Assembly: GCA_038496445.1 (NCBI GenBank)
Contig: JALMLS010000103.1
Coordinates: forward strand, 62,001-126,000
Length of the DNA stretch: 64,000 nt
DNA from: Trichosphaerium sp. ATCC 40318
Taxonomy: Eukaryota; Protista; Tubulinea
Reading direction: 5' to 3'
In this document: piece after piece, positions 1 through 64,000 of the stretch
Layout: each line of letters begins with the position of its first letter
Position numbering within the stretch: the first letter of the stretch is position 1
The notes under the pieces: model-generated
Seen by the model: the letters and a program-made list of their open reading frames with translations, nothing else
Told to the model about the DNA's origin: nothing
Databases searched by the model: none
Translations under genes and position numbers: made by a program

Positions 1-1423
1 TCTCTGATAGGTCTAACCCCTCTGTAATGGTACACACCAGTAGCCCTAAGAACATACTTCTCATACACAATACGTTGCCGTGCCATGAGATTAGTAACTA
101 ACCCATGTCTAGGCATGTCTGCTACAGCAAAAGCCCGGTAGTTATCTCTGGTTTTCGTGACATGGTGTAAAAGTACACCTTTGTACATATCAAGTTCATA
201 AAGTTTGAAGCTGTGTGTCTGTAATACACGCCAAATTAGAAAAAGGGTCGAAAGTAATCTCCATATCTCCTGAGGTATTATCTATATGTTTAGGACCTTC
301 TATAAGCGAACACTTCTAATACAAAGCTAAGTATAGAACAGAAAATGTTGCAAAAAAAAAGCCATTTATGTGTTAACTGCTTACTTTAATGTCCCATATT
401 GAGTACTCCCTGCTGTTCTTTGCGCAAGGGTCGACGAAATTACCGCCAGATGTATTTGAGAATCCGAGGGTTATTATATTATCAGAATCACCAAGCCACT
501 TGTGTGTAACACGTTTCTTTCCCAAATGTTGTGTTTGTATTTCGATTGCAACTTTTTTCTGTCTCGGATCTAAAATACTCAATGTAGAACTTGTTGTCAT
601 TGATAATAGAGATCCATTATAGTTCCAGTCTATCTTGCACACACAAGGTAGCTCTTCCTTCTCCTTGATATCAATACTATAAATAGAATCTCCCGTGTCA
701 ACCCTCCAAACAATCATTTTTCCATCTCTTCCTCCTGTTGACATAATACCATGTGCTACTGGATTAAAACAACACGTAGCAACACTAGCGTCATGACCTA
801 AATCGCTAAACTTAGAATACAGTACAAATGAATGTACAAGCAGCTACAATTAAAGGTAAAAACGAAAAGAGCAAAATCAGTTTTTTTTTTAATTTTTCTG
901 TGAAATAAAATTACCTCACGTGTACAACATAGTTAATTTGACAAATTAACTACACCGTTACTGTTGTATTACGTAAGGTATAATTTTTTCGTTTTCATAC
1001 CAATTAGTGAGCATTCTGGACCATCGTCTGTATTTTTCTGTAGATTCCATAATTTTACACTTCCAATGCATGATGTGGTGGCTATAATCTCTTCAAAGAA
1101 AGGATGGAATGTAAGGGTTGTAACAACATTATCATGTGCCTTGAAAGACGTTTTAGAAGCGCACTTTTGGTTAAGCAAATGACCAACATCTTCAAACGGT
1201 TAGTATACGGCCCACAAACTATCTAGAAACACTAAAAACTCAGTAAAATAGTCGTACCACACGTTCCGTTGGCTTTTTTGTAAGAAATAGCTAAAAATTG
1301 GCTGTTTACATCTATACAGCCTCCACCTGCGTAGAAACTATTTGGAGGCCATTCGCTAGTTGCGTTTGTAGGCTTTGCGCAAAATGTATGCCTATAAGTT
1401 GATCTTCGAACAAATCTACTCAT
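1..1423 (-). CDS. Coronin-like WD40 protein (multi-exon, runs off the window start)
   Basis: N-terminus MSRFVRRSTYRHTF matches the coronin start. WD40 segments follow (AHDNVVTTLTFHPF..VKLWNL; GHDASVA..STGGRDGKMIVW; IDWNYNGSLL..ILDPR; REYSIWD), joined by GT-AG introns. Confidence 0.75.
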
Positions 1424-1970
1424 TGACCTTGAGTACGCTATAATAGGATCAAGTTTATCGCGTCAGTTAAGTGTGAGTTAATAACACAGCAAAAGAGCAA
1501 TCTGTAAAATGGGTAGAAGCTAGTGATGGTACTAATAAAACTTAAGCTACTGTAGCAAATTTTGGTTTATTGGCATGTTATTTGCTGTTAAAGGCGGGTA
1601 ATAAAGCCAAAAATCCTCAAGCTTCGTATTTTTTTCTTGGTTTTTTGACAATTGTTCCTGTAAAAATTGTCACAGTTCAATTACATAGCTGATAAGCTAT
1701 TAGTATGAGAAGTAGTGAATTAGTCTTCACCGGACAAGCACGTGACTTTTCAACAACAAGATTTCATTTTACAGTCTACTAGTTTCGTTCCGAAAGTGAC
1801 TGATGTATTGTACATGTCTGGAGTACAACTGTTAAGCAAAAAGCTAAGGGAGTTTGTAGGTTCAGTTTTGTACTACAAAGTTCCCTTAGCTTTCCCAATT
1901 AAGGGTGGCCCATTTTTGACCCGACACTGTATTTCTACCGTGCCACTCGAGTGTTTTGTGTATGTGCACT

Positions 1971-2084
1971 ATAGATACTGGAGTGATATGCACACAGTAC
2001 TATGGATATTGTGCAATGGATATTTATTTAGCTATAGATACTGGAGTGATATGCACACAGTACTATGCAATGGATATTTATTTT
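1971..2084. repeat. Two tandem copies of a ~55-60 bp unit
   Basis: ctatagatactggagtgatatgcacacagtactatg...gcaatggatatttattt occurs twice back to back. gtaatagtgatcag is also repeated at ~2161 and ~2251. Confidence 0.85.
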
Positions 2085-3082
2085 GAAGCGCCTCTTCGGC
2101 GCCATGTGTGATGGGTACTACGCAGTAGCGGTTCCCTCCAACAGTAGCCATACGCTCGCCGTAATAGTGATCAGCTATTCAACCGACTAATCGCGTTTTT
2201 GGACAATACTGGGACACAAATATTTAACCTCAGAAGCTCGCGTTCCCTGTAGTAATAGTGATCAGTTATTCTACGGCTTGGTAAACGCTCAAACGCTCCG
2301 AGTAGTCACTGCAAAGAGCTATGCAGGAGGTATTATATTGTTGGTTTGTGGAGGGGCCCCTCCGTCTTTTCTGTCTTGAAACCTATTTTTATTCTGCGCG
2401 TTGATGTTTGGTTTTTTATTGTGGTTTACTTTATATACTCCCAAAGTACCCTTGTGGTACTTTATGAAGCAGTTTAAAACAAACATAAAGTTCGGAGTTA
2501 TAGGAGTGAGCTTCAGTAGCTGTTTATTAGCAATCATCCAGATACAAACGAGTTCTAATAGCAAACTGACTATTTTAATCGACCATTCTATTACACTTTT
2601 CTTCACGGACTCAGACGGTTTTGTTCGTACCTTTCAATGATATGTACATACCAAAAACTACAAGCAGACGTTTTGCGAGTGCTGAACTACCTCGGAGGTA
2701 GAAAATCTCATCCCTACACAAAATTTTTTTTGGAAGAACTGTTGTTACAGTTATTAGTTCATTCAATCAAAAATAACTTATTTGATAAAACTAAGGGATT
2801 CATTATTTATTCGGTAACAAGAGATTGACACTCGATGAAAGGTACCGACAGGGTTTACTAAAACTAGGAGACACCAAAAAAGAAAAAAAAGGAATAATAT
2901 TGACTTTTCCTCAAATCTCATCAAGGATTCTTTTTTTTTCTTATTATAACCCCTGCTCGCTATTCAATTAAAAAAAAATGCGAAAAAACAGTAGAGTTGT
3001 AGAAAAAAAAACCTCGAAGAGATTCAAACAAGGATCGGTTTTTTTTTTCCTTTTTTTTTCTTTTTCGCCATTTTCGTCTCCA

Positions 3083-6000
3083 TTAAAGCAAGACTTGCTC
3101 TCCAACGTCATCGTCTTCGTCTTCCTCTTCCTCCTCCTCTTCAGAATTGCCATAGTCTTCATCACGTGCTAAAAGCTCGTCTTCAGAAGCGTCCTCGATG
3201 CTATTATTGCTGTCATCATCGTCATCGTCGTCATCTTCAAACAAAGCACGACTACTCTCTGGGATCTCATTGGCAACAAACTCGCCAATCTCTGGAGCCA
3301 TACGTGCAATATGCTCAAGCTTCTCAAGAACAAGACGCAAGTGACCAACATACTGTCGTTGTTTACCACTAGGAACTTCTGGCTCGTTCTCAATCTCTTC
3401 ACATATCCTTTTAATGAATCCAGTAGACTGCATCCAGTTGATCAATAGGTCAGTATTCTCGCAGTAAAAGATTGTCTCAAGGAGATGTGTAACAATCGAG
3501 TGGAATACGTTTGAAAGCTTATGTTCAAAGAAAAGCTCAAGAACAACATCAACAATATTAGACGCGTAAATAGCACGGTCTACAATATCGTAATTCGTCA
3601 TGCATATTTGTAGGAGGGTATTTACACAGTCATGACGGAAAAATCCCAGATTGTTGTCAGTTTGACGCTCGAAAGGTGCTTCTTTTAGGTATTTTGCGAG
3701 GTAGGCGATTGGTGTGCCTTCTGTGTTGATTGGAGCCTCACCATCATCATTACCATTAGGAAGGTCCGCAGCAGGCTTTGGAGCAGGTAAGTCGCTACCG
3801 TTGTTGCTAAGCGGTTGAAGGAGTAGAGCAATTGGTGGTGGATGCTCATCGGTTTCATATACTTCTTCATTTGCGCATGCGGAAACCAGAAGGGTTACAA
3901 GCTCAATTGTGATCTTTGCTACAGGTAATGGCGCATCTCTGAATGTTACATTGTATACAGCTTCTGCGAACTCTGGAACCTCTAGTAGATACCTAATATG
4001 GGAAAAAACCGTTTAGATGGAGTTTAACAGATGTCAAGGAAAAATAAAGCGCTAAAATAATGCAAATCAACGCTTCGTACCTCTGGAGCTGTGGTACTTC
4101 CATTGAGAGTATTGTGCGCACTGTTTCGACGATGTTTTGTAGATATACTTCAGCCTCGTAGTCGAAAGTAGGTAGCTTAGCAATACGCTCTAAACTAAAA
4201 AGCAAGTGAGACAAACAACTAACGACATTGATGAAAGTAAAAAAAAAGAGAAAACTCTTTTTGGCCCAAAAAACGTACTTGACGCGTAGAAAGTGTACAA
4301 AATTGTATGTTTCAGCAAGATAATTAGACCATTGGAGTAATGTTTCAGTAGGATTAACCATATCTACAACGAATAACGATGAGAAAAGACCAAAAGAAAA
4401 AAAAAAGAGCGCCAGGGCTCTACAAAAACATAAAAACACCATGACATAGCGTTAGATATCACTAATAGGCGTTTAAAAGGGTACGTACCAGCTAATAATT
4501 GAAATACATGTTCTTTACCCAAATTCTTGGCAAGATCATCACCAAAGTGATAATTTGAATCCTCTTTGTGTCGTGTATCAATTATACTTTGAAGTTTTGT
4601 TGTTCTTGTAGATTTACAAAACAAAAAGTCCATTACTTTAAACCAATCCCAAGGATTGATGCCCTATTTAAAAATAAGAACATACGCATTGACAAACATT
4701 ATAAGAAAAAAAAAAACCAAGGCATTTCATGACAACAAGCCACAAAATAAGAACCAAAAAGAACACTTCGTTTGTGAATTCTCCTCCGGAAAAAAAAATG
4801 GCAAGAATTCATTAGATACTTGAAAAAACAAGTAATTTACCTCCATAGCGCCGTTGTGTACAAAATCAAGGAGTTTGTAGACAATATGAGGATATTCGAG
4901 AAGACATTCAGCAATCTCTTCGCTCGTTAATAACTCAGTAGAAAAATGAATCGCAGTTAATCGATTAGGTTGGCGTCTTGGGTCTACAAAAAAACGCAAT
5001 CAGCACGAGAAGCAACAAAAGACAACGTAAATAGAGTAAAAACTCTTTTTTGTTTCTAAATTCAAAACTTGCTTGACGTACCGTCAACGGTTACAAAATT
5101 GTTTCTGAAGCCTCCATTATTACATTGTGGGGCATCTGGGTCACAGCACCACCTATAGAAATATGTGAGATTCCATAATGTAGTGACAGAAAGCTATAGC
5201 GATAAAATACGCAAACAACTCGCTATTTTTTTTTTGATGTTCAAAAATAACCGGTTTCTTACCTCTCGGAATACTCTTCTTTGACTATAAATTTATGTTC
5301 ATGCTTACCAGGTGGTAATAGCACTTCAGTGACATGTTTCTAGACATGAATATTCAGTATTGCATCGATCTCAACGACAATAAAAGACTTTCGGAATTGC
5401 AAACGTTTTTTTGCCTTTAGAAAAACCAGCTCCAAAAACCAAAATACGTACACGGTCAATTGGATCCCATTGGAGTTTTTCACGTCTGTTCCAGTTATCT
5501 AGAAAAGCGCCCAAAATATAAACTTCACTCTCTCTTTTGGCCTCAAAAGTTATCCGTACTGCAATGTTACGCAGAAATATTAGCTTTCACAACACGTAGT
5601 GTTTAAATGCATTTAAGGAAAGTAGAAATTCTTCATTTTTTTTTCAATTTTCACAAAAAGGAAAAGAGTTATGGTTTACGTACCAACATACTTTTCTACT
5701 GGTCTAGGGAAGTTACCAAATGATAACTCCACATTATGAGGTGCAATCACGAGAGTCACTAGCGTATCTAAATTTTCTTCTTTACCGAGCAAAGTAATAA
5801 GCGACGGCAATTTGGCTTGAAAGTCCTAATAGATAATTATTAGCTAAAGATAAACAAGATATTTGAGACTCCAATTAAAAAAAAACGATGGTAGTTTTGC
5901 TACCAATCACCGCGTTTTTTGTCACAAATGAGAGTGTGTATGAATATTGTAGCGTGTGGTGGTGTAAAATAAAGCAGTAGAGCCAGAGTTAGAATCTCGT

Positions 6001-6371
6001 GTGGTAGTACTTACGTTTAAGAAGGTTTCATGAGTATTAAGATTGCATATAAGCTCTAGGAGCGTTCTTTTAGTGTAATCAATTGGACCACCTACAAGAG
6101 ATTTAGGTAATGTTGATTACTAATGAAGCAAAGTGAGAATTGCGCTGTATGCGATGTGACTACACGTTTATTTTGTAGCCGAACGCTTTAAGCACAAAAT
6201 AAGCATTTAAAAAAACTACGCTAACAAAGGTCTTCGCTACTAGACGTCGCTTTTTGCGTATTTCCTATGGCGCGAGATCTTACCAACATCAAAGGCAGGT
6301 GCGTCAAGTTCACGCGTAAGTTCATCTAACTCTTCCATCATTGAACCCTGTGTCGAAACCGCGGGTTCCAT
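3083..6371 (-). CDS. SIT4 phosphatase-associated (SAPS/PPP6R-like) protein with acidic tail; many introns, start approximate
   Basis: Last exon LGFFRH..IVDVVLELFFEHKLSNVFHSIV..YVGHLRLV followed by a D/E-rich tail resembles the SAPS C-terminal region. Upstream exons (e.g. STELLTSE..LLDFV) are bounded by GT-AG. Confidence 0.65.
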
Positions 6372-7442
6372 CCCATCAACAGTCTAAAAAAAAAATCGCT
6401 GGCTTGAAATGGTCAGACATTCTTATTCGCAATAAATAATTTTTGCGAGACGCTCTCCCTTCAGCACCACTAGTCTGTGCTTTTTGAAATAATTTTGGAT
6501 TAATTCTACTACGAGCACCCGAAACGTAATTCGCAACGTGAATCCTATTTAAATAGCACTTGATACGCGTATTTCGTGTTGCTTACTTTTCTCAATTCTG
6601 CTTTTTGTTAAAGGCGCAATTGCGTCATACGTAATTGTTTGAAGGTTGATACACGCGTAAGGACAACGCTAGCGTGTCATAACCCCATTTTGCGAGTATG
6701 TTACAGTTTGCGTTGTCGCAAAGTGAAACAAACCAGTTGTCAAAGGAAGCGCTTAGGAAGGCTACAATCGTTCATTAAACCAAAGTGAAGGTTGCACGTT
6801 AAAAGTGTAAGGCACAATGAGACGTTTGTTGAATCTCTTCGAGTCACGTAGGAGTAGTAAGTATCGTGTACTAACTCTACTAATATGACCTTTACTTTTC
6901 GGAATGCTGAACTGACATTTGCCAGGTTTGTTTTGCACGTGATAGGAGTGACAATAAATAAATCAAACCTAACAAATGTCAAGGTGGGACTAAGCACACT
7001 TTGTTAAAAGGGAGTGAATTGTCGAAGCTGTCAAACTTTCGGTGTCACTTAAAAGCGCACGTGAAGAAACAAGGTTTATTCAAGCCATGCCAATTTGGCT
7101 TACAGGGCACTAGTATCACATTGAGAACTTTGTTTTGCAGAAATTTTAGCGTACCTCAAAGATTCAATGTCGCTATGGTCAAACTGCGTAAAATTAAGTA
7201 TTATTAACACCACAACATGACAAACGGTAAGAGTTAGCAAAAACGCTACTTTCATTGGAACTGATTATGTTGTTATTTAGAAAATAGCGAATTTGTTCTT
7301 TACAACCACTGCGCACTTCGTAGTGTACAACGTACACTCTCAAATTAGGATAAAAAGTTTTTCCTAACGCCTCCAATTAGTTGGCTCTCTTTTGGGCGTA
7401 GTTACCTCTCCTTTCATCTCTATGTTCTTCAAGGGACGCTAT

Positions 7443-8332
7443 ATGCCAAAACTTGGTATGTTGTACAACATTAACGTTTAAACTGATGACGGCTAGGAAA
7501 CACTATGACTGCCGTTAGTATAACTGCTGCAGCCGGTCTTGGCGGCTTATGCGCTTGGAAAATAAATAACATTATCGAGGATGAAAACGAAGGCATTGCA
7601 TGTACGTTTGTTGTCTAAAACCGCTACCGTGGAACTTGAATTAAAAAAAAAGCTGCCGATCATATCCAACAACTTTTATTCTTTACTGACGCTATATTTT
7701 AGCTATCAGAGAGCGTAGTTATCGTTTGTACTGGAATAGAGGACAAGAAGATCTGGATAAAGTCAGTTTAGTGAGCGGTTTAGCCGGCGGCCTACTTGGT
7801 GGTGCCATGTACGTTTATTGTTATCCCCGTTAATCGAACAACGCGAGGACACTAATTCTAGCCTCCAATTTCAGATTTTTGCTTGAACAAAAAACCGTTT
7901 TACTTTTACACTATTTTTGTGGACCCTTTTGGCCTTTATTTGCCTACAGTTTCATTAAAATACATTTTTGGTTGTTGTTTAACATGATAACATTAAATCC
8001 TCGTATTCTCAGATGACTCAAAACATCTGTGAACTCACTTCTTGGTAATTTGTTGAAACTCTGACTTCAGTAAATTTTTTTCTTCTCTTTCATCGTAATA
8101 CATACCTATTCTGACTTATTATCACAGTGGTATGGGCTACCTTCCTGGTACTCTTGCAGGTCTAGGACTTGGAGCAGCAGGGTTTATGGTAAACTCAAAA
8201 ATGACAGGCGAAGCCATGATTCAAGAGTTGAAGACTGAGGAAGTTGAACCAGTCGTTGAAGAAAAGATTTCAGTTGTTATGGATATTGATCCTGTACCAG
8301 AATTATCAGCAGAGGTTAAGGCTGAAGAGTAG
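7443..8332 (+). CDS. Small Gly/Ala-rich putative membrane protein (glycine-zipper-like), multi-exon
   Basis: Spliced segments AAAGLGGLCAW, GLAGGLLGGA and GTLAGLGLGAAG, then an acidic tail; canonical splice sites. Confidence 0.5.
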
Positions 8333-8745
8333 AGGGAAAGTAGAGAAAAGAAGAAAGGGATATGTCCTTTCTTTTCCTATTTTATTCTTTGTTTTGTTGC
8401 TGCGTTACATTGGCTTTTAACCACTAATTACAGCCCAAACTTGTATTATTTTAGTTATTCATGATTGTATATGAAAGTCAAACTGATATGTAGCACAAAC
8501 CAAATAAACACTTACAACCTATTAATATCAAAAATAAATGTTATCTCTCGGTTTGTTGCACATGAAATCAAAGTGGTACTACTATTACCAAGCAGTGTTT
8601 CTACTCAACGGCGTTAATTCCTTGTCTGTTACCATAGTAAACTAGTCGCAAGTGTTGATCCTTCTAAATGTCAATGCGATTCAAGGTTGAGTTTTAAAAC
8701 CAAAAACACTATTCAAAGCGACGCCACGTACTAGAGAATAAAAAC

Positions 8746-9431
8746 ATGGTAATTGTTTGTTTAAAAACGCGTTACTTTGCTAATAGAATATTTATGCTTA
8801 GATAGCCAAAAAACAAGAGCTCCACAACCTTTTGAACCTTCCTTTGGAGTTACAACTTGATATCATTGAGACAGACATTGAAGTATATTTAAAATGGCCG
8901 CTTATCTCTAAACAAGCAGCAACAACAACAAGGTTCGATGTTTGCCTTAACAAACACAGAAAATGGATGAATTTCAAACGAAACAAACTAAGCAGACAGT
9001 GCTACTTTGTACACGGGATACAAGAAGGAGAATCAAAGATATGGCATTTAGATAGTGGCACCTTGAAGGGGAAGTGTAACTACGTAAATGGAAAAGTAGA
9101 AGGGGAGTACAATAATTGGTATTGTAATGGTAACTTACATTTTCAATGTCATTATGTCAATGGTAAGCGAGAAGGAGTTTACAGAAGTTGGTATAACACT
9201 GGTCAACTAAGAAGGCAGCAGTATTATGTAAATGGTAAATTCGAAGGAGAGTGTAAAGCATGGCATAAAGGAGGTAAATTGGCTGAACAGTGTTCGTATG
9301 TTAACAATAAACGAGAGGGAGTATATAAAGCTTGGTACTTCAATGGACAAATACAGCTACACTGTCGCTTTGTCAATGATAAACAACAAGGTTTGTTCTC
9401 ACGTTGGCTCTTTGACGGTACATTAATATGA
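8746..9431 (+). CDS. F-box-like + MORN-variant (YwqK-type) repeat protein
   Basis: ATG at 8746, then intron 8749-8801 (GTAATT..TTAG). LLNLPLELQLDII is F-box-like, followed by ~6 repeats of W(Y/H)xNGxLxxxxxYVNGKxEGxY. Confidence 0.8.
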
Positions 9432-9588
9432 GTGTTTGTATGGTTAATAAATAGATGCAATCTTGTAACGCTATTTATGAAAATGTAAGAACATAATACT
9501 AATTACTATTCCCTATGCACGATATTGTTGGTATGTCAACAAACGATTATGCATATTCTATCGCATTAGTACAAACTGTGACGTAGTC

Positions 9589-9595
9589 AAAAAAA
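9589..9595 (-). terminator. Pol III oligo-T terminator of the tRNA pair
   Basis: T7 run on the minus strand immediately after the tRNA-Leu discriminator base. Confidence 0.6.
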
Positions 9596-9682
9596 TGCAG
9601 AGAGTGGGATTCGAACCCACACGTGATTTTCATCACATTGTGTCTTAAGCACAACCTCATTAACCAATTCGAGCACCTCTGC
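9596..9682 (-). tRNA. tRNA-Leu(UAA)
   Basis: Cloverleaf: acceptor GCAGAGG/TCTCTGC-A, anticodon stem TTGTG/CACAA with loop CTTAAGA, long variable arm, T arm GTGGG-TTCGAAT-CCCAC. Confidence 0.92.
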
Positions 9683-9687
9683 GTATG

Positions 9688-9758
9688 TGGGATAACCAGG
9701 AATCGAACCTGAACTGCAGCACCTTCAATGCCATGTGCTTCCGTTACACCATTGTCCC
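9688..9758 (-). tRNA. tRNA with GAA anticodon (Phe), atypical body
   Basis: GGGACAA TG GTGT AACGGAA GCAC A TGGCA TTGAAGG TGCTG CAGT TCAGG TTCGATT CCTGG TTATCCC A. One C:A mismatch in the acceptor stem and two G-U pairs in the anticodon stem. Confidence 0.75.
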
Positions 9759-10085
9759 ATTTGTTTATACCTACTATTCAATGAGATTGCACCGGATCAA
9801 AAAGTCATTTCTCAGTACTTGATCAAATACATACACTGTGAAATCATGTACGAACACGAAAAAATAAAAACATGTCAAACAGCATTTGGTCTCAACAAAA
9901 GTCTTGAATTTCTTTGAGTCGACTCGTACGGGTACTGTTGTTGCTACTACAATTACAAGTTTACCAGTATAAGTATTGGGAAAATTGTTTTTAGTATTCA
10001 CAAGCAGTTACTCTCAAGAATCAATTCAGTTAATTGATTTCGGGTATGATCGCTTAAAACAACCCAATTAACAAAAGAACTCAAT

Positions 10086-12700
10086 ATGGCAGCACCACAG
10101 CTGCTACCCCCAGAAGCAAATAACCGCGTAGGTCGTACGATGCGTAATGTACGAGTATTTCGTATCGAATTATGCGAAGGTGTCAAATTCTGCACACAAC
10201 ATAAAGTGTATGTATCGTTTCAGCATCGTAAAGAGAAAGCAAGTTCGCAAGGCACGTTTTATGTCTAATATATCTATTTCTCTTTCTTGATGAACCGATG
10301 TAATAAACACGACGGTTATACGCGTATGAGACATAACTAACATGTTTTATAGTGATAAACCTTGATAAACGTCAATTTTATCAGCGCTTAGCGCTACTCA
10401 TCGACGAGGGCAACGTAGATCCTCTAATAGTGAAGGTTAAAACAAAAAAATTCATGCACGCTAAAGAAGTACGTCAATCACAATCGTTTTATGCTTAAAC
10501 GCGCAAAGGTGACATCAGAGCTCTATATAGACTTTGCCAAACTTAAAGTAGGAGAAACAAAGTACGATGACGTTCTTTCAAGACAATAAACATCTCAATG
10601 GCTAGCGTCCTTAATAACAATTTACTACAGGGATGCATGGATCGATTTTACAAAACAAGGTCATCCTGGAATGAAACTTCATTTTAGAGTCAACTTGAAC
10701 ATTGAGTCGATGCCGCCTAGGGCTATTAAGAAGGCATTAAGGTACTGACAGATTTTTCGTATAGTACCTTGCCGATGTTTTGACTGTGTTCCTTACAGGA
10801 GAATTAAGAGTCAAGTCTCTGTGAGTGTACCTTTAAAGACTTATCATACGGGAGAAACAATATCAGGTGTTGTTCATGTTTCAGCGCCTGTACCTCTTAA
10901 AATCAAAGACGGCCTTCGTTTACTTCTTTTTGGATATGTACGTATTGGTACTGTTTCAAAAAGAATAGCTTGGATCACGTTTTTACACGTGCAGGCGATT
11001 AGTTTTCTCATTTTTTTTTTGTGAACAGCGTTATTTTACCTAGGGTTTCTTGTAGCATCTTTTGTCATTATCACTCATGGTATATTCTTAGGAGTACGTC
11101 TTTTGGCAACGAAGTTCAGGCAGGAACACAGTAACGTATACGAGGACTTTGAGGTTTCTTAATAAAGAAATAACGATTAAAGGATTCCCAGATGTACGTA
11201 CTTGTTTTTCCTTGGAAGTTGGCATGTTTAAAAGACTTATTTTGAATCTGAGTTTAGGGTATACCTGTAGGACATCATGCCATACCTTTTAAGATACAGA
11301 TACCACAAGGATTACCATCATCCTTTTTCCATACAGGAGTAGAAAGAGGTGAAATAACATATAAAATAATGTCATACTTCAAACCAGGAAAAAAACCTAT
11401 TGGTGGATGTTGTACGTCATTAGTATACTTTTCTTTTACTTTTATATAATTCCTCAATATCAAAAACTCGGGTAACAATCTATTTTTGCATTCCTGGTAC
11501 TCTGAGAGTACCACAAAACCGCAATGGTTTCGTTTCTTATTTTTTTCTTATTTGTTGTAACATCTTTTGCTTTCTCTATTACTATCTTTCACTAGTTAGT
11601 TTTATAACTTATTTTGAATAGCTCCTCAAATTGACATTGCTGAACAAATGGATGAAGCTGATTATCCTGATGCTCTGAATTTTACGCACAAAAAAAGTGG
11701 TGTCAAATTTTCTGTTTATTACCCAAGACCAGTACTTTATATTGATGATAATAAAGTACTTGAGTTTACGATGGTAAGTGGATATTCCCTTTTTCTAACG
11801 CACAGCAATTTAAACAATTCAAGTTGCGTGACTTATCAATAACACGATATAGACAATCGAAAATGTTACTGCAAAAGTCCTGAAGCTAGACGCACTGAAA
11901 CTCAAAGTCACAAGAGTTTTCTTATCTCACACAGCTGCAACAGCAAAAAAGTACGTTTTTGAGATATAACTAATGTAAATTAACGTTTTACTAAAGGTAC
12001 ACAATGGCTGAAATGAAACTTGAAGAGAAAATCGAACCTGGAGACACTTTGAAGAAAAAGTTTAAAATACCTTTCCAGATTCTTTCAGCGATGTTCTGGC
12101 CTACTGTAGGTCATCCAAACATTGTAAGGAACAATTATCGTGTAAAAGTAAAGACAAGACTTGGAAGGTGTACGTATAAGCAAGCTGTGATAGTGACAGC
12201 AAATGAATTTTTCTGACTTTTTATTAGCAAACGCGAATGTTTCATTTCCATTCCAAGTATGCGGACATCCACGTGCTCGTCAAATCAAGAAAAATGTTCA
12301 TGTTGAGTATAAGCTTGAACCTGAAGAAGAGTCAAACGATAGTTCAGATAGCTCATACAGCGTCGTGTCTCTCAGAACAAGGTACCTTAAAACTCTTGTT
12401 TGTCTTGTTCTTATTTTTTTCTTCAGTCATTCCGACTTCCAGCAACATGAAACAACCCCAACAGGCGCTTCTACGCCTCTCACACAGAATGATATAAGCG
12501 AGAGCGGTGATCTAGATGAAGATGTTGATGCACCTTCAAGTGATGAAGAAGATAAAGATGAGGATGATAGTTTAAGTGGTGATGATGGTGACGATACTGA
12601 AAGTAAAGATAGGTTGATGAAAGGAAGTGACAATATTCTTATGTCTGACATTTTTAAGAAAAATCCTTTTCTTTCAAATTATCCTGTTTACATTCAATAA
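10086..12700 (+). CDS. Alpha-arrestin family protein with N-terminal C2-like domain and acidic tail
   Basis: Arrestin-N motifs YHTGETISGVVHV and GHHAIPFKIQIPQGLPSSF..GEITYKI; arrestin-C-like PTVGHPNIVRNNYRVKV. The N-terminal exons have C2-like strand spacing (inference). Confidence 0.75.
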
Positions 12701-12876
12701 AATACAAACAAACATTGTAAAGAACCTGTTCAACAAATGGCACGATCAAACACTTGGATTGGTCATTCCTTTTTTTTTCTTCACAATAACCAAGAAAAAA
12801 CACGTGTTTCCTGGACCGCAGTATATCAACTGTTTACGCTTTCCCGCGTAAAAAGAACCAGTATATGACAGAGTTA

Positions 12877-13746
12877 ATGTCGAATCAAAGGTACAAACAC
12901 TATGCTTCTGTCCTCACTGCTCTAACATTTCAAAAGTGCGCCAACAAGCATTCTGGAACTCCCAAGAGATTTTAGCTCATATTTTAAAACAAACAACAAA
13001 GTCACGATTTACAGCATGTCAAACCTCTCATCGTATTGCTTCGGTCATTCTTGACATTATTGGATATGATAGCGTTACAATAACAACAATGAAACAAGCG
13101 AAATCACTTCTAAAACACGCCAGCACTCTTCAGAGAACAAAAATCAGAGTTGTTGGCAATGAAGCTAATAGTATTGCCAAACTATTTCCTGGCGTTCATA
13201 CAATAGACCTTCTTATTGTAGTATTACGGATGAGAGTATCAAAGCACTTTCAGGAGTTCATACTATTGCCCTGTGTGGTTGCTTTAGAATTACAGATGAT
13301 GGAATCAAAGCACTCTCAGGAGTTAACACCATTTATCTGCATGGTGATTTTGGCATTACAGATGAGAGTATTAAATCACTTTCAGGAGTTCACAAAATAG
13401 GTATTACAGCTGAGGGTGTCAAAGCACTTTAAGTAGTTCATTTACATAGTTACTCGGCAATTACAGATGAGTGTCAAATCACTTTCAGGAGTTCATGCCA
13501 TTAATCTGTGTGGTTGCTTTAGAATTACAGAGTTCATACTATTGCTCGTTATGGTAGCGATAATATTACAGATGAGGGTATAAAATCGCTTTCAGGTGTT
13601 CATAGAATAGATCTTTGGAACTGTAATATTACAGATGAGGGATTCAAGCACTTTCAGGTGTCCATACAATTAGGCTTGCTAACTGCAATGGTATTACAAA
13701 TGATGGTATTGATAAATGGCTGAGTGCTCATAAAATATTCAAGTAA
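12877..13746 (+). pseudogene. F-box-LRR (GVHTIDL-type repeat) pseudogene
   Basis: F-box SILELP/QEILAHIL is broken by a frameshift. Repeated ITDEGxKxLSGVHxIxL units switch frame several times. Paralogue of 33695-35113. Confidence 0.8.
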
Positions 13747-14122
13747 TTATTTGTGGCCATTTAAGGGATCATCACACACGCTTGTGAGCAACTATAATGT
13801 TCAATTATCAACGTAAAGAGTTACATGAGAGAAATCAAACAAATCTTGTTAAGGTAGAAAAAAAAACCACGTGACAGATTATAAAAACCCATTATTTTTG
13901 CCATGTACACAAGCAAGAATAAATAATGTTGGCCCTTGAGGCAACGTGTTTTGTGCTTGTAATGACTGTATTTGATTGTTTGATAGTCAATTAATTTCAC
14001 ACCAGTGTACTTGCCTAATAAACTCGGGTTTTGTCCAAACTCTCATTCAACACTGAGATACTGCCAAACAGAACACAATCTAACTAATTGGAATCTATAT
14101 CTTCTATTTACAATTTATGAAC

Positions 14123-14926
14123 CTAGTTTGAAGCCTGTGTCCATACAATAAGGTTGTTTCGTATCCGTTGAAGAACTAAGGTCGCTTCTTTGCATGTTTC
14201 ATTGCATACTGTATCTAGGCCGCTTATACCATCATCAAAAGCTGTCTGTGCCATTTCAATAGCTTCATTCTTATTTCCAAGATCATATTGTTTCCTGCTT
14301 TGTATCAAATGAAAAGAAAGAACCACAGGAAAAGCAGGTGGCAAATCTGAAATATAATCGTATGTGTCTTGTAATACTTGGATGGCTTGTTGTTTGTATT
14401 CTTCTCTATCATCACCATGTGAAACCTCAATGATGTATCGATAGTACTTGCTTTTAAAGGATGTGTAGATAACTTTAGTTTCACTGCCTACATATTCAAT
14501 TGAAAGAATAGTGTCATATGCTTTTATGGCGCGTTTACTTGCTTCTATGATCTTATCTTCCAGCTTCTTTCTGTATTCTTTTACTAAATACACTGTTGAT
14601 TCATCTGCCTTCCTAATATCCACATTACATCATGCGTAGGTACAAAAATATTACTGCTCTAAACCATATATTATGCGCCAAGATGCCCTCAACGCTCCTA
14701 CAACATTGGAAAAGGCAACGGAAACAAGATTTCTCTCATTTTCGGATAAATACTTGCCATCTTCTTTTGCTATGGCTACAAGTGCTTCTACAGCGTCTAC
14801 CATATCCTCATACTGCTCTGACTGAAATTAAAATGAGTAAATAATCGTAATCTGTTTAAAAAGCCGTTTAACCTCTTCAGCAATACTCGCTTGGTACGCT
14901 GCTGCTTCCCGTGTATTCATCGACAT
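14123..14926 (-). CDS. Divergent 14-3-3-like protein (copy A), 2 introns
   Basis: Spliced MSMNTREAAAYQASIAEE/SEQYEDMV..LSENERNLVSVAFSNVVGALRASWR..YYRY..AIEMAQTAFDDGI..LVLQRIRNNLIVW. Confidence 0.88.
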
Positions 14927-15189
14927 GTTACAAGCAATATTTACACTGTTGCCGTTCATGAACAGAATTAAGTTGTGGTCGTTAAGTTATTTGCCATTAG
15001 ACTTAGAATGTGGGTAATGTCAAGTAAATAAGTGGTGGTGACAATGCCGGATGGGTAAATTACAATGCTTCAACAATTTATCATTCGTTTAAAGACATCA
15101 CTTTAACAATATCAGACTGGAAACTAAAAACCTTGGAGAGAATGAGTTTGTACAGTTATTGGTCAAAATTTTATGTCAATGTTTTTTAT

Positions 15190-16002
15190 TTACAAGTGGC
15201 GTTTCAATGCACGTGCATTGAAGATCCAGCCAAATCTTGTATGTGTTGCTCGTACCAAATGGAAATCGTTTAATAAAGCTCTCTTTTTATCCCACCTACC
15301 AGACATTGCAGAGTTTACAAAGCACGTGTAATCTCCAAGAAAAATACCACCATCATTATGCTTAATACCTTTTGGATCAATCTGACCAACATCACCACGT
15401 GTATTCTGCTCATGTATATGCCCGAAACAATGAAGCCCTGGCTTCAGTTCATCAATAACTTTCCGTAGTACCATCGAACCACCGTGGTTGTCTTTTTTGC
15501 CATTAGCTACATCAAGAATACCATATGGAGGTCCATGAGTTATCAGGACATCTACACCTTCTGGAATGTTAAAGCAATCGTAGTATGTTCCTCTGTTATC
15601 TTCAGACTCTCCCTTTTTGTATCTATAGTCCCAATAATGATTGTAGTGCCATGGACTACCGTATATCTTTAATCCATGTATCAGTATGCCTTTGTTAAGT
15701 AGAACAAAAGCGTTTGAAATTATATTAGCAATGCTGATGTAATCCAGGCCAGAGTACAAGTCGTGGTTGCCTATAACAAACAATATAGTGATATATGGTA
15801 GTTCCGAGCGAATTCTACCGAATACAAGGTTTAACGCTTCTAATTCTTGCGCTGTACCATTGTTAGTGCCGTCCCCTGAGTGTATAAGTATGTCTTTATC
15901 CGATTGTGATGTTTTTATAGCGCTTATAAGCTCGGAAGTAATAGTGCCTGCCTTTGAGTGTGTATCACTAATGTGCCATATATTTACTGTCGTATTATTC
16001 AT
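15190..16002 (-). CDS. Calcineurin-like metallophosphoesterase (MPPED/239FB-like), intronless
   Basis: All five motifs present: SDTH, HSGDGTNNG, GNHD, THGPP, GHIHE. Confidence 0.92.
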   Translation of the reverse strand: MNNTTVNIWHISDTHSKAGTITSELISAIKTSQSDKDILIHSGDGTNNGTAQELEALNLVFGRIRSELPYITILFVIGNHDLYSGLDYISIANIISNAFVLLNKGILIHGLKIYGSPWHYNHYWDYRYKKGESEDNRGTYYDCFNIPEGVDVLITHGPPYGILDVANGKKDNHGGSMVLRKVIDELKPGLHCFGHIHEQNTRGDVGQIDPKGIKHNDGGIFLGDYTCFVNSAMSGRWDKKRALLNDFHLVRATHTRFGWIFNARALKRHL

Positions 16003-16751
16003 TTGTGGCTTTGTGAAGTAATCAGGAGCTGAATGTTTTCAAAGAAAGTCAGCTGCGAGTTCCTTAATAAAGGAGTAAACTAGTACCGTCCACAGTTGGT
16101 GACACGTGATTGTTTAGAAGGCAGCCAAAATAAGAAAGTATAGCATAGTTCAATAGCATCACCCAAATGGCATTAGAAATAAAAAAGAGGTGGTTGCGTA
16201 GCGTGCCCCGAGTATATTGGGCTCAATTGGTGCTGTAGCACCAGACGGAGCGCCTATGTTACGAAGAAGCAGCTTGCCTCTTCGTTGCTGAAGCAACGAA
16301 GTATGTGTTTTCTCCCAACAAGTGAATGCAATTGTATGCTTTGGCAGTTACGAAGTATATTCCAATTGCATTGACATCCTGAGTATTCATTGGAATTGTC
16401 TCGAAGTATAAGCTCAGGTATGTCATGTTGGGAAATGTTGGGGCACATCTACTATGCATCTCTATTGATTTATAACAGAACTGCAGTATTTAAGTGACAA
16501 CATAAACAATGTAGATTAAATGTGGTTGAAAGTTGGGGAAATTTCTAAAAGATGGAATAAAATAAGATTTAGGTTGGTTGTATCAAGCCTAATATATTGT
16601 ATTCATTTATTTCATTCTATGGTAGTCGACCCTTTATTTACTTCCATGTAAAGAGCTGGAACTTCAGCCAGAGGGTCGCTAACCATAAAAAATATGAGTC
16701 TTAAATCACAGTTGTAAACGACTCAATTGATTGTTTTTTTCGCAATGGTCT

Positions 16752-17411
16752 TTATTTACGCGCATATACGTTGTATAAATGTACTATCAGTCCAATAAGG
16801 TCTCTGTTTGGATTTTGAAGACCTGATACATTCTTTCCGTTATCATAACGGCCAACATAGTACACTGCCCCATTAGGATACCACATAATAAGATCTCCAT
16901 CCAATACTCCATTTTTGAGGCTTCCTGCAGCTTCTTTTTGGCCACTACGGTACCATGCACAAAAATCACCATTAGGTTTTCCTCCCAAGCCATTAAAGAG
17001 CAAATGCTTTGTGCCATCTTCTTTAAAAGTTTGAAAAGTGCCATCTTTGACGCTGCCAGTTTTTGTGGTGCAAATTAGAAAGCACTGGCCCTTCTTAGAC
17101 GCCTCTCTTACATTTCTTGGACGAGTTCCTTTCTGTTTACCCGGAAAGTACTCCTTGTAGTACTCCAATTGCCCGTTGTTAAATTGCGCTATCGCGAAGA
17201 AGTTCTGGTATTTATAATAGAAGCTATGCATGTGACTTTGTACAGACAGAAATACCCCGTGTTTGTCCATATTTTCATCAAAACGAGTTGTTGTAGCAGT
17301 TTTAACAGATAATAAAGGCCATTTTATGTATACCTCGTCATCAAGCTCTTGTATTGCGAGCTGAAGCTCTATGGGTAGAGCTAGAATGTTTTTACATGTA
17401 GCCAAACTCAT
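16752..17411 (-). CDS. F-box-like + MORN-variant repeat protein (paralogue of 8746-9431), intronless
   Basis: Shares N-terminus LALPIELQLAI..VYIKWPLLS..TATTTRFD with the 8746 gene; repeats WYRSGQK..NGVLDG..WYPNG. Confidence 0.8.
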   Translation of the reverse strand: MSLATCKNILALPIELQLAIQELDDEVYIKWPLLSVKTATTTRFDENMDKHGVFLSVQSHMHSFYYKYQNFFAIAQFNNGQLEYYKEYFPGKQKGTRPRNVREASKKGQCFLICTTKTGSVKDGTFQTFKEDGTKHLLFNGLGGKPNGDFCAWYRSGQKEAAGSLKNGVLDGDLIMWYPNGAVYYVGRYDNGKNVSGLQNPNRDLIGLIVHLYNVYARK

Positions 17412-17482
17412 GTCTAGTCGCTTGGTCTTCTCTGTGATGTTTAGACGTACGGGAGATGAAACTCGTGGAAATGTGTTTTTTT

Positions 17483-19988
17483 ATGGCGCTTAGAATAGAA
17501 CAATTGAAGCAAAGCCTAACAAAGGTGTTACTATAATTACGTTAGACCTGTTGACTTGTACTTCACTTTTTAGTATTTGTCAGAGCTACAGGATATCCTA
17601 CGTAAGTTCTAATGAAAGTGAGAACAAGATTGACCTCAGTACTTTTTTCTCTGTAAATGCTCAGCAGTTCGTGTCAATGCTGTTTGTACAAGCGATTAAC
17701 ACTCTCGCGCTTGCAAAAGAGATCATATAGGATAAAAAGAAAGCGTACGCTGTAATTTTAATCAGAAAACCACCGTTAGCTTCATTCTTACGCGTAAAAA
17801 ACCATCTGGCGTGTTAGTAAACGATTTGGGGGAAAAAACAAAACGTAATTCTTATTCAGGCAAAGAAGTACGAAAGAGGTTACCTGGCGATCACTGGGAC
17901 GCTAATAACATAAAACTGTTTTTTAATGGCGTCGCTTATCGATTACGCATTGCGTCAATGGATGAGTGGTACAGCGTTTCATATACCCAGTTGATGGCTT
18001 GCGGTGCCGCTTCAATACTATTCAGGTGTGACATACATTAGCCTTAGTTCGCTTTAAACACTAAAACAGCGTTACCCATGAATAAGCGCACACTGTGGCT
18101 GTATTTTGTAGTTTGACACTTTACAGATTTAAGAATTCAGTAGCAGAGACCCTAAAACACGCTTATCCTACATGGAAATGGCGATTAAATGAGTTCGAGT
18201 ACGTTTACTTCACACCATTACAGCTAATAATTTTTTTTTTTATAGATCATCACCTCGACACTTGTGGCAGAACAGAGACGACAGAAGAGCTTTTCTTAAT
18301 AGAGTTGCAAAAAAACTTAATATTAAACACCTTGATGAGTGGTATGAAGTAACATTCTCGGATGTTACTGCACATGCAGCGGCTCTTTTACACATGTAAG
18401 GAAAATTTTTTTTGAACTAAACAAATTCGTCGTTTTGAATTTCATCTTCAAAGCCATCTCTTAGTATCTTGGCACGTGACATTTGGTTAGGTATGACAAA
18501 TCATTATTCGAATGTTTGAAGGATAACTTTTCTGAACACAAATGGAATGCGTTTAACTTCAAGTACGTACAATCGGTTTCTAGAGACTGTTAGAAAAAGT
18601 AGATTCTAACTTCTTTTTTTAGACGTCGACCAAAAACTTGGTACTCCTCTAAGGTAAACCAACGTCGTACTTTAGATTATGTTGGTAGAATGCTTAATAT
18701 AAAGGATTTATCTGATTGGACAAAAATAAGTTGGCGTGATGCACATACACATGGAGCAAATCCAGTTCTTCGAAGGTTAGAACTTCAAGCATATTTGTTC
18801 CTTTTTTGTTTTTTATGGACTGTCATGCCCTTATATTATAATAGATACAACTATTCCTTGTTTGATACATTAGAATCAATATATGGGCGCAATATAGGAA
18901 ATAGAGATTCATTACCAAGAGGTCATTGGCGCAACCAAAAGGTAGTCCGAGAATTTCTTGAGAATGCTGGAAAAGCGCTTAATATTGATAGTATGCACCA
19001 ATGGTACTTTTAAAGCTCTCACCTTCGTTCATGTATTTCCTATATTCTACGTCTAATTTTACCAAGGTATCGTGTATCTCACGCACAGTTGGTATCTGTT
19101 GGTGGTATTTCTATTTTAAAGTATTTTCCACATGTACTTAAAGTTTTGGACCCAAGTTTTAATTGGGATTGGAGACACTTTGCTCACTTAGGAAAGCGAT
19201 CTCGGCAAGGGTAATAATTATACCTAGAACATCATTATTACTTTATGTCTGCCTTAGTTTTTTAAGCAGTGTTATGAGTGTATCTTTCTAATTTTGTGTT
19301 TAGTCGGCTAGTACATATTGTTCGTTCTATTTTTCCAAACCTTGAAGTCAAAGAAGAACATAGCATTGGCGTTAGGGATTCTTCTGGTACTCCAATGACT
19401 GTTGATATTTTTATACCAGAGTATAACTTAGCTATTGAGTATCAAGGTATGTATACTGTCACTTGTTGTTAAATTATGTAAAAAGTTTTTACTGAAATGT
19501 TGTTTAGGAGAACATCATTACAAAGATGTATTCAAACATACGTCTACTAACTTATGTACTTTCAGAGATATTGAAAAAGCTCATTATTGTCGCTCTTATG
19601 GTATGAGACAGCTTGAAAAAAACCCATAAAAAATAGTAGCAAGCTTCACTTGAAGACTTTCTTACATGTTTTGTGTTTGTTGTTTACATAATTTTTGTCA
19701 TGTTGATTTGTATGATTTAATGGTATTATTTCTTTAGGTATAACACTTGTTCATATACCTTACTGGTGGGATGGGTCAAAGGATAGTATAATAGCAACAA
19801 TAGCTCACTACAAGACATCTATTGGTCTTAAACCAAAACAAAGTTTCAGTCCTCTCTTAACTAATTCGGACGAAAACAACAAAGGTAGTTCTACAATAAT
19901 TTTGACGCTTCTTTTTGCAAACTATTTTTTAGATAGTCACTACCCAACTGGCGTGACATTAATGTCTCCAGCGTCACCTATAATGTGA
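17483..19988 (+). CDS. Trp-rich repeat protein with C-terminal PD-(D/E)XK-like nuclease domain; start approximate
   Basis: About four repeats of PxxxW..FxxxxAxxLxIxxxDxW(Y)xVS. C-terminal VDIFIPEYNLAIEYQGEHHY..RDIEK..GITLVHIPYWWDG; many canonical introns. Confidence 0.75.
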
Positions 19989-20853
19989 AAAAGACACCTC
20001 AGAAGTAAGGCTCAGTACAAGTAAAATGGTGTTGAACTGAAATGAGTTAACAGAAGTCTACTGGACAAAAATCCCTTTCATCAAGAGCGCTATTCCTCGG
20101 CCCTCATACAGCGCTATTTAAGTTGAACTGTGATGCAGCCTTTTCATGTGTGGTGGGTAACTGTAATTACACAAAGCACCATACACAACTAAGCCAAAGA
20201 CAAAACAACACATGATAACTGTCATTCGAAAGCTCTTTAGGAAGCAAAAAAAATCGAGCATCACTGAAACCAACACATCAATGCCCACAATACGTAAAGT
20301 TTCAAGCAATCATGGCTTGTTTTCAGTAGTAGTATAAGTAAGGATCTTGGCAAACCCACTGAAGAAGAAAAAGTCAAGCAAACTGAAGCTGAAAAAATAA
20401 CAGAAGTGGCATGTAGTATTCATTGAGTATCACAAGTACTTATAAAACACTTGTAAAATAACAATCACAACAACAGTACTTGTACCATAACAGTCCACAT
20501 GACCCTGAGTTTTAAATAGTCGAAAAGCCAACATAAATCGCAATAGAATGGTGCCTAGCTTCGGACGTAAAACAAGCCTTTGGGTGTTAGCAGAGAAATA
20601 ATAGCAAAGTATCACAATATAGAATATGTACTGGTCACTCAGCAAGTTAGGCCTTCCAATGCAATATTAAGCAAAGAACAAACGCACAGCCATAGGAAGC
20701 ATTTCTACACCAACCTTACAATTACAACTGTCAACTGTGAGTTGGTTTTCTTCTCTAATACTCAGATGGAAAGGATGGGTTCAAATCCATGTAACATTCT
20801 TTGAAAAATTAGTGAAATTTTTTTTAGTCTCCTGAGGAGAAAAAGAAATCTGT

Positions 20854-22657
20854 TTATTTCAAAGTAACTGCAGGTTTAGGAAATCTAACGAGGACCCCGT
20901 GAATCCAGTCATACCATTCATCAGGTAATAGAGTGAGATATCTTTGAATAGCAGCATCATATCCAACAATGTAACTAAAACGAAAAAAGTCAGAAAAAAT
21001 TATATATTCGAGGCATTTGTTACCGAGGCTGTGGTTTCTCGCTTGTGAGGGCAAGCATCTAAATGTAATGATAAGAAAAATGAATTATTAAACGTTTTTA
21101 ATGAACTAGTCATCTTACCATTGCATCAACAACTACTTTTGCATCACCAAGTGGGTAACTCTCTAATACTTCAATAATTTTGTTCACATAGTCTTTACCA
21201 TATTCTTCGTGGAATTCAGGTTTTGAATTAAAGTCTAAAACAAACATGATTATAAACATATCAGTATTCAATACACTGTACATACCGGATCTGAGTCTAT
21301 CATAGAGGTTCCATAAAGGCGTGCTAAACCCACCTGGATCTAATTGGACAATAAGAAAATAGTACGAAAAAAAAAACCAAATTGAGCTCAAGTACTTACT
21401 TATTACAATGGCTTTAATTCCAAACGGTTTCAAGTCCATTCTAAGTACTCTAGTGAATCCATCTAAAGCAAACTAACAGGAGTATAAGATGACCATAAAT
21501 AAACAAGCGAAAAAAGTGAGAAAGAAGAAAAAATAGTAGTTAATGATTTTCTGTTACCACGTGAGGGTTTTTTAGAAGCGTTCAGTTTCAATTGCGTTAA
21601 TACCACTTAAAAAAATAGACTGAAAGAGGGTACACAAAAATGCAGGCTTGAAAAAAACGAAAGTAAACGTTAAATCAAAAAACAATGTTGTGAATTTCGT
21701 GCACTCAGAAAATCCTATGAGAACCCTTGTTCTGCTGTGAACTTCACGGACGCGATACGTTCATTCAGGATTTTCAACAGTACTGTACCTTTGAAGTGCA
21801 ATAAACAGAAGTAAGAGGATTCGAACTTAAACCAAGAATACTGCACATATTCACAATTCTACCTTTTGTCTTCTTTAACATCGCTATTGTAAAAACAACG
21901 TTAATGGGTACTCAAAATTGTGTCTGTAATGTTCCGTACGAATAAACGCTTTACTGACACGAATGGCGCCCATCGTGTTGACTAAAACGGATTTAGTTAT
22001 GCCGAGAAAAACCAAAAAAAAAATCACGTGTTTTGAAAACAAAGCAAAGAGGGCGTACTTGCGAGGCATTTTTCATATTCGCTTATTTCTGTAAACTCAA
22101 CATGTAATCCAGTAACTATACCAGCATTATTTACAACACCGATAAGGTTCCATGATTTTTCTGTGCACGTGATTTTGACTTTTTCCAAAGCTGCATCAAT
22201 ATCTTCCTAATCAGATAACAAATTAACAGCAATCGACGAGACTCGCCAAAAAATTACTAATAGGTGAAGGAGGTTTCTATTGAAAAGAGAACGAGTCTTT
22301 TTTTTAAGACGAAGTAAAATCGAGGTACAAACCTGTTTTGTTACATCACATTGAATTGTAACCAGTTTTTCTGATGTTTCTTTGTCTAATACATCAGCAG
22401 TATCTTTATTTAGGCATGCGGCAAATACACAGTATCCTGAAGAGTCTAGACGCTTCGCTAGCAAGTTTCCAAAGCCAGTACTACAGGAAAAAGTAAACAA
22501 CCTTTCAAGTGCTTTTTTTTTTTTGGATATAATCGTACTCGCATCCTGTAATGAAAATAGCGTCTCCTGGCACTATCGATCTTATTTTTGGAGGTTTTCG
22601 CGTAACCACGTAAATCAAGACAGTAACGGCTATTGTTATAAGGATACCTAATATCAT
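20854..22657 (-). CDS. Short-chain dehydrogenase/reductase (RDH/BDH1-like) with N-terminal TM anchor
   Basis: Spliced ITGCDTGFG, CDVT, VNNAG, GRIVN, catalytic YCTSK, and PGGFST. Confidence 0.92.
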
Positions 22658-22854
22658 TTTTTGAGTTTGAAGAGTGTCTAACACCAAAACTGTAAGGCTC
22701 GATAAAAACGTCAAAGTGAGTCTTGAACACGTGAGAATTCGCGGGTTTTTAACAAAAAAATGAACTCATTGCACTACTTATATGACGTAGGCCACGTGAT
22801 CTTGTTTTCTATCAATGTATCGTAAAGAGTATTTAGCCTTCCCAAAATCGTAGC

Positions 22855-22942
22855 TAGTACTGTTAACGACTCAGTCTTAAGTCGAGTCGGACCGATTTTA
22901 CAAAAAGTCGAGTTGAGTTGAGTCGGACCGTTAACAGTACTA
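22855..22942. mobile_element. 88-bp hAT-type MITE
   Basis: Perfect 14-bp TIRs TAGTACTGTTAACG/CGTTAACAGTACTA flanked by perfect 8-bp direct repeat ATCGTAGC (22847-22854, 22943-22950); internal gagtcggaccg repeats. Confidence 0.88.
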
Positions 22943-23815
22943 ATCGTAGCATCGTTTCCTAGAACCTTGAGGCTTGGCATAGCAACTCTATAACCAAAAG
23001 CTATTAGACTCCGTGTGTACCTTCCTAGAAATGTTGTACCACATGTATTGTCTATTTCATTCAAGTTTTGAGACAGACTGACTTTTAGCAAAAGAAATCC
23101 AGTTTCTGCCCGATCTGTCAGATCTGACAGATTTGACAGATCTTGCAAATTGTCATTTTTTAAATGTGAGCTACCTTCACGCCTGTCGAGTGAATCCACC
23201 GTTTCAAACCCACGTGATTTAACAAACCCATAGCAAAACATTTTATTTACATATTTGACGCCGCGTTTACAAAGCCTACAGCAACGCTGGTGGTTTTTTG
23301 GGAGGTTTTAACGTTATTATACTGCCCTGCTATTTGGATGCTGCCATAGCGCTTTTGTTAGCGTGGGGTAGGTGCTAGCGTAGCGCTAGCAAGTTATACA
23401 CGTACGTTGATTTTTTGAAGCAAAACATAAAGCAAACAGTGTTTGAGGCATTCATACCATGTTTGGCAGTAATGCGATAGCTTTGTAGGACATTATACCT
23501 TTTTAATTCGCTTTTAGCGCATTGAACACTTCTGTGGTTTGATCATACTGTGTACAGTTTGCGTAGGTAAAATGCTCTTCCATGGTCTGTTGAAAGTTAC
23601 ATTGAAAATTTTGCTATCACTTACCGTAAGGTACCTAAGTCATAAAATGAAGGACAACATTGTAACACAAATAGTTCACATTGTGATAGATCTACACCAT
23701 TTGGCAGAAGTGTCAGATCTTGCTAGATCTGCTAAAAGTGCTAAAAACTGACTTTCTGAAAATATTAGTAAAACTTGAATGAAACATACAATAGCATTAA
23801 AGTTACAACAAACGT

Positions 23816-26330
23816 CTAATTAAATCGCAACAGCATGTCATTTGCCAACGACTTTATTGAACACTTTGCGAATCTTTGATTTCTTTTTCCTCCTCCTTTA
23901 ATAAGCAAGATTTGTGAGAATTGCAAAGAAAAAAGTTTTTAAAAAAGATGTACGTGTATATTGGTTGTGTAGCCTCACGTTTGGCACGCACGTGTTGGTA
24001 GTGTTCGATAATAAGAGAAAATAGATTTTCTATATTCTTTCCTGTTTTGCAACTCACACTTATGAATGGTATACGCCATGCCTTTGCACGTAACATTCCT
24101 TCTTCATCAGATACTTGTCTACCAACTTCCAGATCGCATTTATTTGCAACCTATATCCACAACAATGTGAGAAATGTAATGGCTACACAATAACAAACAG
24201 CCTTTTAGCATACTAATATGAATGGCATTGAATCACTACGGAGACTTTTTATGATGTTCACGATCTTATCAAAGCTTGATCTATTTTGTACATCATACAC
24301 CAAAACAAGTATGTCGGCGTAACACCTAACATCTTAAAAAATGAAGGTAAAAACTGAAACTATTTCGCACTTTGTATCGTCAGCAGTGTCTATCACTTCC
24401 AATACATAATATAGCTCTCGTTTTTTAAGAGAAATTATAGTTCTATCCTCTGATTGCGGAATAAGTAAGTTATACCAGAGGGAAAGGAAGGATGTTAGAA
24501 CATAACTTTTCTTCAAAAAAAAATGGCTAAGGGTTTTTTCGCTAATTTTCATACCAATTGTTGGATTGTGTTTCTCCATGAACCAATCAGTTATATATTT
24601 GACAGTAATGGAAGTCTACTCCCAAAAGACTCAGTGATCGAGAAAGCTTGGAGGAAAAAAGAGAAAGAAAAACAATTTACTTACACATCCAACAGGTCCA
24701 TCTCCGAAAATGCAGCATTCGATCTAAAAAAGTACGTGAGTCAAATACCATTGTTTTGCAATAGACAAAATTAAATCACGTGGTGTACCGTTTCGCTAGA
24801 TTTCAACTTATTGGCATGTTTTTCTGATATTTTTAGACTTGGTAGCCGGTTTTTAACGTCTTTTCCGTATGTAGAACTAGAAATAGCAGTTTAGAATTAC
24901 ACAACGTTTCTACAATATCTTAGGTCAATAACCTGTTGATTTTGAGTACTTCCACCTTTAAATAAAGCGGTTAATGAGTGTTTAAGACCATTTGGTAAGA
25001 ATTTGAAGAAAATACACAAAACGAAGCTCAGAAGGCTCATTTTAATTTACTTTCGCGGCTATTATTAAACAAGTACCTTATGTGGCCATTGGTGGATAAA
25101 GGCTGTCTTGATATTGTCTCCTACTCGAAAACTGTAAACAAAGCTTACACCTACAAATAGTGCCTTCAGGTTCCGATCTAAAGTGTTGGGAATAAAGCCG
25201 TTGCCATATCATGTTATCATCTGAAAACGATTGAAAAGTTTTCGAGGTGGTGCCAAGAGCTACGATATGTTGAACATCAAGGTTGCAGCATATTAATATG
25301 AGAATCTCATGTGGGAATGACACAAAAGGCGATAATCCTTCTTCTTTCCTTTCCATGTTTTAATGAGAGAATGACCAAATGATGTTTCTGCTTGTGCAAC
25401 GTTCAGTGATTACTACAAGTTCAGAAAAAGATGGCAAGTTCCACATGTCACTAATCGTCGTTACAGATTCATGTATGGGTCTGACAGATTGTAACAGTGG
25501 ATAACTAGACGTGTGTAAGTCAGGTCTGTCCATATTAAGCTTCTCTTATAAGTCGCTATCGCGTTATCCAGGATGCGATCTGAATATCTTCATACACTGT
25601 CAGCACACCTTTGTACAATACTTTTTGTAGTTTTGTTTGCGTTTCTCAATAGAGCCATTTCATAGATAAAAAGTAGTTAACAGAAAAAAACTAGATTAGC
25701 TAAACCAAGCGTGCCAGTTGTCCACCAGAGAACAGTTCCCATGTAGATTAATGAACGTAAATAAGTTACAATATTTAAAATAGTATAATGTGTTTATCAG
25801 CCGTATAAACTCGCCTCATGAATTTTTAAATAGAAATCCTAAGCAATAAGAAACACAATTATTCTTCAGTTTGTATCCCACAAGCGAATTGTCTCGCCAA
25901 ACCTCAAAAAGAGGACTAGATAGGCAAGTGGCGGAGTACGTGATTGAAACGAAGCCACAACTACCAAAAAAGAATTAAAACATACAGAAATAGATGCTGC
26001 AAGTGTTGTTCAACCCGATATGACACGTGAGACATCACGTGATGCCAGACAATCTACAATATCTGATGATTTCAAAAAAAACTAAAACGGTTTTTTTTGA
26101 AGAGAAAGAAAAAACACATTCGTTGGTAAGTAGGCGCCAGTGAATGTAAAATTAATAACTAGAACTGTTCCGTCATACACAGAACATTATGCATTGTCGA
26201 ACTTTTTATCATTGAAGCTTGGTTCAGAAGTTGCCGCGGTGACGCTACAATGTCCAAATTGTGTATCTCCTTCGTCCAAAAACATAACCAGTTGCCATAA
26301 GGTACAGTACTTTGTTTTTATTTACAGTCT
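23816..26330. repeat. Inverted segmental duplication of ~35800-38495 (F-box-Ras gene plus ~1 kb upstream)
   Basis: Exons, introns and upstream non-coding DNA match in reverse complement (e.g. 25380-25560 vs 36740-36920; 25980-26260 vs 35890-36180). Ends approximate. Confidence 0.9.
23838..25356 (-). CDS. F-box-Ras-like GTPase fusion, copy 1 (degenerate G1/G3)
   Basis: F-box FVSFPHEILILICCNLDVQHIVALGTTSK..DNMIWQRLY, then spliced FGDGPVGCTS, HNPTIED, DTAD, ANKCD, SCK; ends KVFNKVVGK*. Confidence 0.8.
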
Positions 26331-26547
26331 TAAATAAGGGTCCGTAGACAGTAGTGACAACTGATAGAACTGTATTTTGTAATTGTCATTGAGAGTTCCA
26401 CGTTTAGTTCCATAAGTAATTCTCTTATGAGTGCCATCTGACTTCAAAGCTACTTTTGTCTTTATGTTTCCTGTATGGTTGACAAGGCTAAAGCACAATA
26501 AAAATACACTCTAAGATACACGCAAGAGTTAGCGAAACCGTTTTATG

Positions 26548-26677
26548 TCTAACAGCACTTGTAAGTGAAATAGCAGTACTGTCTCTTCAAGTTTTCAGCC
26601 GGACTGACTTGAAGAAAATATTAGTAAAACTTGAATGACACAACAGTACTGCTATTTCACCTACAAGTGCTGTTAGA
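26548..26677. repeat. 35-bp inverted repeat (1 mismatch) around a ~60-bp spacer
   Basis: tctaacagcacttgtaagtgaaatagcagtactgt ... acagtactgctatttcacctacaagtgctgttaga. Confidence 0.85.
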
Positions 26678-26766
26678 ACTGTCATTTCTCTCACATTTCA
26701 GAAAACTTTTACCGCCCAAACGTGTCAGAGCAAGCCCGCTCATGTATCCAATCTCGTTGTTTACGG

Positions 26767-27018
26767 ACCCACGTTTTTTCCGAATTTAAAGAAAAAATTC
26801 GAAAAAATAGAATTCGATACAAAAACCGAATGCCTATACCCACCAATGGATCACTATATGTGAGCGAAGGTCGGGTTCTAGTTCCGAGCACAGCGAGGAC
26901 CCGACTGTAAGTGAACCAGGCGCTTTCTAGTTTAGTGGACTGCCCTAGCTATGCATCTTTCTACGAATTCTATTTTTTCGAATTTTTGTTTTCGGAAAAT
27001 TCGGAAAAAACTATGGGT
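26767..27018. mobile_element. MITE-like element with ~50-bp imperfect TIRs
   Basis: acccacgttttttccgaattt..aaaaattcgaaaaaatagaattcg versus cgaattctattttttcgaatttttg..aaattcggaaaaaactatgggt. GC-richer core with a gtcggg..cccgac hairpin; tgttta on both flanks (imperfect TSD). Confidence 0.7.
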
Positions 27019-27244
27019 TGTTTATCCAAGTAATATTATAGCTTTCGAAGACACTCGAAATGGGTTACTGGTAGCAACAAAAACTATATAAACACTGTAC
27101 AAAGTGACAATATTGTTTTCGAAGATAATTGAAATGGGTATCAATAAATTTGATAAAATTGCCACTTAACCCACAATTAGGCTAAACAGTGCTATAATCC
27201 TAGTTTATTAGTGGCTAACCCTAAAATACATCTACTTGACGCCA

Positions 27245-28515
27245 ATGCGGACATTAAAATTAGTTACAATAGGAGATGGAGCAGTTGGTATGCAAAAACA
27301 GCTTAAAATGAACAATTCTATGTTAACTGTCACCGAAAAGGCAAGACATCCTTATTTATACGATATACAACCGGATCGTTCCCTGGCGAATACAGTACGG
27401 CTCTATTTTTACGTTTCGACGCTAATATACGCCTTAGTACCAACAGTTTTCGACAACTACAGGTAATAAAAGCTTATCAATTTGAAAAACTCTGTTTTTG
27501 TATTGAAACCATTTGCATGACGATATGTATAGCGCCAATGTGATGATGTTGGGAAAGCCAATTTCTCTAGGTATACACAAGCCTAATTAGGTTCTTTTTT
27601 CTTATCCTTCTGGGTTTTTCTCTCCCAGAGTTTCTAATATTGGTTTCCTAAGGTTTATGGGATACAGCAGGACCTGAGGATTATGATAGGCTGAGACCTT
27701 TGAGCTATCCTGTACGATGACACTTTTTCCAGAATCATTTGTTTTTCAAGCAAAAAACCTGAACGGTTGATGTTTCTCTCGCCACATCAAGGATAAAACG
27801 TGCTACTTTCACTTTTCCGTATATACAGCTTGTAAGTCATGTAATGTGCTTGGGACTGACTGCGTTTATGGTGTTGTGACCAAAACACCCGTTTATCACC
27901 TTTTTTTGTATTATAATGTTGTAGGTGTTGTTGCATTCTCATATGATTTTTTTTAGTCAACGGATGTTTTTTTAATTACTTTCAGTCTTAGCAACAGAGC
28001 TAGCTTGGAAAATGTTGCAAGAAAGGTGCCTATATAACTCATTAGCAGTTTTGTTGAAACCATTCTTTAATCTCTGTTTTTTTTCAGTGGAAACCTGAGG
28101 TGAAACACCATTGCCCTGGTGTGCCTATAATACTTGCTGGTCTCAAAATGGATTTAAGAACAAAATTAAAGGCTGATGGAAGTCCATACGACTGTATTAC
28201 AACAGAAGAAGGTCAAAAGATGACAAAAGAAATAGGAGTAAGTGTATCACATCAAAAATCTCGTTTTTGTTTTATCACCATGTGCTAAATAAATGAAGGC
28301 AAATTCATATGTAGAATGTAGTTCTATTACTGGAGAGGGTGTTACAAGTGGTACGTTGAATTGGAAAACAAGCTAACTTTGTTTTGTTTTTGTGTTTGCA
28401 TTGCTATGTACTGATGTTGACTTTAGTGTTTAACGAAAGTATTCTTGCGGGTTTAGCAGGTACTGGTTTTTTAACACTAAAATCAAAAGAAAAAGGCAAT
28501 TGTGTCGTAATGTGA
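27245..28515 (+). CDS. Rac/Rho-family small GTPase with Gln61->Pro (copy 1)
   Basis: Spliced MRTLKLVTIGDGAVGKTS..FPGEYIPTVFDNYSANV..GLWDTAGPEDYDRLRPLSYP..GLKMDLR..YVECSS..CVVM* (CAAX). Confidence 0.93.
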
Positions 28516-29206
28516 CACATTAGCCGCCTATAAAATACGAAAAATGATACCAATAAATACGCTTTTAAAAACCTTGTTGTTATATGGGTGCTTGTATTTC
28601 TAGTACATAAGATGCAACTAACCTAATTGGGATAAGCCAATCTTGTTAGATCCCTGTCGTCCATTTGGCTCCTACAACACCACAGCTTGAATAATTCTAC
28701 CAATCTAAAAAACAAACCCAGCCCAACGCCTTAATACCCTCATGATTTACAACCAAATAAGTTTATCTCATTTGCACCTGCCTCTAAATCTTCATCTGTT
28801 TTGTACGAGATATATTAATCTTATGTGCACCCCTTAACGTGAATCTGCTATGCATTACAAGAGTACAAGCTGATAGTGTGTATGCCTTCACACCATTTGT
28901 TATTGTATCACAATATCGCACTACCAGAGAGCAGCTCCACTTCAGTTTCGGTTCTAATGTAGATACAAAAATGTGACGTTTGGGCAAATGTCCCTGTTTG
29001 ACAATATGCACTATTAACTTGATTGGCAGCGCAACAATGTTGAAGCGCTGATCTGTGCTTCTGTATTTCACTGTGCTCTCGAATTTTTGAGTTTGTTTTA
29101 CGGCTGTGGAACTCGAGACGTCTTTTTAGTTTTCTAAAAATACTCGAGTTTTCCGGCACCATACTACTTTCACCGTACTTGTATGTTTGGTCGTACTCAT
29201 TAAGAC

Positions 29207-30771
29207 ATGGAAAGGAAAGAAGGATTGTTGCCTTTTGTGTCATTCCCACACGAGATTCTCGTATTAATATGCTACAACCTTGATGTTCAACATATCGTAG
29301 CTCTTGGCACCACCTCGAAGGCGTTTAAATTGTTTTCAGCTGATAACATTTTGTGGCAACGGCTTTACGCCCAACGCTTTATATCAGAACCTAAAGGTAC
29401 CATTCTAGGCGTTTTAAGCCTTATTTACGTTTAAATTCGATAAGGTGACAATATCAAGAAAGCGTTTATCTACGAATGGACACATAAGGTACTTGTTTAA
29501 TAATAGCCGCGAAAGTAAACAAAACCAAGCCTTCTTAGCTTCGTTTTGTGTATTTTCTTCAAATTCTAACCAAATGGTCTTAAACACTCATTAATCGCTT
29601 TGTTTAAAGCTGGAACTACTCAAAATCAACAGGTTATTGACCTAAGATATTGTAGAAACGTTGTGTACCTCTAAACCACTATTTCTAGTTCTACATACAT
29701 AGAAAACATTAGAGACCGGCTACCAAGTCTAAAAATATCAGAAAAACATGCCAATAACTTGAAATCTAGCGAAACGGTACATCACGTGATTTATTTTGTC
29801 TATTGCAAAAAAATGGTATTTGACTCACGTCCTTTTTAGATCAAATGCTGCTTTTTCGGCGATGGAGCTGTTGGATGTGTAAGTAACAACATTCTTTTCT
29901 CATCTTGGTTTTTGTTCCTTGTGAGCTTTAGCTCACTGTATTTGATTAGACTTCGATTATTGTTAAATTTCTAACGGATTGGTTCATGGATGAATACGAT
30001 CCAACAATTGGTACAAAAATTACGCCAAAAAACCTACCAGCTTTTTTAGTAAGAAAACTCTAATTTAACACATCCAACATCCATCCTCCCTTTCTCTGTT
30101 TTCGCTCACATTCTTCGCTATCAGAGGATACAATTGTGATGTCTCTAAATAAAGGAAAGCAATATACTATTTTGGAAGTGATAGACACTGCTGGGCAAGA
30201 AGAGTGCGAAATACTGTTTTCGGTACTAATTATTAAGTTTCATTTGAAGATATAGCGCAATGCGCGATCTATATATGCGTGTCAGCAAAATTTTTGTCAT
30301 TGTATATTCTATACAAAATAGAATAAGCTTTGATGATACCGTACACTTCAGAGACCAAATCTTCCGTTGTAATGATAGTAATTCAGTGCCAATCGTATTA
30401 GTATGCTACAGCTTTTGTTCACATATACCCAGTACATTTCTCACATTGTTGTGGATATAGGTTGCAAATAAATGCGATCTGGAAGTTGGTAGACAAGTAT
30501 CTGATGAAGAAGGAATGTTGCGCGCAAAGGCATGGGATGTACCATTCATAAGTGTGAGTTGCAAAACAGGAAAGAATATAGAAAATCTATTTTCTCTAAT
30601 AATCGAACACTATCAACGTGTGGTTATAGAACCAATACTCAAGTACGCCTTTGTCACAACTTATGTCACACAATCCTCATATCTTTGTGTTAAAATAGGG
30701 AGACGAAAAATAAATCAAAGCTTCTCAAAGTGTTCAATAAAGTCCTTGGTAAAAAAGATAGAAAAAAGTAG
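29207..30771 (+). CDS. F-box-Ras-like GTPase fusion, copy 2 (most Ras-like)
   Basis: F-box exon, then FGDGAVGCTS, DEYDPTIED, DTAGQEEYSAMRDLYMR, ANKCD, SCK; polybasic end KVFNKVLGKKDRKK* without CAAX. Confidence 0.88.
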
Positions 30772-30920
30772 AAAGAAAGAAGGAATAAAATCAGTTTTTC
30801 TAATACACGTCACCTATTGATTTATGAGAACATCCAAGCTGTAATACAGAAAATACAAACAATTAATGGACCACTCAAAGCCTCTGACTATCAAAAAACC
30901 GCTGCCATTGTTACAGGCAA

Positions 30921-31048
30921 ACGTTGTTATTACAAGCAATTATACAAAAAGGGGTTTGGGTTTTGGTGATCATTTTTTACATATGTCGAACATTAAATTT
31001 ATTCGTCATAGTATTCACCTTCTTCTTCATAATCACCAATAGTATCAA
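30921..31048 (-). pseudogene. Duplicated 3' end and 3'UTR of alpha-tubulin
   Basis: Near-identical to 38690-38817, including the codons for [11 protein letters not shown]. Confidence 0.9.
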
Positions 31049-31239
31049 AGTGAGTTTAAAGAGTGTCAGAAACTATCGGGCTAGAAATATATGTCAAAGT
31101 TAGTCCATGAGCACATGAGAAATTTTCAAGTTGGTGTTGTTAAAGTTGACAGTTGTAAGCACCAAATTCGCCACAACCACCTCTAACCATAAAACTCTTA
31201 CATAGCAATTATTGAAATACAAAGGAAGAAAAAGACATA

Positions 31240-32230
31240 AACAATGCATATGAGGACATATCCGAGCTTGAAGCACTACCAATTGAATTAATAGTGCATA
31301 TTCTCAAACAAGTGAGATATCCGGTCTAATCAGCTCAAACGTGCCGCTTGTTGCGAGATATTGTTCACTACCACATCGGATACAGTTTTATCTATATTAT
31401 AAGATAACAAAGCAAAGATGCTTTCTGGTAGTCCGCTACTCCAGAATACAATTATTGACATGAATTGTAGCGCAATAACAGATGAAGGTGTTGCGGCAAC
31501 ATGAGATTGATTTATCGTACACATATGTATCTGATGAAGGTTTAAAGGCATTGGCAGGTGTACACTATCAACTTGATTGGTTGTTAGATTGGACAACATT
31601 GTCAATATAAGGGAGACGCGCTTGGGAGGAAAGACGCTCAGTCTTTGGTGGCTCTAGCGTAGCCAAACGAGCAGATTTATTCTACATTTAAGAACACTCG
31701 TGTGAATTGCAAATGTGTTTGAAGGAAAAATAAAGAAATAATTTTTACAAAAAAAAGAAAAAGGATTTTAGGGAGGGTGAGGGGATGTTTTGATTGCTCG
31801 CCATTGTTGTTGTTGTTTCCTATTGTGTCCTTCGATATTGACAGTCTTGTTCAGTCCAACCAAACGCTTGATAACAGACAATGCAGGGTTAAAAGAAATT
31901 TCAGGTGTACATACTATTGGCTTGTCCAAGAAAGCAATAACAGATTACCAAGGTATTAAAGCACTGACTGGTGCACATGAAATAAGGAGACTTTTTGTAA
32001 TTAGGATACACGCTCGTCAAGAGTGAGTTGCTTGAGATTTACCTAATGCTGCTTCTAACCAAAGCCTGAAACTTATGGCTCGCAGCCACACTATAAACCC
32101 TGGAACGGATGCATCCAATGCGATAGTGATTGTATGGACAGACTTGAGCGTTTCAGTGGAGCATCTGTTATATCTGTGTATGCTCCACTCAGGTGATTTA
32201 TTCGCTCTACCCAAAAACGGAGTACGGTTC
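31240..32230 (+). pseudogene. Heavily decayed F-box-LRR pseudogene, interrupted at ~31610-31800
   Basis: LEALPIELIVHILKQVRYPV* F-box, plus fragments ITDEGVAA, VSDEGLKALAGV and LKEISGVHTIGL in several frames. Confidence 0.7.
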
Positions 32231-32255
32231 ATTGAACAATAAAATATCTTGTAAC

Positions 32256-33056
32256 ATGTCAATGAATGCACGAAAAGCAGCAGTGTACCAAGCGAGTATT
32301 GCTGAAGAGGTTAAACGGCTTTTTACACAGAATACGATTATTTACTCATTTTAATTTCAGTCAGAGCAGTATGAGGATATGGTAGACGCTGTAGAAGCGC
32401 TAGTAGCCATAGCAAAAGAAGATGGCAAGTATTTATCTGAAAACGAGAGAAATCTTGTTTCCGTTGCCTTTTCCAATGTTGTAGGAGCGTTGAGGGCATC
32501 TTGGCGCGTAATATATGGTTTAGAGCAGTAAGATATTTGTACCTACGCATGATGTAATGTGGATATTAGGAAGGCAGATGAATCAGCAGTGTATTTAGTA
32601 AAAGAATACAGAAAGAAGCTGGAAGATAAGATCATAGAAGCAAGTAAACGCGCCATAAAAGCATATGACACTATTCTTTCAATTGAATATGTAGGCAGTG
32701 AAACTAAAGTTATCTACACATCCCTTAAAAGCAAGTACTGTCGATACATCATTGATGTTTCACGTGGTGATGATAGAGAAGAATATACACAACAAGCCAT
32801 CCAAATACTAGATGAAATTTATGATTGTATTTCACTTCTGTCACCTAGTTCTACGCTGGCTCTTTCTTTTCATTTGACACAAAGCATGAAACAATATGAA
32901 CTTGGAAATAAGAATGAAGCTATTGAGATGGCACAAAAATCTTTTGATGCTGCTATACCTGACCTTGATTACTATACTAACGAATATGAACTCAAACAAG
33001 TGACGACAATTCTTGTACAGCTGCGACAAAATATTACTGATTGGACTAGCTTATAA
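32256..33056 (+). CDS. Divergent 14-3-3-like protein (copy B), 2 introns
   Basis: Same exon structure as copy A; LSENERNLVSVAFSNVVGALRASWR..YCRY..AIEMAQKSFDAAI..ILVQLRQNITDW. Confidence 0.88.
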
Positions 33057-33694
33057 ATTTGGTTTTTGTTTATTCCAATAAACTGATGACAAGATTATAG
33101 TTGTGAAAAAAGCTGGGAACGTAATAGGCTTAGCAAAAACAACTCACTGTTTCAAATTGGGTTTTTTTTTTTGCTGAGCATTGTTCCACTTGACTATACA
33201 CGGATTATTTCTTTGTGCTACATAGATAAAGTGAACAAAGTTGGTAGTCAAAAGCCGCTATAACCTTCTTCTAAAGAGGGTTGTTGTATACAATTTCTAT
33301 CAAGTAACAATGAACAAACAAGCTGTGCCTGACTGTGGACATTGTATGAAACAGCATAAAACAAGAAGTATGGCAGAGCTTTTTAAAAGTGACCTTTACT
33401 GATAAATATGTTCCACTTTGTTCTGTGGGCAGAGTACAGCCTTTCAATTTAAATATGAGACAAAATACTACAGGCAAATGAATTTATTTGCTCAGAGTGT
33501 CACTGTGTTCTTATCCATGAATACCACAATTCACGTTGTATTAGTATGTGCATCAGTGACGAAAACTAGAGCGTTCAAGAATTCCATACCAAACAGAACT
33601 TCTGCAAACGTAAATTAAATAATATGAGTATTTTATGGGTGCTTACATACATTTGCATCATTGATAGGTAATGCTTTTAATTTGCAACTACATA

Positions 33695-35113
33695 TCAATA
33701 GTCAAAAAGAAACAGCTGCTCATCTTCACATTCAATCATTTTAAGGTCACTCTTTTCTAGATCAAGAATAAATTCATCTGTGAGCTTATCACACCATAAC
33801 ACACATAATGTTGTAAGACCGCCAGAAAGAAGTGGAGGAAACCACTCACTTGTTGCATTTGTTGATGAAATATCAAGGATACATACTCCTGCAATACTTT
33901 TCATGCATGTACCAGTAATGCCTTTACATGAGGCAATACCAAGCTTATGTACTCCAACCAAAGCTGACACGCCTAAATCTGTAACTGCAGTCCGTTCCAA
34001 ATTGATAGTATGTACCCCTGTTAAAGCTGTAATACCTTCATCAGTCACTTTTGTGCCCATCAAATTTATAGTATGAACACCTGCCAGTGCCGACACATCA
34101 GTGACTATTGTATTTTCCAACACTATAGTATGAACACCAGCTAGTGATGGTATACATGTATCTGTCACTGCTGTTTCAGTTAAATCTATATGGTAAACAC
34201 CACCCAATGCTGATACGCCTATATCAGTTACTTGTGTTTCTTGTAAATTTATACTGTGAACACCAGCCAATGCCGAAACTCCTGAGTCTCCAACTAACAA
34301 TGATTGATATAGTGCTATGGTATGAACACCAGCAAGAGCTTTGACACCTTCATCTGTGACTCTAGTAACACTTAAGTCTATAGTATGAACGCCTGCTAGA
34401 GCTTTAATGTCGCCATCTGTAATGTCAGTACCAAGTAAATTAATTTTATGTGCACCAGACAGTGCTGAAAGACCTTCCTTTGTAAAACCTTTCGCACTTG
34501 ATAGATCAATGGTATGTACTCCAGACAATGATTTTAACACATTGTCTGTTACTATTTCACAACTACTCAGCTGAACATTTTGTACCGCAGTAAGTGTTTG
34601 CAAACCAAGCTCTGTTACATTATCAACACGATACATATAAAAGTACTTTAAATGTCCTGCAAGCATCATAATTCCAGCATCTGTGATTAATGGGCAACAA
34701 AACAACAATAAGTGAGCTACGCCATAAACATACTTCAATCCATTATCAGTTATATGATCGGTTTTCTTGAGTTCCAGTTTGCGAACACCAGAAAGAAACC
34801 CAAGATCACTGTCTTTTGCTTGAAAACCTGGAAAATCTGATCGTATTGAAATTATGGTATTTTGGAGAAGAGGACTTCCTGAAAGACGAGAACAACTTGC
34901 AGATGATCGAACATGTACTCGCTTATAACCAACATGATGGTGAACAATATCCGATAGTTGTTTACAGCTTTGAGAAACAGGGTATCGAGATTTAGCGTCC
35001 ACAAACTCAAGTATATACACGATTATCTCCGGTGGGATGTATAAAAGCTCAGTAAGGTTTGGTTTGTGCTCAAATTGTTCATGTGAAGGTTCAGCCTTTG
35101 CTCTACACTCCAT
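33695..35113 (-). CDS. F-box + LRR protein (~13 GVHTIxLxxTxVTDxGVxALA repeats), intronless
   Basis: LLYIPPEIIVYILEFV F-box followed by regular ~24-aa repeats in a continuous ORF. Confidence 0.92.
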   Translation of the reverse strand: MECRAKAEPSHEQFEHKPNLTELLYIPPEIIVYILEFVDAKSRYPVSQSCKQLSDIVHHHVGYKRVHVRSSASCSRLSGSPLLQNTIISIRSDFPGFQAKDSDLGFLSGVRKLELKKTDHITDNGLKYVYGVAHLLLFCCPLITDAGIMMLAGHLKYFYMYRVDNVTELGLQTLTAVQNVQLSSCEIVTDNVLKSLSGVHTIDLSSAKGFTKEGLSALSGAHKINLLGTDITDGDIKALAGVHTIDLSVTRVTDEGVKALAGVHTIALYQSLLVGDSGVSALAGVHSINLQETQVTDIGVSALGGVYHIDLTETAVTDTCIPSLAGVHTIVLENTIVTDVSALAGVHTINLMGTKVTDEGITALTGVHTINLERTAVTDLGVSALVGVHKLGIASCKGITGTCMKSIAGVCILDISSTNATSEWFPPLLSGGLTTLCVLWCDKLTDEFILDLEKSDLKMIECEDEQLFLFDY

Positions 35114-35349
35114 TACGCCTAAAAACACGTATTACATCGTTTAAATTACGAGCTTGGCTTTTATTAGCGATTACTTGTTTTGTACGTACTGGTGTACTTA
35201 CAATTCTTCGTACAAGCGATATACAAACAGCAGGCTTTATTACCGCAATTGTAGAACTAATTTTTGTTTCTTCTAATGCGACTGTTGAAGACCAAACCGA
35301 ATCCTCAGAACATTGTTCTAGCCAAGATTTTATCTGATTTATTACTGTC

Positions 35350-35470
35350 TCATTTCCATTCCAAGTTTGCAGACATCCACGTGCTTGTCAAATAGAGAAA
35401 AATGTATATTAATTGCACTTGAACCTGAAAGAGATGTCAATGAAGATAGGTAGCAGCGTTGTCTCTGAGA
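35350..35470 (+). pseudogene. Decayed copy of an arrestin-gene exon (12243-12380)
   Basis: catttccattccaagt.tgc.gacatccacgtgct.gtcaaat..agaaaaatgt...cttgaacctgaa...cagcgt.gtctct aligns to the arrestin FPFQVCGHPRARQI exon and contains stops. Confidence 0.8.
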
Positions 35471-36943
35471 GCCACTGCTACCAATGCTGCAAAAGTCTAC
35501 ATTTGTAAAATGTATGTTGCTTTGAATTTTCAGTGTTGGTTTTGAGAGGGAAAATAAAATAATCATCCGTCCAGTATCCAAGTTTGTTTGACTGATTGTG
35601 AGTTATTTTTTTGTGCTATTGTTGTTTGTTTTATTAAAAGGGAGGAAAAGTTGATTAAGATTTGCTAAGAAATCACAGACTATTGTCAATACTGAGTTTT
35701 CGCAATCGAAAGAATTGTGGCGTGTACACCAAGAAGTTACAGAAGTCAGCGTATGGAACTCTCAATGGACAAGTACAAAATACACTTCTATCAGTTGCCA
35801 AGACTGTAAATAAAACAAAGTACTATACATTTTCTATGGCAAACTGGTTATGTTTTCAGACGAAGGAGATACACGAGTTGGGACATTGTAGCGTCACCAC
35901 AACAACTTCTGAACCAAGCTTCAACGACAAAATGTTCGAGATGCAAGCTGGTATACAAGGGTTCGACAATGCATAATGTTCCGCGTATGACGGAACAGTT
36001 CTACTTTATTGACTAGCGCCTGCTTACACGAATGTGTTTTTCAATTTCTTCAAAAAAACGTTCTAGTTTTCCCATTTTTTGAAATCATTGATATTTTAGA
36101 TTGTCCCGCATCACGTGACATCTCACATGTAATATCGGGTTGAACAACACTTGTAGCATCTATTTCTGTATGTTTTAATTTTTTTTGGTAGATGTGGTTT
36201 CGTTTCAATCACGTATTCGGTCACGTGCGTTTCTAATTGATTTAGTACTCTTTTGGCTGTATATTTGCTGATGTTGGTGAAGCATACTGATTAAGTAGAT
36301 CCAAAAACCGTACCAGTAATTGTATCAGATTTATAAACAGTTTATAGATCGAGACATGTCGCTTGTGGGATACAAACTGAAGAATAATTGTGTTTCTTAG
36401 AGCAGACAACTTCGCTTAGGATTTCTATTTAAAAATTCATGAGGCGAGTTTATACGGCTGATAAACACATTATACTATTTTAAATATTGTGACTTATTTA
36501 CGTTCATTAATCTACATGGGAACTGTTCTCTGGTGGACAACTGGCACACTTGGTTTAGCTAATCTAGTTTTTTTTCTGTTAACTACTTTTTATCCATGAA
36601 ATAGCTCTACTCTATTTCTGAGAAACGCGAACAAAACTACAAAGTGGTGATAAAAGTATTGTACAGAGGTGTGCTGACGACAATGCTGACAGTGTATGAA
36701 GATATTCAGTTAACGATTTGTTCGCATCCTAGATAGCGCGATAGCGACTTATAAGAGAAGCTTAATATGGACAGACCTGACCTACACACGTCTAGTTATC
36801 CTCTGTTACAATCTGTCAGACCCATACATGAATCTGTAACGACGATTAGTGACATGTGGAACTTGCCATCTTTTTCTGAACTTGTAGTAATCACTGAACG
36901 TTGCACAAGCAGAAACATCATTTGGTCATTCTCTCATTAAAAC

Positions 36944-38470
36944 ATGGAAAGGAAAGAAGAAGGATTATCGCCTTTTGTGTCATTCCCACATGAGATTCTC
37001 GTATTAATATGCTGCAACCTTGATGTTCAACATATCGTAGCTCTTGGCACCACCTCGAAAACTTTTCAATCGTTTTCAGATGATAACATGATATGGCAAC
37101 AGCTTTATTCCCAACACTTTAGATCGGAACCTGAAGGCACTATTTGTAGGTGTAAGCTTTGTTTACAGTTTTCGAGTAGGAGACAATATCAAGACAGCGT
37201 TTATCCACCAATGGCCACATAAGGTACTTGTTTAATAACAGCCGCGAAAGCAAATTAAAACAAGCCTTCTGAGCTTCTTTTTGTGTATTGACTTCAAATT
37301 CTTACCAAATGGTGTTAAACACTCATTAACCGCTTTATTTAAAGGTGGAAGTACTCAAAATCAACAGGTTATTGACCTAAGATATTGTAGAAACGTTGTG
37401 TAATTCTAAACTGCTATTTCTAGTTCTACATACGGAAAAGACGTTAAAAACCGGCTACCAAGTCTAAAAATATCAGAAAAACAAGCCGATAAGTTGGAAT
37501 ATTGCCGAACGGTACATCACATGATTTATTTTTTCTTTGCAAAAAATGGTATTTGACACGTCCTTTTTTAGATCACATGCCACTTTTTCGGAGATGGACC
37601 TGTTGGATGTGTAAGTAAAACATTGTTGTTTTTCTTTCTCTTTTTTCCTCCAAAATTTCTCGCTCACTGAGCCTTTTGGGAGTAGACTTCCATTATTGTC
37701 AAATATATAACTGATTGGTTCATGGAGAAACACAATCCAACAATTGGTATGAAAATTAGCGAAAAAACCCTTAGCCGATTGTTTTTTGAAGAAAAGTTAT
37801 GTTTTAACACATCCTTCCTTTCCCTCTGGTATAACTTACTTGCTCCACAATCAGAGGATAAAACTATAATGTCGGTTAAAAAACGAGAGCTATATTACGT
37901 ATTGGAAGTGATAGACACTGCTGACTGTAAAAAGTGCGAAATAGTTTCAGTATTACCTTCATTTTTTCAAGATTCGATGTTAGGTATTACACCGCCGACA
38001 TACTTGTTTTGGTGTATGATGTACAAAATAGATCAAGCTTTGATAAGATTGCGAATTTCATAAAAATGATGCATATTGATGATTTTCCAGTGCCATTCAT
38101 ATCTGTATGCTAAAAAGGCTGTTTGTTATTGTAGCCATTACATTTCTCATTCTTGTGGATATAGGTTGCAAATAAATGCGATCTGGAAGTTGATAGACAA
38201 GTATCTGATGAAGAAGGAATGCTACGTGCAAAGTCATGGCGTGTACCATTCATAAGTGTGAGTTGCAAAACAGGAAAGAACATAGAAAATCTATTTTCTC
38301 TTATTATTGAACACTACCAACACGTGCGTACACGTGAGGCTAAACCAATATACACGTACATCTTTTTTATAAACTTCTTCTTTTGCGCAATTCTCATATA
38401 TCTTGCTTAAAGGAGGAAAAAGAAATCAAAGATTCGCAAAGTGTTCAATAAAGTCGTTGGCAAAAGATGA
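36944..38470 (+). CDS. F-box-Ras-like GTPase fusion, copy 3 (degenerate G1/G3)
   Basis: F-box exon, then FGDGPVGCTS, HNPTIED, DTADCK, ANKCD, SCK; ends KKKSKIRKVFNKVVGKR*. Confidence 0.82.
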
Positions 38471-38767
38471 CATGCTGTTGCGATTTAATTAGATAAAAAG
38501 CAGAAATGACGTAGAAATAGAATCAGTTTTCAAACACTAGTATCAACCATCGATTGCAGATAGAAAGAAAGAATAAAATAAAGTCTTCACAACTTGCACC
38601 TATTGACCCATCCATGCCGTAATTCATAACAAGATCAAACTTGCTCACAACTACAAAAAAACAAAGACGGCTTTTTTTTTAATTTTAAAACGTTGTTATT
38701 ACAAGCAATTATACAAAAAGGGGTTTGGGTTTTGGTGATCATTTTTTACATATGTCGAACATTAAAT

Positions 38768-40714
38768 TTATTCGTCATAGTATTCACCTTCTTCTTCATA
38801 ATCATCAACAGTATCAGAAGCAACCTCTTCGTAATCCTTCTCCAAAGCAGCCAAATCTTCACGAGCTTCGCTAAATTCGCCTTCCTCCATGCCTTCTCCG
38901 ACATACCAATGGACCTGAAAGAGAGAACGTAAGTCACTTGGAACGAAGAGCGAAAAAAAAATCCAAAAGTTTCTGAGAAACTGAACGTACAAAAGCGCGC
39001 TTGGCGAACATCAAATCGAATTTGCGGTTGATGCGTGAAAATGTTTCAGCAATTGCTGTAGTGTTAGCGAGCATAAGAACAGCTCGGGAAACCTTTGCTA
39101 GGTTGCCACCAGGTACAACTGTAGGTGGACGGTTGTTGATACCGCACTTGAAACCAGTTGGACTCCAGTCTACAAATTGAACGTTTCTAGAAAAAAAGTC
39201 AATATCAAGTCGCTTTGGTTACGCGTTTTTCTCGCTTGCTTCTTACCTTTTACTCTTGATGTTGGATACAGCAGCTTGAACATCCTTGTGTACTACAGCA
39301 CCACGGTACATGAGGCAAGTAGCCATGTACTTACCACGTTTTGGGTCGCACTTGCACAACATGTTTTGTTGCTCGAAAACAGCAGATGTGATTTGTCCAA
39401 CAGTCATTTCCTAAGCGACAAGATTAGTTTTTCGTTTCAAAAATTTACTCCAATTCAAAAAGAGACAAAACGTACCTCATAGTAAGCAGTTTTGGTGCCG
39501 ACAATAGGAGCGTATGAAGGGAGGATAAAGTGAATACGTGGGTATGGAACAAGATTTGTTTGGAACTCGTTGATATCAACGTTCAAGCAACCCTCGAAAC
39601 GAAGGGAAGTAGTCAAGGATGAGATGACTTGAGCGATCAATCTGTTGAGATCTTTGTAGCTAGGACGCTCAATACCAAGAGAGTCACGGCAGATATCGTA
39701 AATAGCCTTAAAGAGGTATAAGTATACAATGTAAAGGCGATAAACGGCCAAAGGAAAAAAAAGAAAGCAAAACAATTTGTACCTCGTTATCAAGAAGGAA
39801 AGCGCAATCAGTGTGTTCAAGAAGAGAGTGGGTAGACAATACTGAGTTGTATGGTTCTACAACGGAGGTTGCGACTTGTGGGGATGGGTAGATACAGAAA
39901 TCGAGTTTAGATTTCTTGGCGTAGTCTACGGACAAACGGTGGAGCAAGAGAGCACCAAAACCGGATCCAGTACCACCACCGACAGAGTGGAAGATAAGGA
40001 AACCCTAAAAAGGAGTTTAGGAAAAACGGTACAAGGCGGGAAAAATGTAGAAACAAACATAATTTACTCGCGTGTGCTTTGTAATCGCAAACGACGATGT
40101 CAGACACAAGTTTTGCAAAAAAAAATGTTTTGCGCGGGATGAATTTACTTGAGCGTAGACGTACTTGCAAGCCAGAGCATTGGTCTGTGAGCTTTCTGAT
40201 GCGGTCGAGGGTTACATCAATGAGGTCTTTACCGACTGTGTAGTGACCACGAGCGTAGTTGTTGGCAGCGTCTTCCTATCGGTTGTGTGAGTGTTGTAAT
40301 TCGTTTTAAAAGGAAACGCACTTTGCCAGAAATCAATTGTTCAGGGTGGAAGAGTTGGCCGTATTCGCCAGTGCGTACTTCATCAATTACGCTAGGTTCA
40401 AGGTCTAACAAACAGATCAGCTTGCTTTTGGCGCGATAAGCCTAAAAAGCAATACGTACCGACGTAAACGGAACGAGGTACGAATTTACCAGCGTCAGTC
40501 TCTGTAAAGAAAGTTTGGAAGCCTTGGTCAAGATCGCCGTTGATCCCTTGAGCACAGGTTCCATCAGGCTTAATACCGTGTTCTACGTATACTGTGAGCA
40601 CCAAAAACCATGGATAAGAATTTTTGGCGCCATACCTAGGCAATAGAGCTCCCAGCAAGCATTACCGGTTTGTACGCCAGCTTGTCCGATGTGAATTGAA
40701 ATGACTTCTCTCAT
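38768..40714 (-). CDS. tubA: Alpha-tubulin, intron-rich
   Basis: [95 protein letters not shown]. Confidence 0.98.
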
Positions 40715-41631
40715 GTTGTTAGTTAGGTTTGAATGTGTAAAACAGGAAGCCGGAGTGGTTGTTGCTTTAGTGTATGAGCAGTTAGTATACAATTTTGGCG
40801 CGAAAGTTTAAATTTGATAAAACTTCATTTTTCCCGCCTAGAAATGCCAAATATTTACACGCGTCTACTAATCATTACACGGCACTGTGAGGGATTCCCG
40901 ACACGGTTTGAGCTTCGCGTCAAATCTCGCTTAACAATGAAATTCACACGGTATTGTAAAACGTGCTGCGTTCGCACTGTTTGGCGTATGTAAACAATAT
41001 TCTCGCTCTTGTTGGCGAATTTGGTAAGCCAACCGTTTTACCCGCCATAAACCGCCACAAAAACTGTACCAAACGGTCGTAAACCTATTCGAGCCTATAA
41101 CATAACAAGTAGCGTGTCTAAAACTTTGTTGTAACTACCAGTGCCTGAACCTATGCTCCGCGCCGAAACTCGCCAATATCGTACGCTAACGTTACTTTTG
41201 AGGTCACGTACAAGTTTTGTTGATGCAGTTTTACATCCTGTATGTGACGCGAAAAAAGCACTTCTCTCACGTTACAAGCGCTAGAATTAATCTTTTACAT
41301 GGGTCAGGGCGCAAAAGTAACAAACTTGAACGACTCTTCTCGCCATGTAAAGTTTTGCACGCGTTAGCACTCTGTCGTATGCCAAAAACAACGCTGATGA
41401 AACTTTCACCTCTTTGTACAGACTTGCATTTCAAAAAAAAAAAGAAGCCAAAGAAACCAAAAATTTTTCGTTATATTTGGTTTGTTCTTGTTCGTTTATT
41501 CATTCGTCACATCATTAGCGCTTTGTAGATTATTAACAAGTACGTTATCCGTCGTTCACACGTCTGCGTGAGTTCCCATTATCTATTTTGTTACACATGT
41601 GTAACCCTTTTGCGTTTGTACGCAAAGAAGC

Positions 41632-42524
41632 ATGAGACAGCCAATTAAACAGCCAGTTAGACAAAGTTCTATCCCTATATTGCGTACAGTAACCTTGTAA
41701 AGTAGTGTTCTCATCGGAAAAAGGTGTTGGGACTGCTCAACAACGCGCAATGTTGGATATAACGCGTATACCATTTTTTAAGAGCACAACGAATGTTGTA
41801 GCGGGTTTACATGTCATCTTTGGTTTCTTGCTGCTAATGGTGCCCTATTTGGCTACTACTGGCAATTTCACGTGTGGCAAGTCGTGTCAATGCGCAAACC
41901 CACTTGGTACTGAAATATACATCACCTACTTCTAACGCGCGTGTAGTAAGGCTCTTGGGTGTAAATTATTTGTTTATTGGGTTTATGGCGTTAGCCTGCG
42001 GTGCAGCAAAAGGATCAGAACGAATTCGTGTGCGGCATCAGTTTTACGCGATTACCGTAATTTCTAACATTACCAAGGTGCTATTTGCTTTTTTATCTGG
42101 ATCCCTTATTATACAAGCGTTGCACTTTTATCATACGTATATAGGCGTTTACGAGGTACTACAACTAAACTGCTTCACGGCAAAATCGCATACGTAATTT
42201 TAAAAATATGTACTGCACCATCGCTTACTCTTTGCGTAACGAACTCCACTGCGCATGGTAAAAAACGCGATACAATTTTTTTTTACAGCGTTTTTTAATT
42301 GTTCAACAAAACGCTTTCCTGTTAATCCTACTTAGGAATCCTTTGTTATAAACATTGTATCTAAGACATTCCAACCAACTATAATTGTTTTGAGTTTATT
42401 TGCGCTTATGCAAGAGGTACAACGTAGACTTGGTAAAACGCGTACAAAAAGATTAGAAACAAAGTAAGAACATATATGTATTGGTTGTAGTTAACGAAGT
42501 TTCTTTTTTTGTAGAGTTGATTAA
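41632..42524 (+). CDS. Small multi-pass membrane protein of unknown function
   Basis: Hydrophobic exons (LHVIFGFLLLMVPY; VRLLGVNYLFIGFMALACG; VLFAFLSGSLII; IIVLSLFALM) joined by GT-AG introns. The 5' splicing is uncertain. Confidence 0.5.
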
Positions 42525-44725
42525 AATTGGGCTAAGAGTTTAACATAAAAAAAAACATTTTTAAAATGGGCTTGCATGCGTGTCATATACCTTAAGCAAC
42601 CCGACGCCGTTTTTTTTGAAAGTAAAACAGATCAAAAAAAAAACAAAACAAGAAAACCCACCACTCCCTCAAAGTTAGTTTGTATACATTGCACATAAAA
42701 GACTGGCTCTGTAAATAATAAAACACGTTTTTGTAGAGAACATATTTTGATGCCGTTTACCCTCAGATCTACTAACAGATTTAGTGTCTTACTATTATTT
42801 TGTATTGTACAGGCAACTTGGTTTGGGTCACAGCACGGCATTCAATAAAACAAATACCAGCTACATTATACAAGGATAGAATATCAAACAAACCTTTGCC
42901 GTTCGATGTAATGACTTGGTATTTATTAGATTTGTAGACTGTTGTTAATACATAAAGAGGTCCAAGTGTGTATCCACAAGGCGTTTTTTTTGGCCCAATT
43001 TGGATTACATAGTGTAATTTTATGTACAGCTGTGAGCGCCTTCAACTATTATTCTCTTACCACGAATATCGATTGTGTACACCTTCCAGACTAGTGATGA
43101 AACGTCTGTTATGAGTGTGTTCATCAAATCAATAGATGGAGTTTATCCTTACAGTCAATTATCAAAGAAAGGAATCTGAAATAACTGCAGAATAAAGTTT
43201 TATTGTATGAATACCAGAAAGGCAGGCCAAGTCTTTGTAACGTGATACAATTAGTGTGTTTCTAAGCAATGGACTTCCTGTTAGAAAACGCCTATGTGAT
43301 TGTTTCAGGTTGATCTGGAAAATGCCATTGGTGACATTAATGTCATTAAACTAGTGAAACCCCAGAAGCTGTAATACGCACTTCTGTCAAGCAACGCAAA
43401 ACATGTGTTAATGTCTCTGGCGGTAACTGTAGTGAAACAGTGTCAATGCGTTTTATGTGTTGGTAGCCATTCTAGTTGAGATCATATAGCAATTCTGCCA
43501 ATCCTGCCCACTAACCTATTCGGTCACGTATTGCTTTTGGTTAGATTTTCTAGTGCGAGTAGCTCTAACAGTAACATTGGGTGTAGAATAAACGTAGCAA
43601 TCAGTTAGTAATAGAATTCTTGTGAGCTCAGTTTCACTAAACTCACTGAGCACACGTGCTCATTTGACGTGCGTTAACAATGCGAAGAATTGTAGCTTTA
43701 TACATTAGATATTCTTAAGAAAACGGCTCAGTTGTTGCAATATAATCGATACATTTTTATTATTAACAAGTTTGAGCTCAAATATAGCGTACAGCTGGCA
43801 GGGCTACTATAAAAAATGTTGCAATTGGACCACCAATCAATGATAAAAGTCCCCAGGCTACTCTATGCCGATTTAGATAAAAAACAAGCATTTTAGTACC
43901 GTGATCGCCCTTTTTGTTCTGCTAGACCTGCATTAATCATTGCAAGCGTAAACCAGCCACCTCCCATAACGCCGTAGCTTCTAACGTGTCTTGGAATATG
44001 TTGAATATTAATTCTATGTGTTGTATACATTCTCGCAGGTGTAAAAGAGCGAAGGGACGCCTTATTACGTCAGTTAGAATTATTTCGGTTTATCGTACTC
44101 TATTAAATGTCTGAACGCCGTGGGTTGTTCTTAGATTAGTTCTAAATGCTTCCATGCTGTAGTGGGTAAGTATAGTAAGAAACCAATGCTGACTTAGATC
44201 TTTTCGAAATTTTATCAGTATTATAGTCAGAGAAAGGTGGAATAAAATGCCCGGGCTGAGTTTACACTCTACCAGTTCTCGTGACTGCCATAATAATCCA
44301 CTGAAAACGTTTCCTCTGCGGCAAAAACCTTGAATATTTTGCGAGTTTTCAGTCATTTTGCATCCTTTTTGCCTCGCTCACAACCTCCTAAAACTCGCAC
44401 AAATATTAGATTTTCTCTCTCCTACGCGCGTAAAGGCCGTACAAGCGTAAACATTCAAGTGGAAGTCGACACTTTGGCTAACTCATTTTGGAGTATTGTA
44501 CCATTTCTGGAGTAGGCTTGTTTGATCACCCGAGATTATTGATGTTTGTACTTGCGTACTGTCGCCTGAAAGCTATTTACCCGCTTAAGGCAACATTGAA
44601 AAGAATAAATAAAACTCCTTCGCTAGTACTTCCTGTGACTGATATTGTATGTTTGTTCACCACATGCAATAAATTGATAGGTGGAACGTACCGTAATATT
44701 TTGGTTCTAAACTTTGGTGTACACT

Positions 44726-47700
44726 ATGGCGGATATTAAAAATGATCTCGTTGAGCGCATCAAAACTCAGTGTGGCGCTTTGCAGTTAAATACTATAACA
44801 TCAATTGAAATTGATGGCTCACTGTACGTTATATCCAAACGCTACGCGTATCCCTAACGTTTGTAGCTGGAATCAAGAGCTAGAACCATCACAATGGAAC
44901 GGAGATTTACTGGGTATAATGGCGTTGTCTCTAGAGACCAATACAAGCCTTGAGAGGTACTGAGTATAAAATTACAGCGAAATAACCCAAAGCAGCGTCA
45001 AACTTAAAAAGATGGATTCTCCCGCATTAGCTTCGTTTCTTGCATGCCTGAAAACAAACGATACAGTAGATACAGTGGTATTAAATACGTTTTTTATTTC
45101 TATTTGTCTAAAAAGGCGTTTTTAAGGTGATCGAAACAAGTGATTTTGCTACGTGCGGTCGGTTTGTTGCTGACATCCTAGCAACAGAACAAATAAAGGA
45201 ACTACGCTTTAAAAAAGTAAAAAGTATCTCTTTTGAAGAGGTACGCGTACATTAATTGGTTACAATACGTCTTTATGGCGTTTGAGATTCTTTAATATTA
45301 ATTATTGGTTTTTGAAGTTTTCCGTTGTTATTGACGGACTTGGAAGAGTCCAAACGCCGTTGAAATTAACTATTAATGCGTGTGAATTACCAGATAACTT
45401 TTCTAATCTACTTGGTGGCGTATTAAAGAAGAATTGCGCCATTAAATATTTGAATCTTTCTTCAAATAATTTAAGAGATCATGGTACGTTTAAGATGCCA
45501 TTTCATAATTTGATTCATGTATTTAATCCTATTGGATGAGCTTATTTGGTATAGATTGTTCAATACTGTCAGCGTGTTTAAAAAACAATACAGTTTTACA
45601 AAGTCTGTCATTATCTGGAAACCGTATAAGTCAGAAGGGAGCTGTTGATCTTGCCACGTGTATGACGTTTAACATGACGTTGCGCTTACTAGAATTTGAA
45701 GATAATCCTGTACCAGATAAAGGTACACATGATTAATAATCACAATGTTGACATCTGTCACGTTTTTTTTCGGTTATCTTTTTTTTTTCACATTAAAATA
45801 CTTTTTAGGTCTAGCATCACTTGGTCGTGCTTTATTCTATAATATTGGTTTAGAGTATTTAACAATACCAGAATTTAAAATCCCTTTCGCTGCTAAAGAT
45901 GTCTTTGCTACAGTAAGCCGCAAAAACTGGTAAAAAACCCAAAATCACTAATTTTTTAATAGGTTGGCTTAAGAAATTTCCGTTTGATAAAAGGTACGCT
46001 AAAAGAAATCTACTTTGACATTCCGGTTGGCTTTATGTCAAAAAGGGAAATAAAATGTAGTATGTATGTTAACACTTTGATGTAGTTAAGGGTGTTTTTA
46101 ATCGCACTGCACTCTTTAAAAAGAATGCTGGACCAGTTGAAGCACTTGTGATGGATGCTGTGGAACGATATGGACTCAGCCTCAATCTCAGTTCACGTGG
46201 AATATCTTCAATGCCTCAGAATTTGTGTACGAAGAAAACCCCAAAATGGCATTGTTTTAGATCTAAAACAATGTATAGGGAGTAAATTAGTCAACTTGAA
46301 GGAATTAGTACTGCTGGACAATCAAATAACCGAAATCCCGCCTTATTTTGGTACCATCAACAGTCATATTTGATTTTTTAATGTTCCAGTGCATCTTTCA
46401 AACACGTGTGATTAATTGAGTTTTCAAATTAGTTCACCTCGAGAAGCTTCAATGTCTTATATTAACAAAGAACCGTTTAACAACCCTATCAAGTAGTACA
46501 ATTGGTAAACTAACAAACTTGCGTATACTCAGTTTAAGGCACGTGGCATCTTGTTTAAGTTATTGTTGTTTTTGAAAGTTTAATACCTTACTTAGTCACA
46601 ACTTTTTGATGAGTTTGCCTGATTCTATTGGAAATCTCACCAATCTTCGTGTTCTTGATGTAAACTTTAATAATCTGGAGATACTTCCAGACTCAATAAC
46701 AGATTGTCATCATTTGACAGAAATATATTTACGAGGGAACAGACTTCACTCCCTCCCTGGAAATATGGAAAACCTACACCGGTTGAAGTTACTCGACATA
46801 CAAAGTAACCCTCTAGAGTACGTTATTCAACGCTAAAGAATTTACTTGTTAGTATAGATAACTACAATTGGACTTCTCAAACTTTTGTTTTGACAGCCTT
46901 TTTTATGAGTTATTTATGTGTATATTATAGTGGGATACTCGAGAGTGTATTACCTATAGAACCAGGAGTAATTTCAAGACCAGCAGCATTCGAGAAGCTC
47001 TTTTGGTACTTAAAAACATCAACAACAAATAAAATGGTTGATATATCAGTACTGAAAGTAATGATGCTTGTACGTCTAACCTAGCATTATTTATTTATAA
47101 TGGTATTACAAAGGGTGACTCTGGTGTTGGGAAATCATCGTTGGTCAATTACATGCGAACAGGAAGACCTAGCAAGCAGGTAATAAGCGTTATTTGTCCC
47201 GATTTATTGTTATTTGTTCGAATTAAGCTTCTCTTGTAGGGCATGATTACTGGATCTGCTTGTATGGAAATATCCAGTCACGCTAAGAGGGGCGTTTGGT
47301 TCGATATGTATGATTCATGTGGAGAAGAAACACTCAAACGTGCGTTTATCACAGACTTGCTAAAATACTAATACTTAATTAGCTACAACACAATTAGTAC
47401 GCAATCAAACATAATTTAATGTTCCGTTATAAAGTCAACTTATTCTTGTAGTTTATGACAAATTCTTGCGTGTACATTATTGTATTTAGCATAGAAGAAC
47501 CAGATACTGACGAAATAGACTATTGGCGTCAAGTATGTGACATTTTTTTAGCTGTCTTTTTTTCGTTTTGTTTGATGCTTTTTTTGTTATTTGTGTATCA
47601 ATCTAAATTGTTGTATTTAAGGTAATTGAACTCAATACCAAAAAATCAACACCTATAATATTGGTGGGAACACACTCTGATTCTAAAAAATCGAGCAAGA

Positions 47701-50700
47701 ATTACTTGGATAATCTTCAAGAAAAATTAGAAAAGAAATATGCTTCACGTGTTCATGGTATTTTTATGATAAGTAATACAAAGCCCAGCAAATACGGTAC
47801 AAGTATGCTTGAAGATAAAATAATAGAGCTAGCAAAGTATGTCCTACAACCTATTCTTCTCTTTTAGTTGTTGCACTTTCATACTTACATTTTTACAGTG
47901 CACGGAATTACTTGGGTAGATCAATGCCTAGATCTTATGAATTCTTATCAGAACGTATTGTTCAACTACGTGCAAAGAACTTCCCACCTGTGATGCATCT
48001 TAAAAATTTTTCGAAGGTTGCCCAAGGTTTTCAAGTACGTTCGACTTTTTTTGTTATTTTTACTGTTTTTCTGTGAAAAGCTAATTTATTTTTAGATTGA
48101 TTCAGCTTTAGTAGATCATGCTATTGATTTATTACAAGATATGGGTATATTAGTATACAATGAACGAGATCCCAGGCTTCGTGATCTGGTAAGATAGTGA
48201 AGCACTGTTCGCTTTATTCAAAACTCTTACTTCTTTTTAGGTTATCCTTGATCCGTCTTTTATTATCCGCCTAATATCTTCTATAATGTCTCTTGTCGGA
48301 AAAGCAGTTGATGGAGTTGTTAAGCGTACTGAGCTACTACAAGCCTTATCGGCGGAAACTTTACTAAAAGATGATGAAGAATCATTGATTAAACTATTGG
48401 GTATGCCCACATTCTTATTTTAGTCAACTGACTCATTTTGCGAAGACCGCCTTGAAATGGCTCATCAGTTACCTAACAAAAAGTCATTCTATATACCATA
48501 TTTCTTCTCAGCAGAGGGCTCAGCTGAGTATCATGAACAACGTGCAGAATTCGTGCGCAATGTTCCAAAGTACGAAACCAATTATTTCTTACTTTATTCT
48601 TTGTTTTGCCCTTAGTCTTTGGCTATTATTTCTCAATTATCTTTTTGTGGTTTTTAGTTTCATACTTAATATCAGAGTAAAAATTCTTTACACTCACCTG
48701 TTTTATCCTGTAGGAACTTGCAACTTTATGGACGGTTTTATCATTTTGACTTTGTACCAATTGGATTAGTCAAGCGTCTGCTGGCTCACTTTCTTGTGTT
48801 TTCAAACCTAACTTGTAGATATCCTTGGAGGCACGGTGTATTTGTATTTAGAGGAAGTGAAACGTACGTACATAGCAATGCGAAAGTGCGCAATAGCGTA
48901 CTAGTCGAAACTGTTTTTTTTCTTTTGTTTAATCTAAGAGTTCTTCTAGTGGCTGGATTGAGTATGATGAAGACTCTCTATGCTTGCGTGTACTTGTACA
49001 AGCGTTTCCACAGGTATGTGTAACGATAAAGCAAATGTTCTGGTAGTACTAACATTACTTTTCAAGGATATTGTTGAAGACTTGTTTCCAGCATTAATTA
49101 AAACAATTGATTCTGTAATCGAAATATTTTACAATAGTCAAGAGTTTGATCAACAAGTCACAAAGTTTGTACCATGTCCTCACTGCTTAGCTAATAGAGG
49201 GGTGTCATCAGTACTATCAAGTACGTTTTAAAAAAAGTGATTGATTGTTGATAACATAACACAATTAGAATTTCTGTATGAAGATGTAGTTGAGGCGTTC
49301 CTTGCTGGGTCGTTAGGTATGTGCCGTAAATCTAGCTCTACTTTATGAATCATTATCAATTTATTAATTATATTTTATTAGACATGCAGTGTGGAGTTGT
49401 ACCTGTGTCCTTAAGAGATATAGCACCTGGTAATTAGATTTCTTTTTTTTTGAATGTTGTAGTTTTTCGATTAACACGCTCTACAGATATTGCACTTCTT
49501 CATTTACCTCTTATAAATGATCTCGAGATTCAAGAAAAGATAGGAGAAGGAGGGTACGTAGACTATTGAAAATACACGTGTAGTTCATTTAACTTACTTA
49601 CTAATATATTTTTTAGGTTTGGTAAAGTGTATAAAGGGTCTATGGCAGGAAGCACTGTAGCTGTTAAAGAACTCAAGAAATTAGAGCCAGAGTATAAAAT
49701 GACACCAGGAGAAATAAGACAAACTGCAATAAAGCAGTTCAGGGAATTTCATCATGAGGTAAGCGAAAAGAAACAAAGAAACTCAGTTGTATTTTAACCT
49801 CACTATTTTTAGGTTTATATCATGAGCGAGTTTCAACATCCTAACCTTGTTAAACTTCATGGTATTCAACTAAAACCATTGCGTATGGTTATGGAGTATC
49901 TACCAGGACCTACGCTTTGTGATTTGCTTCATACAAACAAAAAAACAAAAGATAAACAACAAGATATTTCTTGGCCTCTTAGACTTCAAATCGCTTTAGA
50001 TATTGCACGTGGAATGCGGTATCTAAGTAGAGTACATCCACCTGTAATTCATCGTGATTTACGAAGTCCAAATGTTTTTGTGCGTATTTCTTGGTTAATC
50101 TTATTAGTTATAGCGCTTTAACGTTTGTTTACTTCTAACTTGCTTGTTAGCTTGAGTCTGTAAATCCAAACGCGAAGGTTCATGCAAAGGTTGGAGATTT
50201 TGGCATGGCTCAACATGCACTCCCGTCCCTAACAGAGATTGTACGATATTTCTCGTGTGATAAATTTGGTTGTTTATTAATCTTTTGGTTACAGCTTCAT
50301 ACTTGGCAGTGGTTAGCTCCAGAGGTTATTAATCCTAAATCTGGTGGTTATGACGAAAAAAGCGATGTTTATTCTTTTGGTATGGTATTATTTGAGCTCG
50401 CAAATAGGTACCAATAACATTTACAACAAGCAATATGTTAACAGTTTTTCAAACTAGGACACTACCTTATGCGAACAGAAAAGAGTACATAAAGCGTATG
50501 GAAGAAGAACTTACAGAAGAACAACTAAAAGATGAAGTATTACTAAATAAGCTTGAGATTAACGGCTTTTTTGTTGAAGGTGCTCCACAAACCATTTTTT
50601 TTGCAACTGCTTAGGATACTAACCCTTTTAAGGCAATAAAGCAATAAAAGAAACCTTCAAGAAGCACACCATAGTTGTACGTCATAGCACTACTTTTGTT

Positions 50701-53700
50701 GGTCGATTAACTTGTCTAGGATGCCATTATATCAGATGACCTGAGACCAATACTGCATCCGAACACTGCTCCTGAATTTATCAATAACTTGATTGAAAAT
50801 TGTTGGCAAGCTGATCCTGAGTTGAGGTAAACTAAAGCACTTTTTCTTACTTATAATGTGATTGTAGGCCTACTTTTGATGATATAGTGAACTTCCTTTG
50901 TTCAGAGATGCAGGAGCATGACAAGGACACTCACAAACCAAGAGCTAACAAACAAACATCTATAAAGAAAAGATCAGCTGGAAGGCTGATTTACTTTGAT
51001 CAAAGATTTAATTGTCAAGGCACGTGTTTATCAACTTAAAAGCTTAATTTCTAACATTATTGTTTTATAGCTACGGTAATATGTATGATTCTTGTTGGCG
51101 AAACTGTTTGGTGTGGTGATTCGAAAGGAACACTTTTTGTAATTCACAAAGATGTACAGTTTTGTTTTATTTTTAGATTGCTTGAAGTCACGTGTGCTAA
51201 CTTGGCACATTTTTTAGAATCCTAGCAATAAGTGTATATCTTTCAGGGCTCATACAGGTCGTATTAATGGTATGATACAAACGGGTAAAGCTATATGGAG
51301 TGTTAGTGATGATAGAACTATCGGTGTTTGGGATGTTGCTGTAAGTTGTTTGTATTGTTTGACTTTCGACTTACATTATTGTAGACATATAAACAAGTAT
51401 CCAGGTTGACACTCAATGGCCCTGTAAAGGCGATCATTAAGGTACCAGCACCTGAAGGCAACTATGAAGTATGGACAGGAGATTGTAACGTACCTGGTGT
51501 TGTTTCAATATGGGGCGGTACACCAACAGATGGTATTGAACTCAAGGCAGAAATCACTATCAAGCTACCTACAAATAATTCTCCTGTTATTAGTATGTGT
51601 CACGTAGGTGACATGGTATGGTACGTAGCATGTTCAAAAGGAAAAAAAACCCAAACGTATTTTCAATTAAACAACATCCACAAAATCATTCAAGTGGTGG
51701 CTTTGTTTAACGCTTTGAGTGCCGAGTTTGAACGTTCTGCCACTTTGGGCTTTTATCAAAGTTAGTTAGTCAACAGTAGCTATTTCAGTCAAAATAAGAT
51801 GATAGTGACTGAAAAAACTCTGCATTATCTACAAATTCTTTTTATGAATTGTTTTGTTTGATTTCTTTTTAACACTGTTACAGGGTTGGATGTAATAATT
51901 ATATTACATTTATAAGAAAGGCAACACGTCAAGAAGAATATTGTCACAAAGCACATGATGGATTCGTAGAATCTATTATTAGAGTAGACGGTGCTGTATG
52001 GACTTGTGGAGGTAGTGATATTGTTGTTTGGAAGAATGAGAGAAAGTTCCGTGAGTTGAAAGGTCACAGTGCACGTGTTATGCGTTTAGCTGCAGTTGAA
52101 CCTGCTGAAGGTACAACAATTGATTTTATAGAAACTCTTCAAGAATCAAGGAGGCTATCATTGACTGGTTCAGATGCTGACTGTTTCTTTGTTTAGGCAT
52201 CAGTCAAGTGATGAGTGGTGGGTTTGATAGTATAGTGTTTTTATGGGATGTATCTGTACGTCATCGCTATGAAAAGCTTGTTCACTTCATTGATTAATTC
52301 TCTAACTTGTACCTTAAAATAGACTTGTGAGTGCATGGCAACTCTTATATCTCCTCGAGATGAAGTAAGAAGCTTTGTTGACTTGAAAAACGGGTCTGTA
52401 CTTTCAGGAGGACGCAAAGAAATGTGTCGCTTCAAATACAACAAACGTACGCAATCGAAATATAGCTTAACTGGAGTTGTGTAAGTAACCAACTAAATAG
52501 AAATCGCTATTGTACAAGCACGTACAACGAAGATACAAGAGGTTGTACAATTACTAAAAACTTGTGATACACAAGTTATAAAAGAAGCCCTTAACTCTCT
52601 TGGATACTCTGTCACAAAAGAACCTCGTGCTAGACGCAGTTCTAGCCGGTTAACGTACGTACTACTAACCCAATTAATTGTTGCTTGAAAATTTGTTAAA
52701 AGACCTTTGCTCGTACTTATACGCCCTTGGGGATGTTTAGTAACAGCGTATCATATATTGAGGCAAACTCACCTACTAAGAATCGAACTTCAAGAAGATC
52801 ACGTGGACCTTCAGACCCATCAAAGTTACTTCTTCGCCAACAAAGATCAACAACACTTGTTGATAGCAATGAAAGAAAGTTACCTTGGGTGCCTATTATA
52901 ACAAGATCTCCTGGTACTATTCCACCTAGTGGTAGTCCACAGACTTCTCCAAGAGTCAAACCAAAGAAAACAGAAGGTTCGTTTTTTTTACTAAACAATT
53001 TCTTCATATTTCTTTTCTTTGCAGTCAAGGACACTTTAATGTGGTAAAATATCATAGAAAACGATTTCTTTTTATTTATTTTTGCATGTCGTAAGTCAAC
53101 TGTAAACAACCCTTGCTGTTTCTTTATTTTGCAATTGACTGAGAAAGTGTATTGGCTTGTTTCTCTTACAAGGTTCTTTTAGCTGTTGCGGCAAAGAAAC
53201 AATTCTTATCTGGTACAAGAGCTAAAGATATACTATCTTCGCCTACTCCTGCACCTACTCCTGAGCCTGTAGAACCAAGCCACCAGAGAAGGTCTACAGC
53301 CCCTGGGCCAACACCTGGTTGGAAGTTCGGAAGGGCGCCAGAATCACTCACAAGCTTGCCAGTCATCCCGGAAAAACCACTGCAACAAAAGAAAATAAAA
53401 AAGCAATCACCTAGGAGCCATGTTCCAAGCACAGGGTTAGGATGGCAAGTAGGTATGTTCTCGTTGATACCAAAAGCGCCTAGTGACGCTAGTACTCATG
53501 TAGTATGCTTGTATTGATGATATTTAGGAAAACTGTCAAGAGCAAAATCACGAGGAGAACAGCTCAATAGTAGTGAAAGCAAACCACCAAGTCTTGTACC
53601 TCGCTTAACTAGATCTGTACCAAGATTATTACCTCGTAGTAAGACATCAAGGGATCCTCCTGCAAAGGCTAAAAAGTCATCTTCTTCTGCAAGGTTAAAG

Positions 53701-53886
53701 AGGCCAACAACGACTGGACCTGGATCAAAAGATGACGAAGAGGTAAGTTAAGTCTCTTTTTTACCTTTTTTTTACTCATTGTAGCAACCTAAGAGGAGCT
53801 CATTTTTTAAACGTAGTAAGACTGTAAGCTCTCTGGCAGGTGCTGGAGCTAATTATTTTAAAAAGAAAAGAAGAGGCTTCAACTAA
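44726..53886 (+). CDS. Roco family protein kinase (RNI-type LRR, LRR, Roc, COR, TKL kinase, WD40, Pro/Ser/Lys-rich tail); start uncertain
   Basis: LRRs (LNLSSNNL; LPDSIGNLTNLRVLDVNFNNL), Roc GDSGVGKSS and LVGTHSD, COR VILDP, kinase GEGGFGKVY/VAVK/HRDLRSPN/DFG/WLAPE/DVYSFG, WD-like repeats (AHTGRI..IWSVSDDRTIGVWD). Confidence 0.92.
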
Positions 53887-54113
53887 AACCAAACGAAGAA
53901 GTTTTCTTAAATCTTTCTTGTTTTTTTTGTACAATCATCACCTTAAAAAAAAATGTAACCCACACTACTTCACTGTAATAAAAGCATCACAATCATATAG
54001 ATCCTGTTTAACATTATTATTGTTTGGCGTTTTAGCACAGTACAATGCAGTACATCACTGTCAGTAATACTGCTATTCGCCTTCCTCGACAATGCAGGCC
54101 AGCTAACGATTCG

Positions 54114-56311
54114 TCACCATGTTAGAATGATAGCTGTTACACCTGCTAATGAACATATTCCGAGAAGGTGCTTAAATCCTATAGATACAGTGTTTCTCTG
54201 CTTCCAGAATGACTTTCTTAGCTCAGCAAGCACTTTGATTGAATCTAAATACAACTTTTTTTATTTGGATTGCCCAGTTTGAATACACTTTTTTGATGGG
54301 GTAGTACACATAGATTCGGTAGCCTGTATTGTACTAAGACTTGTGGCACGTGATTCCCCGCGATTTGCATACTGTGATGTATTTACTCTTCGTCTATTAG
54401 CCACCCATAAAGGTACACTCTGGACAAGTGAAAGTGTATCAAGTATAAATATGTACATCATCACAACAGTAACCAACCAACCAGCTTCGGCTTTAAGAGC
54501 TACACAAAAAAGTGAGAATAGATTTACAATAAGAGTTATTGTACATATAACAGCTGCTAAACCAATTATAGAAAAGAAGAACAATACTTGGAGTGTACAA
54601 AAAGTGTAAAGGCGAATACGCATCTATTGAAAAGTAAGAAAGTAAAAACACTCGTCTAGATATTTTGAATGTTATTTTTACAACAATACATTGAATATTG
54701 TGCTGACAAGATAAAAGAAAAAGAGGAAAGTAAAAAAGTCTTATTCACGTCCCATGTTCAATCTATGCAATTTAATCGTTGAATCCTTGCTGGACACAAT
54801 TAGTGTATGGCATACAATTACACCATATACCACAATAACGCCAACTGAACCAAGATTTACGGTCTACAACGATCAGTAAAACTGCTTTTCTGAAATGCAA
54901 AGTTATACCCAATTAATTCCTGTAATTGCGGTTGCTATTCCACCTGAGAATACAGTTCTTGACATACTTGACAAAATAAAGAACATAAACATAGCTACTA
55001 TGATGCAAATAAAAGCAATCTTTGTCTTTTCTAAGAATAGAGCCACTTTCACTGCTTTATTGTGGATAGATTCGTGCCTTGAATAACAAAATAGTAAGGC
55101 AAACTGGGAACAAACAACATTAACTTAAACACAAAATGAATTGTAAAAGGTTGTGTACCAGTACAAAATCACTAATAGAGCGCTTGCCAATGAGAACGGC
55201 AATGAAGCTGAACTTAGGATCCTTTGAAGTAAGTATGGGTATACGCGGAATCCTTGGAAAGGATCCACTAAAAATAGAACCCGCACTAGAACAAACTGTT
55301 TCAGCAAAAGAAAGAAAAGAGTTTAAACTACTCACAAAAATTTGCGATCGCTTCAAGCACCAAACAAACAATAGGTATCGTTATAAAAGTGCTAGATTTA
55401 GATTGAAGTAGAATATGTTGCCATAGTATACAAACAGCAACACCAAAGCAACAGGTTGTGTATGATATAAGTAAGAAAATAATAAGATAATACGCCCAAT
55501 GATGTAGTACATAGTGAAATGAATTAAAATCTCGAAATATAGTTAGTTCCACGGCTATGAAACGATTCTACAGTACCTGGGTATACTGCTCCAAAAGCGA
55601 CGCCAGTGCTGTTTAGCAGTGCTGGATCGAAATAGTCTTTGTATGTAGTCACAACTGGGATATTCAAGCCTTTACTTTTTTGAGGGTATCGTAGCACATA
55701 CGATACAAGACCTTTTAGAGTGAGTACGACAACAAAGAAAAAAACCCCAGGGTGTTACCTAAGTTTACATTGCCAGGAACTACAAAAATAATAAGTGTAG
55801 CACCCCTTCGTTGAAGATCAAAGGCACTAAAAACTCATCAAAACTTGATTGAAAATTTTTACGTAAAATGCTACGCGGGTGGAAAGTTAGAACGTGTTAA
55901 TGTATTTCCGTGTTTATGGTCAGTTTTCATTAAGTTGGTTTGCTCGACGTACTCATTTTCGAAGTCGTTGAACTCGCTTTCCTTAACAACTGCTTTCCCT
56001 AGATTTAAACAAAGTTGGAAAGTATGCCACTAAAAAAAACCCGACTTTATCGAGCGCACCTGCCACATCATGAAACTCACTCCGTACAAGCGTAATATTT
56101 CGTTTGTCCCAATTTTCTTCGATAGAACCTATCACGTGACCGACCGATTTGTATGCTCCCTTTAACTGCAAAGGGCTTTCTATTTCAAGGAGACCAGCGG
56201 TATTGTAAATAAATATTGAAGTATACACAAAAAAAAAGATTGTCGTTCCTATATTAATAGTTAGATACCACGTTGTTTCTCACGATGCTGTTTCGGACGT
56301 TGAAATACCAT
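54114..56311 (-). CDS. Multi-pass membrane protein with putative PA-like extracellular N-terminus; ends approximate
   Basis: Exons QRRGATLIIFVVP and LNIPVVTT (PA-domain-like, inference) are followed by several long hydrophobic exons with canonical introns. Confidence 0.5.
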
Positions 56312-56729
56312 GCCAGTGATGTAAATAAACTACGAACTGAATTTAACTGTGAGTACTCTTAAGTGAATTTACGGTGACTTAATGTGCAAGCAAAAAATTA
56401 ACTCAATTCTTAACAAATACACGTGCGATCACTCCGTAGAGTTTTTCAGTGTTAGGCCCTGAGTGAGGTTTCAGGAACAAAAATATCCTATTTTTTTTAA
56501 ATGAAGTCACGTGAATTTGCGATGCTGTCTCAACCAGCAAAGTCCAGTAGGCCGGTTTATATCTTTCTTTATTACTTCCTAAACTGCTACAATGTTGTAG
56601 TTGTACGCCTCTGCATTAAGTCGCCAACTTCCTAGTCTCAAACATGCGTAAACAGAGTTTGTACATGATGCCGTAAGACATTATCTGATAACAACACCAA
56701 GAGCTCCATCTGTACAACACAGCTTACAG

Positions 56730-57685
56730 TCATAGTTCCAGATTTTGCTTGTGCAATGTTACGTTTACAGTATTGCTAATAACCACTGAGCAATGTCCAA
56801 AAGCCTTCTGATTGAATAACATGTTGTGAATTTCTTTACCAGTATTGACAGTAGCAAATAGTTGAACACAAAATACATCTGGTGTTTGATCATCATCGTA
56901 AAAATAAACAACTTTCTGAGGAGCTTGAAGACATAATCGGTTGGAATGATCTTCTTCTCCCATTAATATAGACCTGTACTTTTCGAGTGGCTCTGACTTT
57001 GGCTGCTGTACAGCAAAATGTAGAGGTATATGGACGTTTTTCTATCGCCTGGGTTCAGTGCAGTACTACAAGCAGCGTTTACGTTGAAGTTAATAAGAAC
57101 ATGGTGGTCTTTGTAGTTTTTTATAAATTCATCTTTTGCTTGAGGATTCCACACAAAACAAGTTTTACCTCCTTCAATATTATTACAATTTATATCCGTC
57201 CCAAGGTATACTCTCTCTTGTAATTTTCCAATATTTCTGATTGTTAAGTTCAACACCACTGTCTGTCCTTTATAAACATGTTTTGTATAACAACTCAACT
57301 CTGAGACGATATTTGGTCTCAGTTTATTCTGATACTTGGCCTTCCACGTGTTTGCCCAAAGATTGTAAAAAGTGTGTATTGATGGCAGTGGTACAAATAT
57401 TGTTGATGCATAGGATTCTTGACCCTTCAATTCATGTAAGGTTGCTTGATGAACAGCGTATTCTATATCTTGAGCATCTTTGCCCCATCTCTGATGGTAC
57501 AAAGTTCGGTAAATGTATTCTTTGTCATTTCGTATAATTTTGTTTAGAAAATGATTGGATTGTTGTAATGAAGCTATATCTTGCAAAGTCAGGTCGTTGT
57601 TAACAATAATACTTAAAATTATCTCAATAGGTAGTACAAATATCTCTGAGTCATTTTCAGTAGGTGCGACGCCGTTGGATGTCAT
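56730..57685 (-). CDS. F-box protein with uncharacterised C-terminal domain; one intron (56974-57035)
   Basis: IFVLPIEIILSII..LQDIASLQQSNHFLNKII F-box. Removing GTCCAT..ACAG joins the 240-aa and 77-aa ORFs in frame. Confidence 0.75.
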
Positions 57686-57768
57686 TTTTTATTGACTTTG
57701 GTTTAATAAATTATCTGGAGAGTGCAGTCAAAAAACTTCAAGATATTGTTCCCTGTAACATCAAACTA

Positions 57769-58109
57769 TTGTGCGTACCCTTCAAGTCAAACTTTTTTCG
57801 AAATAACGAATATCTATTGTGCACTTTATTTCGAGATCAGAAATTTGACTCTTTTTAACAAGCCACCAATTGACACGGTCAATTTTTACTGAACAAATGG
57901 ATTTAATAAAGATGTAATTCTCTACAATGAGTGCAACAATTTTCTACGAAGGTTCTTTCAACAGAGGCCAAAGCACGAACAATTTCAACCGTGTTGCTGT
58001 GAGTTCTAGTGTGAAATCTCGCAGTTTTCAGAGAGTACACAATCTCAGAAATGTGTACACAATGGTTATTTGTTATTAACAAAAAGTTTGACTTGAAGGG
58101 TACGCACAA
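57769..58109. mobile_element. MITE with TA target duplication (Tc1/mariner-type)
   Basis: Perfect ~29-bp TIR ttgtgcgtacccttcaagtcaaacttttt / aaaaagtttgacttgaagggtacgcacaa, extending imperfectly to ~70 bp, with TA on both sides. Confidence 0.8.
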
Positions 58110-58970
58110 TAAGTAAAAAATCACGTGGACTATGAAACTATCTTTTCCGTAATGACCTAATTTCAGAACTGTAGATTCAATAAGTTTGAAGTGAAGTAAA
58201 GCTGTGATCTGACAGATATTGCAACTTCTGTTCAAAAACTACAAGATCTGACGAATCTTGTCAGTTCTGGAAAACAAAATCCATTTTTACAACGCATACA
58301 AATTATTGTGACACCACGTGTTCTTAACCACCATTATTGTATTTGGTACATTAGCTTATGTAGTTCTGTTGAAGTCTCTGATGGCCTATAAGGTCCAAAA
58401 GTTGTCCTATACTGGTACAAGTGCACACTCAGCGCAAGATACTTTCTTTTTTGTGTCCACATAAATTGTTCACTCTTTTGTTCTGTAGCCGTGTCCATAT
58501 AACAAGGATGTATAGTAGATGACTCACGTTGTCTAGCGTTCCCCTTGGTAGGTAGGGGTGTTAATTTTCTACCACCATGGTAATCAATCACTTGGCATAC
58601 ATTGAAATATTTTACAACTATCACATATCTAATTTGGATTGTTGAGCCAACAAGAATGCACTTAATTCAACTCTCGCTTCTTGTTTTTGCTAAGCAAACA
58701 AACAAGCTATGACAAAGTATCTTAAACAGCTAGTTATGATAGCAAGCAATATTGTGGCACCAACAGAACAACAATGTTGTCACTTGACGATGTACCACCA
58801 GAGACGTAAACACATGTTACAAAGTCAGGTCTTGAAGAGGATCTAGTAAAATCATTGATCAATACCAATCATTGATCAATACCTGTCAATGAGTTTTTAA
58901 CAAACCATTAGTGGACGAAAAAGCTTATTTATTAGTCTTGTTCTTTATTTTATTAATAAAATAGCTAATG

Positions 58971-60228
58971 TCACATTACAACACAATTGCTTTTGTCTTT
59001 TGCTTTTGGTATTAACAAACCAGTACCTGCTAAACCCGCAAGAATACATTCGTTAAACACTAAAGTCAACATCAATACACAACAAAAAAGTTGCCAAAAA
59101 GGTTAAAGAGTATCAATTTGCTTGTTTTTCAGTTCGACATACCACTTTCAACACCCTCTCCAGTAATAGAACTACATTCTACATATGAACTCGCCTTCAT
59201 TTAATAAGCGCACATGGCGATAAAACAAAAACCGTGATGTGATACACTTACTCCTATTTTTTTTGTCATCTCTTGACCTTCTTCTGTTGTAATACAGTCG
59301 TATGGACTTCCATCAGCCTTTAATGTTGTTCTTAAATCCATTTTGAGACCAGCAAGTACTATAGGAACACCAAGGCAATGGTGTTTCACCTCAGGTTTCC
59401 ACTGAATAAAAAAAAGGAGATTAATTAATGGTTTCAAACAATACCACTAATGAGTTATATAGGTACCTTGGTTGCAACATTTTCAAAGCTAGCTCTGTTG
59501 CTAAGACTGAAAGTAATTAAAAAAACATCTGTTTGCTAAACAAAAATCACGTGAGAATGCAGCAATACCTAAGGTACTAATACAAAACAAATGTGACAAC
59601 CGGTGCTTGCTCACCACAAGCATAAACACAGTCAGTCCTCACACCGCATTATATGACTTAAAAGCTCTTGTATAAAGGGAGAAATGAAAGCAAGGTGTTT
59701 TGTTCTTGACATGATGAGAGAAACACCAAACTTTCAGATTTTTTGATCAGCAAACAAATTTCGAAAATAATCGTACAGGATAGCTCAAAGGTCTAAGCCT
59801 ATCATAATCCTCAGGTCCTGCTGTATCCCATAAACCTTAGGAAACAATATTAGAAACTCTGGGAGACGGAAAGAATTTAGAACACTGAAAGGCTTGTTTA
59901 TACCTAGATTAATTGGTATTCCCATAAGCATTACATTGGCGCTATCACGTCGTTATGCAAATAATTTTAAATCAAAAACAGAGTTTTTCTTATTGATAAG
60001 CTTTAATTACCTGTAATTGTCGAAAACTGTTGGTACTAAGGCGTCTGTTAGCGTCGAAACGTAAAAATAGAGCCGTACTGTATTCGCCAGGGAACGATCC
60101 AGATGTATATCGTATTAATAAGCATGTCTTGCCTTTTCGGTGATAGTTAACATAGAATTGTTTATTTTAAGCTGTTTTTGCATACCAACTGCTCCATCTC
60201 CTATTGTAACCAACTTTATAGCCTGCAT
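58971..60228 (-). CDS. Rac/Rho-family small GTPase with Gln61->Pro (copy 2)
   Basis: MQAIKLVTIGDGAVGKTC..PTVFDNY..WDTAGPEDYDRLRPLSYP..CVVM*. Same introns as 27245-28515; upstream DNA shared to ~60412. Confidence 0.93.
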
Positions 60229-60705
60229 TGGCGTCAAGTAGATGTATTTTAGGGTTAGCTACTAATAAACTAGGATTATAGCACTGTTTAGCCTAATTGT
60301 GGGTTAAGTGGCAATTTTATCAAATTTATTGATACTCATTTCAATTATCTTCGAAAACAATATTATCACTTTGTGCAGCGTTTATTTAGTTTTTGTTGCT
60401 ACCAGTAACCATTTTACTTTTTACTTGTGCAGCGATAAGACAGTAATTGTACGAGACATTTGCAGAAAGACACCTGTTGATAAACACTTAAAAAAAATAA
60501 CAGTTTTCCCATTTTTAATTCTTGGACTTCTTCAAAGGTCCTCTACCTGCAATGACTCACAACCTAAACCGTGTCCAATGCCTCATATTTGTATGATGAG
60601 TTTCAGAACGATAAATAAATATTCAAAGGTAGTTACAACAAACTAAATGCTCATAGTGAACAAAATGAGATTTTGTACATAAAACTCTGCTCGTTTAATA
60701 AGAGG

Positions 60706-62142
60706 CTATTTTGCAATATCAAGTAGAAACGCCATACTAATTCTTTCAGTCCCAGGTGGCATTATCTGTATGATAATAGGTTAATAAGTCAGTATTAATA
60801 AAAAGAGTTCATACCACACGATGAGGTGTTGCATTGAAATCTCTTGATCCTGTGAATAAAGGCATTTTTTCTCCCATGTAAACAAATACATCACCAACAG
60901 CACATAGTTTTTCAGCTTGTATATACTTTTTCTCTACTTTATCCCAAATCTCAAGTGAGGGTACTCTAGTACGTAAAAGAAACGTCAAAAGACCGGTATC
61001 TAAAAACCAATGTCAAGAACGAAACAAAATATGAAAACAACAAAAAAAAATGCTTGAAAATCATTTTAACTTCCTTCCTCGCTTAAAACAATATCTTGAA
61101 TCTTAAAACACTATTCAACGTATCACAAGACATGTAAGTGAGTACATATTATGATATTTGGGCTGAAAGTATAAAGACACGTTTATTTTTAACGGCTCGT
61201 TAAAAGGTTCATTGAATAGTAAAAAAAGTTCAAATACATTTTGTTCTTACCTTTATGTGTTGTACAAACATCTGCCTCTGTGGTTTGAGAAAAATAATGT
61301 ATCATAGATACTAAAAACAAAAAAAGTAAGTAAACAATCAACACATTGAAGAAAATCAATGAGAGGACTTACCCGAACTCTTCGAAAATGCGAATTCTCT
61401 AACAGCATCAATTGTGTTTGGATCAAGTAATGGTTTTGTATTTCCCTTTGTTTAGCGTCTATGAGCACAATGCATACTTGAGAATCACTTTAGACGTACC
61501 TCTGTAGTATCTATATGTGATGCTAGCGTAATAAAGCACGCCCAAGCGAGTTTTGAATAATGATCGTACATTTCTTCATAAGCCTTCTTAAAACACGTCG
61601 GATACTTAGGCCATAGAGGTTCTACGTCGTTTGGGCGCAACTATGAGCCGTTTTATTACTGTTTTTCAAATAAAAAGTTTGAACGTTTTGCTTTTTTTTT
61701 ACCTTTATATACTCTCTTGTGCCTTTAACGTGTACGTATCCTAGGTTAGCACGCATTCCCAAGTTTGACACTTGGTTTTTATCTTTAGTTTCCATGTCTT
61801 GCGTGAAGTAGTCTTTTGCAGCGTTTTCTAGTATTTCCGCGGCGTTTATGGCGTGTGGCGGTGCCTAAAAACGCTTTAGTTTCAAGATAATATTTATAAC
61901 GTCTGACGTTAACGTACTGTTACGACAACGTATCCTCGCTTCTTCATTAGCTGAAAATACAATTCTTGGGTCTCTTTATCGTTTTCTATCAACTTGGCGC
62001 CGCTTACTTTAACTAGAGGCTCCGAGAGCGTTGTAGTGCCTTTGTGTTTGTCCAGATCGCTTTTATCTCCGGTTGGCGTTGCTTGTACGACAACAGAGCT
62101 AGTTTCTTTGTCCTTATTCCAAAAACTACGTATCCACTCCAT
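60706..62142 (-). CDS. 2-oxoglutarate/Fe(II) dioxygenase (IPNS-like)
   Basis: Spliced HKDTGLLTFL (HxD), ATPHRV (His), ERISMAF (RxS). Confidence 0.88.
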
Positions 62143-62511
62143 TGCTGTTATATTTAACTGATTTCACGGTGTATGGTTTAGCCTAAAACGATGAAAGGTT
62201 TTGACTATTATTTCCAGACGTTACTTCTGCAATTATACCTGAACTTATGCCTGAACTTGAGAAGCTAAGGAATCACACGTTTGCACTTATAATTTAACCT
62301 TTCTTGTAGAGCACTAACGTTAGAACTAAATGCTATTTATGGAACATTTGCCACGTGTTATAGACTATTTGACAAGGAGCATGCCACATCATGGCTTCGT
62401 TTGGAGTGCGTAGAGGTGCAATGGTGTTTATTATGACAAATTTCTTTGGAACACGTGACATATAAGTGTTATCAATTAAGTCAATTTTCTATCGTTAACT
62501 TCAGTGACAAC

Positions 62512-64000
62512 ATGTATCGCTTTGGTTTGCTTTTAATTATCGCTTGTTTCATTTTTACAACGAGAGGTACGCTACGAACTTGACAAACGGTTATTGTATT
62601 TATAATACAGTTAATACGATACAGGAATACCAGTAGAAAGTAGGGCTAACAGTACAGCTGAGAGTTACATCGTTACTTTCAAAGACAATGTCAAAAAAAT
62701 CCAAAGCACGTGATTGTTTGCGGCACCCTTTGTTTGAACTAATTGAGTGTAAAAGGAAATGAAATAATGGAAAACCTTGCCGAAAGTATTAGGTGGAGGT
62801 ATACGAAGGTATTCCAAGGGTTTGCTGCATCACTAGACGAAAGGTAGAAAACCAATCCCACTTTTCGTTCTTAAATGTTTGGGTTAGCCAAGTCCAAATG
62901 TTGTCAAAAAATAGTGCTATCGAGTCCTTAGAAAGAGATGGTTTTGTTAAAGCTATGGGCATAGATGGTTGTGTTGACTATCCGAATGCTGGTGACAATT
63001 CTTGGGGTACGACTTTTAATGTCATGTTGTGGTTTGATTTTTGGAGTTTATTGTATTTCAAGGACTTGGAAGGGTGTCTTCCCTCTCTTGCGATGATAAA
63101 TCACCGCGTTTAACAATACCAGATGCCGAGGGAGAAGGTGTTATAGCTTACGTATTTGACACGTGCGTGCAAAGCTAAAACAATAAGCGGTTTTTTAGAG
63201 CTTTTTTCTGACTTTTAGTTCAGTGGTATCAGAGCAACACACAACGATTTTACTGGGCGTGTAGAATTTCCATACAGACCTTCTGTCAATTGTTACACAG
63301 CATTCAACGATGAACATGTTTGTGTTAGTATTTCGAAGGATTTTTTTAATAGAATGAAAAACGAGTTTAAACTAAAAGTGCTTTATTGTAGGGTGATTGC
63401 AATGGTCATGGTACTTTCATGGCAAGTGTAATAGGTGGAAAAGATTACGGAATTGCCAAAAAAGCAACTTTGGTATCAGTTAGAGTACGAGAGATTGACT
63501 ATAGCTATTTTATCTTTGAAGATTTACGTCCTCTTTTGCCTTAGGTGTTGTCATGCTTTGGCTCTGGCTCTACTAGCAATATTATTGCTGGTATAGAGTG
63601 GGTAGAAGATCATTGTAAAAATAGCGGAAAGAAGTGTGTAATTGGGTAACGTTGCATAAAAAATAATTCGCTCGTGTTGTTAACCCTTGTATTGTAGTAT
63701 GGCGATTGGAGGTAGTGCCAACACTGCCATTGATAATGCTGTAAATCATGCTAGATCTAGGGGCATATTCGTGAGTGTTGCCTCTGGAAACAGTGGATCT
63801 GATGCTTGCGACTGTGCGTTTTCTGCCGCTTGTAGTTTTTAGTTGTATTGACTATCTTTGTAGTTTCGCCTGCAAGAGCAGAAGGTGCTTTCACCGTCAG
63901 CAGTATTGACATTGTACGTTAACACAATTAATTATAATGTTAAGTTCATACAGAAAGGATGTAACGCTCTTTGTAGAACGATGAACGTGTTGCAAGCTAT
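62512..64000 (+). CDS. Secreted subtilisin (S8A, proteinase K-like) with I9 propeptide; runs off the window end
   Basis: Signal peptide; YIVTFKD..YTKVFQGFAASL (I9); AYVFDTG, DCNGHGT, YGIAKKATLVSVRVL, SGNSGSDAC. Confidence 0.93.

Follow-up and report, generated by a model that had tools for sequence, protein, structure and literature searches.

The closest described systems join a GTPase domain to a module that docks on a ubiquitin ligase. Zeng and colleagues are said to have found in 2010 that the GTPase-like domain of human FBXO4 binds no nucleotide. This atypical small-GTPase domain acts as the substrate receptor of an SCF ligase (PMC7086354). In the Euglenozoa, TbFRP is built as a FYVE-F-box-GTPase protein (PMC3593210), and the supplement to the Naegleria study of Herman et al. 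2021 describes many fusions of an F-box to Rab, Rho, Ran or G-alpha domains (PMC8296547). GTPase domains are also found in the adaptors of other cullin-RING ligases, Rab40b with Cul5 and RhoBTB with Cul3 (PMC13236570). F-box-small GTPase fusions have already been catalogued in Naegleria and the Euglenozoa; the locus described here has a Ras-type domain with a cysteine in its P-loop. The first-pass annotation of this DNA knew of no characterised system like it; FBXO4, TbFRP and the Naegleria fusions are precedents.

The window, which is the whole 64,000-nucleotide stretch of Trichosphaerium DNA that was analysed, contains three spliced paralogues, all three of which assemble into uninterrupted ORFs of eight exons coding for 260-272 amino acids, with exactly the limits assigned to them earlier (Table 1). 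They follow a common plan, an F-box-like domain, then a Ras-family domain, then a basic tail without a CAAX motif. A single public relative was found, P0001, an uninterrupted ORF of 307 residues carried by two transcript contigs in JGI sample 3300016894. The sample contains transcripts with MMETSP labels, and the MMETSP contig that codes for P0001 is free of introns. As no RNA run is listed for the window itself, the predicted exon joins of copies 1-3 rest on homology to this transcript. Every exon junction of copy 2 is contiguous in the aligned cDNA, L001, in agreement with the first-pass annotation, which had proposed three spliced F-box-Ras fusion genes. A cDNA had been suggested as a check on both the fusion and the cysteine P-loop, and both are present in RNA, but in that of the related gene P0001. 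Intron 2 of copy 2 holds a relic homologous to a 37-residue linker coded in P0001, and the same relic is present in copies 1 and 3.

Table 1. Coordinates of the F-box-Ras genes and their features in the window.
Feature	Position	Strand	Remarks
Copy 1 gene	23838..25356	-	260 aa; inverted partner of copy 3
Copy 1 exons	25164-25356, 25077-25120, 24685-24723, 24555-24615, 24371-24449, 24214-24325, 23954-24150, 23838-23895	-	
Copy 2 gene	29207..30771	+	272 aa; introns all GT-AG; both switches (I and II) as in canonical Ras
Copy 2 exons	29207-29396, 29445-29488, 29840-29878, 29950-30010, 30125-30203, 30250-30400, 30461-30642, 30699-30771	+	
Copy 3 gene	36944..38470	+	261 aa; DTAD, shortened switch II
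Copy 3 exons	36944-37136, 37180-37223, 37572-37610, 37686-37746, 37855-37933, 37984-38104, 38165-38355, 38413-38470	+	
Exon 1 of copy 2, F-box-like domain	29207..29396	+	PF12937 match, 36.1 bits; equivalents 36944-37136 (+) in copy 3, 25164-25356 (-) in copy 1
GC donor of intron 1, copy 3	37137..37138	+	Same GC at 25162-25163 (-) in copy 1; GT in copy 2
Intron 2 of copy 2, 351 nt	29489..29839	+	Relic from about 29681 to 29790, stop codons on either side
TGT, Cys at the Walker-A Lys16 position, copy 2	29876..29878	+	Also 37608-37610 (+) in copy 3, 24685-24687 (-) in copy 1
Exons 5-6 and intron 5 of copy 2: beta2-beta3, G3/switch II, helix 3	30125..30400	+	Segment differing most between copies; equivalents 37855-38104 in copy 3, 24214-24449 in copy 1
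Exon 7 of copy 2: NKCD (G4), SCK (G5)	30461..30642	+	Part of the Ras domain most conserved among copies; dN/dS 0.15-0.33
Inverted segmental duplication arm	23815..25896		90.9% identical to 36350-38493; arms hold copy 1 and copy 3

Membership of the F-box family is given by profile, exon 1 matching the F-box-like family PF12937 at 36.1 and 35.5 bits (Pfam; cut-off 24.3) and copy 3 matching PF00646 at 27.4 bits. Weak PDB profile matches lie in register with the F-boxes of FBXW8 and FBXW7 and with the 53-residue chain 1fs1_A, which we take to be the F-box of Skp2, and the LPxEIL...LW register agrees with the FBXW7 and FBXW8 F-boxes. The methionine lies only 12-14 residues before the F-box, with no sequence upstream of that, and a Pfam search of the window copies gave no match to a FYVE domain. 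In the AF2 model of P0001 the F-box portion is of low confidence (pLDDT 43-63), and docking on Skp1/Cul1 is putative. TbFRP likewise carries its F-box directly upstream of a Ras-like GTPase and has no CAAX motif, but it has an N-terminal PI3P-binding FYVE domain and a Rab18/Ypt6-like GTPase and is restricted to the Euglenozoa (PMC3593210); with a Ras-type GTPase and no FYVE domain, the Trichosphaerium proteins fall outside that family. The Naegleria proteins also carry their F-box ahead of a GTPase of the Ras superfamily, and the families they form are lineage-specific, expanding and subject to birth-and-death dynamics (PMC8296547 supplementary file 4). However, in the sections of that study considered here the GTPases belong to the Rab-like, Rho, Ran and G-alpha groups, the lone Ras-family multidomain protein listed has a BTB domain instead of an F-box, and a P-loop cysteine is not described (PMC8296547). 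In Rab40 (SOCS box, Cul5) and RhoBTB (BTB, Cul3) the docking module is a different one, C-terminal to the GTPase, and the GTPases belong to the Rab and Rho families.

A language-model search for proteins with features like those of P0001 ranked Rab40 clusters first. FBXO4 clusters were among the nearest, at sub-threshold scores of 0.79-0.80 that are the sole signal of a link to FBXO4 and provide a lead only, and one of these had Pfam matches to both an F-box and an Arf-type GTPase. Unlike that of FBXO4, the GTPase-like domain in Trichosphaerium stands close to true Ras, sharing 42-53% identity with it and, in copy 2, retaining switch I/II, NKCD and DTAGQ intact, and the protein adds a basic C-terminal helix. 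Because its domain is far closer to true Ras, the fusion is likely to be independent of FBXO4, and would be much younger.

The Ras-type G domain is evident in both sequence and fold. Single exons 6 and 7 match PF00071 at 32-38 bits (Pfam), the best matches among solved proteins are R-Ras2, K/H/N-Ras and Rap2A at ~135 bits, and Foldseek fits the AF2 model of P0001 to K/N/H-Ras at a target-normalised TM of 0.88-0.91 and an rmsd of ~2 Å. Within this domain the P-loop reads GDGAVGC-TS in copy 2, GDGPVGC-TS in copies 1 and 3 and GGGGVGCTA in P0001, the cysteine aligning to the lysine that R-Ras2 and other Ras proteins have in GGGGVGKSA, so that the G1 consensus GxxxxGK[ST] is broken at Lys16 in all four. 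The cysteine codon, TGT, is the last of exon 3 and is directly followed by a GTAAGT donor, as the first-pass annotation had read it. That annotation had also considered that splicing might restore GKT. No alternative donor or acceptor restores the lysine, since the in-frame codon upstream of exon 4 is TAG. At G5 all copies, and P0001, have SCK rather than SAK (Ala146 to Cys). Neither this substitution nor the GC donor that copies 1 and 3 have at intron 1 had been recorded earlier.

Thr35 of G2 and the G4 motif are kept by all copies. Copy 2 and P0001 also keep G3, and retain T35, DTAGQ, NKCD and the Thr17 that follows the cysteine; their YDPTIED and DTAGQEEYSAMRD are identical to canonical Ras, and the translation confirms the earlier reading of both in copy 2. 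Copies 1 and 3 have HNPTIED and DTAD, with G3 and part of switch II lost, and the shortened switch II noticed at first pass is a deletion of 8-9 residues. The tails of copies 1-3 and P0001 are basic and end in ...GKKDRKK, ...GKR, ...GK and ...GKK, with no CAAX prenylation signal, as first described for copies 1-3. On its altered G motifs (K16C and A146C in all copies, with G3 also missing from copies 1 and 3) the domain would be classed as a pseudoGTPase. Lys16 of Ras-like GTPases contacts the beta and gamma phosphates. HRAS K16N, an apo-state mutant like G15A and D119N, is in a nucleotide-free, low-affinity state and A146T shows fast exchange (PMC8936000), which agrees with the earlier statement that P-loop-defective Ras binds nucleotide poorly; in Rac1, K16R impairs the loading of GTP (PMC13236570). 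The Trichosphaerium changes fall at the same positions (16 and 146) as these HRAS mutations or share their expected effect, but the HRAS forms are engineered or oncogenic and prenylated, whereas these changes are natural, fixed, combined and F-box-linked, with cysteine at both 16 and 146.

We think it somewhat probable that these genes encode a small lineage-restricted family of SCF adaptors of Trichosphaerium, a marine amoeba, which grip their targets by a lysine-less Ras fold, in the manner of human FBXO4. The N-terminal F-box would dock the protein on Skp1/Cul1, the Ras fold with K16C and A146C would form the target-binding module of the ligase, its nucleotide binding presumably weak or absent, and the conserved basic amphipathic C-terminal helix would probably provide membrane placement. 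As switch I and switch II are kept almost letter for letter, copy 2 and P0001 would be expected to engage the partners of genuine Ras, and in copies 1 and 3 the switch face may be drifting or diversifying after the loss of G3 and part of switch II. Between copy 2 and P0001 dS is ~1.4, dN 0.25 and dN/dS 0.17, so that the P-loop cysteine is ancient and maintained by purifying selection; dN/dS is 0.11 over the F-box and also 0.11 over G1/switch I. Against this reading, the T35, DTAGQ, NKCD and Thr17 of copy 2 and P0001 would fit nucleotide binding, and if nucleotide is still bound the Ras domain may work as a regulated switch instead of binding targets passively. Copies 1 and 3, moreover, depend on a weak GC donor and have an overall dN/dS of 0.76, not distinguishable from neutrality.

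Recent segmental duplication, once direct and once inverted, gave rise to the three copies, with patchy gene conversion, and the inverted arms also include ~540 bp upstream of copy 1 and of copy 3. It is possible, if unlikely, that copy 2 is the sole working gene, and that the other two are pseudogenes of recent origin or make only an F-box peptide. The GC donor of intron 1 in copies 1 and 3 has a weak context (AAG/GCACTA), and without its use the product ends after ~94 residues; gene conversion could have spread this donor as a recent lesion, as it sits in a recently homogenised 5' segment that differs by just 1% between the two copies. The loss of G3, the switch II deletion and the overall dN/dS would fit with decay. 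However, at 5% exonic divergence ~780 nt remain free of stops and frameshifts in either copy, 6/6 exonic indels are multiples of three compared with 3/11 intronic ones (Fisher p = 0.009), and dN/dS is lower in the F-box (0.5) and the G4-G5 lobe (0.33) than in the switch face (1.1-1.2).

An improbable alternative to the adaptor reading is the strict form of the decoy-degrader proposed at first pass, in which the K16C/A146C domain mimics nucleotide-free or fast-cycling Ras and traps RasGEFs, effectors or viral and bacterial Ras-modifying proteins for SCF destruction. For copy 2 this would be coherent: its canonical switch motifs, shared with P0001, sit in a domain otherwise 42-53% identical to Ras, the apo and fast-exchanging HRAS mutants offer a parallel (PMC8936000), ~1,581 gene models of this amoeba are attributed to giant-virus origin (PMC10521059), and the switch face is the most variable part between the recent copies. 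But copies 1 and 3 are without the switch II contacted by Cdc25-type GEFs, which a RasGEF trap needs, and a pure trap would have no need to retain NKCD and Thr17. Taken against all introns, moreover, the extra divergence of the switch-face exons is significant (p = 0.011), but against adjacent introns it is not (p = 0.16), and when copy 2 is compared with copies 1/3 the switch segment has introns (36-42% diverged) as diverged as its exons (13-40%), which argues for a mosaic of old and converted DNA and not for selection. Less probable still is a natural 'bioPROTAC', a nucleotide-free Ras mimic on SCF capturing RasGEFs or the Ras-targeting proteins of giant viruses and intracellular bacteria, with the paralogues as an innate-immune-like decoy repertoire of diversified switch face. 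Three cysteines predicted to line the nucleotide pocket (16, 118 and 146) could make partner capture redox-dependent.

We give a similarly low probability to a working but unusual GTPase, in which Cys16 is tolerated at millimolar GTP and SCF substrates are recruited in one nucleotide state only. The retained G2, G3, G4 and Mg-binding threonine of copy 2 and P0001 are consistent with this, as is the constraint over G1/switch I, but the lysine that contacts the phosphates is gone, and G3 is also lost from copies 1 and 3. Nucleotide-gated recruitment has been suggested both in Rab40 and in the fusions of Naegleria, the supplement to the Naegleria study using the term 'GTPase-dependent ubiquitination' (PMC8296547), whereas the Rac1 K16R defect counts against it (PMC13236570). 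That the F-box serves the turnover or localisation of a short-lived Ras-like signalling protein is doubtful, since F-box proteins are generally substrate receptors and it would leave unexplained why the switch face and not the F-box varies, although the TbFRP F-box has been proposed to be coupled to its observed rapid proteolysis (PMC3593210) and a title in the reference list of PMC13236570 gives RhoBTB2 as itself a Cul3 substrate.

The Ras domain of this family is near enough to true Ras to predict partners, the two fixed substitutions sit where effects in HRAS are known, and one conservative and two remodelled copies lie side by side. To our knowledge, no target is known for the protist F-box-GTPase families. 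The family offers a direct way to ask whether cells bait Ras regulators with disabled Ras domains for regulated destruction. It would also serve as a model from nature for the engineering of degraders; should it prove to be no more than a generic adaptor, it would still be a further example of amoebae building ligase receptors by domain shuffling.

Three genes in the window, modelled manually and from alignment, each encode an F-box and a true Ras-type domain in a single open reading frame, with fixed substitutions at residues 16 and 146 (Ras numbering) and no lipidation signal. A tblastn search of the whole window with the copy 2 product returned no matches beyond these three copies. The window is AT-rich (35–42% G+C) with many short GT-AG introns, and its composition and introns agree with the figures published for the draft genome of the marine amoeba Trichosphaerium: 37.7% G+C, about eight introns in each gene and an average intron length of 75 nt (PMC10521059). 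Exon 1 matches the Pfam F-box-like family PF12937 (36.1 and 35.5 bits, cut-off 24.3), and exons 6 and 7 by themselves match Ras, PF00071, at 32–38 bits. In copy 2 the P-loop is GDGAVGC-TS; copies 1 and 3 share GDGPVGC-TS. The Cys is encoded by TGT, which ends exon 3 and abuts GTAAGT. The in-frame codon preceding exon 4 is TAG, and so Lys is not obtainable through another acceptor. Copy 2 carries YDPTIED and DTAGQEEYSAMRD, while copies 1 and 3 have HNPTIED, DTAD and a switch II gap of 8–9 residues. All three retain NKCD, replace the SAK of Ras with SCK and have a CAAX-less C-terminus bearing the conserved basic motif KSK(I/L)xK(V/F)F(N/S)K(V/M)(L/V)GK; they depart from canonical Ras at both G1 and CAAX. 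The fusion, the Cys P-loop, the TGT-GTAAGT junction, the switch motifs and the CAAX-less basic tail had all been described in the first-pass annotation, and the gene models, Pfam matches and alignment agree with it in every particular.

Features of the F-box-Ras region and other genes in the window
Feature	Coordinates	Strand	Exons	Product (aa)
Copy 1	23838-25356	-	8	260
Copy 1, intron 2	24724-25076	-		
Copy 2 (GT-AG at every intron)	29207-30771	+	8	272
Copy 2, intron 2	29489-29839	+		
Copy 3	36944-38470	+	8	261
Copy 3, intron 2	37224-37571	+		
Inverted duplication, arm	23815-25896			
Inverted duplication, arm	36350-38493			
Rac-type gene	27245-28515	+		
Region with inverted duplicate of Rac-type gene	58919-60414	-		
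14-3-3-like gene	14126-14942	-		
14-3-3-like gene	32242-33056	+		
Gene 3' end, acidic C-terminus	38690-38920	-		
Truncated duplicate of that 3' end	30870-31050			
Fragments resembling F-box/LRR gene	~31240-32000			
F-box/LRR gene	33695-35128	-	1	477
Candidate LRR, Roc-type GTPase and kinase gene	45237-52193	+		

Intron 1 of copies 1 and 3 has a GC donor in a weak context, and the full protein requires its use. Splicing that would restore Lys or bypass this donor was rejected, the sole alternative being a 19-nt intron, as was intron retention, which yields a frameshift and stop.

When the F-box exon was searched exhaustively with HMMER against 1.84 billion representative proteins, one true relative emerged: P0001 (E = 6e-20), a 307-residue protein with the same architecture and the motifs GGGGVGCTA and SCK. 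P0001 is one uninterrupted ORF on two 1.8 kb contigs from JGI sample 3300016894, a second protein of which bears an MMETSP transcript label; these contigs therefore represent assembled mRNA. P0001 retains the codons over all the predicted exon junctions (SEPK/GDNIK, GVGC/T, PTI/ED, QEE/YSAM and IL/VANKCD, the slash marking the junction), a continuity that gives indirect cDNA support to both the fusion and the Cys. Among solved structures R-Ras2, K/H/N-Ras and Rap2A come nearest. P0001 as modelled by AlphaFold can be superposed on K/N/H-Ras with target-normalised TM scores of 0.88–0.91; the model has low confidence in the 37-residue linker and in the helices of the F-box. One of the P0001 contigs, L001 (1-1869; Ga0186627_102052), also includes, 58 nt upstream, the entire 3' portion of an ORF resembling Rab (GDTGVGKTN, WDTFSQHRF). 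The transcript may be dicistronic or a read-through product, or adjacent genes may have been joined in assembly. The two contigs, L001 and L002, part ways immediately after the P0001 stop codon.

Queried with P0001, a word index covering 5.8 billion clusters gave no further F-box plus Ras protein, the other hits being ordinary Ras at 42–53% identity. No match to copy 2 exon 7 was found among short protein fragments. The FISVSCKTG motif, specific to the family, had no match among metagenome contigs when searched as a degenerate DNA pattern. That pattern missed L001 as well, and the contig collection therefore does not include the JGI transcript sample. F-box and MORN are the commonest domains among genes assigned to giant-virus transfer in this organism (PMC10521059). 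The IMG/VR viral contigs, in a test sensitive to close relatives only, held no relative of the family, so that at that range the search lends no support to a giant-virus origin.

Between copy 2 and P0001 dS is ~1.4 and dN 0.25, giving a dN/dS of 0.17, with values of 0.11 in both the F-box and G1/switch I. The family is thus an old one under constraint; both K16C and A146C arose before copy 2 and P0001 separated, and the P-loop Cys is no recent lesion. The arms of the inverted duplication are 90.9% identical to one another, and copy 2 is 78–79% identical to each. Divergence between copies 1 and 3 is 5.0% over exons and 6.6% over introns. Of the indels between them, all six in exons but 3 of the 11 in introns have lengths divisible by three (p = 0.009), and the reading frame has therefore been kept since this duplication. 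dN/dS between the pair is 0.5 in the F-box and 0.33 in the G4–G5 lobe, rising to 1.1–1.2 in G1–switch I and switch II–helix 3. Exons 3, 5 and 6 are 12.2% diverged against 6.6% for introns overall (p = 0.011), although the excess over adjacent introns is not significant (p = 0.16), and few substitutions underlie the selection statistics as a whole. The pattern is no more than suggestive of positive or diversifying selection on the switch face, and relaxed constraint is equally possible. That copies 1 and 3 are no longer functional is conceivable but doubtful.

Copy 2 differs from copies 1 and 3 in a mosaic fashion, introns included: ~10% from exon 1 to intron 2, mostly 30–40% from intron 3 to exon 6, and ~10% again in exon 7. 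This suggests that the middle segment is older and that the flanks on either side have undergone gene conversion. In copies 1 and 3 the 5' segment containing the GC donor differs by just 1%, so the donor is possibly a recent change spread by conversion. Intron 2, at ~350 nt, is long for this genome and among the best-conserved stretches between the copies. Within it lies a relic interrupted by stops, ISSSTYIENIRDRLPSLKISEKHANNLKSSETV, that shows homology to the linker encoded in P0001. It seems that a linker-coding segment turned intronic, or that the opposite change occurred in the P0001 lineage. A cassette exon here was rejected for copy 2, which has no stop-free in-frame AG..GT segment, and Rfam found no family in 23500-39000 to account for the conservation.

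Other genes in the window are also duplicated. The Rac-type gene, which lies between copies 1 and 2, combines a normal P-loop (GDGAVGKTS) and the CAAX box CVVM with WDTAGPEDYD, in which Pro replaces the catalytic Gln61; its inverted duplicate is 85% identical and also has the Pro. A divergent 14-3-3-like gene occurs twice, through an inverted duplication with 92.8% identity. The 3' end of a gene with an acidic, presumably alpha-tubulin-like C-terminus begins shortly after copy 3, and its last ~110 bp plus flank recur, truncated, downstream of copy 2; the duplication unit thus reached beyond the F-box-Ras gene. No relationship is detectable between the F-box of copy 2 and the one encoded by the F-box/LRR gene at 33695-35128, which carries ~24-residue 'GVHTIxL...TD.G..AL' repeats and resembles the broken fragments nearby. 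The best public relatives of this gene (36–46% identity) come from JGI entries, two of them MMETSP-labelled; one traced relative, P0132, shares its sample with P0001. The large multi-exon candidate with C-terminal repeats, read by eye in six-frame translation, suggests an LRRK/Roco-like protein.

How might such proteins work? HRAS K16N shows nucleotide-free behaviour and lowered affinity, like G15A and D119N, and A146T exchanges nucleotide rapidly (PMC8936000); Rac1 K16R fails to load GTP (PMC13236570). The Ras domain would bind nucleotide weakly, if at all, the F-box would recruit the protein to Skp1-Cul1, the Ras fold would serve as the substrate-recognition module and the basic amphipathic tail would place the complex on membranes. 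We lean slightly towards this general SCF-receptor reading. Switch I and II of copy 2 and P0001 are near-perfect for Ras, so the most evident candidates are the proteins that bind Ras itself, namely Cdc25-type GEFs and RBD/RA effectors. This specific version, the decoy-degrader first put forward, is unlikely in our view. A receptor gated by nucleotide we likewise find improbable, and an F-box serving self-turnover would be more improbable still.

An SCF receptor built on a GTPase fold would have precedents, contrary to the first-pass annotation, to which no characterised system of this kind was known. An Atlas search led to FBXO4, a metazoan F-box protein with an atypical small-GTPase substrate receptor (PMC7086354); the Trichosphaerium copies are not members of its family. 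They also fall outside that of TbFRP of Euglenozoa, a FYVE-F-box-GTPase without CAAX whose GTPase is Rab18/Ypt6-like (PMC3593210). For F-box-GTPase fusions in Naegleria, a section of the supplement to PMC8296547 notes birth-and-death evolution, and its authors suggest GTPase-dependent ubiquitination. Cullin-linked GTPases also include Rab40-Cul5 and RhoBTB-Cul3 (PMC13236570). What is specific to the Trichosphaerium copies is a Ras domain sensu stricto with the conserved K16C and A146C pair and, at this locus, a conservative copy adjoining two remodelled ones.
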